Below, piece by piece: positions 1 through 61,055 of a DNA stretch of 61,055 nucleotides; positions within the stretch are counted from its first letter, which is position 1, and each line of letters begins with the position of its first letter. Below the pieces are notes generated by a model. It searched no databases and was not told the DNA's origin. It saw only the letters and a program-made list of their open reading frames with translations. Source of the DNA: Bacteroidales bacterium (GTDB taxonomy: Bacteria > Bacteroidota > Bacteroidia > Bacteroidales > UBA12077); contig JAWOEH010000150.1 in the NCBI GenBank assembly GCA_046482855.1, forward strand, positions 1 through 61,055, written 5' to 3'. The translations under genes and the position numbers were made by a program.

Positions 1-132
1 ACAGCTTTGGTATTCAACCCGCAAACAGGAGCCGTTGCCCGCATGTATTTTAAAGGTACAGCCACAGTGAGCAACGAAAGAGGGGAACCCTTCATCAAAG
101 GGGCAAAGATTCGTGAAGCAATTAACAGATAG
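1..132 (+). CDS. 3' end of a truncated hypothetical protein
   Basis: Frame 1 is open from base 1 to TAG at 130-132 (TALVFNPQTGAVARMYFKG...REAINR*) and converges on the LytTR gene. Confidence 0.5.
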   Translation, partial: TALVFNPQTGAVARMYFKGTATVSNERGEPFIKGAKIREAINR

Positions 133-149
133 TAGTCTAAAGCGATTTT

Positions 150-869
150 TTACTGCTCCCTAGTTAGCAATTGCAATACCTCTTTCCGATACGACCGACC
201 AATGGGCAGGGTCGTATCAGCCAAATCGACATGTGCCGAAGTAAACGCACCCACATAGGATACATTTATCAGGTACGAGCGATGGATACGCAAAAATTGT
301 GCACGTGACAGGCGTTCCTCCATTGCCGACAAGCGCTCGTAACAAATCAACACACCACGTGTTGTGTACACCTTCACATAATTATCCAGGCTCTGCACAT
401 ATTGAATTTCAGATAGAGGCACCCGGTGATACTTCTTATCGGCCAACAAATTTACATAACCACTGCCCGACGATTCGGCTATGGCAGTTGGTTGTCGGGC
501 ATTGGCATACTCAAGAAACTTGTCCCATGCCTTCAGAAAACGGGCAAAAGCTATCGGCTTCACCAGGTAATCGAGCGCATCCAGATCAAAGGCATCAGCA
601 GCAAACTCGCGGTAGGCTGTTGTAAAAACAATCGGGGGCGGTTTTTTCAACGATTTCACCAAATCCATGCCCGATAGCCCGGGCATATTGATATCGAGGA
701 ACAACAAATCGCAACTTCCCTGTTGCAAAGCCTGAACGGCATCAATAGCCGAAGTAAACTGCCCGACACACTGCATACCGTCAATCTTGCTGACATAATC
801 ACACAATATTTTCAGCGCAACAGGCTCATCGTCCACAAGCATGCATGTATAAGGTGTTGTGTTATCCAT
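150..869 (-). CDS. LytTR-family response regulator
   Basis: Receiver domain (LVDDEP, LFLDINMP, FTTAY, DYLVKP) plus LytTR tail (FLRIHRSYLIN, LPIGRSYR). ATG at 869 overlaps the kinase stop codon. Confidence 0.95.
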   Translation of the reverse strand: MDNTTPYTCMLVDDEPVALKILCDYVSKIDGMQCVGQFTSAIDAVQALQQGSCDLLFLDINMPGLSGMDLVKSLKKPPPIVFTTAYREFAADAFDLDALDYLVKPIAFARFLKAWDKFLEYANARQPTAIAESSGSGYVNLLADKKYHRVPLSEIQYVQSLDNYVKVYTTRGVLICYERLSAMEERLSRAQFLRIHRSYLINVSYVGAFTSAHVDLADTTLPIGRSYRKEVLQLLTREQ

Positions 870-1944
870 AAATATCGGTATTAAGGCTGAGCTCAACCAG
901 GTGATGCTTTTCGCGAATCACCTTCAACTGATGCCCCTCTGGATACAAAAGCTGCAACCGCTCGCGAATATTGGGTAATCCAATGCCCCCGGCAGTTTTT
1001 GTGTGTTTATTTTTGGTAAGATCGTCCCCCACACTATTTTCAACACAGAAGCACAAATGGCTATTCTCTACTTCCAGACTGATCTTGATAAAAGCCCCTT
1101 TCTCATGAAAGTTGCCGTGTTTGAATGCATTCTCGACAAAAGGAAACAGCAACAAAGGCGCTATACTAACAGATGGAAAAGGCTCGGGCAAATCAAGCGT
1201 TAACGGCAACTTATAAGCCCTTCGCGATTGCTCCAGCCTGACAAAGCGCCTGATAAAGTCCAACTCATCTGTTAAGCGGATAGTTTGTCGGTTGCATTTA
1301 TACAAAATAAAATCGAGCATTTCGGAAAGATCCAGAATCATCTCTTTCGACCGCTCCGGCGAATCTTCGATGAGCCCATATAAATTATTCAGCATATTAA
1401 ATAAGAAATGAGGATGCAATTGTCCCTGCAGTAGTTCAATACGGGCCTCTTTGAGTTTACTTTCCACCTCTTTGCGTCGCTGCACTGCCTCCTGCTTCTC
1501 CACCTGGCGCCGGTAGGTCTCCTTGACAAAGTGCAAAATGGCCGACAACAATACAATCAGATACGTACCGGAAAGCAAAAGTGTGATGTCGGCTGGTTGT
1601 GGCACAACCAATTGCGGCATGTAGTAGCCCGAATAAAGCAAAATAAGTATAAGAACCAGAAAAGTCAGCCAGAAGGAAACCACCAGGGTAAACAGTAACA
1701 AATAGGCAAATAAGCCTATCTTTCCCCGAAACAAAAAGCGATGTATCAACACCCGGTTAATCACCTGCGACACGCCCAGGCTCATCAACAACAACAAAGT
1801 CACTAACACAATGCGAATACCCACATCGTATGTGCGATTGGTGAAGACAACGAAAAGCATCACAACAGCAAGCGACCAAAAAATCAACTTCGCTGTGGCA
1901 CTTTTCCGAAGCAGCAATTGATGATAATCCTCTGACAGTTCCAT
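862..1944 (-). CDS. LytS/YehU-family membrane sensor histidine kinase
   Basis: N-terminal TM helices, H-box QLHPHFLFNMLNNLY, N-box PFVENAFKHG, G-box GGIGLPNIRERL. The start was moved to ATG 1944 because the longer ORF overlaps the divergent gene. Confidence 0.93.
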   Translation of the reverse strand: MELSEDYHQLLLRKSATAKLIFWSLAVVMLFVVFTNRTYDVGIRIVLVTLLLLMSLGVSQVINRVLIHRFLFRGKIGLFAYLLLFTLVVSFWLTFLVLILILLYSGYYMPQLVVPQPADITLLLSGTYLIVLLSAILHFVKETYRRQVEKQEAVQRRKEVESKLKEARIELLQGQLHPHFLFNMLNNLYGLIEDSPERSKEMILDLSEMLDFILYKCNRQTIRLTDELDFIRRFVRLEQSRRAYKLPLTLDLPEPFPSVSIAPLLLFPFVENAFKHGNFHEKGAFIKISLEVENSHLCFCVENSVGDDLTKNKHTKTAGGIGLPNIRERLQLLYPEGHQLKVIREKHHLVELSLNTDIYG

Positions 1945-2142
1945 ACAACCAAAGATACAATCTTTCCAGGAAGCAGATTCTTTTTTTTGGCGAACTACCC
2001 AATATGCCCCCTGAAGGTAAATGATTACCTTTAGCGTATTAGTTGTGTTGTTTAATAGCAAGGAGTGGTCGTTGGCCAAGTTTGTTTCCGATTCAGCAAC
2101 AAGTCCTTTAACATTGCTGCATAAACCTTTAAACAAACTATT

Positions 2143-2514
2143 ATGATTGCAAAACATTTTTACGAAGGCGGTCCTTTGTTTATGGCAATGATTTATGCCC
2201 TATGGATTTTGGCTCTGATCATGGCCATTCGCTGGATCTACATTTACATAAAGGGTAGCAGTAACGAGGCAAAGCTCAAGAGACAGAACAACTCGATTCT
2301 TTTTGTAGGAAGCTTTGGATTTCTGCTGGGTATTTTTGGCCAAGCCATTGGGTTGTACGAAGCCTTTCAGGCTATCTATACAGCAGGCGACATCTCACCA
2401 GCTCTTATAGCCGGCGGCCTGCGTGTTTCCATGCTCACCACACTTTATGGGTTTGCATTGCTTTTAGTTAGTTCGCTAATATGGGTAACCTTCCGTCACC
2501 TGAACAAGGCGTAA
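2143..2514 (+). CDS. Small MotA/TolQ/ExbB proton-channel family protein
   Basis: Three TM segments with EGGPLFM, GFLLGIFGQAIGLYEAF and ISPALIAGGLRVSMLTTLYG, typical of ExbB/TolQ TM2-TM3. Confidence 0.8.
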   Translation: MIAKHFYEGGPLFMAMIYALWILALIMAIRWIYIYIKGSSNEAKLKRQNNSILFVGSFGFLLGIFGQAIGLYEAFQAIYTAGDISPALIAGGLRVSMLTTLYGFALLLVSSLIWVTFRHLNKA

Positions 2515-2588
2515 AATGGAATGTTCCCGGGTTGTTCTGTAAACAAGAAGGAGTTAACAAGCTTGACTTGTAAGCAGAACAACCATTT

Positions 2589-3305
2589 TTAACCCGTTTG
2601 GCTCATCTCCAGCAGGGCCTTTTTATTGTGAATCACCACCTGGTGATTGCTGTTGGAGATAAACTTCTCTTTCTGGAATTCCTGCAATGTGCGCACTACA
2701 CTCATGGTTGACATACCGCTCATCTCCGCCAGATCTTTGCGCGAGAGTGCCAGGTGAAAGGCATCCTCTCCATAAACCTTATCGGCCAAATAAAGAAGGA
2801 CATCGGCCATGCGCCCATTCAATTGTTTCATGGTGAGCGACACCATTTTTTGCCGCGTAGCTAACAAATCGGCATTGACCGACTGAAGCACCTGAGCGGC
2901 AAAAAGACCATTCTGCTCCAACAACTGCTCTATCACTTTCCTATCAATGGCACAAATAAAGGAATCCTCAAGGGCAGCAATGGAATATTGGAAATGAGCA
3001 CCCCCAAATAACGAGGCCAACCCTAACATCTTGCCGGTGCGGTGAATGCTATATATTAAGTTCGAACGATAATCCACTTCATTGTAAACCTTCACCAGTC
3101 CCTTTTTCAAATACAACATATGCGTAATGAAGGCACCTTGTTTGGCAATGGTTTCCCCCTTTTTAAAATGCAGGTGTACTTTATGGTCGCTTACTTGCTG
3201 TAGCTCTTCAGAAGTTAGCTTTTCAAAACAGGCCGACTTTGCCGGACAATTCATACACATGCCAAGAGCCTTATCGGCAGAGGTAGTTTTATGCAGTGTA
3301 TTCAT
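2589..3305 (-). CDS. Crp/Fnr-family transcriptional regulator with an FNR-like Cys-rich N-terminus
   Basis: N-terminal CMNCPAKSAC, cNMP-like barrel with a further Cys (FICAID), C-terminal HTH LSRKDLAEMSGMSTMSVVRTLQEF. Divergent from the mbs-like operon. Confidence 0.9.
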   Translation of the reverse strand: MNTLHKTTSADKALGMCMNCPAKSACFEKLTSEELQQVSDHKVHLHFKKGETIAKQGAFITHMLYLKKGLVKVYNEVDYRSNLIYSIHRTGKMLGLASLFGGAHFQYSIAALEDSFICAIDRKVIEQLLEQNGLFAAQVLQSVNADLLATRQKMVSLTMKQLNGRMADVLLYLADKVYGEDAFHLALSRKDLAEMSGMSTMSVVRTLQEFQKEKFISNSNHQVVIHNKKALLEMSQTG

Positions 3306-3419
3306 TTCAAGTGGGTTAAATAAAAAAATCACACATCTCTAAGATACAATATATCTGGCGCAATAAAAAGGTTGCGCTATTTTAATTCAAAAACCAATGT
3401 GCCAAATCTACAAAAACTT

Positions 3420-3463
3420 TTGTTAATATCTTAACACATCTATATTTGTTAATAAATCAATAA
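3420..3463 (+). promoter_or_regulatory. Two Rex/CRP-like palindromes flanking a TAnnTTTG promoter of the mbs-like operon
   Basis: TTGTTAA-TATC-TTAACAC (3420-3437), the -7 element TATATTTG (3441-3448), then TTGTTAA-TAAA-TCAATAA (3446-3463). Rex consensus is TTGTGAA-N4-TTCACAA. Confidence 0.55.
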
Positions 3464-3472
3464 CAAAAACTG

Positions 3473-3967
3473 ATGAACATTAAAAACATCCTGCTAACAG
3501 CCCTCATATTGTTGTTGTTCTGGTTGTTACTCGTAAATGATTTCACCCTCACCTCTCTTATTTTGGGTATGGCTGTAGCCCTTATTCTGAGTGTGGTACT
3601 GTGCAAATCATGCGGTGTTTTTTCCGATGTAAAACTTACCCCTGCATCGTTTTATTACACCTTTGTGTACCTGGGCATTTTTTTACTGGAGCTAATTCAA
3701 TCCAACCTGGATGTTGCCCGTCGTGTAATTTCCCCTTCGCTTCCCATTAAACCGGGTATTGTGGAGGTAAAAACGCGTCTGACCTCACCCATGGCCCGTT
3801 TGATTTTAGCAAACTCCATTACCCTCACACCGGGTACCTTAACGGTCGATCTTACCGGCGACAAGCTTTACATACACTGGATTGAAGTACGGGCCGAAGA
3901 TAGGCAGGCAGCAACGGAATACATTGTTCGCAAATTTGAAAAATATTTAGAAAAAATTTATGATTAA
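3473..3967 (+). CDS. MrpE/MnhE-like subunit (MbsA/MbxA)
   Basis: PGIVEVKT and LANSITLTPGTLTVD, LYIHWI motifs of MrpE. Confidence 0.92.
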   Translation: MNIKNILLTALILLLFWLLLVNDFTLTSLILGMAVALILSVVLCKSCGVFSDVKLTPASFYYTFVYLGIFLLELIQSNLDVARRVISPSLPIKPGIVEVKTRLTSPMARLILANSITLTPGTLTVDLTGDKLYIHWIEVRAEDRQAATEYIVRKFEKYLEKIYD

Positions 3968-4220
3968 TCTACTGCTTACCCTTGCATTAGGATTCATGCT
4001 GGCCGCGATGGTTGTGGCAGCAATCCGGTTTTTTATGGGCCCCCGGACAACCGACCGGGTGATTGCATTCGATGTGTTAACAATTACCTCGCTGTCGCTC
4101 ATAGTATTAATCGCTTGGTATGCCGGGCGATCAATCTACCTGGATATTGCCATTGTATATGGTTTATTAAGTTTTTTAGGGGTGATCATCATTGCCCGTT
4201 ATTTAGAAAAAGGATTATAA
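3960..4220 (+). CDS. MrpF/MnhF-like subunit (MbsB)
   Basis: 86 aa with three TMs and the GPRTTDRVIAFD motif. Confidence 0.92.
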   Translation: MINLLLTLALGFMLAAMVVAAIRFFMGPRTTDRVIAFDVLTITSLSLIVLIAWYAGRSIYLDIAIVYGLLSFLGVIIIARYLEKGL

Positions 4221-4235
4221 TTAAATAGGAGACGG

Positions 4236-4592
4236 ATGGAAGAATTAGGCGCAATCATTGTCCTTATCGGATCGATATTTTTATTTCTGGGAGCTTTAGG
4301 TTTACTGCGCATGCCCGATAGTTTTACGCGTATACAGGCAGGTACAAAAGCCTCTACACTGGGAACCTTACTCACAACAGCAGGTTTTATCTTTCTTGCA
4401 CCTGCATGGTGGGGCAAGTTGGTAATTCTCATGGTTTTTATCATGTTAACCAACCCCATATCGTCGCATGTATTGGCACGTGCAGCGTATCATATAAAAA
4501 CACCACTTACCCCGCGCACTGTGGTGGATAAGTATAAGCCATCGGAAGCTCCTGTTGTTGAATCGACAAAATCTGACACTCATGCTCATTAA
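4236..4592 (+). CDS. MrpG/MnhG-like subunit (MbsC)
   Basis: GLLRMPDSFTRIQAGTKASTLG and NPISSHVLARAA motifs. Confidence 0.92.
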   Translation: MEELGAIIVLIGSIFLFLGALGLLRMPDSFTRIQAGTKASTLGTLLTTAGFIFLAPAWWGKLVILMVFIMLTNPISSHVLARAAYHIKTPLTPRTVVDKYKPSEAPVVESTKSDTHAH

Positions 4593-4827
4593 ATTATTGG
4601 CTTTGGTATTGGGGCTACTCATTCTTGGGATTGCCTTATTTGCCTTACACGCAAGAAAAGTTTCGGTAGCCATTCTGGGTGCCGGAGCCGTTAGTCTGCT
4701 GGCCTCCGTAATGTTTCTGCTGATGGCGGCCCCCGATGTGGCCATGACAGAAGCAGCCATAGGTAGTGGACTTAGCACCATCATCTTTTTTTATGTACTC
4801 AATAAAATCCGTCAACAAAATGGTTAG
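4582..4827 (+). CDS. DUF4040 / MbhD-like subunit (MbsD)
   Basis: APDVAMTEAAIGSG motif of the MrpA C-terminal/DUF4040 domain. ATG at 4582. Confidence 0.88.
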   Translation: MLIKLLALVLGLLILGIALFALHARKVSVAILGAGAVSLLASVMFLLMAAPDVAMTEAAIGSGLSTIIFFYVLNKIRQQNG

Positions 4828-5521
4828 ATATATCATTGTACTGCTTTTGCTCATCGGGTTTGGCGCCATGCTCTATCCGCTTGTAGTCGAGTTTCAGAGC
4901 CCGGAAAAACTCCCGGAGGTGGCCTCAGTGTATGCCCGGCAAGGTCCCGGAGAAGTAGGGGCTGCCAACCTGGTTACAGCTGTTGTTGTTACCTACCGCG
5001 GACTTGACACCCTGGGCGAGGTGACCATCTTGTTTTTGTCAGCCGCAATAGTTGCCTTTATGTTAAAAATGGCACAAGAAAATAAACAATCACGCACCTT
5101 TCACCCGGTAAGTGAAATTTTGCAAACCGGATCAAAAGTACTTACTCCCGCGGTCTTCCTGTTAGGGGTTTATGTATTTATTCACGGGCATCTGACCCCT
5201 GGTGGAGGCTTTCAGGGAGGCGCCATACTGGCCTCGGGCTTTGTGCTAATGCTTTTGGCTAAACCCGATCTTCGCTGGAATAAAAACCTGATACACACAG
5301 TAGAATCCATATCAGGCTTTGCCTTTGTATTCATCGGAATCCTGGGAATTATATATGCCGGAGGATTTTTAGACAACAGCCTGTTAGCCCTGGGCACTTT
5401 CGGAACAGTACTTAGCGCAGGTGCCATTCCTCTAATTTACTTGTTTATCGGGTTAAAGGTAGGCGCTGAACTGGCATCGATTGTAGGGAATTTACAAGAA
5501 TCGCAAAATCAAACTGTATGA
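4820..5521 (+). CDS. MrpB/MnhB-like subunit (MbhE+F type, MbsE)
   Basis: NLVTAVVVTYRGLDTLGEVT and HGHLTPGGGFQGG motifs. ATG at 4820 overlaps the previous gene. Confidence 0.9.
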   Translation: MVRYIIVLLLLIGFGAMLYPLVVEFQSPEKLPEVASVYARQGPGEVGAANLVTAVVVTYRGLDTLGEVTILFLSAAIVAFMLKMAQENKQSRTFHPVSEILQTGSKVLTPAVFLLGVYVFIHGHLTPGGGFQGGAILASGFVLMLLAKPDLRWNKNLIHTVESISGFAFVFIGILGIIYAGGFLDNSLLALGTFGTVLSAGAIPLIYLFIGLKVGAELASIVGNLQESQNQTV

Positions 5522-5889
5522 ACGCATTAGGACTGGAACAGATTGCCCTGGCTATCGGTGTGCTCTTGGCACTCATTGGTTTGTGGGGAATTCTCACACA
5601 AAAACATATCATAAAAATGATTGTAGGTTTTGCCTTACTGGACACAGGCATCCATCTGATTATGATAGCAGTGGGGTATGTAAAAAACGCCACAGCCCCC
5701 ATAATTAGCGAAACCGTTACCAAAATCAATGCAGCAGAAAAAATTGCCGACCCCATTCCGCAGGCATTGGTATTAACGGCCATTGTCATTGGCCTTGGAA
5801 TAACTGCACTGATGCTGAGCTATGCGCTAAAAATGCATCAGCAAAAGAAATCATTGGAAATCAATCAATATAAAGAATTGAAATGGTAG
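5518..5889 (+). CDS. MrpC/MnhC-like subunit (MbsG)
   Basis: ADPIPQALVLTAIVIG motif of MrpC. Confidence 0.93.
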   Translation: MNALGLEQIALAIGVLLALIGLWGILTQKHIIKMIVGFALLDTGIHLIMIAVGYVKNATAPIISETVTKINAAEKIADPIPQALVLTAIVIGLGITALMLSYALKMHQQKKSLEINQYKELKW

Positions 5890-8800
5890 GACCTGTGTAC
5901 ATTATAGCGGTAGCCTTAGGGCTGGCCTTTTTACTGGGCTTTTTAAAGCATGGAAATCAACGCCTTTCACTCTTGCTCATGCTAGTGGGCGTAGGGTTTA
6001 TGGCATTTACTTCCGCACAATGGCTAACCGCCCATTTAAGCGGAGAAGCAATTGAAAGCACCCAATTTACTGCCGGCTTCAAACCGCCCTTCTCCATCAG
6101 TCTGCAGATGGGCTTGGCCGAAGCAACCATTACCGGTATGATCAACCTGTTTGGACTCCTCGGTGGCCTGTACCTGTGGCGGCGTCTTTTTAAACTGGGC
6201 GTAAATGCACAAATCATCTATCTGGTTACCTTAATGGGCCTGAATGTGATTGTGATGACCCGCGATATCTTTAACCTGTTTGTATTTTTTGAGGTGAGCA
6301 GCATTGGTATTGTAGGACTCATTTTGCTACAACAAAAAGCCCAGGCGCTCTCCTCTGGTTTTAAATACTTAATGGCAACAGGATTAATCTCCTCATTTTT
6401 GCTCATTGGGATTATCATGATCTATCGCTTCTCCGGTACCCTCTATATAAACGATCTTTTAGCGGCTAACCTGGGAGTTAGCAAGGGTGTAATGGTATCC
6501 CTCTTTCTGTTGCTAATGGCGTTAATTTTGGAGCTAAAACCCTTCCCTGCCAATGGCTGGGCACTGGATGTTTACCAAAGCAGCCACCCGGGTATTGGAG
6601 CCCTCCTATCGGGTGGGTTTGCAACGGCTGCCCTGTTTGTGCTGTATAAACTATGGCCCATATTCCCTTATCATTGGAGTGTATTTGTTGCCGTGCTGGG
6701 AGGAATCACCTTTTTGGCCTCCAACCTGCTGGGTTTGAAACAACAAAACGCAAAACGTCTACTAGGATACTCCAGTGCTGGACAAGTGGGCTTACTATTG
6801 GCAGTTCTGGGGTTACAACCTGTTTTGGGTAGCTCCTTCCCCTTCATCGCCTTAACCCTGCTGGGCAGTCATTTTCTGGCAAAAAGCGGCCTATTTTGGC
6901 TCGCCGGTATTGTCAACCAACAAAATATCAGGCAGTGGAGCGATCTGCGAAAGCACCCATTAACAGTTGTACTGTTTGCCCTATTTATTTTTACGCTTTT
7001 AGGGCTCCCCCCGTTTCCCTCGTTCTTCGGAAAATGGCAATTGATAATGGAGTTATCGGGAGCCCAACAATTGCAGTGGGTGGTGGTTATTTTGCTGGGT
7101 AGTTTTTTCGAAGCAGCCTACCTGTTCCGTTGGTTTGGGTATGTGTTAAAGGAAGATCTTTCCGAAAAAACGCCTGCGGGCTTCAAGCACGTGGAAAAAT
7201 TTATCGGCCCCATTGTGTTTGGCTTATTATCGTTACTGGGGGGGTACTATGCAGCCCTATGGTTGAATGAATCGATGCTTGTTGTTTACATTCCGTTGCT
7301 GTTTATTGCTGCTATCGGACTCCTGGATTTTCTACCGGCCTGGACAAAAAACACCCTCTCCATCGCAGCCATGGCTTTTTATGGAGTGACTAAACTCCCC
7401 GGTTTATATGAAGCCGATTTGCTTCGGTTTATCTTTATGGCCATTTTTATTGTAGGCGGTATACTTACCCTCATTGCAGGGTATCACTATAAAGGAACAA
7501 GAAAAGGATTTTATCTGCCTGCGCTACTCATGTTTGCGGGTTTGGGTGGCATTATTGAAGCCCAAAGTCTGTTAGCTTTCTTTTTCTCATGGGAACTTAT
7601 GACCATCGGTTCTTACTTCCTGATTATCCGGGGTAAACGATCGATGAAGCATGGTTTGAGTTATATCCTCTTTTCCCTGGGCGGAGCGTATCTGCTGCTC
7701 TCGGCTTTTGGTTTACTCAATGCACAGGCAGGAGGAGCCATTAGCGCTTTCGCCCACATGGGCGCACAAACAGCCCTCATTTCAACACTTCTGGCCATTG
7801 GCTTTATGACCAAAACGGCCTCTCTGGGCTTACACATTTGGCTCCCCGGAGCCCATGCCGAGGCCGAATCGGATGTATCGCCGATGGTTTCGGCCATTTT
7901 ACTGAAAGCTGGCGTATTCGGATTGATCCTTACTATTTTAGGAATGGGTGCCGAACAAGCAGGAGGCAGTAAGCTTTTATATGCACTAGGGTGGCTGGGC
8001 GCCATAACAGCGCTGGTGGGAAATTTGGCCGCAAGTTTACAGGAAGATGCCAAACGGCTACTGGCTTACTCCAGCATTGGACAGCTGGGCTATATTTTGT
8101 TTGCCTTTGCCATGGCCACACACCTGGGCTGGATGGGTGGATTTGTGTATGTAATCAACCACTTTGCTTTTAAAGCAGTGCTGTTCCTTACCATTGGTGC
8201 CGTAGTATTGCGCGTAGGTACGCATAATATGTACGAAATGGGTGGTTTAATAAAACGCATGCCACTGGCCTTTATAGCTGTTTTAATGGGTATCATCACG
8301 CTTTCAGGTGTTCCTCCTTTGTCGGGATTTGCAGGTAAATGGTTTTTCTACCACGCTTTGATTTTAAAGGGGTGGTATTTTCAGGGTGCTCTTATACTTT
8401 TTGCCGGAATTATCGCCTTTTTATACAGCTACCGATTGATACAGACTGTTTTCCTGGGACAACTAAAAGACACCCATCGTCAGGTAAAAGAGATTTCCAT
8501 CTGGTTCCTGATACCCATTTACCTCCTGTTGGCTGGTATTATGGTATTCTCTGTAAAGCCCGATTGGATTCTGGCGCCAATCAGTAACTATCTGGCAGCA
8601 GCATTCCCATCGAACCAGGTAGTTTGGGACGGAGCCGCTGCCACTACTTCCTTAGGCTATTGGAATGGCACTTGGGTAATGATTATTGTAGGCGTAATGT
8701 TTATGCTGATTTTAGGTTGGCTGCTATGGCTAAATGCCCACGCCACAAAAGTGAAACAATTCAATATGGTCTATTCGGCTGAGCGGCCATTCCGCCCCGA

Positions 8801-9011
8801 GACCACACACATGGCGCATAATATGTATGCAGGCTACAACAAAGCATTAGGTTTTTTGGTAGCTCCCGGCATTACGCGTTTTTGGCAAGCTATAACCGAT
8901 TTTACGGAAGATATCGCCGATTTTGTGCGGCGTATCTATACCGGCAACGGACAAACCTATGCCCTGCATATTGTGGCCTATCTTGTAATCATCTATTTCG
9001 TGATCTTCTAA
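5883..9011 (+). CDS. Fused double MrpD/MrpA-like proton-translocating subunit (MbsH+MbsH' type)
   Basis: 1042 aa with two antiporter-like repeats: DIFNLFVFFE...KRLLGYSSAGQ...GLPPFPSFFGKW, then FFFSWELM...HIWLPGAHAEA...KRLLAYSSIGQ...GVPPLSGFAGKW. C-terminal YTGNGQTY. Confidence 0.9.
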   Translation: MVGPVYIIAVALGLAFLLGFLKHGNQRLSLLLMLVGVGFMAFTSAQWLTAHLSGEAIESTQFTAGFKPPFSISLQMGLAEATITGMINLFGLLGGLYLWRRLFKLGVNAQIIYLVTLMGLNVIVMTRDIFNLFVFFEVSSIGIVGLILLQQKAQALSSGFKYLMATGLISSFLLIGIIMIYRFSGTLYINDLLAANLGVSKGVMVSLFLLLMALILELKPFPANGWALDVYQSSHPGIGALLSGGFATAALFVLYKLWPIFPYHWSVFVAVLGGITFLASNLLGLKQQNAKRLLGYSSAGQVGLLLAVLGLQPVLGSSFPFIALTLLGSHFLAKSGLFWLAGIVNQQNIRQWSDLRKHPLTVVLFALFIFTLLGLPPFPSFFGKWQLIMELSGAQQLQWVVVILLGSFFEAAYLFRWFGYVLKEDLSEKTPAGFKHVEKFIGPIVFGLLSLLGGYYAALWLNESMLVVYIPLLFIAAIGLLDFLPAWTKNTLSIAAMAFYGVTKLPGLYEADLLRFIFMAIFIVGGILTLIAGYHYKGTRKGFYLPALLMFAGLGGIIEAQSLLAFFFSWELMTIGSYFLIIRGKRSMKHGLSYILFSLGGAYLLLSAFGLLNAQAGGAISAFAHMGAQTALISTLLAIGFMTKTASLGLHIWLPGAHAEAESDVSPMVSAILLKAGVFGLILTILGMGAEQAGGSKLLYALGWLGAITALVGNLAASLQEDAKRLLAYSSIGQLGYILFAFAMATHLGWMGGFVYVINHFAFKAVLFLTIGAVVLRVGTHNMYEMGGLIKRMPLAFIAVLMGIITLSGVPPLSGFAGKWFFYHALILKGWYFQGALILFAGIIAFLYSYRLIQTVFLGQLKDTHRQVKEISIWFLIPIYLLLAGIMVFSVKPDWILAPISNYLAAAFPSNQVVWDGAAATTSLGYWNGTWVMIIVGVMFMLILGWLLWLNAHATKVKQFNMVYSAERPFRPETTHMAHNMYAGYNKALGFLVAPGITRFWQAITDFTEDIADFVRRIYTGNGQTYALHIVAYLVIIYFVIF

Positions 9012-9024
9012 AGTGTACTGACTT

Positions 9025-9933
9025 ATGAATGAAATTGTAATAAAATTAGCCTGGACACTCCTGGGATTATTCATCGTATTGAATTGGGGTATGTTAATGG
9101 GGGCTACCATGCGCAAGCTCGTAGCTAGGGTAGCGAACCGCCATGGAATACCGTTCTACCAACCCTGGCTAAACTTAATTAAGCTTTATGGCAAACGAAC
9201 ATCCATTTCCCATGGCGTAATGTTTTACCTGGGTCCGGTATTTCGTCTGGGTGGCGGAGTAGGTATTTTCCTGTTTCTTCCCCTGATATATGGTTCTGAG
9301 CACTTTAGTAACTTCTCCTGGGCCGGAGATTTAATCTTGATTCTCTATTTCCAGTTCTTTGGCATGCTAGGCATGGCTTTAGGAGCAGGTGAAGGCGGAC
9401 ATCCCAACTCGGTAATTGGTATTACCCGTGGATTGGCACAGTTTACTACCGTGGAAATTCCCCTGACACTGGCAGTTATTTCTCTGGCTTTGCAATACCA
9501 TACCCTGTCGATATCCGAAATTGTAGCCGCCCAACAAGGGGGTATTGCCAACTGGACTGTGGTAACCAATCCACTGGCCACTATTGCCGCCATGCTGTCG
9601 CTATTGGGAACTTTCCGCCATGCGCCTTTCAATTTGGTAAAAGCGCCAAATGAGGTACCTATAGGGCCCCCTACTGAGTATCACTCGGCATTTCTGGGTG
9701 TACTCCAGACCAATGGAGCCATTCTCCATGTGGTTGAGGCTGCGCTGTTTATGAACTTGTTTTTTGGCGGCGCCACTAATTGGGTCGAATTTATTGTAAA
9801 AACGTTCTTTATCTATTTTTGGTCAGTATTTGTGGGAGTTGTATTCCCTCGTTTCCGCATTGAACAGTCGGTTACCTGGTTTTTAAAGGTACCTCTGTTA
9901 ATTGCTATCCTGGCCGTTATTCTATATATCTAA
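9025..9933 (+). CDS. NuoH-like membrane anchor subunit (MbsM)
   Basis: RKLVARVANRHGIPFYQP, PFNLVKAPNE..GPPTEY and FPRFRIEQ motifs of complex I subunit 1. Confidence 0.92.
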   Translation: MNEIVIKLAWTLLGLFIVLNWGMLMGATMRKLVARVANRHGIPFYQPWLNLIKLYGKRTSISHGVMFYLGPVFRLGGGVGIFLFLPLIYGSEHFSNFSWAGDLILILYFQFFGMLGMALGAGEGGHPNSVIGITRGLAQFTTVEIPLTLAVISLALQYHTLSISEIVAAQQGGIANWTVVTNPLATIAAMLSLLGTFRHAPFNLVKAPNEVPIGPPTEYHSAFLGVLQTNGAILHVVEAALFMNLFFGGATNWVEFIVKTFFIYFWSVFVGVVFPRFRIEQSVTWFLKVPLLIAILAVILYI

Positions 9934-9950
9934 CTGCAAACCGATAAACT

Positions 9951-10643
9951 ATGTCAGATACACATAATCCATTTGAGGAAGATCCCCGGGAGTTCGACAA
10001 GTTCCTGGACGACGATAGCAAAGCAAGACAAGTTACCGGTCCCGACGGAAATTCCTTCGAGGTAGATCCGATGCGCGATTACTTTTGCGATAAACGACCT
10101 GAGGTTGAAGTGCCAAAAAATAAAGTGATTGAGAAATTTCTCAACTGGGCACGAGCCGAATCACTATGGGTACTGGGTTTTGGGACAGGTTGTGGAAGCA
10201 TTGAAATACCGCCTTTATTATCTCCCCGATTCGACGCCTTTCGGTTTGGTGTGCAAATGCGCCCAACACCCCGGCAATCGTCGGTACTCATTATTTCCGG
10301 CTACCTGGCAGTAAAGACATTGAAACGGGCCATTCGCACCTATGAACAGATGCAAAGCCCCAAATACGTTCTGGCACTGGGAAGTTGCACCATTAATGGC
10401 GGCATGTATTACGACTCTTACAACACCATCAACCGGGTTGATTATTACCTACCGGTAGATGTATATGTTGCAGGTTGTATGCCCCGACCGGAAGCACTTC
10501 TGGCAGGATTTAACAAACTAAAGGAACGCATTAAAGCAGGACGTGCCGAAGGAGCAAATAAATATGCCGAGGAGTTTGACTGGTATAAAGCCAATCAGAA
10601 AAAGATTATTAAAAACTGGAATATGCCCGACTACAACTGGTAA
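9951..10643 (+). CDS. NuoB-like Fe-S subunit (MbsJ type)
   Basis: GTGCGSIE (single Cys81 rather than CC), GSCTINGG and AGCMPRPE. Confidence 0.92.
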   Translation: MSDTHNPFEEDPREFDKFLDDDSKARQVTGPDGNSFEVDPMRDYFCDKRPEVEVPKNKVIEKFLNWARAESLWVLGFGTGCGSIEIPPLLSPRFDAFRFGVQMRPTPRQSSVLIISGYLAVKTLKRAIRTYEQMQSPKYVLALGSCTINGGMYYDSYNTINRVDYYLPVDVYVAGCMPRPEALLAGFNKLKERIKAGRAEGANKYAEEFDWYKANQKKIIKNWNMPDYNW

Positions 10644-10698
10644 GAAATACTTGAAATCCGTTGTAAGTTGACCATTCATAAAAAATTTGATTGTGCAT

Positions 10699-11232
10699 AT
10701 GGAAAAAATTATCCAAAATATAACGCAGAGGTTTTCGGTTTCCGATTCGGTTGAAAAGCGCGATAACCTGACCTTTGTAACTGTCAAACAAGACCTGGCC
10801 GTGGCGCTCATTACGCATTTACGCGACATTGAAGGATTTGCCCATTTCGTGCTGTTAACAGCTGTCGATTGGATTGAAGAGGAAAAATTTCAACTGACCT
10901 ACATTCTGAATTATCCCGAAAGAAAGATCGATTTAGGCATTCGCGTTTATATCGACCGGAACAATCCAACCATGGATTCTGCCCATCATTTATGGGAACA
11001 GGTCGCCACTTATCAGCGCGAGCTGAAAGAGATGTTTGGCATTGATTTCCCGGGCAGCCCACGAGTAGATGAATCATTCATTCTGGAAGGCTGGGACAAT
11101 ATTCCTCCTTATCGGCGCGACTTTGACACATTAAAATATGCGGAAGAAACCTTCTTCCCTCGCGAAGGAAGAGAAACCAACGATCCGGCAACATACATGA
11201 AGAAAAAGCTTTATCCCGATGAAGAAAAATAA
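10699..11232 (+). CDS. NuoC-like subunit (MbsK)
   Basis: LTAVDW, YQRELKEMFGIDFPG and PPYRRDF motifs. Confidence 0.9.
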   Translation: MEKIIQNITQRFSVSDSVEKRDNLTFVTVKQDLAVALITHLRDIEGFAHFVLLTAVDWIEEEKFQLTYILNYPERKIDLGIRVYIDRNNPTMDSAHHLWEQVATYQRELKEMFGIDFPGSPRVDESFILEGWDNIPPYRRDFDTLKYAEETFFPREGRETNDPATYMKKKLYPDEEK

Positions 11233-12409
11233 TTGGCAATGGCAGCCCGATCGGGCAAAATATCCGAAAGTTGATGCTGCAGGCAACCCACAGATAGACT
11301 TGGCCAGTGAGAAATATGTAAAATTATGGCAAGGGCCTAACCATCCGGGGGTTACCGGAAACATGTCGCTGGAGTTGACCCTGAGCGGCGATGAAATTGT
11401 GGACGCAAAAACCCATGTGGGCTATCTCCACCGTGGATTTGAAAAATTGATGGAACGTCGTACCTACATGCAATGTTTTCCTTTAAGCATTCGTATGTGC
11501 GTGCCCGAAGCCGATTCAAACGAATACGTATTGGCACGTTGTATTGAAGAGTTATCAGGCATCGAGGTGCCGGAAGCTGCCGAATGGATGCGCACGCTTG
11601 TACTGGAAATGGCACGGTTGCAAGTACTCCTGCGTACCGTACCCGGACAGGCCGCAACGCTCTCTTTGGGTCTTGGCTCGCAATGGGGAATGTACCTGCG
11701 TGAACTTATTCTCGACAGATTTGAGGAACTTACCGGCGGACGTATTTACCACATGTTTATTGTTCCCGGAGGAGTGAGGGGCTTACTTCCTGAAGGATTT
11801 AAAGACCGAATGGAGGAAAACCTGAAAAAAATTGAAGAATTCGTGGGTAAGATCGAAGATTTGATCTTTACCAATTCCGTATTTAAAAAGCGTACCATTG
11901 GCGTAGGGGTTATCGACCCCGCATGGGTGAACAAATATGGCATTGTCGGTCCCAATGCCCGGGGAGCCGGATTTCACCGGGATGTAAGGAAGGACTATCC
12001 GTACTTGAAGTATGACGAGTTGGATTTCGAACCTTACGTAGGCACCGATTCGGATATCTACACACGTGCTCAGGTGCGAAAGCACGATTTGCTCATGACT
12101 GTTGATATTATTCGTCAAATTTTGGCTCGCATACCGGAAAAAGGCCCTATTCGAGCCCGCACACCCAACGTATTGCACTGGGAAATTCCCAAAGGTGAAA
12201 CCTATGTGCGCTCCGAATCGTCGCGTGGAGAATACGGTATGTATATGGTTTCCGATGGGTCGAAATACCCGCGCAGAGTAAACCTGCGAGGCCCCAGCTA
12301 CACACACGCGGTAGCATTGCTGGAGCGTATGCTTATTAATGCCAACATTGCCGATGTGCACGCCATTATGGTTTCTCTGCAAACCTGTCCGCCAGAAATT
12401 GAGCGTTAA
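11219..12409 (+). CDS. NuoD-like catalytic subunit without a NiFe site (MbsL type)
   Basis: GPNHPG, GYLHRGFEK, RMCVPEAD (Cys94) and C-terminal LQTCPPEIER (Cys390). The hydrogenase L1/L2 CxxC pairs are absent. Confidence 0.92.
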   Translation: MKKNNWQWQPDRAKYPKVDAAGNPQIDLASEKYVKLWQGPNHPGVTGNMSLELTLSGDEIVDAKTHVGYLHRGFEKLMERRTYMQCFPLSIRMCVPEADSNEYVLARCIEELSGIEVPEAAEWMRTLVLEMARLQVLLRTVPGQAATLSLGLGSQWGMYLRELILDRFEELTGGRIYHMFIVPGGVRGLLPEGFKDRMEENLKKIEEFVGKIEDLIFTNSVFKKRTIGVGVIDPAWVNKYGIVGPNARGAGFHRDVRKDYPYLKYDELDFEPYVGTDSDIYTRAQVRKHDLLMTVDIIRQILARIPEKGPIRARTPNVLHWEIPKGETYVRSESSRGEYGMYMVSDGSKYPRRVNLRGPSYTHAVALLERMLINANIADVHAIMVSLQTCPPEIER

Positions 12410-12493
12410 CAGGGAGTATTACGATAGCCGGCCGATCTTCCCGAAAAAGAACGGCAACAAATAAAAAGATGACGTTAATAAAAGTTACAAATT

Positions 12494-14308
12494 ATGAGCT
12501 TGAAAGATATACTCACTCCCTTTACAGCCTGGAAAGGGCTATTTGAAGAGTCCGTCACATTGAAAGACCCCATCAACGAGCGGCCTGGCGCCGACAGGTA
12601 TCGGGGATTTCACAAAAATGACATGGAGACTTGTATTGGCTGTGGTACCTGTGAAGAAATTTGCGAAAATAAAGCCATTGACATGGTGCCCGTTGAAGGA
12701 ATTAAAACCACCGATGGCGATAGTGGCTTGCGCCCACGTGTAGATTATGGACGTTGTTGCTGGTGTGCCTTATGTGTGGATGTGTGTACAACAGGTTCTC
12801 TTTCACTTACCAATGAATATATTTGGGTTTCGGAAGATCCGGAAGAGTTCCGTTTTGTGCCGGGCGCTGAGAAAAAAGAGTGGGACACAAAAGAAAAAGG
12901 ATGGCACAAACCGGAACACGATTACCACCTCTACCCGCCCGACCGCATAGAAATGCAACACCTGCATCCGGAAGAACGAAGCGACTCCTTTGTAGAGTTG
13001 GTAAAGGGTTACTCGGCTGATGAGGCAAAAAAAGAGGCCGACCGTTGTGTGGAATGTGGCATTTGTATTGCCACTTGCCCGGCACACATGGGCATACCGG
13101 AGTACATAAAAGCCGTTCGCCAAGACTCGATAGAAGAGGGATTCAATATTCTATACGAAACCAACCCTTTACCGGAGATTTGTGGTCGTATTTGCACACA
13201 CAAGTGTGAAACCGTTTGCTCTGTAGGCCATCAGGGCGATCCCTTATCCATTCGCTGGTTGAAGCGTTATATTGCCGACCAGGTTGTCTCGGAAGATTAT
13301 AAAAAGATCTTAAAAACCGATAGCATTGAACAAAATGGGAAAAAAGTAGCCATCATCGGGGCAGGTCCCTCAGGCCTGTCTGCAGCACACTACCTTGCTT
13401 TAATGGGCTATGAGTGTACTATTTACGAAAAACTTCCCGAAGCCGGTGGTATGATGCGTTATGGCATTCCGGAGTACCGGTTGCCGTACAACCAGCTGGA
13501 TAAAGATATAAACTACATCCTGAGCCTGGGCGTTACCTTAAAAAACAATGTAACTATCGGCAAAGACATTACCTTGAAAGAGCTGAAAGAACAATACGAT
13601 GCCGTATTTGCCGGAACAGGTTTACACATAGGCCGAAGCACGCGCATTCCCGGCACCGACCATGAAGAGGTGTACATGGCAGCTGACTTGTTACGCAAGA
13701 TCTCCCTGGGCGAGGAAATTCCGGTGGCTGAAAACATCGTTGTAATTGGCGGGGGAAATGTGGCAATGGACATTACCCGCTCGCTGGCTCGTTTGCAAAA
13801 GAACAAATACGGCAAAATACAGGTGCTGGCTACCTCGCTCGAGTCCGAAGACATTATGCCGGCCGATCGTGAAGAGGTAGTTGAGGCAAGGGAAGAAAAC
13901 GCAACTATTGAACCCGGATGGGGCCCGGAAAGAATCGAAATCGAAGAGGGTAAACTTAAAGGCCTTCATGTAAAAAAATGCCTCTCGGTGTTCAACGAAG
14001 AAGGTCGCTTCAGTCCTGTATTCGACGACAACCAAACACGCTTCTTCGAAGCCGACATGATTGTTGAGTCCATTGGACAGGGGATGGATCTTAGCTACAT
14101 ACCCGACGAAGTTCGCGACGAAATTACCTTTGACGAACGCGGCCGTATTTTGGTTAATGACTACTTCCAGGCAAAAGCCGGCTGGCTCTTCCTGGGAGGA
14201 GACATGATTCAGGGGCCCGATGTAATTCATGGCATTGCCAATGGACATAAAGCGGCAAGAGGGATCGATAAATTCCTGAACGGCCAGCTTACCTACGAGG
14301 ATGTATAA
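12494..14308 (+). CDS. NuoI/MbsN-like 2x[4Fe-4S] domain fused to a GltD/PreT-like FAD-NAD(P)H oxidoreductase
   Basis: RYRGFH..CIGCGTCEEIC..CCWCALCVDVC, then EADRCVECGICIATCP, CGRICTHKCETVC, IIGAGPSGL, GGMMRYGIPEYRLP and IGGGNVAMD. Confidence 0.92.
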   Translation: MSLKDILTPFTAWKGLFEESVTLKDPINERPGADRYRGFHKNDMETCIGCGTCEEICENKAIDMVPVEGIKTTDGDSGLRPRVDYGRCCWCALCVDVCTTGSLSLTNEYIWVSEDPEEFRFVPGAEKKEWDTKEKGWHKPEHDYHLYPPDRIEMQHLHPEERSDSFVELVKGYSADEAKKEADRCVECGICIATCPAHMGIPEYIKAVRQDSIEEGFNILYETNPLPEICGRICTHKCETVCSVGHQGDPLSIRWLKRYIADQVVSEDYKKILKTDSIEQNGKKVAIIGAGPSGLSAAHYLALMGYECTIYEKLPEAGGMMRYGIPEYRLPYNQLDKDINYILSLGVTLKNNVTIGKDITLKELKEQYDAVFAGTGLHIGRSTRIPGTDHEEVYMAADLLRKISLGEEIPVAENIVVIGGGNVAMDITRSLARLQKNKYGKIQVLATSLESEDIMPADREEVVEAREENATIEPGWGPERIEIEEGKLKGLHVKKCLSVFNEEGRFSPVFDDNQTRFFEADMIVESIGQGMDLSYIPDEVRDEITFDERGRILVNDYFQAKAGWLFLGGDMIQGPDVIHGIANGHKAARGIDKFLNGQLTYEDV

Positions 14309-14334
14309 CAACACAAACCCATAAATCAACTGCT

Positions 14335-15324
14335 ATGACTGATTTATCCACCAAATACATGGGACTGTCGCTAAAAAACCCACTTGTGGTAGGCAGCTCG
14401 GAATTAACCAACAGCACTTCAAAAATTGCAGACCTTGAAAAACAAGGTGCCGGAGCTGTCGTATTAAAATCGCTCTTTGAAGAGCAAATAATGAGCGAGG
14501 TGAATGCCCAACGCGTAAACAATATGTATGGTTCCTATCAAGAGGTCGAAAACTATGTATCGTTTTATACACGCAAGCACGATTTGGACGAATACCTCGA
14601 GCTGATACGCAAATCCAAGCAAGAAGTTGACATACCCATTTTGGCAAGCATTAACTGTATATCCAACGGTGAGTGGATTGACTTTGCCCGACAAATGGAG
14701 CAAGCCGGTGCCGATGGGTTGGAGCTGAATATGTTCATCTTACCAAACGACCCTTCAAAAACCAGCCAGCAACTTGAGCAAATTTATTTTGACGTACTGG
14801 AGGAGGTGAATAAAGCCGTGGATCTGCCCGTATCGATGAAGGTAGGCAGCTATTTCTCAGGAATGGCCAATATCCTTGTGGAGTTGTCAGAAAAAGGCCT
14901 TGATGGCATGGTGCTTTTTAATCACTTTTACCGACCCGACATTGATATAGAGGAAGAAAAAGTGAGGGCTGCCGACATATTCAGCGAGCCGCGCGACATT
15001 GCCAATACGCTCAGATGGATAGGGATTTTGTATGACAAGCTCAAGTGCGACATGGCCGCCTCAACCGGAATACATACCGGGGAAGGGGCAATCAAAGCCC
15101 TTTTGGCCGGCGCAAAGGTGACACAAATAGCCTCCACTTTGTATAAAAACAAGCCGCTCTATATAGGTACCATGCTAAAGGATATGAAAAACTGGATGCA
15201 AAAGAAAGGCTATACTACACTTGCCGACTTCCGTGGGAAAGTGAGTCAGGCAGAAATCAAGCAACCCATGATGTACGAGCGTGCCCAGTTTATGAAGTAT
15301 TACTCAAATTACAGCAATAAGTAA
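14335..15324 (+). CDS. Dihydroorotate dehydrogenase-like FMN TIM-barrel protein lacking the catalytic Cys
   Basis: LSTKYMGLSLKNPLVVGSS, GAVVLKSLFEEQI and ASTGIH..GAKVTQIAS. ELNMFIL replaces ELNxSCPN. Confidence 0.88.
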   Translation: MTDLSTKYMGLSLKNPLVVGSSELTNSTSKIADLEKQGAGAVVLKSLFEEQIMSEVNAQRVNNMYGSYQEVENYVSFYTRKHDLDEYLELIRKSKQEVDIPILASINCISNGEWIDFARQMEQAGADGLELNMFILPNDPSKTSQQLEQIYFDVLEEVNKAVDLPVSMKVGSYFSGMANILVELSEKGLDGMVLFNHFYRPDIDIEEEKVRAADIFSEPRDIANTLRWIGILYDKLKCDMAASTGIHTGEGAIKALLAGAKVTQIASTLYKNKPLYIGTMLKDMKNWMQKKGYTTLADFRGKVSQAEIKQPMMYERAQFMKYYSNYSNK

Positions 15325-15348
15325 TAAAACCAACCGGTTATTATCGAT

Positions 15349-15396
15349 AAGCACCTGCCAAAAAGTTTTTTCCCTATTTGGCAGGTGCTTTCTTTT
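15349..15396 (+). terminator. Rho-independent terminator of the mbs-like operon
   Basis: AAGCACCTGCCAAA (15349-15362) pairs with TTTGGCAGGTGCTT (15377-15390), followed by a T-rich tail. Confidence 0.85.
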
Positions 15397-15443
15397 ATAT
15401 TTCTAACCAACAATCAATTAAACCATGTAAATAAATCCTCCTA

Positions 15444-15561
15444 CTTGTGCGTAATCGCACAAGATTGTTCATTACCGAACACAATATCAATACATTACAC
15501 CAGAGACACAACCGCAACACTCTGACTAACTTGACTTTACAACATAAGGCACAAGCTTTGA
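15444..15561 (+). promoter_or_regulatory. Tandem enhancer-like palindromes plus a sigma-54-like -24/-12 promoter
   Basis: CTTGTGCG-TAAT-CGCACAAG (15444-15463) and TGTTC-N6-GAACA (15466-15481) have cores 20 bp apart. GGCAC-aagct-TTGA (GG-N10-GA) lies at 15548-15561. Confidence 0.6.
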
Positions 15562-15585
15562 GCTAACTCAAAAAAAAGCTACGCC

Positions 15586-17964
15586 ATGCTAAAAAACTAC
15601 TTAAAAGTCGCTTTACGGGCAATCTCCCGCGATAAAATCTATAGTCTCATCAACATTACAGGTTTTGCCATTGGAATTGCCTGTAGCTTTCTGATACTGA
15701 TATGGGTGCAGGATGAACTGAAGTTTGATAAGTTCCATACAAAAGGAGAGCGCATTCACCGTGTACTGGTTACCGTCCCCTCAGGCGGAGAGAATCTAAA
15801 TGTAGGGGTTACCCCTGCAGGTTTGGCACCCAACCTTGAAGCAGACTTCCCGGCTATTGAAAAGGCAACAAGATTCAAGGGCCAGGGCGACCTTGTTTTA
15901 AGAAAAGGCAAGTTTAGCAATCTTGAAGAGAAAGCAGCTCTTGCCGGGGAAAGCTTCTTTGAAGTATTTGACTTCTCATTTATCGAGGGTGACCGCAAAA
16001 CATGCTTGCAAGATCCGGGGAAAATTGTCTTAACTAAAACAATCGCCGATCGCTATTTTCCCGCTGGAGACGCTGTTGGGAAAATGATTGAGGTAGTAAG
16101 CGTTGGGAACTTCATGGTAAGTGCTGTTGTTGATGATGTAACCCATTCGCACATCGACTTCAATTTTGTTATCCCTTTTGAACACGTCTCTGAGATATAT
16201 GGCCACGATGCCAATTACATGGGGACATTCAATTATATAACCTATACGCTACTGGAAGAAAATACATCAGCTGCTTCTCTAGAGAAGGATCTTTTCGATT
16301 ACATGAAGAAATTTGCAAATGAAGAGACTGATGAAGATGAAGAGGTAAGTCACCTGTTCCTGCAGCCCTTGCATGAAGTGTATTTAAAGTCTGATTTTTC
16401 CTACGATTTCATTGAAAAAGGAGACATCAGAAATGTGTATCTCTTTAGTGTAATTGCTTTTGTGGTACTCCTAATTGCCTGTATCAACTTTATGAATCTC
16501 ACTACTGCGCGCTCAGCAAATCGGGCAAGAGAAATTGGGGTAAGAAAAGTTCATGGGGCTCGAAGAGTAAATATTATTACCCAGTTCTATTTTGAATCTT
16601 TCTTTATCACCTTGGTAAGCTTTGTTATTGCCCTTCTGCTTGTTGAACTAACACTGCCTGTTTTTAACCAGGTTGCGGGGAAAGAACTTTCTATGTCAAT
16701 TTTTAGCGAGCCTACATTAATGCTTGTTCTTTTTGGTATTGCTATCATTACCGCCCTGATAGCTGGCAGTTATCCTGCTATGTATCTTTCGGCTTTCGTT
16801 CCCCAAAAGGTACTAAAAGGCTCATTAAGCAGTGGAAGTAAAGGGGCCTCTTTTCGAAAGATTCTTGTAATAGTTCAATTTGCCATTTCTGTCATTCTCA
16901 TCATCGCAACCCTTACCATAAGTGCACAAATGCGCTACATACAAACCAAAAAATTAGGCTATGATAAGGAACAATTGCTATTTGCCTATATGACCGGCCC
17001 CATAAAAGAATCGTATGAACTATTTAAAGAACGAGTAAAAGCGTTGCCAGGTGTTATCGGGTTTTCTTCCATGACCAACCTTCCTGTTTATGCAGGTCCA
17101 AGCATGGTTTTAGATAATTGGGAAGGAAATCCGGGGAATCAAACCATGCGAATCCACAATACCTACGTAGGGGAAAACTTCCTTGAAACCATGAACATAG
17201 AACTCCTTAAGGGAAGATCTTTTTCCGACAAATTCCACGACGACTCGAACCGGGTGTATTTACTAAACGAGACCGCCGTAAAAAAAATGAACCTCAAGAA
17301 ACCCATAGGTAGTCGATTGACACTCCATGGGCAACAAGGAACTGTAGTTGGTATTGTCAAAGATTTCAACTTCAACACCTTGCATAACAAAATTGAGCCC
17401 ATGGCTTTAATTCTTGATGAGCCCAACACGCGCTATGCCATGATTCGAATTTCCCCACATAAGCAACAAAAAACGCTTGAGGAAATTAGCAATATCTGGG
17501 AGGCGTATGAACCTGATTACCCCAGCTCAAATCGTTTTCTCACAGAAATACTCAATACACGATACCAGAAAGAATTTCAGACTCAGAAACTATTCAATTA
17601 TTTTGCCATTTTCGCTATTATAATCAGCTGTCTGGGACTGTTTGGGTTAAGCTCTTTTATGGCTATGCAGCGCCGCAAAGAGATAGGTATTCGCAAAGTA
17701 ATGGGTGCTTCGGTAAACGGATTGGTGATAAAGCTTGTATCGGAATTTGTAAAATGGGTAGTAATCGCCAATCTAATTGCCTGGCCCATTGCGTATATAT
17801 TTATAAATAGCTGGTTACAAAACTTTACCTTCAGCATATCGCTTCCCTATTGGGCGTTTCTCATTGCCATAGCCATTGCGCTTGGAATAGCCCTGATAAC
17901 AGTAAGCTCTCAAACATTAAAAGCAGCACAGGCAAATCCTGCAAACTCCCTACGGTGCGAATAA
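15586..17964 (+). CDS. MacB/FtsX-family ABC transporter permease (tandem-domain Bacteroidota type)
   Basis: MLKNYLKVALR start, IACINFMNL..RAREIGVRKVHGA and a second RRKEIGIRKVMGAS. C-terminal NPANSLRCE. Confidence 0.93.
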   Translation: MLKNYLKVALRAISRDKIYSLINITGFAIGIACSFLILIWVQDELKFDKFHTKGERIHRVLVTVPSGGENLNVGVTPAGLAPNLEADFPAIEKATRFKGQGDLVLRKGKFSNLEEKAALAGESFFEVFDFSFIEGDRKTCLQDPGKIVLTKTIADRYFPAGDAVGKMIEVVSVGNFMVSAVVDDVTHSHIDFNFVIPFEHVSEIYGHDANYMGTFNYITYTLLEENTSAASLEKDLFDYMKKFANEETDEDEEVSHLFLQPLHEVYLKSDFSYDFIEKGDIRNVYLFSVIAFVVLLIACINFMNLTTARSANRAREIGVRKVHGARRVNIITQFYFESFFITLVSFVIALLLVELTLPVFNQVAGKELSMSIFSEPTLMLVLFGIAIITALIAGSYPAMYLSAFVPQKVLKGSLSSGSKGASFRKILVIVQFAISVILIIATLTISAQMRYIQTKKLGYDKEQLLFAYMTGPIKESYELFKERVKALPGVIGFSSMTNLPVYAGPSMVLDNWEGNPGNQTMRIHNTYVGENFLETMNIELLKGRSFSDKFHDDSNRVYLLNETAVKKMNLKKPIGSRLTLHGQQGTVVGIVKDFNFNTLHNKIEPMALILDEPNTRYAMIRISPHKQQKTLEEISNIWEAYEPDYPSSNRFLTEILNTRYQKEFQTQKLFNYFAIFAIIISCLGLFGLSSFMAMQRRKEIGIRKVMGASVNGLVIKLVSEFVKWVVIANLIAWPIAYIFINSWLQNFTFSISLPYWAFLIAIAIALGIALITVSSQTLKAAQANPANSLRCE

Positions 17965-17992
17965 GCAAACAACTTTCATAGGTAGTAAAAAT

Positions 17993-18031
17993 AAAGCGTT
18001 CGACTAAGCCTAAGCTAAGTCGAACGCTTTT
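17993..18031. terminator. Bidirectional terminator between convergent genes
   Basis: AAAGCGTTCGACT (17993-18005) pairs with AGTCGAACGCTTT (18018-18030). Confidence 0.85.
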
Positions 18032-18048
18032 CCCAAAATATACTTATT

Positions 18049-18540
18049 CTATTCCATCAAATCGAGAATTCGTGCATTCCCTGTATTTACCATATTTATG
18101 AGCGACTCCGCCGAGAATGTTGCACCACTGAGGCCATCAATATCCTTTTTGTAGTTCACTTCTTTGGCAGCGGAGCTGCCATAAAACTGTCGCAACCAAC
18201 GGGGATTCGTAATCTCCATACCATAACTGGAGCGATAGGCCAACACTTTCAGGTGTTCAAGGATTCCTTTGCCAGAGTAAATCAGCAACACATCGAAGTA
18301 TTCATAACGACCTTTAGCTTCTGCCAAAACCATCCATCCCAGTTGTTTACCTTCGTCAAATACTGAGAACACCTCAAGATGTTTGTCCTTTTGAACAGAC
18401 AGCACTTGGTTATTTTTGCTGTCCCAATGCTTACTAATTTCTTTCCTCACTCTTTTACTCATAGCAGGCTGAGCTAGCGCGCTAAAGGAATTAACCATGG
18501 TAACCAAAAACAACAGACCTATAATTTTTCTTAAAACCAT
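18049..18540 (-). CDS. Exported FMN-binding (RnfG/NqrC-like) protein
   Basis: Signal peptide, YRSSYGMEI..WLRQF and the flavinylation motif DGLSGATFS. Confidence 0.85.
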   Translation of the reverse strand: MVLRKIIGLLFLVTMVNSFSALAQPAMSKRVRKEISKHWDSKNNQVLSVQKDKHLEVFSVFDEGKQLGWMVLAEAKGRYEYFDVLLIYSGKGILEHLKVLAYRSSYGMEITNPRWLRQFYGSSAAKEVNYKKDIDGLSGATFSAESLINMVNTGNARILDLME

Positions 18541-19730
18541 ACACCCACTCCCATATTCAACATTCTATCAGGAGTATCCAGGGCTTCATTGCCCAACCAC
18601 TGATAATCGATTTTAAAAGCAGCGCCACGAGCCACCTTCAAGGTAAGACCTGCCGTAATCTCTTGCCGGTTGTAAGCTGTATTTTCAGTTAAGCTAGCCT
18701 CAACTCTTTGATGTGTATCGTATTTTTCATAGCGAACAAATGGAATCAACTCCAAATTTGTAGAAGTTGCATGGTGTAATACATTGTAGCCAGCTTCTAA
18801 GTAATATCCCATTAAAGCTGACCCCAAGTCAGAGCCGGTAAACGTATTATATGCCTCGGTATTACCCAGTGATCCATATATCCACTGTCCACGTGTATGG
18901 AAGCCACCCGATTGATAACGATAATCAAGACCTACCATTGCCAGCTGAACTACTGATGAATCCGCCATCTCTTCTGCAGTCTCATCGTTCTTTGAAAGTC
19001 CATCATACAAGGTGCTTTGCGTATCGCCCAAATAGCCTGATAACCCTAGCGACAATCCGGAGAAACCCGTATAGTTGAACTTAGCAGAAAGATTCGGACT
19101 GCTGATGTAAGACTCTGCTCCTTTTTGTCGCCCACCTCGTAATCCTTTTTTTCCATTAAGATTTGCATCTCCATCATAACCATTGAACCCATTAAGTAGA
19201 TATACCTGATACTTTAGCTGCATAGTTGGCAAATAACCAGTAACACCTACACCAATCTCTCGCCAGGTAGTAGGCACAATGTATTTATCCAGATTAGGCC
19301 GCTCTACACCATTATACGTAGTGGGTTCGTGATATTCATTAATTATGCCCATGGGTACCAACACCAATCCGGCACGAACATGCATATTGGGGAGCAAACG
19401 GTAATCCAGGTAAGCCTGCTCAATATACACCTCCTTCACATGCTCAAATTCAATCTCGGTAACAAAGCTGGTACGATCATTAAATCGGTATCCGGTAAAC
19501 AGAATTAATCGATGTACGTCCAGTTTCCCATTATAATGGACATCCCCATTTAAGGGCTGATTGTAATCAATCTGGCCATAACCGCCAATGTTTAATCCGG
19601 TTCCCTCAAAATCCAAAACTTTCTCGGTAATACCCTCATGTTGCTCATACGTTTCCGCCTTCTCTTGTGCTCCTACCGGGAGGTTCAGTACTATAAGGCT
19701 AAATACAAATAATCCAAATTGCTTCATCAT
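18531..19730 (-). CDS. Outer-membrane porin-like beta-barrel protein
   Basis: Signal peptide, IGGYGQIDYN, TEIEFEH..IEQAY, NEYHEPT and C-terminal GVGVWF. Confidence 0.8.
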   Translation of the reverse strand: MMKQFGLFVFSLIVLNLPVGAQEKAETYEQHEGITEKVLDFEGTGLNIGGYGQIDYNQPLNGDVHYNGKLDVHRLILFTGYRFNDRTSFVTEIEFEHVKEVYIEQAYLDYRLLPNMHVRAGLVLVPMGIINEYHEPTTYNGVERPNLDKYIVPTTWREIGVGVTGYLPTMQLKYQVYLLNGFNGYDGDANLNGKKGLRGGRQKGAESYISSPNLSAKFNYTGFSGLSLGLSGYLGDTQSTLYDGLSKNDETAEEMADSSVVQLAMVGLDYRYQSGGFHTRGQWIYGSLGNTEAYNTFTGSDLGSALMGYYLEAGYNVLHHATSTNLELIPFVRYEKYDTHQRVEASLTENTAYNRQEITAGLTLKVARGAAFKIDYQWLGNEALDTPDRMLNMGVGVWF

Positions 19731-19760
19731 AAAAAAATTTAAGTTATCTTCACGGCGCAA

Positions 19761-19779
19761 AACTAGATCGATTCTAAAT
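19761..19779 (-). promoter_or_regulatory. Putative Bacteroidota-type Fur/iron box
   Basis: The minus strand reads ATTTAGAATCGATCTAGTT, a near palindrome of type ATTTAGA-N5-TCTAAAT, about 30 bp upstream of the porin start. Confidence 0.55.
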
Positions 19780-19874
19780 AGACGACAATACCATCATGTA
19801 GGTATTTTCAGACATTTAAGTCCGATTAAACAAATTCACCGGTAACGCGTATATTGTTTGACAAAACTTAACAC

Positions 19875-21920
19875 ATGAACATACTAATTGCCAGCATACA
19901 CCTACCCCTGAAAGATCCTATACTCATTTTTTTAACCGTTTTGTTGATCGTGCTGGTCACGCCACTTATCTTTCGAAGATTGGGTATTCCGGAAGTTATT
20001 GGTTTGATTCTGGCAGGAGTTGCTGTGGGACCACATGGATTAAACCTTTTATCCACCGACTTAGGGTTATCTCTTTTTGCCACCATAGGGCTGTTATACC
20101 TCATGTTCTTAGCAGGATTAGAAATAGATATTAAAGAGTTTAAGGCCAATAAAAAGCAAAGCATCAGTCTGGGACTTTTAACCTTTCTGATACCCTTGGT
20201 GGGTGGGTTTTTCACCATGCTTCTTATTTTTAACCTTAGCCCCACAGCCTCGTTACTGGTAGGAAGTATGCTTGCCACACACACGCTTGTGGCTTATCCC
20301 ATCGTAAGCAGCCTGGGTATCAGCCGACAACGAATTGTGGGCATCATCATCAGTGCCACCATTATTGCCGACACATTAGCACTGCTCATCTTAGCCTTAA
20401 TATCCGAAACAAATCAAGCAGGCGTAACCTGGACATTTGCCTTACGATTCATTGGTTTCTTCTCCGGCTTCCTGTTTATTGTACTATATCTCTTCCCCCG
20501 ATTAAGTTCCTGGTTCTTCAAAAACTATGATGGCGACAGTGGTGCAGAATTCATTTTTGTCCTTACCATTGTCCTTACCTCATCGGCCATTGCCGAGCTG
20601 GCACACATCGAGCCCATTGTAGGCGCCTTTTTTGCAGGCATTGCATTAAACCGACACATTCCTCATACCTCCCCTCTGATGAATCGCCTAACCTTTAGCG
20701 GCCACAATCTGTTTATCCCCTTCTTTCTAATCAGCGTCGGGATGTTGGTGGATTTATCCATTTTAATTGAAGATCCTAGAATTATCTACCTCATCCTTGT
20801 GCTACTGGGTGTTGCCATTGCCAGTAAGTGGCTTCCAGCTTTTATCTTTCAGCGAGCTTTCCGCGCTCCCAGTACACATCGGAAACTTATCTTTGGCCTG
20901 TCCGACTCAAGAGCAGCTTCGGCTATTGCCATTATTCTGGTAGGCTATAACCTGCAATTGGTTGATGAAACAATATTAAATGCCACAGTAATTATTGTCC
21001 TTATAACCAGCCTTATCAGCTCACTGGTAACCCAACGCACCAGCAAAAAAATTGCCCTGGAACTGGAACAGGAACCCTTAACAGAGGAAACCGAAGAGCG
21101 CATTCTCATTCCCATATCAAATCCAAAAACCATCGAGAAGCTTATTAATTTTGCAGTGATGATAAAAGACAGCCGAAGTATATCGCCCATCTACCCCATA
21201 ACTGTTGTCCCGGATGATGTGAAGGCAGAGCAAAATGTTATCCGCTTCAAAAAACAGCTAGATACGGCAAAATTTCATGCTTCGGCTACCGACCATCTTG
21301 CGGAAGTGCATTCTCGCGTAGATACCAATGTAGCCGATGGGTTGGCAAGAGCTGTGAAAGAGATGGCCATCACAAAAACAATTCTCGGTTGGCACGGACG
21401 CTCCAATACAATAGAATTCTTCTTTGGTTCATTGCTCGATAATCTGGTGCAAAAAACAGCCAAGGCGGTGTATGTACTTAAACTTGTAGGGCCTCTCCGC
21501 CTGATAAACAATATTCATGTGTACTTGCCTGAACTGGTCGAACGCGAAATCGGATTCCCAGAAGGACTGCATACTCTTGACAACCTGGCTGCACAAACCA
21601 ATAGTTCTATCACCTTTTGGGGCTATAACGGAACCGAGCATATTTTGGAAAAGATGAAATTACTTAGTAACGGCTCAAAAAAAGGGAAATACCATTTCCG
21701 GCGCGCCCCCTCCCCTTCTATGCTCGAACGTGTAGCTCATAAATTGGCAACAAAAGATCTTTTGGTTATTTTCACCGCCAGAAAAAACACGATTTCTTAC
21801 AACAAAATGTCGGCCCATATTCCCAGACAATTAGACAGATATTTTCAACAACACAACGTATTAATCATGTATCCGGAACAGGAGGTTGTCACAACCGACT
21901 TGATGGAGTATCAACTATAA
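19875..21920 (+). CDS. CPA2 cation:proton antiporter with a C-terminal USP-like domain
   Basis: GLLYLMFLAGLEID, ATIIADT, IEPIVGAFFAG, FIPFFLISVGM. Soluble tail begins RILIPISNP. Confidence 0.9.
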   Translation: MNILIASIHLPLKDPILIFLTVLLIVLVTPLIFRRLGIPEVIGLILAGVAVGPHGLNLLSTDLGLSLFATIGLLYLMFLAGLEIDIKEFKANKKQSISLGLLTFLIPLVGGFFTMLLIFNLSPTASLLVGSMLATHTLVAYPIVSSLGISRQRIVGIIISATIIADTLALLILALISETNQAGVTWTFALRFIGFFSGFLFIVLYLFPRLSSWFFKNYDGDSGAEFIFVLTIVLTSSAIAELAHIEPIVGAFFAGIALNRHIPHTSPLMNRLTFSGHNLFIPFFLISVGMLVDLSILIEDPRIIYLILVLLGVAIASKWLPAFIFQRAFRAPSTHRKLIFGLSDSRAASAIAIILVGYNLQLVDETILNATVIIVLITSLISSLVTQRTSKKIALELEQEPLTEETEERILIPISNPKTIEKLINFAVMIKDSRSISPIYPITVVPDDVKAEQNVIRFKKQLDTAKFHASATDHLAEVHSRVDTNVADGLARAVKEMAITKTILGWHGRSNTIEFFFGSLLDNLVQKTAKAVYVLKLVGPLRLINNIHVYLPELVEREIGFPEGLHTLDNLAAQTNSSITFWGYNGTEHILEKMKLLSNGSKKGKYHFRRAPSPSMLERVAHKLATKDLLVIFTARKNTISYNKMSAHIPRQLDRYFQQHNVLIMYPEQEVVTTDLMEYQL

Positions 21921-21998
21921 CAAATAACCTGGCATTAGCCTACGAAAATGATCTATACATCAGGCGAATGTCAACAAAATACCTGAAATATTCATAAT

Positions 21999-24143
21999 TT
22001 ACGTGTTCTTCTTCTGTATGGGAAGATCCTGATCATGAACAAAACGTTTAAAAAGTTTCGCCATGGAACGCTGCTCCCCAATGAGGGTCAAAATATCACC
22101 TTCCAATAATTGCGTTTTTCCATTGGGAACAAAGGTCTTTCCACCCCTCTCAACAAGTGCAACCAGAACATTTGCAGGTAGCGCTATTTCCCGCAACTCT
22201 TTGTCAATCATTTCCCCCTGGTGGCTATTTTGAAGTAATTGCAAGGTAATAAACCGTTCGCTTTGCAACAGATACTCTTTAATCTCGCGATGGCTATTTA
22301 AACTGGTAATTTGCTTAACAAAATTTTTCCGTTCCAAAATATCAATTAACCGCGTTAACATCCGTAGCTGCTGTTTTGGTTCTTTAACAGGATTAACAAG
22401 AAAGAAAAAAACGCGAATACGATCTTTGGATTGAATGCCATGCTTAGTGACTTCCCGTTCGATACCCTTGCGGGCGATTACAATATGTAACTCCGGATGG
22501 TCGACTCCGTGATTACGACCGTAAAGGATGGAGATTTCCGGAAGAATCATTGTGGGCTCGAAAGCAGAGACCACCATAAATTCATTTTTCAGATCTTCTT
22601 TATTAATGTGCATCTCAGCTGAAAAGGTTTCAGTTACCTTCTCCAGGAGCTCTTGAAATGACAACTCACGTTCGATGTGCGTAATTTTTGACCGAATCAC
22701 CGTTTCATCAAAAGGATCCCCTTGACGCAATCCTTTCTCTTTAAGAATTGTCATAAATTCGTTCTCCAAATCATCGTATTGGTATTTCCCCAACAGTGCA
22801 AACCAATGAAATATCGCACCCTCTCGCTTCACCCGCTCACGCGCATAGTAATAGTACCAAATGATGGAGGCTAGAATAATTAACACACTGAATGCCATTG
22901 TCAACAAGCCCATATAACTTATAAGAACCAGAGAGATGAGAATCCCGGCAATTTGCATCCAGGGATATAATGGGGAACGATAACCGGGATCGTAAGACTC
23001 AATTCTGCTTTTGCGGAAAACGATAACGGCAAAATTAATCAACATGAAAATAAACAATTGAAAAGCACTGGCTACCTTAGCAATGCTCTCTTCGGAAACC
23101 AACAGAATAAGCAGAAGAACGAATAGCGTAGTAATAAATATAGAGAGCATCGGCACTCCGCTGCGACTTACTTTGGCAAGCTGGGGGGGGAAAAGATTAT
23201 CCCTTCCCATTGCAAAGGGATATCGGGATGAAGAGAGTAAACCAGCATTGCCGGTAGAGGCAAAAGCAGCCATAGCCGCACCCACCATCAAATAAGTTCC
23301 GGTATTACCGGGCATCCATTTAAACAAGTGTTTAACAGCGGTAGCTGCCGGTGCCAAATCATTGGCAAATTTATCCGGTTCAATGAGGGCTACCATTACA
23401 AACACCCCTAAAAAATAGATAATACTCGTGATAACTAGAGATAAAAGCATACCTAAGGGAATATTTCGCTCCGGATCCTTTATCTCTTCAGCTACACTGG
23501 CAACCTTGGTAAGTCCCAGGTAAGAGACAAACACAAACCCTGAGGTAACAATTACTCCCTCAAACCCATTTGTAAAAAACGGACTGAAATGACTATTAGA
23601 AAAAGGGCCATCAATAGTATCTGTAGCCATAACTCGGTAGAGTCCTTCAATGATAAAAGCTCCCAAAACAATAAGTAGAAAAATAATAAAGAAATTTTGC
23701 AAGCCGGATGTTTTTTTTGCCCCAATAATATTCAGCCCCATAAATACCATAGTAGCGGCTACCGCAATTAGTTTTACCGGAACATCCCAAAACAGAGCCG
23801 CATAGGCCCCAATACCAATAATGGCAAATGCTGTTTTGAAAACCAATGCCAGATAGGTGCCCAGCCCTCCAATGGTTCCCATGAGCGGACCAAGGCTTCT
23901 GTCCAAAAAGAAATACGCACCTCCGGCCCGGGGAAGAGCTGTGGCAATCTCAGCCATACTAAACATCGCAGGTAGTATTAGCAACCCTGCCACTAAATAG
24001 GCAACAAAAACAGAAGGACCTGTGTAATGTGAGGCTAATCCCGGCAACAGAAAAAAACCGGAACTAAACATGGCTCCGGTGCTGATGGCAAATACATCAA
24101 ATAAGCCCAACTCCTTTTTTAACTTTCTTTTTCCGGTAGTCAT
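21999..24143 (-). CDS. APC amino-acid permease with C-terminal PTS-EIIA-like and RCK_C (TrkA-C) domains
   Basis: LKKELGLFDVFAISTGAMFSSGFF, AEEIKDPERNIP and SSSRYPFAMGRD. Tail LVALVERGGKTFVPNGKTQLLEGDILTLIG. Confidence 0.85.
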   Translation of the reverse strand: MTTGKRKLKKELGLFDVFAISTGAMFSSGFFLLPGLASHYTGPSVFVAYLVAGLLILPAMFSMAEIATALPRAGGAYFFLDRSLGPLMGTIGGLGTYLALVFKTAFAIIGIGAYAALFWDVPVKLIAVAATMVFMGLNIIGAKKTSGLQNFFIIFLLIVLGAFIIEGLYRVMATDTIDGPFSNSHFSPFFTNGFEGVIVTSGFVFVSYLGLTKVASVAEEIKDPERNIPLGMLLSLVITSIIYFLGVFVMVALIEPDKFANDLAPAATAVKHLFKWMPGNTGTYLMVGAAMAAFASTGNAGLLSSSRYPFAMGRDNLFPPQLAKVSRSGVPMLSIFITTLFVLLLILLVSEESIAKVASAFQLFIFMLINFAVIVFRKSRIESYDPGYRSPLYPWMQIAGILISLVLISYMGLLTMAFSVLIILASIIWYYYYARERVKREGAIFHWFALLGKYQYDDLENEFMTILKEKGLRQGDPFDETVIRSKITHIERELSFQELLEKVTETFSAEMHINKEDLKNEFMVVSAFEPTMILPEISILYGRNHGVDHPELHIVIARKGIEREVTKHGIQSKDRIRVFFFLVNPVKEPKQQLRMLTRLIDILERKNFVKQITSLNSHREIKEYLLQSERFITLQLLQNSHQGEMIDKELREIALPANVLVALVERGGKTFVPNGKTQLLEGDILTLIGEQRSMAKLFKRFVHDQDLPIQKKNT

Positions 24144-24320
24144 AAACGCTATTGATATTCATTACTAACAACTTTTAATTCCCCCTTTCAATCCTCCTTC
24201 CTCTGGAATTTCATTCATGGTTAAGATAGGAATAATTCTTAAACAAATGAATACTAGATGTGGTTCACAGGGCAATTTCAAGCAAGAGAGCAGAATGGAT
24301 TTAAAAAAGAGGGTAGCCGT

Positions 24321-25487
24321 CTAAAATTGCCACTGCTGCATCATCTTAAGCAGTTGACCAATGCGTTCACCTGTGTTAATAAGAAGCCCGGGAGCGTTTT
24401 CTATAAGTTCCTTTAGTGTTGCGGGTCCCTCAGCCAAGCTTAAGAGGATATCAAACCCTTCGTCGTACAACTCTTGATGTCCTTGGGCCAGTGTGCCTGC
24501 AATGGCAACAACCGGTTTATTGTATTTTTTTGCAAGTCGGGCAACTCCGTAGGGCGTTTTCCCAAAAGCTGTTTGAGCATCCAGCTTTCCTTCGCCGGTA
24601 ATAACAACATCAGCCGCTTCAATTGCCAATTCAAGATTGGCTCTATCGGCAATCAACTCAAACCCGGGTGTGAGTGTTCCGTTGGCAAAAGCTACAATTC
24701 CGGCACCCAAGCCACCGGCAGCACCGGCTCCCTTTTGCGCAGCAATGGATTTTCCTTGTTGCTTCTCAATCTTACTATACAACTTCTTCAAAGCGGTTTC
24801 CAATGCTTGCACTTGCTCATGATCCGCGCCCTTTTGCGGTCCAAAAGTTCGAGCCGCACCCTCCGAGCCTAATAAGGGATTTGCCACGTCACACGCGGCT
24901 AAAACGTCTATTCCATTAAGTAATTGGTTCGGTTTCGTAAGATCAAATTCATAAATACGATAAATAGGGTCGCCAGGTAACAACCGGGTGCCATTCATAT
25001 CATAAAACACACCTCCCAGTCCCTGGCAAAAGCCAACACCCCCATCAATTGTAGCACTGCCACCTAAACCTATAATAACCTCCGTGCATCCTTGTTCTAC
25101 GGCATGTTTAACCAGCTGACCTGTTCCATAAGTAGTGGTTCCCATAGGATCAAGTTCATCATCCAGCAACCGTTCAATTCCCGAGGCGGCAGCCATTTCA
25201 ATAATTGCTGTTACACCATCGCCGGTTATACCGTAATGTGTTTTAAGCGGACGCATGAGGGGATCATAGGTTTGTACCTCTATCCAAGTGCCATCAGTTG
25301 CAGCTACCAACGCCTCCATTGTCCCCTCTCCGCCGTCGGCCATAGGAAACCTCTGCACCCGACACCTTAACCGGGAGTGAATTAACCCTTTGGACAAATA
25401 GTTGCATACTTCTTTTGCCGGCAAACTATGTTTAAACGAATCGGGTGCAATTAGTATTTCCAGGGGATCTTTCTGCTCCATAATCAT
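24321..25487 (-). CDS. glxK: Glycerate kinase (class I)
   Basis: IAPDSFKHS, PMADGGEG, GLGGSATIDGG, GAGAAGGLG and TGEGKLD motifs. Confidence 0.95.
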   Translation of the reverse strand: MIMEQKDPLEILIAPDSFKHSLPAKEVCNYLSKGLIHSRLRCRVQRFPMADGGEGTMEALVAATDGTWIEVQTYDPLMRPLKTHYGITGDGVTAIIEMAAASGIERLLDDELDPMGTTTYGTGQLVKHAVEQGCTEVIIGLGGSATIDGGVGFCQGLGGVFYDMNGTRLLPGDPIYRIYEFDLTKPNQLLNGIDVLAACDVANPLLGSEGAARTFGPQKGADHEQVQALETALKKLYSKIEKQQGKSIAAQKGAGAAGGLGAGIVAFANGTLTPGFELIADRANLELAIEAADVVITGEGKLDAQTAFGKTPYGVARLAKKYNKPVVAIAGTLAQGHQELYDEGFDILLSLAEGPATLKELIENAPGLLINTGERIGQLLKMMQQWQF

Positions 25488-27232
25488 TTTTTGTCCTCAA
25501 TCTTCTTTAACCACATCACTTGATAAGGCTCAATAACAATGTGCCCATGTTCCAAATTTACGGGCTCATCCGATAACAAGTTCTCAAGATCACCCTTCTC
25601 TTTAAAGAAATGCGTTACTGCATATCTTCCTTTCTGGTTTTGCAGGTTTGCCACGCACACAATACGTTCATCGGTCTCTTCCCACTCTCGCATCACGACA
25701 ATGATGGCAGGTGAAACCTCCAGCGTATATTGTTTCGCATCCGGATGGAAGGCTTTATGCTGCTGACGAATACCTATTCGGCGTTTCAATTCACGTAAAA
25801 TGTAACCATGATGCATATGATCACTCTCAAGCACCTCTTTAAGCTCATTATGGTCCCACTTATAGCGATTAATGGAACGATGTTGCCCGGATTCTTCTGC
25901 AAGTTTTAATGCATTGCGTGTACCTAAAAGACTATGAATATAAAATGCAGGAACGCCTTTCAATTGCAGCATAATCGTTTGCGAACACAAAAACCGCTCA
26001 ACCTGATACGAATCGAACCCATTTTGTGTCCCTCTCATGGCATCGAAATAGGTAATGTTGATTTCGTAGGCACTCTCAGAGCCATCGGCATTGGTTTTGG
26101 TACTAATATAGCCGCCATAGGTTTGCATATCATGAAGAAGCATTTGCTTCTGTTCCTCGGGCAACAATCCCTCCAGTGGCCGTACACCAATACCATCATG
26201 CGAGGCAGTAAAGTTGAAAAAGGTATTCCCCGGACGTGGCGATGGGATGGTCTTCAACCACTGCGTAAGATAACTTCCGTTACCAGTATGCAAGGCATGC
26301 AACATAAGAGGGGGCAGACTAAACTGATACACCATATGCGCTTCATCGCCTTCGCCAAAATAACTCATATTTTCATCATTCGGAACATTGGTTTCTGTTA
26401 ACAATATTACTCCGGGATTTACCAAATCCACAACATCGCGCATTAACTTGACCACCTCATGAGTTTCGGGCAAATGAACCGAAGGGGTGCCCAGTCGTTT
26501 CCATAAAAACGCAATGGCATCCAGCCGAATGATACGTGCCCCTTGCCGGAGATAAAAAAGCAGCACTTTCATTATTTCCAGTAACACTTCTGGATTCCTG
26601 AAATTCAAGTCTACCTGGTCGGCACTAAAGGTTGTCCAAACCCATCGGGTTCCTTGTGGTGTTTCAACAGGAGTAAGCAAAGGTTTGCTTCTGGGACGAA
26701 CTACTGTGGATGTATCCGCCTCTGGTGAGACGGTAATAAAATATTCGCGTTCATTCTCTTCCCCCTCCATAAAAGCCTTAAACCATTTATGTCCGGCAGA
26801 TACATGATTCACCACCAGGTCAAACATTAAATCTACCTCTTCTCCGAGTTGTTTTATATCTTCCCAATGCCCAAGAGCCGGGTTTACCTTCATATAATCC
26901 TGTACTGCAAAACCATCATCGGAAGAGTACGGAAAAAAAGGTAATATATGAACAACGGTAATACGATCTTTCAGAAACGCTTTCCAAAAATCGTACAAGG
27001 TTTGCAAAGGAGCTTTCTCTTCTTCCCTTATAGAATCGCCGTAGGTAATGAGCACAACATCCTGCTGGCTCCAATGGGGAAAATCATATGTAGGACGTTT
27101 ACGAAAATCCTCAATTAGTCCATAAAACCGATATAAAAAAGCATCGGTAAGATGATCTTTATATAAAAACCTTAGCCTGGCTGTTATCCGTTGCAAAAAA
27201 GAAACAGGCAAGTCAAAGTGTTGGTGCATCAT
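25484..27232 (-). CDS. GH13_18 sugar phosphorylase, probably glucosylglycerate phosphorylase
   Basis: LITYGDS, HILPFFP.SSDDGF, RLDAIAFLWK, ETNVP, ASHDGIG and acceptor loop KTNADGSESAYEIN (Glu-type, unlike the YQ of sucrose phosphorylases). Confidence 0.88.
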   Translation of the reverse strand: MMHQHFDLPVSFLQRITARLRFLYKDHLTDAFLYRFYGLIEDFRKRPTYDFPHWSQQDVVLITYGDSIREEEKAPLQTLYDFWKAFLKDRITVVHILPFFPYSSDDGFAVQDYMKVNPALGHWEDIKQLGEEVDLMFDLVVNHVSAGHKWFKAFMEGEENEREYFITVSPEADTSTVVRPRSKPLLTPVETPQGTRWVWTTFSADQVDLNFRNPEVLLEIMKVLLFYLRQGARIIRLDAIAFLWKRLGTPSVHLPETHEVVKLMRDVVDLVNPGVILLTETNVPNDENMSYFGEGDEAHMVYQFSLPPLMLHALHTGNGSYLTQWLKTIPSPRPGNTFFNFTASHDGIGVRPLEGLLPEEQKQMLLHDMQTYGGYISTKTNADGSESAYEINITYFDAMRGTQNGFDSYQVERFLCSQTIMLQLKGVPAFYIHSLLGTRNALKLAEESGQHRSINRYKWDHNELKEVLESDHMHHGYILRELKRRIGIRQQHKAFHPDAKQYTLEVSPAIIVVMREWEETDERIVCVANLQNQKGRYAVTHFFKEKGDLENLLSDEPVNLEHGHIVIEPYQVMWLKKIEDKK

Positions 27233-27242
27233 AATTTTGCAT

Positions 27243-28454
27243 TTATCGATTATCGAGTTCAACCGCCTCATCAAGACGCTCCATAAAATCCGGAACGGCG
27301 CTAATTACGCGTTTCCAGCTGGGAATAAAAGGCGACTGCAAAGGATTTGACAGAAATTTCTCCCCAGCCACATACACGTTTTGTGCAAACAATTCAACCG
27401 CCTCTTCCTCTTTATGCCGATCGTAATCCAATCCGTTAATAATACTATCGTTGGCATACTGTTCCACAAAATCCAAAGCTATTTTGTAGTAGGTAGCCTT
27501 AATGGAGCGGAAAGTGCCGCGTGAAAACGTATACCCGTTTTCGGCAAGTTCGCGGTAAATGGTAGCTGCGATATCAATACTCATCTTCGCCAATCCTTTA
27601 TCCGGATCTTCTTTCGACAGCGGCTGGTGTTTATGATCATATTTATCGGCTATTTCCACCTGGCAAATACGGTTGGTTCGATTCAGCCGTTGAACTTCGG
27701 AAAGCACTCCAATTTCCAGGCCCCAATCACTGGGAATACGGATGGTTTTAGCCACATCGGCACGCATGGAAAATTCGCCGGAAAGTGCATACCTAAAACT
27801 ACTCAGATATTCCAGGAAGTCAACATTACCAAAAAACTTCTTCAGTGTGAAAATCAACGGGGAAACCAACAGACGCATAACGCGTCCGCGCATCTTCCCT
27901 TCCGACTCGCGATAATAAAACCCTTTGCAAAATTTATAATTATACCGTGGATCGACAACAGGATACAACAGACGGGCTAACATCGATCGATCATAGGTAA
28001 CAATATCGGCATCATGAAGCGCGATCGCCTCCGATTTTCCCGAGGCGATAAAATAGCCGTAACAAAACCATGCATTACGCCCCTTACCCATATAGCGTGG
28101 GGCAATCTGATTGTCCTTTAAGTCTCGATCCAAGGCCTGCAAACGTGGTCCATCATTCCATAAAATGCGGTGATGTTGCGGCAATTGACCAAAGAATTCT
28201 TTGGCATGGTGAAACTCCTCCTCAGTAGCTCTGTCAAGCCCGATAATAATTTCATTCAGGTACTTTATTTTTGAAAGCTCCTTAATAATTCCGGGCAAAG
28301 CCGGTCCATGTAATTCGGAATAGAGGCTGGGAATTATAAGAGCCATAGGTCGATTCTTGGAGAACTTCAAGAGCTCTTGTTCTAGCTCTTCTATTGGCCG
28401 TGTGCGTAGATTATGTAATGTGGTTACGATACCATTTTGATAAAAATCTCCCAT
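27243..28454 (-). CDS. gpgS: Glucosyl-3-phosphoglycerate synthase
   Basis: MGDFYQNGIVTTLHNL, GKGRNAW, HDADI, GRVMRLLV, YALSGEF, DWGLEIG and YDHKHQ. Adjacent to the phosphorylase and glycerate kinase genes. Confidence 0.82.
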   Translation of the reverse strand: MGDFYQNGIVTTLHNLRTRPIEELEQELLKFSKNRPMALIIPSLYSELHGPALPGIIKELSKIKYLNEIIIGLDRATEEEFHHAKEFFGQLPQHHRILWNDGPRLQALDRDLKDNQIAPRYMGKGRNAWFCYGYFIASGKSEAIALHDADIVTYDRSMLARLLYPVVDPRYNYKFCKGFYYRESEGKMRGRVMRLLVSPLIFTLKKFFGNVDFLEYLSSFRYALSGEFSMRADVAKTIRIPSDWGLEIGVLSEVQRLNRTNRICQVEIADKYDHKHQPLSKEDPDKGLAKMSIDIAATIYRELAENGYTFSRGTFRSIKATYYKIALDFVEQYANDSIINGLDYDRHKEEEAVELFAQNVYVAGEKFLSNPLQSPFIPSWKRVISAVPDFMERLDEAVELDNR

Positions 28455-28490
28455 AGTTGTATGTTTTTTTCAGATCTTCCCTAAAGATAT

Positions 28491-29396
28491 TTAAAAAAGA
28501 TCTTTAAGTTGGTTCAAGTGCGTGATAATATAATCGGGCTGCAATCCGTGTACGCGCTTATCATCAGTGCGTAATCGCAAGGAGCGTGCATCGCCTGCAA
28601 ACAAGGCTGTTTGTACGCCCGATTTTAAACCTGTATATACATCCTTTAGCATATCGTTCCCCACAAAAAGGGTCTCGTCAGGTAGAATGTCATATTTTTC
28701 GGCAAGCTGCTTTTTAAGGTGGTAAAACAAGTACGTGTCGGGCTTGCTCCTTTGTAATTTGTAAGAATAGCTACTCAAATCAGGGTCAAAACCTTTAATC
28801 TGTTCCTGCCCATCAAACTGTTCCCAGAGCAAATAGTTCATTATTAGCGGGGTATAAAACTGAGCATTCGAAACAATTCCCACGGGAATTTCTTTATCAT
28901 TCAGCCATGATATCATCTCAAGCGCCCCAGGCATAGGATAAACAGCATTACTGTACAGTTCAAAAACAAAAGCCAAAGAAGGGATATCAGGCTCTTGCTG
29001 CAAATACTCCACCCACCCTTTAAGCTTGGCAGTGGCAAGAAGTTCACGCCATACCTCTTGAATATCTACCTCGGGGTAAGGATGCCTGGAGGCCTTTTTA
29101 TGCTTATGCACAATAGTAACCAACTGGCTAAGCAATTTCTTTTCCTCATTCCCGGATGTATTCTTTATAAGGCTAACACCACCGGCCTTTAATGCACGTT
29201 GGAGGGCGTTGGACGATAATTTATCACGGTCAATATCGCCGCTTGCCGAGATGAGCAATGTGCCATAAATATCGAAAAGAACGGCTTTAATAGGAGCCTT
29301 TTTTTCAAGCTTCGGTTGAAGATTTGTGGGTTGCACCTGCATTGGTGCTAGTGAATTCAGAAAGTTGATGATAGATGGATCCAAGTTTTTTGCCAT
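28491..29396 (-). CDS. HAD-superfamily hydrolase, candidate GPG/MGPG phosphatase
   Basis: LFDIYGTL, GIVSNAQ, KPD and FVGNDMLKD motifs. Confidence 0.85.
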   Translation of the reverse strand: MAKNLDPSIINFLNSLAPMQVQPTNLQPKLEKKAPIKAVLFDIYGTLLISASGDIDRDKLSSNALQRALKAGGVSLIKNTSGNEEKKLLSQLVTIVHKHKKASRHPYPEVDIQEVWRELLATAKLKGWVEYLQQEPDIPSLAFVFELYSNAVYPMPGALEMISWLNDKEIPVGIVSNAQFYTPLIMNYLLWEQFDGQEQIKGFDPDLSSYSYKLQRSKPDTYLFYHLKKQLAEKYDILPDETLFVGNDMLKDVYTGLKSGVQTALFAGDARSLRLRTDDKRVHGLQPDYIITHLNQLKDLF

Positions 29397-30657
29397 ATTG
29401 TTCGAGTGAATAATGCTGTTTTACTCGTGTAATATTTGCTTCAACTACTCCTGGTTCATTCACGTCCATTAGGTGGTGGAGATGAGGATTTCGTTGAAAG
29501 ATGTCCATCTTATCAACATCTCCTTTAATAATTTGTTTAATGAAACTCATCTGTTCTTCAGCAATAATATCCTTAAAATCCTTCTCCTCATTCCTATCTT
29601 CAACCAGCAAAGTGTCATATAAATTGGGAAACCGAAAACCCAGGGAAATAAAGTCATCCACTACGTAGGGAAGCCGGCGACCTATGACCGGGGTTCCATA
29701 CATCCAAGGCTCCATAAAGGCCATCCCGAACCCTTCGCGAACGCTTGTTGTAATACAAAAATCAGAGCCTTTCATCAGGGTAGGAAAGTCCAGTTTGGTT
29801 CCCACTTCGAAGTGGATAGGCAGATCGTACTTAGCAGCAAAGTTTTGCCATTTTTCATAGTCGCGCACCTCTTGGGGATTCTTAGGTGGCAGGGTTACCA
29901 GCCAGTGAATCTGATCTTCAAACAACACCGATAACAATACTAATTCCCCTATATTTTTTCTTCGGATCACACGTACCGGATAGGTTACAATGCGCTTCCC
30001 TGCCTCCAGGTGTAACTCCTTGCTCAATTTTTCCTTGGCCTCTTCCCGCTCCTGCACTGTAGGCACAACAACTTGTTGTATGGGATTGGGCAGGTAATGA
30101 ATATGATCCTCGGGCAAATTATAAGAGGATATTCGCTTAAGATCATAAGAGTTTAAAACGGCAAAACGGTAATTCTCAAGCGTAGGATATAATACGCCTT
30201 TTAGGGGCTCATTGAAATGCACTTCAATAATATCCTTCAGAAACTTCCAGTTGTTTGGTCTGTCCTCAGCAAAATCGTGGCAATGATTGATCACCTTAAG
30301 CCCCCGCTGCGCCAAATACGAAACGGCATAGGTTAAAACCGGATTTTTTCCCAGGTTTAGATTATGCGCATGCAAGACATCCTCTTTGCCTATGTGGTAA
30401 TAGAGAAAACCCAGCAAACTATGAAACAGATCATTGACATCCACGTCATCCAGATCGTCCTCAAACAGATAGTTTAATTTTGGATTCTCAATTACGTTTA
30501 TTCCTTGCTCCTGCAAGGCCGCTTTATCGGGACAATATCCGGTAAGCACCTGCAATTGCATATCGGGGAACTGCGTACGAAGACTTTCAATTTGTGACTC
30601 GATAACACGAGAAACTCCTCCTGGATGAAGGTGATAATGAAGAATATGTATTTTCAT
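29305..30657 (-). CDS. GT4-like glycosyltransferase (MggA-like candidate)
   Basis: HYHLHPGGVSRVI, HNLNLGKN, YPVRVIRRKNIGE and SVREGFGMAFMEPW motifs. Confidence 0.85.
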   Translation of the reverse strand: MKIHILHYHLHPGGVSRVIESQIESLRTQFPDMQLQVLTGYCPDKAALQEQGINVIENPKLNYLFEDDLDDVDVNDLFHSLLGFLYYHIGKEDVLHAHNLNLGKNPVLTYAVSYLAQRGLKVINHCHDFAEDRPNNWKFLKDIIEVHFNEPLKGVLYPTLENYRFAVLNSYDLKRISSYNLPEDHIHYLPNPIQQVVVPTVQEREEAKEKLSKELHLEAGKRIVTYPVRVIRRKNIGELVLLSVLFEDQIHWLVTLPPKNPQEVRDYEKWQNFAAKYDLPIHFEVGTKLDFPTLMKGSDFCITTSVREGFGMAFMEPWMYGTPVIGRRLPYVVDDFISLGFRFPNLYDTLLVEDRNEEKDFKDIIAEEQMSFIKQIIKGDVDKMDIFQRNPHLHHLMDVNEPGVVEANITRVKQHYSLEQYGKKLGSIYHQLSEFTSTNAGATHKSSTEA

Positions 30658-30770
30658 CTCATTTTATTTGGTTCCAGATTTTAAGTATGCAGTTGGTATA
30701 CATCTCTCAACGTGCGATTGTTTTAACTTCTGCCTTTGTTTTTTAATTACCCACCTGAAACACGTTTCTA

Positions 30771-30778
30771 CAAATTTA
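30771..30778 (-). promoter_or_regulatory. TAnnTTTG -7 promoter element for the osmolyte operon
   Basis: TAAATTTG on the minus strand, about 115 bp upstream of the GT4 start. Confidence 0.45.
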
Positions 30779-30941
30779 CTATAATTCGTCGGTATAAAAA
30801 AGAAGCCTTAGCCAAGCTGTTTTCGCTATGCCCAGTCAATCGTCCTCAAATACTACTCAAAAATACGTAAGCACAATGCCAAAGCCAAACGATACAAGCC
30901 TCTGTCATTAAAATCGGCACCCAATTAGTGTGGCGCAGTAT

Positions 30942-33413
30942 TTAATAGGGATCCACATTCAGGTTTATGCGTAAGGCACCAAAGCGTCTCTCTTGCTCCA
31001 GCAGGTCAATTTGTTCACGCAAGATCTCTTTCGCCTTTTGAAAAGAAGCTGACCGTGGCACTTTTAATACGAACTGCAAAATGTGGTAGGTTTGGATTCG
31101 GCCAATAAGAGGCTTTTGTGGGCCAAGTGTAATGCCCGGAAAACGATTTTGCAACAGAGGAGCTAAGAAGCTGGTAGCGCGACGCAAAAGTTGTTCATCC
31201 TTGTGTTTCAGGGTTACCTCTATCAAGCGGTAAAAAGGGGGATACGCAAAGCTTTTTCGCTCAATTAGCTGTTCTTTGTACATGGACAGATAATCGTTTT
31301 CCAGCACCTGCTTCAACACAGAGTGCTCCGGATGATTGGTCTGCACAAACACTTTCCCTTGCTTGTGTTTTCTGCCGGCACGTCCACTCACCTGCGCCAG
31401 GAGCTGAAAACTTCGTTCATAGGCTCTGAAATCAGGGAAAAACATAAGATTATCAGCATTCAGAATCCCTACCAAATGTACACGATCAAAATCGAGCCCT
31501 TTGGAAACCATCTGAGTACCAATCAACACATCGATATGTCCTTCCTGAAAATCGCCAATAATTTGTTGATATGCATGTTTCTTGCGTGTAGCATCTAAAT
31601 CGAGTCTTGCCACTTTGGCTTTAGGGAATAACAACTGTACCTCATCCTCAATTTTTTCCGTCCCAAACCCCTTGGTTGCCAATTTATGACTTCCACAAGC
31701 CCCGCACCGAACAGGGAGCGGTTCAGCATGGCCACAATAATGACAAACCAGCTTATTCCCGTATTTGTGGTACGTAAGGCTTACGTCGCAATCATTACAT
31801 CGTGGAATCCAGCCGCAAATTTCACACTCCACAAAAGGAGAAAATCCTCGTCGATTTTGAAAAAGGATAACCTGTTCTTTGTTCTCCAGTGCAACATTCA
31901 TAGCATTAAACAAATCGGCAGTAAAAATGGATTTCATCTTACGCTGTCGTCTTGCCTTTTGCGTATCGGCAAGGACAATTTGCGGAAGTTTTATATCCTG
32001 ATAACGACTGAATAGCTCAACTAAATGATACTTCCCCGCGCGAGCATTAAAGTAACTCTCAATGGAGGGGGTTGCTGTTCCCAGCAGTACCTGAGCTCCA
32101 TGGTAACGCGCCAGCACAATAGCTGCATCGCGGGCATGATAGCGGGGAGCAGGATCATATTGTTTGTAAGAGTTCTCGTGCTCCTCATCTACAATAATTA
32201 ACCCCAGGTTGTTAAAGGGCAAAAAAATAGAGGAACGAACCCCCAGGATCACCTGATATTTCTTTTCGTCGTCGTCATTTAGCAAATTGTGATAGGTTTC
32301 CACTCTTTCCGCATCGCTGAATTTGGAGTGATAGATGCCTACCTTATCGCCAAAAACAGCCTTTAATCGTTGAATAATCTGGGTAGTAAGCGCAATTTCG
32401 GGCAACAGATACAACACCTGCTCACCCTTCTTGAGAGCAGCATTTATCAGATGAATATAAATTTCCGTCTTTCCACTGGATGTTACCCCGTGTAATAAAA
32501 CCACTTTCCCATCGGAAAAACCCTTTTCAGCATCTTCCTTGGCCTCTTGCTGCGCCGGGCTGAGATCTTTAATGGGAATACTCCCTTTCTCCATTAACGA
32601 CAGTCGACTTACCTCAACGCTCTCCTCTTTCAGGAAACCCTTGTCAACCAACGCCTTAATGCCATGCGTCTTCCCTTCAATCAACTTTAAAAACTGCGAA
32701 CGTTTGAGAAAAGGTTCAGGGTTAGCCGAAAAATGACGGCTGGTTTGCAGGAACTTCATGAGAACTTCCAACTGTTTGGGAGCACGTTCCAAGGCTAAGA
32801 ACGCCTCCTCCAGATGTTTGCCCTCAGCATAAGCTGGTGGCAGGGATAAAATCCGTTCCTCTTTAGCCTTATAAGTTTCGCGCAGGCGCTCCTGCATAAT
32901 CACAAGCCCCTTATCAACCAATCGTTTCAATGCAGCATGAGGCACCTGTCCCTGCATGGCATCACGCAATTCATGCAGACGAACCCCACTTTGCTCACGA
33001 AGGTAATCGAGTAACAGCATTTCACTACTGCCCAAGTCAACAATTTCGACTTCATCAGCGTGATAAAACACATAGGTATCGCTTTCCATTTTCAATCCTG
33101 CAGGAAGGGCTGCTTTATACAAGTCGCCAAGGCAAGCCATGTAATAGTGTGCAATCCACTCCCACAATTTCTGTTGAAAAGGAATCAATACAGGTGCTTC
33201 ATCAAGAACTTCGGTAAGATCTTTAACCGGCGAATAATCAGGTTTTCGATTATGCACCTCCCAAATGAGTCCGGTATAATACTTTCGTTTGCCAAATTGA
33301 ACTACCACCCGCTTTCCAGGAGAGACCTGAGCAGCCAACCCTTCCGGAACATGATAAGTGTATGGCCTGGGAACAGCCAGAGGTAAAACAATATCAGCAT
33401 AAGTTTGGGTCAT
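30942..33413 (-). CDS. priA: Primosomal protein N'
   Basis: LHGVTSSGKTE, DEEHE, zinc CxxC motifs, GFGTE and QVSGRAGR. Confidence 0.97.
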   Translation of the reverse strand: MTQTYADIVLPLAVPRPYTYHVPEGLAAQVSPGKRVVVQFGKRKYYTGLIWEVHNRKPDYSPVKDLTEVLDEAPVLIPFQQKLWEWIAHYYMACLGDLYKAALPAGLKMESDTYVFYHADEVEIVDLGSSEMLLLDYLREQSGVRLHELRDAMQGQVPHAALKRLVDKGLVIMQERLRETYKAKEERILSLPPAYAEGKHLEEAFLALERAPKQLEVLMKFLQTSRHFSANPEPFLKRSQFLKLIEGKTHGIKALVDKGFLKEESVEVSRLSLMEKGSIPIKDLSPAQQEAKEDAEKGFSDGKVVLLHGVTSSGKTEIYIHLINAALKKGEQVLYLLPEIALTTQIIQRLKAVFGDKVGIYHSKFSDAERVETYHNLLNDDDEKKYQVILGVRSSIFLPFNNLGLIIVDEEHENSYKQYDPAPRYHARDAAIVLARYHGAQVLLGTATPSIESYFNARAGKYHLVELFSRYQDIKLPQIVLADTQKARRQRKMKSIFTADLFNAMNVALENKEQVILFQNRRGFSPFVECEICGWIPRCNDCDVSLTYHKYGNKLVCHYCGHAEPLPVRCGACGSHKLATKGFGTEKIEDEVQLLFPKAKVARLDLDATRKKHAYQQIIGDFQEGHIDVLIGTQMVSKGLDFDRVHLVGILNADNLMFFPDFRAYERSFQLLAQVSGRAGRKHKQGKVFVQTNHPEHSVLKQVLENDYLSMYKEQLIERKSFAYPPFYRLIEVTLKHKDEQLLRRATSFLAPLLQNRFPGITLGPQKPLIGRIQTYHILQFVLKVPRSASFQKAKEILREQIDLLEQERRFGALRINLNVDPY

Positions 33414-33424
33414 ACAAATGAATC

Positions 33425-34405
33425 CTAAACATTAAGCACATCAATAAGCTCAATCAGATGCTTATTGAGCTCTTTGTTATGCTTTATAGTCCGATTAAAA
33501 GGCACGTGCACCACTTCGCGATTCATAAATCCTACCATAATATTACGTTGGGTATCGAGCAGCGCATCAACCGCTGCCACCCCTAACTGAGAGGCCATAA
33601 CCCGATCGAATGCCGAAGGCTTACCCCCTCGCTGAATGTGTCCCAGTACAGTAACCCGAATATCGTAATCTGAAAAATCCTCACGTACCTTCTCAGCTAA
33701 CCCGAAAGCACCTCCCGACTCATCGCCTTCAGCCACAAGTATAATATTGCTGGCTTTTTTCCTTCGCTTGCCGGACTCCAGGTAATTACGAAGCTGCGTG
33801 ATGTCACGTTGTATTTCAGGAATGAGTATCGCCTCGGCTCCACAAGCAATCCCGCCACGAAGGGCTAAAAAACCGGCATCACGCCCCATAACCTCAATAA
33901 AAAACAAACGATTATGCGAACTGGCCGTATCCCGTATCTTATCCACAGCCTCCACAATTGTATTCAACGCCGTATCATAGCCTATGGTATAGTCGGTACC
34001 ATACAGATCATTGTCGATGGTACCGGGAATGCCCACAACGGGAAAATCAAACTCTTCGCCAAAAATACGGGCGCCTTTGAAGGTTCCGTCACCGCCAATG
34101 ACTATGAGAGCATCAATCTCAGCTTTCTTCAGGTTATCGAAAGCAGCTTTGCGCCCCTCCTCGGTTTTAAATTCTTCGCTTCGAAAAGTCTTCAGAATAG
34201 TACCGCCATTTTGGATGATATCACTTACATCCTTGCTGATAAGTTCCTGAAAATGTGATCCTATAAGCCCCTTATATCCATGCCGAATGCCAACAGGGGT
34301 AATATCGTGATAAATAGCAGTTCGCACCACCGCACGTATGGCGGCATTCATTCCAGGGGCATCGCCTCCGGAAGTTAATACGCCTAATTTTTTTATTTTT
34401 CCCAT
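33425..34405 (-). CDS. pfkA: ATP-dependent 6-phosphofructokinase
   Basis: TSGGDAPGMN, GGDGT, PGTIDND, EVMGR and LGHIQRGG. Confidence 0.97.
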   Translation of the reverse strand: MGKIKKLGVLTSGGDAPGMNAAIRAVVRTAIYHDITPVGIRHGYKGLIGSHFQELISKDVSDIIQNGGTILKTFRSEEFKTEEGRKAAFDNLKKAEIDALIVIGGDGTFKGARIFGEEFDFPVVGIPGTIDNDLYGTDYTIGYDTALNTIVEAVDKIRDTASSHNRLFFIEVMGRDAGFLALRGGIACGAEAILIPEIQRDITQLRNYLESGKRRKKASNIILVAEGDESGGAFGLAEKVREDFSDYDIRVTVLGHIQRGGKPSAFDRVMASQLGVAAVDALLDTQRNIMVGFMNREVVHVPFNRTIKHNKELNKHLIELIDVLNV

Positions 34406-34451
34406 TGCTCAATCAATTAAAGTCTCACAATTTACATTTTTTCAGCGTCAT

Positions 34452-35339
34452 TTAGTTGCTTTTGCTGTCAATCTCTTTAATCGCTTCGGCTACTTGCTGC
34501 ATAAGCCAGCGAGGAGTAGACGTAGCGCCGCAAATCCCAACATGCGCAACATTCCGAAACCACTCGTTTCCCAACTCCCCGACATCGGACACAAAGTAGG
34601 TATTGGGGTTTTCCTCTTTACATACCTGGTACAGCATATTTCCATTGGAGCTCTTTTTACCGCTCACAAAAACAACCACCTGATGTTTCCGGACAAACTC
34701 CTGAAGCTGGGGTTTTCGATGTGCCACCTGACGACAAATCGTATCATTGGCTTCAAAAGGTACCTCCTCGGTGCCAAAAGCTTCCTGCATGCGGCGTAAA
34801 ATACGGCGCTTCATATCGTAAAACCCTTCCAATGATTTTGTAGTTTGTGAAAACAAATAAATGGGCCTAGAGAAATCCACCTTCTCCAGGTCCTCAGGCG
34901 AACCAATAACAATTGCCTCTCCATTGGTTTGCCCAACCAGTCCGTTTACTTCGGCATGCCCTTTCTTTCCATAAATCAGCACTTGCCCCTTGGCTTTTCG
35001 CACCTCATCAAATCTTTTTTTTATGTTGTTTTGCAAACGCAAAACAACAGGACACGAAGCATCAATAAGCTCAATGTTGTTTTTCAACGCTAACTGATAA
35101 GTTAAAGGAGGCTCGCCATGAGCCCGCAATAGCACTTTGCAATTTTTCAGCTTTGCAAATTCCTCGTGATTAATCGTTTTTAACCCTTTTGCCTGCAAGC
35201 GTGCCACCTCTGCATTATTATGTACAATATCTCCCAGACAATAAAGCACTTCCTCATTCTCCAGTGCCTGTTCGGCCAATTCAATGGCATTTACAACACC
35301 AAAACAAAATCCCGAATTTTTATCAATTTCAATTTTCAT
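34452..35339 (-). CDS. ispH: 4-hydroxy-3-methylbut-2-enyl diphosphate reductase
   Basis: GFCFGV, IVHN, RAHG, DASCP, HAEV, DTIC, SSN and ATSTP. Confidence 0.96.
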   Translation of the reverse strand: MKIEIDKNSGFCFGVVNAIELAEQALENEEVLYCLGDIVHNNAEVARLQAKGLKTINHEEFAKLKNCKVLLRAHGEPPLTYQLALKNNIELIDASCPVVLRLQNNIKKRFDEVRKAKGQVLIYGKKGHAEVNGLVGQTNGEAIVIGSPEDLEKVDFSRPIYLFSQTTKSLEGFYDMKRRILRRMQEAFGTEEVPFEANDTICRQVAHRKPQLQEFVRKHQVVVFVSGKKSSNGNMLYQVCKEENPNTYFVSDVGELGNEWFRNVAHVGICGATSTPRWLMQQVAEAIKEIDSKSN

Positions 35340-35376
35340 CCTGTTTTCTTTAAGCTTCTAATACATATCGGAAAGA

Positions 35377-36069
35377 TCATGTACGAAGTGTCTTTCGAAC
35401 AAGTGCCAGTGCCCATTTAAACTGCTCCTCTCTGGTCATTTGGCTATTATCCAGATCCACGGCGTCTTCTGCTCGTCGAAGGGGGCTCTCGCTACGGTTC
35501 TCGTCCATGAAATCACGCTCCCGGATGTTCTGCTCCACCTCCTGATAGGAAACCTCACGTCCCTGTGCCTGCAGTTCCTCATAGCGTCGCTGAGCACGTG
35601 CCTCTGCATCAGCATTCATAAAGATCTTAACTTGTGCATTGGGAAAAACAACAGTCCCAATATCACGGCCATCCATCACAATCCCGCCTTGTCTGCCCAT
35701 ATCTTGTTGCAATTCAACCATTTTTTTTCGAACAAATCCCAAAGCACTAATTTGACTCACCCATGAGGAAACTTCCATGCCCCGTATCGCTCCTTCAACC
35801 TGTTGCCCATTTAGCAACACCTCTTGCTCCCCATTGCCTGAATTTCGTTGAAACGAAATTTGAATAACATCAAGCATCTTCATCAGTCGGGCTTCATTAA
35901 TTTCGTCCTGCTCCGTATCAATTATATTGTTTTTAAGCGCAAACAGCGTAACGGCCCGATACATTGCTCCCGTATCAATATATTTATAGTTCAATTCTCT
36001 GGCAAGATCTTTTGCCAGGGTACTTTTTCCACTTGACGAATAACCGTCGATTGCTATAATTAGGTTCAT
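35377..36069 (-). CDS. cmk: Cytidylate kinase
   Basis: IAIDGYSSSGKST, DTGAMYR and DGRDIGTVVFP. Confidence 0.97.
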   Translation of the reverse strand: MNLIIAIDGYSSSGKSTLAKDLARELNYKYIDTGAMYRAVTLFALKNNIIDTEQDEINEARLMKMLDVIQISFQRNSGNGEQEVLLNGQQVEGAIRGMEVSSWVSQISALGFVRKKMVELQQDMGRQGGIVMDGRDIGTVVFPNAQVKIFMNADAEARAQRRYEELQAQGREVSYQEVEQNIRERDFMDENRSESPLRRAEDAVDLDNSQMTREEQFKWALALVRKTLRT

Positions 36070-36243
36070 TGATTATCCTTTTCTCTTTTTTAATGTTAAC
36101 ACACTCAATTGCGAGAATTTATAAAAACTACACAAACATTCGAAAAGATCTTTTCGAAACCGCATCAAAGGTAAAACGAAAATCAGAAAAGCCCGTCGGA
36201 TTATGTTCCTTAATCTCCAACAGTCTCATAGCTATTGAAATTG

Positions 36244-37287
36244 CTACTGCAAAAAATGCTGCAAATTAGTGCTTACCGAGAATTGATTTGTCGCTCCAGC
36301 CAAGTGATAAGTACTTCGACCATAGGCCAACCGGAACTGGGCAATTTTTATTCCAAAGCCCCATGAAAAACCTACTGTAGAAGTTTTGCTCTCGACCAAA
36401 AGCTCCTGTCGTCGTCGGTAGTTATAGCCGGCATTTACCCATAAGTTGTTTAAAGGTGTAAATTCAACCCCGATAATTACATGCCGCATAAACATGTCGG
36501 CCCATTTATCAACGCCCTTCTTACGTAGTACTTCGCCGGTTATAGGGTCGGTATTCTTCTCATCGGCAAACTCACTTTTATAAGTCAGATCAAGTGTTTC
36601 AAGGTGATCAAACAACACAACAAAGCGTAACGGAGCGTTTTCCAACTTTTGCGAAAACCCGGCCTGAATATTTAAGGGTAAGGATTCCCGGGTATCAGCA
36701 TAGGATGTAAGTTGCATACCCAGATTCTTTACCACCAAGGCAGCTGCAAAGTTTCCGCGGGGATAGAGAATGCCCAAATCGAAGGCGATACCCAAAGAGG
36801 TATATTGTTCCAGGTGTGAAAATAAGGGTTTTACACTAATACCCGCAACAAACACAGAATCGAGCATCGGCCGTGCATAACTTAAGCGAAAGGCATAATC
36901 GGCAGCAGAAAAGTTTCCCTCGACAATACCTTGCTCGTTAGCCCGCTTAAATGTACCATAGTGCATATACTGGAGCCCGGCGCTAAAGGTAGCATCCCGC
37001 CAATTTGCTACATAATTAACAGATCCATAATTTATATCAGAAAAGTAATTGACATAATTCAAAGCCAACTGCCCCCTCATCGAAGATTTAATTAAAGCAG
37101 GATTTTCATGTATCATGGAAATATCATTGTCGTCAAGGGCAATAACTTTCCCTCCCAACGCCGCAACTCGTGCTCCCTGAGTAAGTTCCAGGAAGCCATA
37201 AGCATGACGTCCTCCGTACTGTGCCTGAACGCACAATGACACGAACAATCCCATGAGCAATAGCAAATATGACCGGCCTCTTTTCAT
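36244..37287 (-). CDS. porQ: Type IX secretion system protein PorQ
   Basis: Signal peptide, ARVAALGG, NPAL, NYVNYFSDIN and GYNYRRRQEL. Conserved position upstream of cmk. Confidence 0.8.
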   Translation of the reverse strand: MKRGRSYLLLLMGLFVSLCVQAQYGGRHAYGFLELTQGARVAALGGKVIALDDNDISMIHENPALIKSSMRGQLALNYVNYFSDINYGSVNYVANWRDATFSAGLQYMHYGTFKRANEQGIVEGNFSAADYAFRLSYARPMLDSVFVAGISVKPLFSHLEQYTSLGIAFDLGILYPRGNFAAALVVKNLGMQLTSYADTRESLPLNIQAGFSQKLENAPLRFVVLFDHLETLDLTYKSEFADEKNTDPITGEVLRKKGVDKWADMFMRHVIIGVEFTPLNNLWVNAGYNYRRRQELLVESKTSTVGFSWGFGIKIAQFRLAYGRSTYHLAGATNQFSVSTNLQHFLQ

Positions 37288-37370
37288 CTTTCCAATAGTT
37301 CTTAAACACGAAAGATCTGTAAAGATAGTATTTATCTTACATAATTTGGAAACGACCGGAATAGTATTCT

Positions 37371-38522
37371 TTACTTCAGGGGCAGCTCTTTTATGGTGCC
37401 TGCCAACAAGCGTGTGGGTTCAAAAGAGCTGGAAAATGAGGCTCTGCTCTCTACCAGGTGAAACAAAAAATGCCCAGTAGCATTATCCACCCACTTACGA
37501 AACTTCCAATTACTCTGTTGATGTTTGGGAATATAATCCACCAAACGCTCAATTTCAAAACTCGTGGCTTGGATTCCTGCCCCTGAAATAATCGCATCCA
37601 CAGCGTTGCACTGCTGCTCATAGTGCCCGAATGTGGGTACCATCAGCACAGGCTTCCCCATATACATGGCTTCGCATACCGATTCAAAACCAGCTGTGGT
37701 AACCACCCCTTTGCATTTGCTCATGAAATCGATAAACTTCGTATCGCTCAAACGATGAAAAATCAGATTCCGATGCATCAAGGTCTCTTCTTGGGCTTCC
37801 TGATTATCCCAAAAGAAATGGGCTTTCTCTGCTGGATCTTTCCTATGCCAGGCAATTACTTCCTCGGCATAAGCTTTATTAAGTAAATACCCCAGGATAA
37901 AGTTCCCCCTCTGAGGCGAGGTATCCAATACCATCTTACGGAGCAGCGGGGGCGTGACTACTAACCGCTTATCAGCCTTATCGGGCATATCTCTAAAACT
38001 CAATGCCAGAATTTTGTGGGCTTTTATCGCAGTAAGTCGGGTATGCCACTTTAATAGCTGTCGTTGAAATACTCCGCCACGAGGGAAAGGAAAATCGGGG
38101 TGCAATGTTAGATATTGATGCCCCACACAAACAAAAGGAATTTCAGGCGAATAAAAATAATAGGTTAACCCACCCAGTACATCGTAAAAATTGACCACCA
38201 TATCGGGCCTGATCTCTTCAAGTACCTCTCTTACCTTTCTGACACTGCTCATAAACAGCGGTAACTTCAACAAATTACGGACAATTGTTTTGGCAAGTCG
38301 AACCTTACGTCCCTTACGATCCAAAACAAAATTGGGGCTGGGCAGAGAGATGGATCGACCTTTAAATTCCTCTTGGATGAATCGGGGAATCAAACGCCCT
38401 TCACTTGATCCTATCAGCACTTTCTCAACCGTATGCCCCCGGGATTCCAAAATAGTTTTTAAACTTACGGCCTGTGTCATATGACCTCGCCCCTCACCCT
38501 GAATAATAAATACAAAACGCAT
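37371..38522 (-). CDS. GT-B glycosyltransferase (MJ1255/GT28-like)
   Basis: MRFVFIIQGEGRGH and TTAGFESVCEAMYMGKP..HYEQQCNA. ATG at 38522. Confidence 0.85.
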   Translation of the reverse strand: MRFVFIIQGEGRGHMTQAVSLKTILESRGHTVEKVLIGSSEGRLIPRFIQEEFKGRSISLPSPNFVLDRKGRKVRLAKTIVRNLLKLPLFMSSVRKVREVLEEIRPDMVVNFYDVLGGLTYYFYSPEIPFVCVGHQYLTLHPDFPFPRGGVFQRQLLKWHTRLTAIKAHKILALSFRDMPDKADKRLVVTPPLLRKMVLDTSPQRGNFILGYLLNKAYAEEVIAWHRKDPAEKAHFFWDNQEAQEETLMHRNLIFHRLSDTKFIDFMSKCKGVVTTAGFESVCEAMYMGKPVLMVPTFGHYEQQCNAVDAIISGAGIQATSFEIERLVDYIPKHQQSNWKFRKWVDNATGHFLFHLVESRASFSSSFEPTRLLAGTIKELPLK

Positions 38523-38535
38523 AGCTAACTTTCTT

Positions 38536-39354
38536 TTAAGCAACGGTAAAAGCCACCGGATATGTTTCTTTCTGATTGTGATTATTTGCCAGCAAATCAG
38601 CCTCTTCAGCAACTAAATCCCGATAGTATAAAATATGCCATGACCCATCATCGTGTTCCACTAAGGCCGAAAGCGACTCAACCCAATCGCCTGAATTCAT
38701 ATAGTAAACCTCGTCATAAGAGGAAATGGCAGGGTGGTGAATATGACCACAAATAATCCCGTCAAAGCCCTTTACCTTTGCCAAATTCACTAACTCCTGT
38801 TCAAAATTGGAAATATAGGATACCGCAGATTTTACACGCTGCTTTATTTCTTGCGACAGAGAGTAATAACTCAATCCTTTTTTTACCCTGCGAGCATTAT
38901 AACGCTTATTTACCCACAATAAAAAAAGATAACCCAAATCGCCTAGTTTCGCCAGCCACCGAAAATGAGATGTAATGGCATCAAATACATCACCATGTGC
39001 AACGTAATAGCGTTTCCCATGGCTTTCATGAACATAAGAGTTGAGAATTTGCAAGTTCCCAATTTGCAAAGGCGCCACTGCATCCAAAAAATCATCATGG
39101 TTCCCACGCACATATATTACTTCAGTGTTAAATCGCTCCATCATCTTGATCACACTCTTAAAAAAACGGGTATGCTTTTTACCCCATCGGCCCCTTTTTC
39201 GCAATTGCCAACCGTCGATAATATCCCCATTCAAAATTAATTTTTCACAACGGGTTCTTTTCAAGAAACGCACAAGTTCCTTGGCTTTTGAATTTTTTGT
39301 TCCCAAATGAACATCTGAGATAACAACTGTTTTAAAATGCGTTTGTGGAAGCAT
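38536..39354 (-). CDS. LpxH/PlcP-like metallophosphoesterase
   Basis: ISDVHLG, NGDIIDGW, GNHD, HGD, CGHIH and NSGDWVES. Confidence 0.88.
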   Translation of the reverse strand: MLPQTHFKTVVISDVHLGTKNSKAKELVRFLKRTRCEKLILNGDIIDGWQLRKRGRWGKKHTRFFKSVIKMMERFNTEVIYVRGNHDDFLDAVAPLQIGNLQILNSYVHESHGKRYYVAHGDVFDAITSHFRWLAKLGDLGYLFLLWVNKRYNARRVKKGLSYYSLSQEIKQRVKSAVSYISNFEQELVNLAKVKGFDGIICGHIHHPAISSYDEVYYMNSGDWVESLSALVEHDDGSWHILYYRDLVAEEADLLANNHNQKETYPVAFTVA

Positions 39355-39381
39355 ATTTTTATTTTCAATAAAACAAAGAAG

Positions 39382-39409
39382 TGTGAAGTACGTGTTAATG
39401 GCACTTTAA
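39382..39409 (-). promoter_or_regulatory. Pho-box-like direct repeats with an 11-bp period
   Basis: The minus strand reads TTAAAG-N5-TTAACA-N5-TTCACA, ending 28 bp upstream of the plcP-like ATG. Confidence 0.5.
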
Positions 39410-39504
39410 AAGAAAACAAAGATTTATTCCCATATTTAACAGGTTAATTTGCTGAGAGGTATTACTTTTGCACGTACAAAAAAGAGGAAGGCACGAGCTT
39501 TATT

Positions 39505-40383
39505 ATGGATATACTTTATATCATCAACCCTATTTCAGGAAACGGAAAAGGCAAAGAGATTCCGCCGCTCATACTCATGAACCAACAAAGTGGGCTCCAG
39601 AATAACAACAAAGTAGTTTTCACGAAATTCGCCGGTGAAGCGCGGGAAATCGCGCGCACTTATATTGCTCGGGGCTTTAAAAAAATTATCGCCGTGGGAG
39701 GTGATGGAACCGTGAATGAAATAGCCTCAGAAGTGGCCGGCACTGGCTGCATATTGGGCATCATTCCTGTAGGCTCAGGCAATGGATTAGCTCGCCACTT
39801 AGGTATTCCTATGGCGCCAGCTAAAGCTCTTAACCTGATACACAAGAACAACGTCCTCCAAATGGATACGGCAAGTGTAAATCAGCATGCTTTTTTCTGC
39901 ACTTCCGGCACAGGTTTCGACGCACACATTGGACAACTTTTTTCACAATCGGCCTCCCGAGGATTTTCAAGCTATTTTAAGGCAACCCTGCGTGAGTTTT
40001 TAAATTACAAAAGTCGTACGTACCGCATAACCATCGATGGCAAAGTTCTGGAACGACAAGCATTCCTTGTAACGGTAGCAAATGCTTCACAATATGGGAA
40101 CAATGCTCACATAGCTCCTCAAGCACGTGTAAATGATGGCTGGCTTGATCTTGTTATCCTGAAACCCTTCCCTTTATTGGCTGCCCCCCTACTGGCATTA
40201 GATTTGTTTCGCAAGCGCATATGCCGCAATCGTTATATTGAGACACTTGTGGGTAAGGAAATATTCATTGAACGGATAGGCGAAGAGGTCATTCACATCG
40301 ATGGAGAACCTTTAGATGAGAAGGCAAATTTAAGGTTCTCACTCAAGCCTGGGAATTTAAGTGTATTGGTTCCGGCGTCTTAA
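39505..40383 (+). CDS. Diacylglycerol kinase family lipid kinase (YegS/DgkB-like)
   Basis: INPISG, GGDGTVNE, GSGNGLAR, NASQYGN and HIDGEP. Confidence 0.92.
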   Translation: MDILYIINPISGNGKGKEIPPLILMNQQSGLQNNNKVVFTKFAGEAREIARTYIARGFKKIIAVGGDGTVNEIASEVAGTGCILGIIPVGSGNGLARHLGIPMAPAKALNLIHKNNVLQMDTASVNQHAFFCTSGTGFDAHIGQLFSQSASRGFSSYFKATLREFLNYKSRTYRITIDGKVLERQAFLVTVANASQYGNNAHIAPQARVNDGWLDLVILKPFPLLAAPLLALDLFRKRICRNRYIETLVGKEIFIERIGEEVIHIDGEPLDEKANLRFSLKPGNLSVLVPAS

Positions 40384-40880
40384 AACCTGTTTTGCAACCG
40401 TTCAAGGACCAAAAATACGGCCGGGCAAACTTCCGTGTTTTTCAAGGTAAGATTTCGTAGCTGATAAAACTTACGCCTGTCGGTATGAGGATATTCACGA
40501 CATGCCTTAGGCCGATCGGTATATACCATACAATAATTATCAGGCATTAAAAAGGGACAGGGCGTCTCCCGAAAAACATAATCTCCCTCGTTGTCAAGTT
40601 CCATATATTGATCCACAACGGCGGCAGGTTTCATGCGCAATCGTTTGGCCAGTCGCTCAATGTCGCGCAGGGTAATCATAGGACTAATGGACTTACAGCA
40701 GTTGGCACAATCCAGGCAGTCAATCTCTTCAAATACCTCCTCATGCAGCGTATGAACCACTTCATCCAAACGTCTCGATTGCTTTTTTGAAATCCCCTTA
40801 AAAAAAGCAGCATAAGAACTCTTGGCTTTAATTGCTAAATCACGAATTTCCTCTAAGGATCTCTCATTCAGAATGCTCAT
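40380..40880 (-). CDS. YkgJ-family cysteine-cluster protein
   Basis: CLDCANCC, PCPFL..C.VY..RPKACREYP. Confidence 0.88.
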   Translation of the reverse strand: MSILNERSLEEIRDLAIKAKSSYAAFFKGISKKQSRRLDEVVHTLHEEVFEEIDCLDCANCCKSISPMITLRDIERLAKRLRMKPAAVVDQYMELDNEGDYVFRETPCPFLMPDNYCMVYTDRPKACREYPHTDRRKFYQLRNLTLKNTEVCPAVFLVLERLQNRF

Positions 40881-41803
40881 TATTCATTGGGTTTAATCCA
40901 AACACGCAAACGCTCGCGCAAACGGGGTCCATGTATTTGAGAAAGGAATAAACCGGTCATAACCAAACCAATTCCTGCCAGCTTCAAAAAAGTAAGCATC
41001 TCACCAAGAACAAAAAAGGCAAATATGGCTGTAAATACAGGAATTGCATTTGTGAAGGCATTGGCTTTTGTTACCCCTAGTCGTTTTATGGAAAATGTAA
41101 AGAAGATAAAGGCAAAGGAAGATCCGAATATAGCTAACTTCAGAAGCGGCACCCACGCATCCATTACGATGCCGGTAGTTTTAAAGCTTTGCCAGTCGAG
41201 CAGAAAAAAAAGCGGAGCAAACATGAAAATTCCTATGATGTTATGATACGTGACAATAGAAATGGAGTTGTACTTCCCGCTTAGTCGCTTAATAACTATG
41301 GAATACCCAACTCCCGCAGCAACGGCCATAAAAAGCATAAGCACTCCAAGCGGGTTGGCCGACACAGAACTATCCTTATTATAAATGACCAACCCCACAC
41401 CTACAATAGAGATTATAATCCCGGTAAGATTCATTCGGGTGATGCGCTCCTTAAAAAAATAGGCGGTGGCAAAGGGCGTAAACAAGGGAATGGTAGCCAC
41501 TATAACGGCCGACAGCGTTGAGGATACCAATTTCACGCCATAACTCTCCCCTATAAAATAAAGAAAAGGCTGCCAAAAAGTAACCAGCACAAACCACTTC
41601 AAATCTTTCCACTCAATTCGCTGCAAACGTCGTAAGGGAGCGGTAAGCAATACCAAAAACACAGACGATATTATCAGCCTGAAAAACACAGTAGTTATGG
41701 GTTCATAATATTGATACACTACCTTATACCAAACAAAGGTGAAGCTCCAAAAAATCATGGCCAGAAGCACACTCAGGTAAGCAGTTAGTTGTTCTTTTTT
41801 CAT
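40880..41803 (-). CDS. DMT/EamA transporter
   Basis: Ten TMs in two EamA repeats, with PVFTAIFAFFVLGE. Confidence 0.9.
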   Translation of the reverse strand: MKKEQLTAYLSVLLAMIFWSFTFVWYKVVYQYYEPITTVFFRLIISSVFLVLLTAPLRRLQRIEWKDLKWFVLVTFWQPFLYFIGESYGVKLVSSTLSAVIVATIPLFTPFATAYFFKERITRMNLTGIIISIVGVGLVIYNKDSSVSANPLGVLMLFMAVAAGVGYSIVIKRLSGKYNSISIVTYHNIIGIFMFAPLFFLLDWQSFKTTGIVMDAWVPLLKLAIFGSSFAFIFFTFSIKRLGVTKANAFTNAIPVFTAIFAFFVLGEMLTFLKLAGIGLVMTGLFLSQIHGPRLRERLRVWIKPNE

Positions 41804-41952
41804 GCAGATAACAATTTAAAGGATACGCAGCGATCTGCGTCACCTCATCGGTTTATTTTTTAAGACTGCGAATTTACAATGAATAATTTGAACTTTCTTC
41901 ACAGCAAAGTAGAGTGACCATTTTTTATATTAAAAGTTTAAATTTATATTTG

Positions 41953-41969
41953 TGTCGTACAGAAAACAA
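41953..41969. promoter_or_regulatory. Putative MarR operator, copy 1
   Basis: TGTCGTACAGAAAACAA matches the site at 42606 at 13 of 17 positions. Confidence 0.55.
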
Positions 41970-41981
41970 TACATTTTTATC

Positions 41982-42482
41982 GTGGAAGCAACGGAAATAT
42001 TAATTAAAATAAGAAAAATCGTACGCTCAATCAACTTGGAATCCAAGAAAATACAGAAAGAGTACGGAATAAGTATCCCTCAGATGCTGTGTCTTGATTT
42101 CCTAAAACGATCCCAGAATTTTCAAAGCACACAGAAACAGCTACGCGATTTTCTCAATCTCAACTCCAGTACAGTTACCGGAATCATCAACCGATTGGAA
42201 AAAAGAGGATTGATCGCCCGTCTTCCTAAGCGCGATGACAAAAGAACAACTCATATTATTTTAACGTCCAAGGGTTCGAAACTTTTAGAAAACACCCCTC
42301 CTTTGCTGCACGACCGATTATCAAAGAAGCTTGAGAACTTGTCAAATGAAAAACGGAAAGACATTGACAATACCTTGGAGATACTTATTAAGTACTTTGA
42401 AATCGAGAGCATTGATGCCAGCCCTGTTATTACCGTAGATGAAACATTATCGCCCGGGAATTCCCTTGAATCCAATGAGTAA
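41982..42482 (+). CDS. MarR-family transcriptional regulator
   Basis: GISIPQ, LNSSTVTGIINRLEKRGLI and DKR..ILTSKG. GTG start at 41982. Confidence 0.92.
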   Translation: MEATEILIKIRKIVRSINLESKKIQKEYGISIPQMLCLDFLKRSQNFQSTQKQLRDFLNLNSSTVTGIINRLEKRGLIARLPKRDDKRTTHIILTSKGSKLLENTPPLLHDRLSKKLENLSNEKRKDIDNTLEILIKYFEIESIDASPVITVDETLSPGNSLESNE

Positions 42483-42601
42483 ATTTCAAAAAGACACCTT
42501 CGCTACCAATACTCTCCCAGCCTAACAAACAACAGGATAACACCCCATTAACAAGCTCCTCTAACAAGGATTTTCTTTGGGATCTTCCCATATTATTTGT
42601 A

Positions 42602-42625
42602 AATTTGTTGTGCACGAAACAAATT
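42602..42625. promoter_or_regulatory. Putative MarR operator, copy 2
   Basis: AATTTGTT-gtgcacga-AACAAATT, a palindrome with perfect 8-bp arms, upstream of the amidohydrolase operon. Confidence 0.6.
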
Positions 42626-42671
42626 AGCGTAACATACGTTATTTATATTCGGAGACGAAGCAAAGAAGACC

Positions 42672-43826
42672 ATGATAGATCACGCAACGCGCGACGAATT
42701 GATAAAATTGCGTCGCAACCTTCATAAGCAGCCTGAATTATCGGGAAGCGAACACGAAACAGCAGTACGAATTAAGCAGTTTTTATCGAGCTATGAGCCG
42801 GATGAACTCCTTGACTATATTGGGGGTTACGGAATTGCCGCCTGTTTTTACAGCCACAAACCCGGCCCCAGTGTCCTTTTTCGATGCGAATTAGATGCAC
42901 TCCCCATACAGGAGGTCAACAAACTGGCCTATGCATCAAAAACCGATGGAGTTGCCCATCTTTGCGGACACGATGGGCACATGGCAATTTTAGCAGGTCT
43001 GGCAGCTCACATAAGTCAAAACAGACCTACCCGTGGCAAAGTGATTCTCCTGTTTCAACCTGCCGAGGAGACGGGGCAGGGAGCTTACCAGGTAACACAA
43101 GACAAACGTTTCGAATCCCACTTAAAAACCGACTACGCCTTTGCGCTTCATAACATTCCCGGAATCCCTCTGGGCAAAGTAGTCTGGAAACCCGAAACCT
43201 TTGCCTCTGCTTCTCGAGGATTCATTGCCCGACTGCATGGAAAAACCTCTCATGCCGGCGAACCGGAAAATGGCAAGTCGCCGGCCTTAGCGATGGCCAA
43301 TATTATTCAGGCCATTGAAGCATTGCCCCAAAATAGCTCTTTTAAAAAGTTTACCTTAACCACTGTTATTCATGCCATTTTAGGCGAACGTGCATTCGGG
43401 ACAACCCCAGGCGAAGGCGTCGTTATGGCTACTTTACGCTCATGGCTCGACGAAGACATGAAAACCCTTACGGCTAATGCCGAAAATCATGTGAAAGAGA
43501 ACAGCAAAAAATTCGATCTCGCCTACAACATCGAATACGTAGAGGACTTTCCCGCTGCAGTGAGCAATCCCGAAGCGCTGACACTTTTAACTAAAACGCT
43601 GAAAAAATTAGATATAGAGCAAGAAGAGCTAAAGGAACCCTACCGCTGGAGCGAAGACTTCGCCCATTTTGGCAAACATGCCAAGGCGGTATTGTTTGGA
43701 CTGGGCTCCGGAAAACTTCAGCCCCAACTTCACAACCCGGATTACGACTTTCCGGATCAACTAATTGAAAAGGGAGTAGAAATCTTTGCTGCTCTCTACC
43801 AAGAACTACAAAATGCTAAAAGCTAA
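42672..43826 (+). CDS. M20D amidohydrolase
   Basis: LHKQPELSG.E, RCELDALP, HLCGHDGH, FQPAEE, HN, SEDF and LHNPDYDF. Confidence 0.92.
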   Translation: MIDHATRDELIKLRRNLHKQPELSGSEHETAVRIKQFLSSYEPDELLDYIGGYGIAACFYSHKPGPSVLFRCELDALPIQEVNKLAYASKTDGVAHLCGHDGHMAILAGLAAHISQNRPTRGKVILLFQPAEETGQGAYQVTQDKRFESHLKTDYAFALHNIPGIPLGKVVWKPETFASASRGFIARLHGKTSHAGEPENGKSPALAMANIIQAIEALPQNSSFKKFTLTTVIHAILGERAFGTTPGEGVVMATLRSWLDEDMKTLTANAENHVKENSKKFDLAYNIEYVEDFPAAVSNPEALTLLTKTLKKLDIEQEELKEPYRWSEDFAHFGKHAKAVLFGLGSGKLQPQLHNPDYDFPDQLIEKGVEIFAALYQELQNAKS

Positions 43827-44977
43827 TGGCAGGCACTTCATATATTGAACTCGACAGAACCGCACTTATTCATAATTTACAATTTCTTCAATCCTATCTT
43901 GGACAAGAAATACGCATCTCCTCGGTAATAAAAGCCAATGCTTATGGGCATGGTATCGAGCAATTTGTTCCCATTGCTGAAGAAGCAGGCGTTAATCACT
44001 TCTCAGTTTTTAGCGCCGATGAGGCGCGACGTGTTTGTAAGGTAAAAAACCATACAACTGAAGTAATGATTATGGGCTGGATACCTGAGGAAGATCTAAG
44101 CTGGGTTATTGAGCACAATATCCAGTTCTTTGTTTATGAACCCGAGAAAGTTAACAAGGCCTTAACCCTGTCCAAGCAACTTGACAAGCCGGCACTCATG
44201 CATCTGGAGGTCGAAACCGGAATGAATCGAACAGGTTTAACTCAAAAAAACCTCAAATGGATTGCCAGCCTCTTAAAAGAAAACCCCACGCACCTCATAT
44301 TTAAAGGTTTATGCACGCACTTTGCAGGAGCCGAAAGCATTGCCAACCATGTGCGCATCCAAAAACAGATAAAAAAATATATACGGGTATACAAATGGTT
44401 CATTAACCAGAACCTAATTCCCGAAATCCGCCATGCAGCTTGTTCGGCAGCAGCCATCTCCTATCCTCGCACACGTATGGATATGGTGCGTATAGGAATT
44501 TTGCAATACGGATTCTGGCCCAGCAAAGAAACCTTTATCCAGTTTATTCATCGACGGATGGATAAAACCAATCCTTTTCAGCGAGTCCTTAGCTGGAAAA
44601 CAAAAGTGATGACCATAAAGCCGGTAAAAGAGGGGGAATTTGTAAGCTACGGTACCGCATTTTTTGCTGAGGAGGATAAATTAATAGCGGTAGTTCCCGT
44701 AGGGTACTCCCATGGGTACAGTCGCTCACTTAGTAATCAAGGCCGTGTGCTGATTAAAGGGCAGCGTGCCCTGGTGATTGGGGTTGTAAACATGAACATG
44801 CTTTTGGCCGACATAACGCATATTGAAGATGTGCAGATAGGTGACGAAGTTACACTCATTGGCGAACAAGGCGATAAAGAAATCACCCTGGCCTCCTTTG
44901 CCGATTTTAACAACCAGTTAAACTACGAGTTATTGGCCCGTTTACCTTATGAAACCCCAAGATTTGTTGTAAACTAA
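43826..44977 (+). CDS. alr: Alanine racemase
   Basis: IKANAYGHG (PLP Lys), ETGMNRTG, VSYG (catalytic Tyr) and GYSHG. Confidence 0.9.
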   Translation: MAGTSYIELDRTALIHNLQFLQSYLGQEIRISSVIKANAYGHGIEQFVPIAEEAGVNHFSVFSADEARRVCKVKNHTTEVMIMGWIPEEDLSWVIEHNIQFFVYEPEKVNKALTLSKQLDKPALMHLEVETGMNRTGLTQKNLKWIASLLKENPTHLIFKGLCTHFAGAESIANHVRIQKQIKKYIRVYKWFINQNLIPEIRHAACSAAAISYPRTRMDMVRIGILQYGFWPSKETFIQFIHRRMDKTNPFQRVLSWKTKVMTIKPVKEGEFVSYGTAFFAEEDKLIAVVPVGYSHGYSRSLSNQGRVLIKGQRALVIGVVNMNMLLADITHIEDVQIGDEVTLIGEQGDKEITLASFADFNNQLNYELLARLPYETPRFVVN

Positions 44978-44987
44978 AACAATACAT

Positions 44988-46061
44988 ATGGCTTTTTTAG
45001 AATTAAAAAGAAGTAAACTACGACACAATTACGAGTACCTGAAAGAACTTTTCGACAGCCACGACATTACCTTTGGCGTGGTAGCAAAAGTTCTTTGTGG
45101 AAACAAGATGTACTTGAAGGAAATTCTCGATTTAGGCGTTACACAAGTATTAGATGCTCGAATGTATAACCTAAAACAACTCAAATCAATCGATCCTACA
45201 ATTGAAACAGCTTACATACGACCTCCATCAAAGCGCAGCATTAAAAATGTTGTAACCTATGCCGATATAAGCTTCAACACCGAATATGCCACCATTAAAA
45301 TGCTTTCGGAAGAGGCTAAAGTTCAGAAGAAAACACACAAGGTGATTGTGATGATTGAGATGGGCGACTTGCGTGAAGGCGTTCTGGGGGAGGAATTCAT
45401 GGACTTCTACGAAAAAGTATTCCGCCTGCCTAACATTGAGGTGGTTGGCATAGGCACGAACCTCAACTGCTTGAATGGTGTAATGCCCAGCCAGGACAAG
45501 CTTATTCTGCTAAGCCTATACGAGCAACTTATCGAGGCTCGTTTTAAGAAAAATATCCCCTATGTTTCCGGAGGATCTTCAGTAACCATTGAAATGATTT
45601 ACCGTGATCTGATGCCTAAAGGAATTAGTCACTTCCGTGTTGGCGAAACCCTGTTTTTTGGCAACAACCTGTTTACCGGCGAGGACATTGAAGTGATGGA
45701 ACAGGATATCTTTACCCTTTATGCCGAAATTATCGAGCTCACGGAAAAACCCATGGTGCCCACCGGTGAAATTGGCGAAAATGTGGCCGGCGAAAGTCCG
45801 GAGATCAAGGAAGAGGATTATGGAAAAATGAGCTATCGGGCAATTTTAGATATTGGTTTATTGGATATCGATCCTAAAAATATTTCCTGCCTGGACAAAT
45901 CCATTCAGATTGAAGGAGCCAGCTCAGATATGATTGTAGTTGATCTTGGTGACGAAAAACCTAAATATCGGGTGGGAGATTTAATTCCTTTTCGATTAAA
46001 CTATATGGGGGCCTTAAGCGTATTAAGTTCACAATACATTAATAAAAAAGTCGTTGATTAA
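44988..46061 (+). CDS. Alanine/ornithine racemase family PLP enzyme (Orr/YhfX-like)
   Basis: VVAKV, MGDLREG, GTNLNC..G, SGGSS, HFRVGE and GASSDM. Confidence 0.85.
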   Translation: MAFLELKRSKLRHNYEYLKELFDSHDITFGVVAKVLCGNKMYLKEILDLGVTQVLDARMYNLKQLKSIDPTIETAYIRPPSKRSIKNVVTYADISFNTEYATIKMLSEEAKVQKKTHKVIVMIEMGDLREGVLGEEFMDFYEKVFRLPNIEVVGIGTNLNCLNGVMPSQDKLILLSLYEQLIEARFKKNIPYVSGGSSVTIEMIYRDLMPKGISHFRVGETLFFGNNLFTGEDIEVMEQDIFTLYAEIIELTEKPMVPTGEIGENVAGESPEIKEEDYGKMSYRAILDIGLLDIDPKNISCLDKSIQIEGASSDMIVVDLGDEKPKYRVGDLIPFRLNYMGALSVLSSQYINKKVVD

Positions 46062-46083
46062 TATATAAATCTAGCACAACGGG

Positions 46084-46296
46084 ATGAAAGAGAGAATGAA
46101 CAGCAACAGAGATCGTATTTTAGAACTTTTTGAAAAGAACGAGTCATTAGCTTTGGGAGACATCACCCAAAAGCTGCGCATATCGCCACAAGAAGGAACT
46201 GAGCTTGTTTTGGCCATGTACCGGGAAGGCCTTTTAATTAAAGAATCAAACCCTCCTAAATACAAAATAAACAAAACCAAGGCAGCTGAAGGGTAA
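46084..46296 (+). CDS. Small winged-helix protein (Z-alpha/FaeA-like)
   Basis: 70 aa, RILELFEK..LGDITQKLRIS.QE..LVLAM.REGLLIKESNPPKYKI, fitting a three-helix plus wing pattern. Confidence 0.65.
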   Translation: MKERMNSNRDRILELFEKNESLALGDITQKLRISPQEGTELVLAMYREGLLIKESNPPKYKINKTKAAEG

Positions 46297-46495
46297 GATG
46301 CTAACACAAACAATTCAAGGAACTTAAGTGTTAAATAATTTTTATTTCTGCAGAAAAAGTTGCATCTTTGCATAATTTTTCATGCAAAAAGTCGTTCATG
46401 GGTTGTAGCAAGACAGGTATTACACATCTGAGATGCGTTTCTATTGCCGGGCTATCCTAAGACAGAAGTGAAACTTGTAGAAAGGAGAGGTTGAG

Positions 46496-47356
46496 ATGAG
46501 ACAGCTTAAAATTACAAAATCAATTACCAATCGTGACAGTTCTTCATTGGAAAAGTACTTACAGGAAGTGGGGAAAGAAGAATTAATTACGGCTGATGAG
46601 GAGGTTGAACTAGCGCAACGAATAAAAAAAGGGGACCGGGTAGCATTAGAAAAACTCACACGTGCCAACTTACGATTTGTTATCAGTGTAGCCAAACAGT
46701 ACCAATTTCAGGGATTGAGTTTACCCGATTTAATTAATGAGGGCAATTTAGGCCTGATTAAGGCAGCCGAGCGATTCGACGAAACGAAAGGATTCAAGTT
46801 TATTTCCTATGCCGTATGGTGGATACGCCAATCTATTCTGCAGGCTATTGCTGAGCAATCGCGAGTGGTTCGATTACCCTTAAACAAAGTAGGTTCCATT
46901 AATAAATTGCATAAGGCCTATTCCAAACTGGAGCAGCAAAACGATCGTACCCCCACAGCCGATGAGTTGGCTGAGTTCGTGAATCTCCCCAAAGATAAAG
47001 TGGAAAACACCATGCAGCTTTCAGGTAAGCCTGTTTCAGTGGACGCACCTTTTTCCGACAGTGAAGACGGCACCCTTTTGGATGTGATGGAAAATCGTGA
47101 TACGCCTGAAACAGACGACTCGCTGGAGTGTGAGTCTTTAAGTCGGGAAATCGATCGAACCCTCAGCATTTTACCCGACAAAGAGCGAGCCGTTCTGAAG
47201 TATTATTACGGGTTAGGCGGACGAGAAATGTCCCTGGAAGAGATTGCCAGCCAACTAAACCTTACGCGTGAACGCGTAAGACAAATTAAAGAAAAAGCGA
47301 TTCGCCGCTTGCGACACTCTTCAAAGAATAAATTACTTCGAAAATATTTAGGTTAA
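46496..47356 (+). CDS. RpoD/SigA-family sigma factor (short Bacteroidota type, possibly a paralog)
   Basis: [40 protein letters not shown] and [13 protein letters not shown]. Confidence 0.93.
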
Positions 47357-47363
47357 CAAATTT

Positions 47364-47397
47364 AAGCGCCGGAAATTCTCCGGCGCTTTTTTATTTT
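47364..47397 (+). terminator. Rho-independent terminator
   Basis: AAGCGCCGGA-aattc-TCCGGCGCTT followed by a T tract. Confidence 0.88.
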
Positions 47398-47423
47398 CCT
47401 TGAACAAGATTAAAATTTTTCCG

Positions 47424-47559
47424 TACTTTTGGTAGCAAGAGAAAGCATCCTTTTGCAGGGACTCAGTTGGCAATTGCCTCCGACCATTTGAAAACTCCCT
47501 TAAAGGATCTAAAAGGAGAACCGCCTATAGAGGTTCAGTGAACTCATAAACATGCTACA
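47424..47559 (+). promoter_or_regulatory. Promoter plus structured 5' leader (candidate cis-regulatory RNA)
   Basis: TACTTTTG -7 element, then nested stems ATCCTTT/AAAGGAT, AGGGA/TCCCT and GTTGG/CCGAC, plus a GAACC/GGTTC hairpin. Confidence 0.4.
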
Positions 47560-49782
47560 ATGAAAAATAACGGTTTTGGAACTGCACCTGTCTTTTTTAC
47601 AGCTATATCAACCATCCTGGGTGCTATTCTCTTTCTGCGTTTCGGTTATGCCTTAGGGACCCTGGGCTTTTTTGGCGTCTTATTTATCATTCTTTTGGGA
47701 CACCTGGTAACCATCCCCACGGCCTTTGCCATTTCAGAAATAGCAACAAATCAACGAGTAGAAGGAGGAGGGGAATATTTCATAATTTCCCGCTCATTTG
47801 GCTTAAATATCGGAGGCACCATCGGAATCGCCTTGTTTTTATCGCAGGCCATCAGTGTAGCCTTCTATGTAATCGCTTTCACCGAAGCCTTCGAACCCCT
47901 ATTCTCATGGTTAAGAGAGACTCACAGCATAAATCTGCCCCGGCAGGCCATTAGCTTGCCTGCAATGGGTCTGCTTGCGGTTCTTATCCTCACCAAAGGA
48001 GCCAACTTGGGAGTAAAAACCCTGTATGTAGTGGTTACCATCCTTTTTATTTCCCTGATTATGTTCTTCCTGGGGCATACGCAGTATGCTGAAACGGCTC
48101 GCGCAGGATTAACACAAAATCCGATTCGCAACTTTGATGATTTTTATCTGGTATTTGCTATTATTTTCCCGGCATTTACAGGAATGACAGCAGGCGTAGG
48201 CCTTTCCGGCGATTTACGCGAACCGGGGAAATCGATTCCAAAAGGCACGGTAATTGCTACTTTTAGCGGATTGATAATTTATATTTTTATTGCCTTGAAA
48301 TTAATTCATTCAGCCAGCCCTCAGGATCTGATTGACAACCAACTAATCATGGCCGACGTTGCGCTCTTTGGCCCCTACATTATACCATTGGGTCTGGCTG
48401 CTTCCACCATCTCCTCAGCCATTGGCTCGGTAATGGTAGCGCCTCGTACTTTGCAAGCATTATCCATTGACAAAACAATCCCATTCCCTACTTTCAACAA
48501 AATTATGGGAAAAGGCAAAGGAGCCAGTAACGAACCTTTCAATGCTTCTGCCCTTACGGTAATCATTGCATTCGTATTTGTTGCCCTTGGCGATGTAGAT
48601 ATTGTTGCGCAGATTATTTCGATGTTTTTCATGGTAACCTATGGCTCACTCTGTCTGATAAGTTTTCTTAACCACTTCGGAGCGGCGCCCTCCTACCGAC
48701 CAGCATTCCGCTCGCATTGGGCACTGTCGCTTGTGGGATTCCTCTTTTCTGTATTTCTCATGTTCAAAATAGACTCCGCTTATGCACTTATGGCCATCAT
48801 CATCATGACCATCGTCTACTTTATTATCACTGCCGCACACAGCGACAGGGGCGGACTTGAATCCATTTTCAAAAGCACCCTTTTTCAAATAAACAGAAAC
48901 CTTCAGATATACCTTCAGAAGTCAAAAAACATCAAGAAAAATGTAACCTGGCATCCATCAGCAGTATGTGTTTCGGAGGCAGGCTCCGACCGCGAAAATG
49001 CCTTCCGCCTGCTTACATGGCTAGCACATCGTTATGGTTTTGGTTCCTATATTCAATATATTCAAGGTTATTATAGCAAAGCCATGCACGAAAAATCGAA
49101 CCAGGTCCTCGATTATCTTATTGAAAAAACAGAGAACAGCAACAGTCGTGTATACGTCGACACCATTGTCTCTCCTTCCTACACATCCGCCATTGCTCAA
49201 ATTATCCAATTGCCGGGCATTTCGGGGCTCGAAAACAACATGATTCTTTTTGAGTTCGACAAAAAAGATCCCTACAATTTGGATCAAATTGTCGAAAATT
49301 TTCCATTGGTCCATTCAGGAAGTCACGATGTTTGCATTCTGGCAGGCAGCAACAGAGCGGTTAACTTCCGCGAAGGGATTCATATCTGGGTACGTCGCAT
49401 CGACTCAGAAAACCTAAACCTGATGATTTTACTCAGTTACATAATTCTGGGGCATCCGGACTGGAAAAAAGGGCGCATAAAGATTTTTCACCTTGAACGT
49501 GCTATTGACACCAATAACCAAGACCAAACGAAGGAAAACCTGAAACATCTTGTACACAAGGGACGACTTCCCATATCATTAAAAAACATTGAAACCGTTC
49601 ATCTCTCAGAAGAGATGAACATGAAAGAGGTAATCAATAAACGCTCCGAAAAAGCAGGTCTGACCATGATAGGTTTCCGACACGAACAATTGAAACACGA
49701 AGGAAGAAAGCTATTCGAAGGGTTTGATCAGATGGGAGATGTACTGTTTGTTAATGCGTTCGACCGCAAAGAGATAAAATAA
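47560..49782 (+). CDS. APC/SLC12-like (cation-chloride cotransporter-type) transporter
   Basis: ILGAILFLRF, EIATNQRVEGGGEYFIISRS.G, FPAFTG and APRTLQAL. Large cytoplasmic C-domain (WHP, G.SGLENN). Confidence 0.88.
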   Translation: MKNNGFGTAPVFFTAISTILGAILFLRFGYALGTLGFFGVLFIILLGHLVTIPTAFAISEIATNQRVEGGGEYFIISRSFGLNIGGTIGIALFLSQAISVAFYVIAFTEAFEPLFSWLRETHSINLPRQAISLPAMGLLAVLILTKGANLGVKTLYVVVTILFISLIMFFLGHTQYAETARAGLTQNPIRNFDDFYLVFAIIFPAFTGMTAGVGLSGDLREPGKSIPKGTVIATFSGLIIYIFIALKLIHSASPQDLIDNQLIMADVALFGPYIIPLGLAASTISSAIGSVMVAPRTLQALSIDKTIPFPTFNKIMGKGKGASNEPFNASALTVIIAFVFVALGDVDIVAQIISMFFMVTYGSLCLISFLNHFGAAPSYRPAFRSHWALSLVGFLFSVFLMFKIDSAYALMAIIIMTIVYFIITAAHSDRGGLESIFKSTLFQINRNLQIYLQKSKNIKKNVTWHPSAVCVSEAGSDRENAFRLLTWLAHRYGFGSYIQYIQGYYSKAMHEKSNQVLDYLIEKTENSNSRVYVDTIVSPSYTSAIAQIIQLPGISGLENNMILFEFDKKDPYNLDQIVENFPLVHSGSHDVCILAGSNRAVNFREGIHIWVRRIDSENLNLMILLSYIILGHPDWKKGRIKIFHLERAIDTNNQDQTKENLKHLVHKGRLPISLKNIETVHLSEEMNMKEVINKRSEKAGLTMIGFRHEQLKHEGRKLFEGFDQMGDVLFVNAFDRKEIK

Positions 49783-49788
49783 AGAACT

Positions 49789-50274
49789 ATGAAGCAACCT
49801 TATTTTTTAAGTTCATTTATACTGCTTATTCTTATCACAGGGATTCTATTTGCATCAAGCTGCCAGCAATCCCCCGACAGTGAGAACGCCCGCCAAGAGC
49901 TCCTTGAAACCGATCGTGCGTTCTCCAAAAGATCGAAGGAGGTAGGAAACTTTCAGGCTTTTATGGAGTATGCAAAGGATGATGCGGTATTATTAAAAGC
50001 CGACAGCTACCCTATCATAGGGAAGAATGCCATTCAAAACTATTTTTCCTATGGAGAGGACTCAACCTATGTGCTCACCTGGAAGCCTCAATTTGCAAAG
50101 GTATCAGCATCTGCCGATCTCGGCTACACCTTTGGTATCTATCAACTTCGCTATACCTCGGGCGAAAACAAGGGGAAGGTTATTCAGGGCACCTACACCT
50201 CCATTTGGGAACGGACACCCAAAAAATCCTGGCGCTTTGTATTGGACACAGGCAATGAAGGGCTTGGCCAATAG
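49789..50274 (+). CDS. NTF2-like (DUF4440) lipoprotein
   Basis: Lipoprotein-like signal ending ASSC, LTWKP..VSASADLGYTFG and GTYTSIW..WRFVLDTG. Confidence 0.8.
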   Translation: MKQPYFLSSFILLILITGILFASSCQQSPDSENARQELLETDRAFSKRSKEVGNFQAFMEYAKDDAVLLKADSYPIIGKNAIQNYFSYGEDSTYVLTWKPQFAKVSASADLGYTFGIYQLRYTSGENKGKVIQGTYTSIWERTPKKSWRFVLDTGNEGLGQ

Positions 50275-50319
50275 TTTCCGGAAATAAGCCATTTTTTTAT
50301 CTTTGTAAAAAAAAGAACC

Positions 50320-51336
50320 GTGGAAACTATAGACTTTAATGCCTTATTTACAAGCTTCAACCAATATAAAGTACTCATTATAGGCGATGTAATGATTGAT
50401 TCTTATATGTGGGGAGAGGTCGATCGAATTTCTCCTGAAGCGCCTGTACCCATCATTGCCTCAACCAGCCAGGAACACCGGCTAGGAGGGGCAGCAAATG
50501 TGGCACTAAATATTCAGGCACTGGGAGCAACTCCTGTTCTTTGCTCCGTAATCGGGGACGATGCTAAAGCTGATATTTTTTACTCCTTAATGGAAAAACG
50601 GGAATTAACGACAAAAGGAATACTAAAAAGCACAGAGCGTCCCACAACAGTAAAAACGCGTATCATCGCCGACAATCAACATCTTCTAAGGGTAGACGAA
50701 GAGACAGACAAACCCATCTCCCAGGATCTTATCGACCACTTTTGTGCACATCTTACCACCTTACTAGATGAGGAACCCTTTGATGCAATTGTTTTTGAAG
50801 ATTACGACAAGGGATCTATCACACCCGAAATAATTAACCATGTAGTTGAAACAGCCAAAAAACTGCAAATTCCCACTTTGGTTGACCCAAAAAAACGAAA
50901 CTTTAATGCCTACCAAGGCGTAACACTTTTCAAGCCTAATTTCAAGGAACTGGTTGAAGGGCTAAAAATCGATATTGAGAAGAATGACTTTGCTGCCATA
51001 CAAAGAGCAAGCAAACGACTACAGGAATTGCTAAACACCGAATATGTATTGATTACACTTTCAGAACTGGGCGTGTTTATCAGCCATAATGGCCATTACC
51101 ATACAATTCCCGCACAAATTCGCGATATCGCTGACGTTTCAGGTGCAGGAGATACACTCATTGGTACCGCCAGTCTGTGTTTAGCAGCTGGCTTATCGTC
51201 TGAACTGATCGCCTGGATTTCAAATCTGGCTGGTGGATTGGTCTGTGGAAAAGTGGGCGTAGTCCCGATTAATAAGGAAAAACTCTTGGCAGAGAGCTTG
51301 AAGAAATATCCAAATTACGCCGCAACCATTCGGTAG
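50320..51336 (+). CDS. Stand-alone heptose-7-phosphate kinase (RfaE/HldE domain I, PfkB family)
   Basis: GDVMIDSY, RISPEAPVP, LGGAANVA, DYDKG and DVSGAGDT. Confidence 0.88.
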   Translation: METIDFNALFTSFNQYKVLIIGDVMIDSYMWGEVDRISPEAPVPIIASTSQEHRLGGAANVALNIQALGATPVLCSVIGDDAKADIFYSLMEKRELTTKGILKSTERPTTVKTRIIADNQHLLRVDEETDKPISQDLIDHFCAHLTTLLDEEPFDAIVFEDYDKGSITPEIINHVVETAKKLQIPTLVDPKKRNFNAYQGVTLFKPNFKELVEGLKIDIEKNDFAAIQRASKRLQELLNTEYVLITLSELGVFISHNGHYHTIPAQIRDIADVSGAGDTLIGTASLCLAAGLSSELIAWISNLAGGLVCGKVGVVPINKEKLLAESLKKYPNYAATIR

Positions 51337-51493
51337 GCAAAGCCCCTAAACGAGTTGTTGATAAAATGTTAATAACTCCAAACAAAATGTTTACAATTAC
51401 ACGACCCTTTCATTAAGAACCATGAAATAAATTGTAATTTTGAAACCGTCACGGACGAAGCCTAACTAAGACAGACTGCTAAAAATCAACTAT

Positions 51494-52294
51494 ATGGCAA
51501 GAATTATTGCACTCGCAAATCAAAAAGGAGGTGTGGGAAAAACCACTACCGCCATCAACTTGGCAGCAAGTTTAGCTGTACTCGAGAAGAAAGTTTTAAT
51601 CATCGATGCCGATCCACAGGCAAATGCCACCTCAGGCACAGGGTTTGATATCCGCGCGATAAAAACAAGTATCTACGAGTGTCTGATAGACGACGTGGAC
51701 CCCAACAATATCATCCTAAATAGTGAGATTGACGGGCTTGATTTAATTCCCTCCCATATCGACCTGGTAGGTGCAGAAATTGAAATGCTAAATCAACCCA
51801 ACCGGGAGTATATGCTGCAGGAGGTAATTCGAAAGATTGAAGATAAGTACGACTATATCCTCATCGATTGCTCTCCCTCTTTGGGACTTATTACCGTAAA
51901 TGCCCTTACAGCAGCTCATTCGGTTATTATTCCTGTGCAGTGCGAATATTTCGCTCTGGAGGGGCTAGGCAAGCTATTAAATACAGTAAAGATTATCCAG
52001 AATCGTTTGAATAAAGAGTTGGAAATTGAAGGCTTCTTGCTAACCATGTACGATGCCCGTTTGCGACTCTCGAACCAGGTTGTTGACGAGGTAAAGAAAC
52101 ACTTTGAAACGATGGTATTCGAAACACTTATTCAGCGTAACATCAAGCTTAGTGAATCGCCAAGTTATGGTAAACCGGCTATCCTTTACGATGCCAATTC
52201 CAAAGGAGCGGTAAACTATCTAAATCTGGCACGTGAACTCATGCAAAAACATGATGATACCAACATGAGTAACGAAGAGAAGAAGGTTAACTAA
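51494..52294 (+). CDS. parA: Chromosome partitioning ATPase ParA/Soj
   Basis: NQKGGVGKTTT, DADPQANAT and PVQCEYFALEG. Confidence 0.96.
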   Translation: MARIIALANQKGGVGKTTTAINLAASLAVLEKKVLIIDADPQANATSGTGFDIRAIKTSIYECLIDDVDPNNIILNSEIDGLDLIPSHIDLVGAEIEMLNQPNREYMLQEVIRKIEDKYDYILIDCSPSLGLITVNALTAAHSVIIPVQCEYFALEGLGKLLNTVKIIQNRLNKELEIEGFLLTMYDARLRLSNQVVDEVKKHFETMVFETLIQRNIKLSESPSYGKPAILYDANSKGAVNYLNLARELMQKHDDTNMSNEEKKVN

Positions 52295-52314
52295 CATATT
52301 GCATAGAGACAAGA

Positions 52315-53193
52315 ATGGCAAAGAGAAATGCATTAGGAAAAGGCCTGGGTGCCTTAATTGACGATTCAGGTGAAGAGAAGACGGTAGATGCGGATTCGGT
52401 TCTTGAAATATCTTTAAAAGATATTGAAACCAATCCCTTTCAGCCACGCACATTCTTCGACGAAGAGACCTTAGGCGAACTGGCCGCTTCAATTAAAGAA
52501 TTGGGCATTATACAGCCCATTACTGTTCGTAAAACTGAAAAAAACACCTTTCAGCTCATCTCCGGAGAGCGCCGTTACCGCGCTTCTCAACTGGCAGGAT
52601 TGACCAAAATACCGGCCTTCATACGCTTTGCTGATGATCAATCGATGCTGGAAATGGCATTGGTGGAGAACATTCAGCGCGAGGATCTGGATGCCATTGA
52701 GGTGGCCATCAGCTATCAACGATTGATTGAAGAGTGCAAGCTTACACAGGAAAATATGAGTGAGCGAGTTGGAAAAAAACGCTCAACAATCTCAAACTAC
52801 CTGCGGTTGTTAAAATTGCCCGCCGAAATCCAGCTGGGAATTCGCGACAAGCAAATATCCATGGGCCATGCCAGGGCATTGGTGAATATTGAAGACCCAG
52901 AAACCCAGTTGAAAGCCTATTATCGGATTATCGACGAAAGCTTATCGGTACGGAAAACCGAAGAGATGATTCGGGATATCAACAACCCACAACCCGTAGG
53001 TGCAAAAGTTAAAAGCAAATTACCCGAAGAGTTTGAACAGGTAAAAAAACACCTGACAGATCACTTTGCCTCTAAAGTGGACTTAAAAAGAACCACCAAA
53101 GGCAATGGAAAGATAATTATTCCGTTTACATCAGACGAAGACCTGGAACGGATTATGGAACTTCTGGGTAAAAAGAAATCAGAATCTAAGTAA
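52315..53193 (+). CDS. parB: Chromosome partitioning protein ParB
   Basis: NPFQPR, GERRYRA, ENIQREDL and an HTH region. Confidence 0.96.
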   Translation: MAKRNALGKGLGALIDDSGEEKTVDADSVLEISLKDIETNPFQPRTFFDEETLGELAASIKELGIIQPITVRKTEKNTFQLISGERRYRASQLAGLTKIPAFIRFADDQSMLEMALVENIQREDLDAIEVAISYQRLIEECKLTQENMSERVGKKRSTISNYLRLLKLPAEIQLGIRDKQISMGHARALVNIEDPETQLKAYYRIIDESLSVRKTEEMIRDINNPQPVGAKVKSKLPEEFEQVKKHLTDHFASKVDLKRTTKGNGKIIIPFTSDEDLERIMELLGKKKSESK

Positions 53194-53204
53194 AAAGCAT
53201 TCCT

Positions 53205-53774
53205 TTGGGAAAAAGAGATACAATCAGGATAATTCTGGCTGCCGCAGCAATTATCCTGATTTTGCCTTTCAGCAGCTTGGGACAGCAACCATTGTTTGAG
53301 CGGCAAAATCAGGAACGCAAAAGTCTTGTTGAGCATTCGCCCCACAAAGCCACTATGTATTCGGCAGTGGTCCCGGGTCTTGGGCAAATATATAACAAAC
53401 GCTATTGGAAACTACCCATTATTTATGGGGCTGCCGGAATTTTCATATACCAAATCAATTACCACAACGATGAGTATAATAAGTACCGAAATGCCTACTT
53501 GGATATGACCAACGGTAAAATTGATGAATTTGAAGTATACTCTTCTGAAGAAACGTTAAAAAACATTAAAGACAACTACCGAAGAAATCGTGATTTAAGT
53601 GTCATCGGACTGGCGGCTGTCTACTTACTTAACATTCTCGATGCTACAGTTGATGCTCATTTCTTCCATTATGAAATCAACCGGAATTTATCTATGCAGG
53701 TTGTTCCTGCCGTTTCGCCCATGGCACTGTCTCCCGAAAAATCAATGGGCCTCACGTGCAGTTTTAGTTTCTAA
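53205..53774 (+). CDS. DUF5683 membrane protein
   Basis: SAVVPGLGQIYNKRYWKLP and NILDATVDAH. Conserved position after parB. Confidence 0.85.
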   Translation: MGKRDTIRIILAAAAIILILPFSSLGQQPLFERQNQERKSLVEHSPHKATMYSAVVPGLGQIYNKRYWKLPIIYGAAGIFIYQINYHNDEYNKYRNAYLDMTNGKIDEFEVYSSEETLKNIKDNYRRNRDLSVIGLAAVYLLNILDATVDAHFFHYEINRNLSMQVVPAVSPMALSPEKSMGLTCSFSF

Positions 53775-53801
53775 TCTGTATTTTCGTAAAAAAAGATTGA
53801 T

Positions 53802-55331
53802 ATGGGGTATTGCAGTAAGCTTATTATGGCTTTAGGGGTGATTTTGTGCACCCTGACAGTAGATGCACAAAATGACACTACAACCTGGAAAGACACAACC
53901 ATTGTTACCAATTTTCAGCAGAATCTGGATCAATTAATCGATCAGTGGTATGTAAAAAATGCACTAAAGGAGAACTATACGTATAGCGAAACCTCTGACT
54001 CCATCGTACCGGAATTTTCCGACTCGGTTTATAAAGCCAGGTTAAATGCCATCCCTGCAATAATGGAAATGACCTATAACCCCATTGTTCGCAACTGGAT
54101 ACATGTATATACAAAAAAGCGCCGCAAAAATGTAGAATATATGTTAGGCCTAACTGAGTATTACTTCCCCTTATTTGAGGCAGAGCTTGAAAAACAAGGC
54201 CTCCCGAATGAGTTAAAATACCTGGCCATCATTGAATCGGCACTGAATCCCAAAGCGGTTTCACGCGTCGGAGCTACGGGACTATGGCAATTTATGTACG
54301 CCACAGGTCGCATGTACGATCTTACCACAAACTCCTTTATTGACGAACGACGCGATCCGCGAAAATCGACCATTGCAGCCACTCGGTTTTTGAAAGATCT
54401 TTACGATATATTCCAGGACTGGACATTAGTAATTGCAGCTTATAATTGCGGCCCGGGTAATGTAAGTAAGGCCATTCGTCGCACTGGAGGGAAACGTGAC
54501 TTTTGGGATATTTACTACTTCCTGCCACGCGAAACTCGTGGATACGTTCCTGCATTTATTGCAGCAACTTATACCATGCATTTTCATGAGGAGCACAATC
54601 TCTACGCACGCCCCATCGATTTCCCTTTGGCTACCGATACGCTTACGATTAATCAGCAGGTACACTTTGAGCAGATAAGTGAGGTTCTGCAGATACCAAT
54701 AGATGAGCTACATGCGTTAAACCCTCAATATCGAGGCAAAATCATTCCCGGTTCCGATAAGTACCCGATGACCCTGACGCTTCCGGTACTAAAAACAGGC
54801 GATTTCATAACGCTGCAGGACTCCATCTACAATTACAAAGATTCACTCTTTTTTAACAAAGAGGAACAAGTAAAAAAACCACAAAAGTCCCACTATGTAC
54901 ATCAGGTTCCCTCGGGAATGAAAAAAGTATACTATACAATAAAACCCGGAGATAATCTGGGTTACATTGCCGAGTGGTACAACACTCGCGCTTCCAATAT
55001 CCGGTATTGGAATGGGATTCGTGGCAACATGATTCGCAGTGGTCAAAAATTGGCTATTTACGTCCCTAAAGGCAGCGTAAACCGCTACAAGGAGATCAAC
55101 ACACTCTCGTTTGCGCAGAAACAGCAGCGCATAGGCAAGGTTAGCACAGCTTCGGAGCCTCTTAAGCGTAATGAAAACTATGTTTATTATACCATTAAAT
55201 CGGGGGATACGTTATGGGAAATTGCCAGGAAATACCCCGGTGTATCAGACAGCAATTTGCGGCAGCTCAATGGAATATCGGGCCGGAATTTACGTCCGGG
55301 ACAAGTGATAAAGATCAAACCTAAAAGTTAA
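53802..55331 (+). CDS. mltD: Lytic transglycosylase with LysM domains
   Basis: IIESALN, ATGLWQFM, AAYNCG, ETRGYV and two C-terminal LysM repeats. Confidence 0.92.
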   Translation: MGYCSKLIMALGVILCTLTVDAQNDTTTWKDTTIVTNFQQNLDQLIDQWYVKNALKENYTYSETSDSIVPEFSDSVYKARLNAIPAIMEMTYNPIVRNWIHVYTKKRRKNVEYMLGLTEYYFPLFEAELEKQGLPNELKYLAIIESALNPKAVSRVGATGLWQFMYATGRMYDLTTNSFIDERRDPRKSTIAATRFLKDLYDIFQDWTLVIAAYNCGPGNVSKAIRRTGGKRDFWDIYYFLPRETRGYVPAFIAATYTMHFHEEHNLYARPIDFPLATDTLTINQQVHFEQISEVLQIPIDELHALNPQYRGKIIPGSDKYPMTLTLPVLKTGDFITLQDSIYNYKDSLFFNKEEQVKKPQKSHYVHQVPSGMKKVYYTIKPGDNLGYIAEWYNTRASNIRYWNGIRGNMIRSGQKLAIYVPKGSVNRYKEINTLSFAQKQQRIGKVSTASEPLKRNENYVYYTIKSGDTLWEIARKYPGVSDSNLRQLNGISGRNLRPGQVIKIKPKS

Positions 55332-55348
55332 AATACAAAAACTCCAGG

Positions 55349-55382
55349 AAAGGCTTCTGATTGAAACAGAGGCCTTTTTTAT
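55349..55382 (+). terminator. Rho-independent terminator
   Basis: AAAGGCTTCTG pairs with CAGAGGCCTTT, followed by a T tract. Confidence 0.8.
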
Positions 55383-55457
55383 GATTGATAAAACAAGCAG
55401 TTAAGGAATAATTTTTATCTTTAGGCATTCACCTAACCGTGTGTGTTAACTCTTTGT

Positions 55458-56948
55458 ATGAAACCATTAAAAACAGCCTCTTTCTTTTTAATCCTTCTTC
55501 TCGTTATTGTTGGTTTCTCCTACTTCAATCACACAGCTAGCTTTATGATTGGAACAATAAAGGTGCAACTGCCCACTCGAAAACATTTGCTCACCCATGA
55601 AAGTTCGGCTTCCATTCCCCAATTCTTAGACCAACAACATCCCGTTGAAGAACCGCTAAAAAGCCCCCAAGCTCAAGACATGCCTGTTGTAACAGATACG
55701 CTTAAGGTTTCGCCCGATACCCTCTCTCAAGGCGCAAAAGATACCGACTCGATACACTCGGTTGATCCTGATACACTCCTACAACCTCAAAGTATGCCAT
55801 TGGTTTACCGAATCAATAGTAAAGGAACGCATCCGTTAGCACGCTTTTATGACGCGCTATCGCAAACTTCCTATCAACAAATTCGGATTTTACACTATGG
55901 AGACTCTCAGATTGAGGGCGACAGAATTACCGCCTATTTGCGAAATCAACTGCAGGAAACTTTTGGCGGAAGTGGCATCGGATTACTGCCTATTGAGCTG
56001 ACACCGGGGACGCATACCTCCCTTTTACATAAACCTAAAGGGCAGTGGGAACGGTATACGCTTTACGATCTTCGTAAAAAGAACATTCACCACAATCGGC
56101 TGGGCGTACTTTTCAGCTATTGTGCGTTTTCCAGCTACAGCCACATGAAGACTCCTGCAACACTAACGCTGGAACCTTCCCCCCTGGCTTTTAACCGCAT
56201 TAACAACTACAACCATATTCGCCTCTTCTATGGTCAGGGAACCTCCCCCATTGTTGTTCAGCTAGCCTGCAATGATACCCTTTATGATGCCGACCTGCTA
56301 AGCCCTCAAAGAGAATTACAAGAAATAAAATGGCAGCTCCCAGCGCCCCCGAAAAAATTAGAATTCCGGTTTACAGGCGAAAGCAGCCCCGAGTTTTACG
56401 GCGTCAGTTTGGAATCCCCAACAGGAGTTGTTGTGGATAACATTCCATTACGGGGAAGTAGTGGAACCGATTTTACTCGTGTAGATAAGCAGTTGCAACA
56501 AAATCTTTATAAAACGCTTGACCCGGATATTTTTTTGCTCCAATTTGGCGTAAATCTGGTTCCCCATCTAACTACTCATTTCGACTACTATGAACGACAA
56601 CTTCGGCAGCAAATAAAGCGTATTAAGGAGGTAGCTCCAAATGCTGCTATCGTTCTGCTGGGTGTTTCTGATATGGCTCATAAAAAAGAGGGCTTCTATC
56701 AATCATATGAAAACATTGAATCCATTCGTGCCATACAGAAGAAAGTAGCCCTTGAAACAGGGGCCCTGTTTTGGGATACATATGAGGCTATGGGAGGCAA
56801 AAATGCTATGGTAAAGTGGGTTGACCATAAACCGCCCTTAGGCCGGAAAGATTATACACATTTTAGCTATAGAGGTGCTACCCTTATGGCTGAACTATTT
56901 TATGAATCCTTGATGAATGACTATGATACCTATCGCAAACAAAAATAG
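55458..56948 (+). CDS. SGNH/GDSL protein, PatB-like O-acetyltransferase candidate
   Basis: N-terminal TM anchor, HYGDSQIEGD, GxN block and DYTH catalytic motif. Confidence 0.8.
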   Translation: MKPLKTASFFLILLLVIVGFSYFNHTASFMIGTIKVQLPTRKHLLTHESSASIPQFLDQQHPVEEPLKSPQAQDMPVVTDTLKVSPDTLSQGAKDTDSIHSVDPDTLLQPQSMPLVYRINSKGTHPLARFYDALSQTSYQQIRILHYGDSQIEGDRITAYLRNQLQETFGGSGIGLLPIELTPGTHTSLLHKPKGQWERYTLYDLRKKNIHHNRLGVLFSYCAFSSYSHMKTPATLTLEPSPLAFNRINNYNHIRLFYGQGTSPIVVQLACNDTLYDADLLSPQRELQEIKWQLPAPPKKLEFRFTGESSPEFYGVSLESPTGVVVDNIPLRGSSGTDFTRVDKQLQQNLYKTLDPDIFLLQFGVNLVPHLTTHFDYYERQLRQQIKRIKEVAPNAAIVLLGVSDMAHKKEGFYQSYENIESIRAIQKKVALETGALFWDTYEAMGGKNAMVKWVDHKPPLGRKDYTHFSYRGATLMAELFYESLMNDYDTYRKQK

Positions 56949-56952
56949 GCTG

Positions 56953-58125
56953 ATGCAAGCCGCTTACGTAACGGCCCTATTGTTGTTCTTGACCCTTAGC
57001 GGATGCGGACAGAAACCGCCGCTAAATACAAACGTATTCTTGCAGGCAGAGAAAATACCGGCTTACCAATCCCTGTTTACAAAACTCGACTCCATTGCTA
57101 ACGGAGCTCCTACTTCCCTGACAATTGTCCACATTGGCGACTCACATTTACAAGCGGGTTACTTCTCCGAAAAAATCAAGGCCGAATTACAGGCATATTA
57201 TACACCAATGGATACAATTCTCTCCCCGGGTCTTATCTTTCCTTTCGCCTTAGCCCAAACCAACAACCCTTACTATTACGAAGCCAAAGGGACGGGTCAA
57301 TGGTCCGGATATAGAAACGTTGAACAAAACCTACCTGTAGCCCTGGGAATGACCGGTATTTCCATAACAACAGATAGTTCTAGTCAAATATCTATCAAGT
57401 TTCGCAATTCCTCACGTACCAATAAGTATGCCTTTAATCGAATACGCGTACTGGGACATGGGAATGCAATCCTGGAAGCCTCCACTAACGAAAAAACAAG
57501 CTTTGCATCCGGAGAGACCCTTTTTATTGACAAAGCAATGGATTCCCTACAAATTGCCATAGACCCTCTACCCGGCGATTCCTTTGTTCTCCAAGGCTTA
57601 CTCCTGGACTACACTCCTTCGCGTATACACTATCACACGGTTGGTGTAAATGGCGCACAGGCAAAATCCTATTTACAATGCCAGGATCTTGCCTCCCAGC
57701 TCAAAGCCCTTAATCCTGATTGGGTGATTCTTTCTTTAGGAACCAATGAAGCGTATGATAAGTCATTTGATGCAGCAACAATAGGAGCAGACCTGGAGGC
57801 GTTTATAAAAATAATTGAGAAAGCGGCACCCGATGCTGCCAAGCTATTATGCACACCCAATGATCATATCGATCAAAACTTGCAATCCAACCCCCAAGTA
57901 ATGCCTTTAATAGCCATACAATCCTCAATGGCTCAAAAGCACGGCTGGGCACTATGGGATTTCTATCAGCTTATGGGCGGAAAAGGCTCCATTGAAAGAT
58001 GGGCCCAGGATTCGCTAACGGCACGCGACCGGGTTCATTTCAACCGGCAGGGATATGAAAGGCAGGGCGAAATGTTTTTTGAAGCACTTCAACAATCCAA
58101 GGAGATATGGCAGGCACACTACTAG
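56953..58125 (+). CDS. SGNH/GDSL lipoprotein (second PatB/Ape-like protein)
   Basis: Lipobox LSGC, HIGDSHLQAG, GVNGA, LGTNE and DRVH. Confidence 0.82.
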   Translation: MQAAYVTALLLFLTLSGCGQKPPLNTNVFLQAEKIPAYQSLFTKLDSIANGAPTSLTIVHIGDSHLQAGYFSEKIKAELQAYYTPMDTILSPGLIFPFALAQTNNPYYYEAKGTGQWSGYRNVEQNLPVALGMTGISITTDSSSQISIKFRNSSRTNKYAFNRIRVLGHGNAILEASTNEKTSFASGETLFIDKAMDSLQIAIDPLPGDSFVLQGLLLDYTPSRIHYHTVGVNGAQAKSYLQCQDLASQLKALNPDWVILSLGTNEAYDKSFDAATIGADLEAFIKIIEKAAPDAAKLLCTPNDHIDQNLQSNPQVMPLIAIQSSMAQKHGWALWDFYQLMGGKGSIERWAQDSLTARDRVHFNRQGYERQGEMFFEALQQSKEIWQAHY

Positions 58126-59657
58126 AACAAATATCCGGAATATTTTTCTACTCGGCCGATCAGCCCTTGCTGTTCACACGCCTCTATTTCTGGATATTCT
58201 TCTTTGTTGTGTTGCTTGGATATGGCGTGTTTTATAAGAAAAAAGGCTTACGTACCGGCTACCTCTTTCTGATGAGCCTGTTTTTCTATTACAAATCGGG
58301 AGGGTATTACTTTGGTCTGCTTATCTTCTCCACCTTTGTCGATTATTTTCTAGGAAAATGGATTCATGAATCCATCCACCCCCAACGTAGAAAATGGTTG
58401 GTAGGGTTGAGCGTATTTGTGAATCTTTCCGTTTTGGGCTTCTTCAAGTATGCCTATTTTTTTGTAAACCTTATCAATGAAGCCCTGGGGACAAAATTAG
58501 AAGTGTTCAATTTCCTGGCTCATTGGGCCAATATTTTCACCGGCCATCACTACGATATACACCAAATCATTCTTCCGGTAGGAATCTCCTTTTATACTTT
58601 CCAAACCATTAGCTACACAGTAGATGTTTATCGGCGTAAAGTAAAGCCCGTAGACAATCTGATTGATTTTGGATTTTACGTCTCTTTCTTTCCCCAATTA
58701 GTAGCCGGACCTATTGTACGAGCTGCTGATTTTGTACCCCAAATCTACCAGCGCTATCATCTTACGGCTCGAGAAGCCGGACATGCGCTGTTTTTAATCA
58801 TAGGTGGGTTAATTAAGAAGATCCTGATATCGGATTACATCTCGGTAAACTTTGTCGACAGAGTGTTTTCCACTCCTTCAGCCTATAATGGTTTTGAAAA
58901 CCTCATGGCCAGTTATGGATATGGCCTGCAAATATATTGTGATTTCTCTGGCTACACCGATATTGCCATAGGTGTGGCTTTATTGCTGGGATTTCGCCTA
59001 CCTATAAACTTCAACTCTCCTTACAAAGCCATTAACATTACGGATTTTTGGCGTCGTTGGCACATTTCTCTCTCCACGTGGCTGCGCGATTATTTGTATA
59101 TCCCCCTGGGTGGGAATCGGAATGGCAAGAGAAGAATGCACATCAACCTAATGATTACCATGATTTTAGGGGGATTATGGCACGGGGCGGCATATCGTTT
59201 TATCATTTGGGGGGCTATTCATGGGGTGGCCTTAGTAATCAATAAAAATTATATCCGGCTACGTAAGAAAGTTTCGCCCACCTATAGCAGTACCCATATT
59301 GAACGTCCGCTCCACAGAGCATTGGCTATTTTTACAACCTTCCATATTGTTACCTTTGCATGGCTATTTTTTCGTGCTCCGGATATTGCCCATGTGTCAA
59401 CCATGCTTCAGCAAATTACGGGCAATTTTCCGGTAGACCTGATTCCGGAGATGCTTGTACATTATTGGAAACCCTTTAGCTTAATAGCCATGGGATTTGT
59501 CCTCCATTGGTTGCCATCCTATTGGAAAGAGGAAATCAGAGGGAAATTCATTGATCTTCATTGGGGCTGGAAAGCCCTTATTACGCTGATAGTCGTTCTT
59601 ATCATCTTCCAGGCTAGCACTGCCGGGTTACAACCGTTTATTTACTTCCAGTTTTAA
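58107..59657 (+). CDS. MBOAT O-acyltransferase (PatA/AlgI-like)
   Basis: LPVGISFYTFQ, FFPQLVAGPI, YCDFSGY, FWRRWHISLS and GLWHG. Confidence 0.93.
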   Translation: MAGTLLEQISGIFFYSADQPLLFTRLYFWIFFFVVLLGYGVFYKKKGLRTGYLFLMSLFFYYKSGGYYFGLLIFSTFVDYFLGKWIHESIHPQRRKWLVGLSVFVNLSVLGFFKYAYFFVNLINEALGTKLEVFNFLAHWANIFTGHHYDIHQIILPVGISFYTFQTISYTVDVYRRKVKPVDNLIDFGFYVSFFPQLVAGPIVRAADFVPQIYQRYHLTAREAGHALFLIIGGLIKKILISDYISVNFVDRVFSTPSAYNGFENLMASYGYGLQIYCDFSGYTDIAIGVALLLGFRLPINFNSPYKAINITDFWRRWHISLSTWLRDYLYIPLGGNRNGKRRMHINLMITMILGGLWHGAAYRFIIWGAIHGVALVINKNYIRLRKKVSPTYSSTHIERPLHRALAIFTTFHIVTFAWLFFRAPDIAHVSTMLQQITGNFPVDLIPEMLVHYWKPFSLIAMGFVLHWLPSYWKEEIRGKFIDLHWGWKALITLIVVLIIFQASTAGLQPFIYFQF

Positions 59658-60331
59658 GGCATATAGGGCGTGTCATACCGATGGGTATAAACCTCATTTT
59701 GCTTTAGCTGCTTATCCCAGTAGAAATTAACAAGGCCTAAGTAATTCATGAGTGTTAGGAGCATTCGCACCCACCACTTCAATCGGTAGGGTTTCGCAAT
59801 TTTCTGGCACAACTCTGGAGCAAGTACATTTTTTATTCCCAATTCATAGCCTGCCCTTTCCAGCTGTGTAAGTAAATTCTTCTTCATCCAATGGGGTTGT
59901 ATCTGAATTCCTTCCACCCCTCCACGCACAAGAATCCCGGCATGCCTGACGCCAACATATTGAGAAAACCATTGCAAATATGCCAAAAGCATATTGGCCT
60001 GAGAAGCCTCAGGAAAACCCATTTGTACTAAATAACCAAAAGTTTTCCCTGTCAGGTCTACAGATGTTTCGGTAAGATCTTCCCAAAAAGCCTTTACGCT
60101 TCCAGGCATGGCGTCGGTATACATGGGGAAACCCCACAAAACTGTATCATACTCGTTAATATTCTCCAATAAAAAAGCCCGGTCCGATTTCATTTGAAGA
60201 TAAAGTAGCTTAAATTCCCTTTCTGCCTGAGTTAGGCCTCTGCCCAAGGCTTCGAGCAATACACGTGTATTGCTATTTAGGCCTCGGGGCGAGCCATTTA
60301 CCAAAAGAAGGGGGGCCTGTTTTTCAGCCAT
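59654..60331 (-). CDS. Flavodoxin-like NAD(P)H-dependent oxidoreductase
   Basis: NGSPRG..SNT, FPMYTDAMPG and QMGFPE. Confidence 0.8.
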   Translation of the reverse strand: MAEKQAPLLLVNGSPRGLNSNTRVLLEALGRGLTQAEREFKLLYLQMKSDRAFLLENINEYDTVLWGFPMYTDAMPGSVKAFWEDLTETSVDLTGKTFGYLVQMGFPEASQANMLLAYLQWFSQYVGVRHAGILVRGGVEGIQIQPHWMKKNLLTQLERAGYELGIKNVLAPELCQKIAKPYRLKWWVRMLLTLMNYLGLVNFYWDKQLKQNEVYTHRYDTPYMP

Positions 60332-60899
60332 AGGTATTTGTATTTTCAGGTGTGTAAAGCAATTTATTAAATTTGTTGGGCTGCAGTGCTTCCGAAAAAG
60401 AACGAAAAAACAATAGCCGGGAACGCATATTCAAGGATAGACGCTCACCCCAATGCTGCATAAAACTCCGAACCTGGGAATCTTCATCAGTCAAATCAAG
60501 TACCATTGCGAGCTTTGGATAACGAGGATATCGTTTCCGATGATGCACCTCCTTATTCACTAACTCAAGATAAGGATGCAGCAAGGGTATCATTCGATCG
60601 AAACATTGTTTCATTACAGCCGGAAGAAATCCATCGTAAAGGGGCGAAATTATAAGCAGTACATCCGCACGAATAACTTGGCCTAACACCTCATGCATGT
60701 CATCCTGAAAAACACATTTACCGGGCGATTTCACCCAGCAATCAAAACATCCCACACAAGAGGAAAAGTCCAATTTATCAACATTCACAAAAATTATCTC
60801 CATCTGAAGTGATTCAAGTGTGCGTTTTATTTGTGAAAAACGCGGCCCGTATTCCATTTTTATTCTGGACTCTTCCAGATAAAGGCAACAGATAATCAT
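60324..60899 (-). CDS. Flavodoxin / iron-sulfur flavoprotein-like protein
   Basis: CVGCFDCWVKSPGKC..DDM, SPLY and DRMIP. Confidence 0.8.
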   Translation of the reverse strand: MIICCLYLEESRIKMEYGPRFSQIKRTLESLQMEIIFVNVDKLDFSSCVGCFDCWVKSPGKCVFQDDMHEVLGQVIRADVLLIISPLYDGFLPAVMKQCFDRMIPLLHPYLELVNKEVHHRKRYPRYPKLAMVLDLTDEDSQVRSFMQHWGERLSLNMRSRLLFFRSFSEALQPNKFNKLLYTPENTNTYG

Positions 60900-61005
60900 A
60901 ACGTTGTGTTTAATTAACCAATTTACTCTTTTTTATTTAAGATTTCCATTAAATTTGCCCATCTGAGCAATCCCTTACTTTGCCAGAGAAAAAGCACATT
61001 AAAAG

Positions 61006-61055
61006 ATGATTACACACAAACTGGGAAACTTTAAAAAGGTTCTTCTCTTCATAAA
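61006..61055 (+). CDS. Possible 5' end of a truncated gene
   Basis: ATG at 61006 is open to the window end (MITHKLGNFKKVLLFI), after an A-rich region. Confidence 0.35.
   Translation, partial: MITHKLGNFKKVLLFI

Follow-up and report, generated by a model that had tools for sequence, protein, structure and literature searches.

The closest described systems are the membrane-bound sulfane reductase (MBS) of Thermococcales, for which ferredoxin is the electron donor, and the related bacterial MBX. In the passages cited from the P. furiosus work, MBS residues C28, C93 and C123 are assigned as the sole ligands of the catalytic-site cluster, whose free iron is proposed to be catalytic (PMC7684303). 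Elemental sulfur raised T. maritima mbxA 4.4-fold, as given in the section cited (PMC9431562), and upregulated the MBS genes of bacterium 3DAC, according to the part cited of that report (PMC10356935). The cited portion of a 2015 paper notes that Thermotoga and proteobacteria have mbx-like operons that encode a gltD-like subunit (PMC4758237).

The original prediction placed a complete MBS/MBX-type respiratory complex at 3473-12409 in a Bacteroidota genome. The window, i.e., the whole 61,055-nt stretch of DNA analyzed, indeed belongs to a Bacteroidota host, and open reading frames, Pfam matches and protein sequences revealed the expected motifs and plus-strand gene order: mrpE-F-G, mbhD, mbhE/mnhB, mrpC, a fused double antiporter, nuoH, nuoB, nuoC and nuoD (Table 1). 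Neighboring genes overlap or are separated by at most 84 nt. The same order was found in 80 loci of other genomes and is thus not due to chance. All listed subunits are present, but the complex is complete only with the NuoI/MbsN-like gene, which lies beyond 12409. All 13 subunits of P. furiosus MBS have equivalents in 12 genes here, namely the Mrp-type Na+/H+ module, two antiporter-like pumps in one protein, and the M, J, K, L and N subunits. We conclude that 3473-15324 is a single operon.

Table 1. Features of the operon and its flanks
Feature	Position	Strand	Basis
Crp/Fnr-family regulator (candidate), divergent from the operon	2589..3332	-	Pfam cNMP_binding + HTH_Crp_2
Perfect inverted repeat TGTTAA-N4-TTAACA, candidate operator	3421..3436	.	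52 nt 5' of the mrpE ATG
MrpE/MbsA-like membrane subunit	3473..3967	+	PF01899 MNHE, E 8e-41
MrpF/MbsB-like subunit	3960..4220	+	PF04066, E 1e-16
MrpG/MbsC-like subunit (MnhG)	4236..4592	+	PF03334, E 1e-24
MbhD/MbsD-like subunit, DUF4040 type; start codon uncertain	4555..4827	+	PF13244 MbhD, E 4e-18
MbhE + MnhB (MbsE-like) subunit; start codon uncertain	4766..5521	+	PF04039, PF20501
MrpC/NuoK-like (MbsG-like) subunit	5518..5889	+	PF00420, E 7e-23; NCBIfam Na+/H+ antiporter subunit C models
Fused antiporter-like pump pair, MbsH-like then MbsH'-like half	5883..9011	+	two Proton_antipo_M stretches
NuoH/MbsM-like membrane anchor of the peripheral arm	9025..9933	+	PF00146 NADHdh
NuoB/MbsJ-like subunit (Oxidored_q6)	9951..10643	+	protein sequence; 6u8y_J match
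NuoC/MbsK-like subunit (Complex1_30kDa)	10687..11232	+	PF00329, E 8e-24
NuoD/MbsL-like subunit (Complex1_49kDa)	11219..12409	+	motifs, 6u8y_L match, trees
MbsN/NuoI-like domain fused to an NfnB/SudA/GltD-like module	12494..14308	+	Pfam Fer4_7 + Fer4_20 + Pyr_redox_2
DHODH-like (probably FMN-binding) protein, last gene of the operon	14335..15324	+	PF01180
Terminator-like hairpin 3' of the last gene	15444..15463	+	top-ranked plus-strand site

P. furiosus MBS (PDB 6U8Y) was the top solved-structure match for all five subunits tested (L, J, N, M and H'), in line with the predicted family. The scores were 294.8 bits for L (6u8y_L; Nqo4, 208.3; MbhL, 134.6), 212.9 for J (6u8y_J; runner-up, 136.6), 132.7 for M (6u8y_M; second chain, 49.8) and 83.2 for the N domain over residues 6-128 (6u8y_N; best NuoI, 43.0). 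The fused antiporter, a single 1042-aa protein, matched MbsH' (6u8y_X) with 200.8 bits over residues 515-1037; NCBIfam models PRK08377 and PRK08668 cover its residues 4-429 and 502-1039, respectively.

The NuoB-like protein (J) reads GFGTGCGSIE, with one Cys at the site of the complex I CC pair, as had been predicted. Beyond this motif, C146 and C176 are the only Cys residues in its conserved part, so that the proximal [4Fe-4S] site has exactly three, C81, C146 and C176; Gly78 occupies the site of the non-ligating C25 in P. furiosus MbsJ. The ligand assignment was taken from the homologous Cys residues in the passages cited above (PMC7684303). The three Cys were kept in all 71 family loci covered, which implies substrate reduction at the J cluster.

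The NuoD-like protein (L) has Cys at positions 86, 94, 108 and 390. The predicted single Cys94 (IRMCVPE) and Cys390 (TCPPEIER) in place of the NiFe CxxC pairs were seen, and inspection of the protein sequence revealed neither an RxCGxC nor a DPCxxC motif. Many members of the family, Thermotogae-type loci among them, have other residues in place of Cys94 and Cys390, and the matching MBS residues are described as noncatalytic in the section cited (PMC7684303). They vary across the family and are therefore not diagnostic; those of the NuoD-like protein are vestigial. Both sets of motifs had been put forward as characteristic of MBS, which holds for the invariant three-Cys cluster but not for the variable Cys94/Cys390. 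The quinone ligands H38 and Y87 of Nqo4 align with T46 and V95, and none of the 80 family loci has His at the H38 position, while all have Val at that of Y87. By sequence, the predicted catalytic pocket is MBS-type, with a three-Cys cluster in J and an L subunit that has neither the NiFe pairs nor the quinone His/Tyr.

Phylogenies of L were built with FastTree (170 rows) and IQ-TREE in quick mode (62 rows). In the former, the window protein falls within a 41-row clade (SH-like 94) that contains every locus protein together with P0247 and P0249, two proteins whose top PDB match is MbsL (363 and 347 bits); the NiFe-motif (100) and NuoD/FpoD (97) representatives lie apart from it. In the latter, the 23 locus proteins included group together (SH-aLRT 86), sister (92) to the same two proteins. 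Both trees thus assign the subunit to an MbsL-like clade and separate it from NuoD/FpoD and [NiFe] hydrogenases. The operon is predicted to encode a membrane ion-pumping enzyme akin to archaeal sulfur-reducing MBS, not an ordinary complex I.

The electron-entry subunit differs from that of archaeal MBS. An MbsN/NuoI-like 2x[4Fe-4S] domain (residues about 6-128) is joined to an NfnB/SudA/GltD-like module (residues about 150-600) with 2x[4Fe-4S], FAD and a pyridine-nucleotide site. The NfnB-like part matched the NfnI large subunit (5jca_L) with 267.6 bits over residues 150-596, and NCBIfam NF010590 spans residues 2-598 with 896 bits, under its cut-off of 946. The fusion is full-length in 63 of the 80 related loci, across many phyla and immediately 3' of L, and has been in print since 2015 for Thermotoga and proteobacteria. 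A free N subunit occurs in five loci only (three Campylobacterota, one Thermoplasmata and one Synergistota). In the clade of the present operon, the nucleotide site is acidic (ATSLESED, versus YRRTRK of NfnB) and looks NADH-type.

The adjacent DHODH-like protein passes NCBIfam NF005741 ("dihydroorotate dehydrogenase-like protein"; 429 bits, cut-off 303). Leu replaces the catalytic Cys of L. lactis DHODA, presumably C130, here and across the family alignment, and identity as a true DHODH or DPD was rejected. The gene adjoins N in 13 of 16 related-species regions. Its absence beside N in the other three, together with three stand-alone paralogues elsewhere in the genome with unrelated neighbors, suggests that it may not be a subunit.

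Given the DHODH-like gene and the fusion of N to a flavoprotein that binds NAD(P)H, ferredoxin is unlikely to be the sole electron donor, in contrast to Thermococcales MBS, and the complex probably does not work exactly like its archaeal relative. The best explanation, which we put slightly above an even chance, is a bacterial respiratory complex of the MBX/MBS type, in which an MBS-like reductase takes electrons from NAD(P)H (in this case probably NADH) and translocates ions. The NfnB-like domain would be an NAD(P)H dehydrogenase input module, analogous to the N-module of complex I. Electrons would pass from FAD via the two NfnB-like and the two MbsN-like clusters to the three-Cys cluster of J, and the DHODH-like protein may supply an FMN branch, as in dihydropyrimidine dehydrogenase. 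The open iron site could then reduce an S-S bond of the sulfane type, in polysulfide, persulfide or organic trisulfide, or a different small acceptor, and the membrane arm would link this reduction to H+/Na+ translocation. We infer that the Bacteroidota complex may reduce sulfane, as originally proposed. Electron transfer from NADH to sulfane is nearly isoenergetic, and from NAD(P)H to polysulfide it yields little energy, judging from the potentials; this sits badly with two pumps plus an Mrp module. The enzyme may therefore operate near equilibrium, also accept ferredoxin, or run in reverse.

Alternatively, the complex could be a ferredoxin-dependent, ion-pumping sulfane/polysulfide reductase just like Thermococcales MBS, with the NfnB-like domain only as an auxiliary redox-balancing add-on. 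Ferredoxin-to-sulfane transfer yields enough energy for pumping (42 kJ/mol/2e- for MBS, as quoted in the passage cited of a JBC review; PMC8165549). Both the catalytic site and the membrane arm resemble those of MBS, the genome can make reduced ferredoxin (PFOR, 1937 bits), and T. maritima mbx responds to sulfur. Nevertheless, we regard this reading as unlikely: in most loci the MbsN-like domain is covalently linked to an entire FAD/NAD(P)H module, it is rarely free, and such strict conservation across phyla argues that pyridine nucleotide is a main substrate.

We give an equally low chance to the older MBX model, an Rnf-equivalent ion-translocating ferredoxin:NAD(P)+ oxidoreductase without a sulfur substrate, in which the GltD-like domain reduces NAD(P)+. 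Ferredoxin-to-NAD+ transfer provides enough energy to drive one or two ions, and the model suits carriers without sulfur respiration. It was published for the gltD-like-bearing operons of Thermotoga and proteobacteria, in the portion cited (PMC4758237), but in P. furiosus was superseded by direct sulfane reduction, according to the passages cited (PMC7684303). Moreover, complex-I-type coupling is driven at the NuoB/D/H pocket, which a path confined to the N subunit would skip; the invariant open-iron cluster also speaks against it, and the genome already has Rnf (rnfC, 588 bits).

Several observations on the family speak against the NAD(P)H-fed sulfane reductase favored here. Fused-type carriers include many aerobes and iron or sulfur oxidizers (Tropicimonas, Gallionellaceae, Thiodiazotropha and Thioalkalivibrio), in which sulfur respiration is not expected. 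A metagenome-assembled genome labeled Melioribacter roseus (L049) carries a fused-type cluster; growth of M. roseus was not stimulated by elemental sulfur, as stated in the section cited (PMC3534657). In six of eight fused non-Bacteroidota loci tested, a rubrerythrin-like gene closes the operon, a hint that the acceptor may be a different one or that the complex may serve in protection.

Many carriers are sulfur- or iron-oxidizing autotrophs that require reverse electron flow (Thiodiazotropha, Sedimenticola, Chromatiaceae, Thioalkalivibrio, Gallionellaceae, Thiobacillaceae and tubeworm symbionts). If sulfide, polysulfide or some other weak donor delivers electrons at the J/L pocket, an ion gradient could lift them to NAD(P)+, and since the NADH and sulfane couples are close, the gradient could set the direction. 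For this host such reversal is quite improbable: we found no experimental precedent for backward MBS in the literature consulted, and the host has no obvious need for it, looking like a fermentative anaerobe with PFOR, eight FeFe-hydrogenase matches and Rnf. Its genome also encodes Nqr, cytochrome bd and two CoADR/NSR-like genes, and has just one NuoD homologue. Within the host's family, the cluster is widespread (18 of 24 species genomes), but it is rare phylum-wide (2 of 400). Prolixibacter bellariivorans and Tenuifilum are examples of carriers in culture.

Automatic annotation suggests an ordinary quinone-reducing NDH-1/complex I (Nuo-11 type) beside an unrelated Mrp antiporter. As anticipated for annotation pipelines, the NuoD-like protein (P0001) passes the NuoD equivalog NF004739 of NCBIfam (368 bits, cut-off 360), public names also give NuoD, and quinone-linked Nqr and cytochrome bd are present. 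This reading is very hard to maintain, since the quinone headgroup ligands are replaced, the CC site of NuoB has one Cys, L lies outside the NuoD/FpoD clade in both trees, and the Mrp genes adjoin the Nuo-like genes and are conserved together with them in 80 loci; furthermore, ORF and Pfam analysis revealed no NuoA, J, L, M or N set within the cluster. A group 4 membrane-bound [NiFe] hydrogenase (Mbh/Ech type) shares the overall layout of Mrp plus hydrogenase module and the distant MbhL match, but is scarcely credible with each NiFe CxxC pair reduced to one Cys and the NiFe-motif representatives in a separate clade in both trees (100 and 99).

The divergent Crp/Fnr-family protein is a candidate regulator of the operon. 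A homologue is divergent upstream of mrpE in 9 of the 11 related-species regions reaching that far, and also in L007, L008, L009, L010 and L021. The inverted repeat is the single match in the window, and at least one match arose in 25 of 100 shuffles. It recurs exactly at the equivalent position in L097 and with at most one mismatch at -53 to -55 in L091 and L096, while L088, L100 and L101 have TTGTA-N5-TACAA at that position. These data give weak to moderate support for a candidate operator. The repeat overlaps a putative promoter of the Bacteroidetes type (TTTG, 3419-3422; TATATTTG, 3441-3448). Salt-lake metatranscriptome contigs at least 99% alike, in which DNA carry-over is possible, matched 29, 28 and 27 of 30 bins across 2400-16400. 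The terminator-like hairpin sits in the 261-nt gap ahead of the next gene.

Eleven closely packed genes were found on the + strand in 3473-12409 by ORF and Pfam analysis. The first six carry the families MNHE, MrpF, MnhG, MbhD, MbhE+MnhB and NuoK/MrpC-like, and the next five encode a 1042-aa protein with two Proton_antipo_M stretches, followed by NuoH, NuoB, NuoC and NuoD. The Pfam families bear out the gene order read in the original prediction, which had taken this stretch for a complete MBS/MBX-type sulfane reductase-like complex. The eleven genes stood; the completeness did not, as the N subunit is encoded outside this stretch. The whole operon (3473-15324) comprises 12 genes corresponding to 13 MBS subunits, plus one extra gene. 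An Mrp-type module and NuoH/B/C/D/I-like subunits are combined in one operon in the MBS order A-B-C-D-E-G-H-H'-M-J-K-L-N (P. furiosus naming). The host is a member of the Bacteroidota, as had been proposed: among the matches to the window IspH, 18 of the 19 organism-named rows were Bacteroidales, Bacteroidetes, Bacteroidota or Marinilabiliales. Mislabeling by annotation pipelines had also been foreseen. Indeed, the database labels for these proteins are NuoD, GltD small chain and Mrp, and named relatives are called NADH-quinone oxidoreductase subunit D or hypothetical protein; the NuoD label arises because L passes the NCBIfam NuoD equivalog.

Features of the operon and of its surroundings in the window
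Feature	Position (nt)	Strand	Description
LytTR response regulator and His_kinase	150-896 and 862-2157	-	sensor pair with LytS-type kinase, 5' of the regulator gene
MotA/ExbB-like ORF	2143-2514	+	short, immediately 5' of the cluster
H+H'	5883-9011	+	double pump
M	9025-9933	+	NuoH-like
J	9951-10643	+	NuoB-like
L	11219-12409	+	NuoD-like
N fusion	12494-14308	+	604 aa, 2x[4Fe-4S] domain then NfnB/SudA/GltD-like module
DHODH-like gene	14335-15324	+	26 nt after N fusion
Terminator-like hairpin	15444-15463	+	best of the region, within the 261-nt gap after the DHODH-like gene
Two neighboring ORFs	18049-19760	-	163 and 409 aa, without Pfam family at E <= 1e-5
Exchanger fusion	19875-21920	+	Na+/H+ exchanger joined to universal stress protein domain
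Permease fusion	21999-24143	-	amino-acid permease + PTS EIIA-2 + TrkA-C; unusual regulatory architecture
Five-gene group	24321-30657	-	glycerate kinase, GH13 alpha-amylase-family, 403-aa protein without Pfam match, HAD hydrolase, GT1 glycosyltransferase

The P. furiosus MBS (PDB 6U8Y) was the top solved-structure match for all tested subunits (L, J, N, M and H'). L scored 294.8 bits against MbsL of 6U8Y, compared to 208.3 for T. thermophilus Nqo4, 134.6 for MbhL and 104.2 for HycE. Similarly, J scored 212.9 bits against MbsJ (NdhK, 136.6; MbhJ, 96.0), M scored 132.7 (runner-up, 49.8), and the second half of the double pump matched MbsH' with 200.8 bits. A search of 1.84 billion representatives showed the Bacteroidota clade of L as a single representative when clustered at 50% identity. 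Full-length relatives come next at only approximately 41% identity to L: these are the MbsL-like representatives P0247 and P0249, whose own top solved match is MbsL (363 and 347 bits). By cluster name, the more distant of the ten nearest representatives are archaeal NuoD/FpoD only (Zestosphaera, Parvarchaeota, Methanosarcina, Heimdallarchaeota).

P. furiosus MbsL, MbhL and Nqo4 were compared by bit score, and in the trees the MbsL side was represented by P0247 and P0249 as proxies. FastTree analysis of 170 rows placed the window L in a 41-row clade (SH-like 94) consisting of all related-locus proteins, P0247 and P0249, while NiFe-motif representatives (100) and the NuoD/FpoD mass (97) formed separate groups. 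A quick IQ-TREE run with 62 of these rows (108 omitted) recovered 23 locus proteins as a single group (SH-aLRT 86), sister (92) to P0247 and P0249, with the NiFe group apart (99). In line with the phylogeny check suggested in the original prediction, the trees set L, which lacks the quinone ligands, apart from the NuoD/FpoD and NiFe groups; therefore, the clustering that would have spoken against the prediction was not observed. We infer that L, by bit scores and trees, and J, by bit scores, go with MbsL and MbsJ, not with NuoD/B or hydrogenase subunits.

The catalytic pocket was compared with those of the related enzymes. A group 4 [NiFe] hydrogenase would carry RxCGxC and DPCxxC motifs, and both are absent from L. 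As had been noted, L instead has the motifs IRMCVPE and TCPPEIER without a CxxC pair; its cysteines are at positions 86, 94, 108 and 390. Complex I shares with the window the L-shaped module logic, homologues of NuoH/B/C/D/I, antiporter-like pumps and, as inferred for the window, NAD(P)H input through a flavin module at the tip. However, the quinone ligands H38 and Y87 of Nqo4 lie opposite T46 and V95 of L in the ungapped part of the alignment, and J contains no tandem Cys pair. Furthermore, the NuoA/J/K/L/M/N subunits of complex I are replaced by a full Mrp module, and its input, NuoEFG with FMN, is not homologous to the NfnB-like FAD module. The features of L (no NiFe ligand pairs at RMCVPE and CPPEIER, no quinone His/Tyr at T46 and V95) are those of MBS. 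In J, GFGTGCGSIE was read, confirming the motif reported earlier, and C81, C146 and C176 align with C28, C93 and C123 of MbsJ, while Gly78 aligns with C25. According to the text of PMC7684303, the three MbsJ cysteines are the sole ligands of the proximal cluster and C25 is too distant to ligate. The same text describes MbsL C85 and C385 as vestigial, with activity not dependent on them, and H38/Y87 as absent in MBS. The proximal [4Fe-4S] cluster of J is thus predicted to be held by three Cys only, as in MBS.

Conservation among the 80 loci listed was in line with this prediction. All three J cysteines were present in 71 of 71 covered loci, and the C25-equivalent was Gly in 48 and Cys in 23. 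His occurred in none at the H38 position, and Val in all at the Y87 position. In contrast, Cys94 of L was retained by only 63 of 80 loci, Cys390 by 47 of the 77 in which its position was covered, and Thermotogae-type loci have neither. The two L cysteines, originally proposed as a family hallmark, therefore cannot serve as such: because they vary while the J cysteines are invariant across the loci listed, the former are a vestige and the three-Cys J cluster is the stable, diagnostic signature.

The N subunit is not the free-standing 2x[4Fe-4S] protein of MBS, since its N-like domain is joined to an NfnB/GltD-like flavoprotein. Residues 6-128 of the N fusion (P0003) matched MbsN of 6U8Y best (83.2 bits; best complex I NuoI, 43.0; MbhN, 32.3). 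Residues 150-596 aligned with the full chain of 5jca_L, the large subunit of the NADH-dependent ferredoxin:NADP+ oxidoreductase NfnB/SudA (267.6 bits), and carry Pfam Fer4_20 and Pyr_redox_2. This NfnB-like part, which also resembles GltD, contains two [4Fe-4S] motifs, a FAD site and a second Rossmann motif, GGGNxAMD. NCBIfam NF010590, "putative oxidoreductase," spans the whole fusion with 896 bits, slightly below the cut-off of 946. Unlike NfnB/SudA, the window cluster has no NfnA/PyrK-like partner gene, and P0003 adds the N-terminal MbsN-like domain. The text of Degli Esposti 2015 (PMC4758237) on mbx-like operons describes, for Thermotoga and proteobacteria, vestigial NuoD cysteines and a flavoprotein related to gltD that occupies the place of NuoI. 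Such a flavoprotein was indeed found right after the NuoD-like gene in the window, which belongs to the same wide family of Mrp-plus-Nuo-like operons, with at least 80 loci in many phyla. That text calls NuoI "substituted," whereas the window and 63 of the 80 listed loci keep a NuoI/MbsN-like domain, fused before the GltD-like part. In the remaining listed loci, the N gene was cut by the contig or split (9), free-standing (5) or out of reach (3); the free-standing ones belong to three Campylobacterota, one Thermoplasmata and one Synergistota. In two Spirochaetota-labeled loci (L051:11098-13344 and L052:11132-13432), the N-fusion frame extends to 749-767 aa, which suggests an additional C-terminal domain, possibly a rubrerythrin-like gene fused on.

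Past the second Rossmann strand, the NADPH-type YRRTRK site of NfnB is replaced in the window N fusion by the acidic ATSLESED. As a general rule for Rossmann folds, the acidic form goes with NADH and the Arg form with NADPH. The site was compared between the window clade and loci L047, L032, L040, L035, L033, L042, L048, L037, L058, L044, L038, L049, L053, L043 and L041 (alignment A2). An acidic, NADH-like site of the form T/S-L-E-S/D with a short insertion was present in the window clade, a proteobacterial clade and the Thermotogae/Planctomycetota type. The NADPH-like YRRR, as in NfnB, was kept by another subclade, including Melioribacter-, Prolixibacteraceae- and Cloacimonadota-labeled loci. 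This split runs parallel to the L-subunit subclades.

The last gene of the operon encodes a DHODH-like protein (P0004), which passed NCBIfam NF005741, "dihydroorotate dehydrogenase-like protein" (429 bits; cut-off, 303), and has conserved FMN-site lysines. At the position of the catalytic Cys of L. lactis DHODA, which we take to be C130, P0004 has Leu; this position is L or M in the 22 family members compared, and the substrate Asn that follows varies. P0004 was rejected as a dihydroorotate or dihydropyrimidine dehydrogenase, enzymes marked by a catalytic Cys or Ser base and substrate-binding Asn residues. The DHODH-like gene adjoins N in 13 of the 16 related-species regions with sufficient downstream sequence, and one related species has a tandem pair after the N fusion (L096:12121-13101 and 13835-14812). 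Elsewhere it lies 3' of N (L007, L008, L018, L021, L048) or instead 5' of mrpE (L052, L053, L056, L059). The own genome contains three paralogues (C198:23038-24009, C234:11668-12654 and C132:13514-14485; 46, 44 and 40% identity to the window gene) with unrelated neighbors (DUF1015, a YggS-like gene, MMPL, histidine kinases, an oxaloacetate decarboxylase subunit). A PFOR gene lies approximately 3 kb from the C132 paralogue.

The text of PMC4758237 says that mbx-like operons "often" end with rubrerythrin. A rubrerythrin-like gene followed N in 6 of 8 tested loci of other phyla, but it is not at the operon end in the window, whose Bacteroidota clade ends with the DHODH-like gene. At the other end, no extra gene 5' of mrpE was common to all phyla compared. 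An ORF of approximately 205 aa, absent from the window, was common only to L024, L037, L062, L079, L083 and L086, loci of several phyla (31-50% identity); it lies 5' of mrpE and, in L086, after N.

Together, P0003 and P0004 hold the parts of bacterial DPD (PreT/PreA), as its modules are described in passages of PMC8097209: a GltD-like FAD and 2x[4Fe-4S] part, a DHODH-like barrel and an 8Fe ferredoxin-like domain. However, their order in the window is permuted, with the 8Fe domain N-terminal to the GltD-like part and specifically MbsN-like, P0004 lacks the catalytic Cys, and the likeness is weak (108.6 bits to P0003, 31.7 bits to P0004).

We analyzed how widely the complex occurs. The best 120 rows of a large protein search were L relatives at >=68% identity, and the organisms named on them (one MGnify tag was set aside as no name) were Bacteroidota, Bacteroidales, Salinivirgaceae, Saprospiraceae and "Chlorobi" MAGs. 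At >=63% identity, L was present in 18 of the 24 species genomes of the host family and in 2 genomes elsewhere in the order. Of 400 other genomes sampled evenly from the phylum, only 2, belonging to one family, had a match at E <= 1e-90. The N fusion is conserved to the same degree: its relatives (71-91% identity, 582-610 aa) go under the names glutamate synthase small chain or FAD-dependent oxidoreductase, and the cultured Prolixibacter bellariivorans and Tenuifilum osseticum carry the fusion. A scan of species genomes yielded at least 80 loci, with gene order kept throughout those listed. These belong to Bacteroidota, Ignavibacteriota, Pseudomonadota, Spirochaetota, Cloacimonadota, Acidobacteriota, Fermentibacterota, Campylobacterota, Thermotogota, Planctomycetota, Synergistota and others, and to one Thermoplasmata archaeon. 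The nearest relatives of L outside the family are only approximately 40% identical to it.

MbsL-like genes only 44% identical to the window L were detected in two related genomes (G010:C75:2089-3177 and G020:C108:223-1311). In G010, this gene is a second copy beside a window-type L, so different Mbx subclades can share one genome; the search in G020 gave no window-type copy.

DNA at least 95% alike was found in metagenomes of 12 studies (sediment, mat, soil, freshwater, marine-sediment and microbialite). Contigs of salt-lake metatranscriptome libraries, mostly >=99% alike, reach across almost the entire operon and the sequence on either side. They indicate presence only: gaps between them carry no information, and DNA carry-over is possible.

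MBS is regarded as a missing link between hydrogenases and complex I, and to our knowledge the characterized MBS is an archaeal enzyme only. The distribution of MBX was reportedly covered by Schut et al. in 2013 and 2016. The window shares with P. furiosus MBS all 13 subunit equivalents in the same order, the three-Cys proximal cluster, a single vestigial Cys at both NiFe positions and the absence of the quinone His/Tyr. It differs in that H and H' form one 1042-aa protein, J has Gly in place of the non-ligating C25 of MbsJ, N continues into an NfnB/GltD-like module for FAD and NAD(P)H, and a DHODH-like gene is added. Moreover, P. furiosus is a hyperthermophilic archaeon, whereas the window belongs to a bacterium of mesophilic habitats. 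Already known are the archaeal MBS and the bacterial GltD-type variant noticed in 2015. New are that a Bacteroidota family has the complex, and has it often, that N is fused and not replaced, that the three-Cys site is invariant where the L cysteines vary, that the nucleotide site comes in two types and that a putative DHODH-like partner stands in for rubrerythrin. A literature search covering few subscription journals, figures and supplements aside, returned no Bacteroidota Mbx/MBS complex, no link to a DHODH-like protein and none of these new points. Bacteroidota are not among the taxa with mbx-like operons in the text of PMC4758237; further taxa may be listed in its figures, in the supplementary alignments of PMC7684303 and in Supplementary Fig. 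9 of PMC10356935.

The window encodes the subunit set, the MBS-type pocket residues and a fused FAD and pyridine-nucleotide module, and cluster-binding cysteines are present at all five predicted [4Fe-4S] sites. Based on these features, we suggest that FAD would be reduced by NAD(P)H, probably NADH here, and that electrons would pass via the four N-fusion clusters to the three-Cys J cluster. The free iron of this cluster would reduce an S-S bond or another small acceptor, and H+ or Na+ would be moved by the Mrp-type arm. Because an NADH-driven reaction would yield little energy, ferredoxin input and near-equilibrium or reverse running are plausible as well. Records of sulfur-linked expression are limited to mbxA of T. 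maritima, which rose 4.4-fold with S0 (as given in a passage of PMC9431562), and the MBS of bacterium 3DAC (in the text of PMC10356935); none concerns a member of the Bacteroidota.

The bacterial form thus keeps the unusual three-Cys catalytic cluster and has a built-in NAD(P)H flavoprotein; it occurs in many phyla and is frequent in one anaerobic Bacteroidota family. If it passes electrons from NADH on to sulfane sulfur, a sulfur-reducing step that conserves energy is missing from the metabolic models of Bacteroidota in sediments, mats and salt lakes. If it has another function, the open-iron cluster has a second substrate awaiting discovery. Since Prolixibacter and Tenuifilum are cultured carriers, the question is open to direct testing. 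A bolder reading, which we think improbable, is that the fused-N Mbx family is a widespread, unrecognized "alternative complex I," in which an NfnB-like FAD input, acquired independently and distinct from NuoEFG, is wired to a non-quinone, open-iron [4Fe-4S] site. In the Bacteroidota, the DHODH-like FMN protein would then complete a DPD-like branched chain. With the membrane-coupled site on one side and a second, soluble acceptor on the other, the NfnB-type flavin could split or merge electron pairs. This would amount to flavin-based bifurcation coupled directly to ion translocation.

In the own genome (3.37 Mb, 91.5% complete), the window L is the single NuoD homologue, and its complex is the sole complex-I-like enzyme there. 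Also found were rnfC (588 bits), nqrA (508 bits), PFOR (1937 bits), eight FeFe-hydrogenase matches and cytochrome bd, together with two full-length CoADR/NSR-like genes (517 and 479 bits, under the equivalog cut-off). An NrfD/PsrC-type polysulfide reductase subunit was not found with PF03916 in this 91.5% of the genome.

A divergent Crp/Fnr-type regulator gene is located 5' of the operon here and in 9 of 11 relatives. A perfect palindrome lies 52 nt 5' of the first ATG, and several relatives have similar repeats at the same place. A sigma-70 promoter scan, whose model is not applicable to Bacteroidota promoters, returned 19 hits versus a mean of 24.5 in shuffles. A MotA-type gene was also seen outside the window: in a Gallionellaceae locus (L011:311-2100), complete MotA and MotB genes lie directly 5' of the mbx-like operon. 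The location of MotA-type genes beside mbx-like operons is probably a coincidence. Farther downstream in the window, the five-gene group at 24321-30657 may serve as a glyceryl-glycoside compatible-solute cluster; such a role would suit the saline habitats of the runs holding this DNA.
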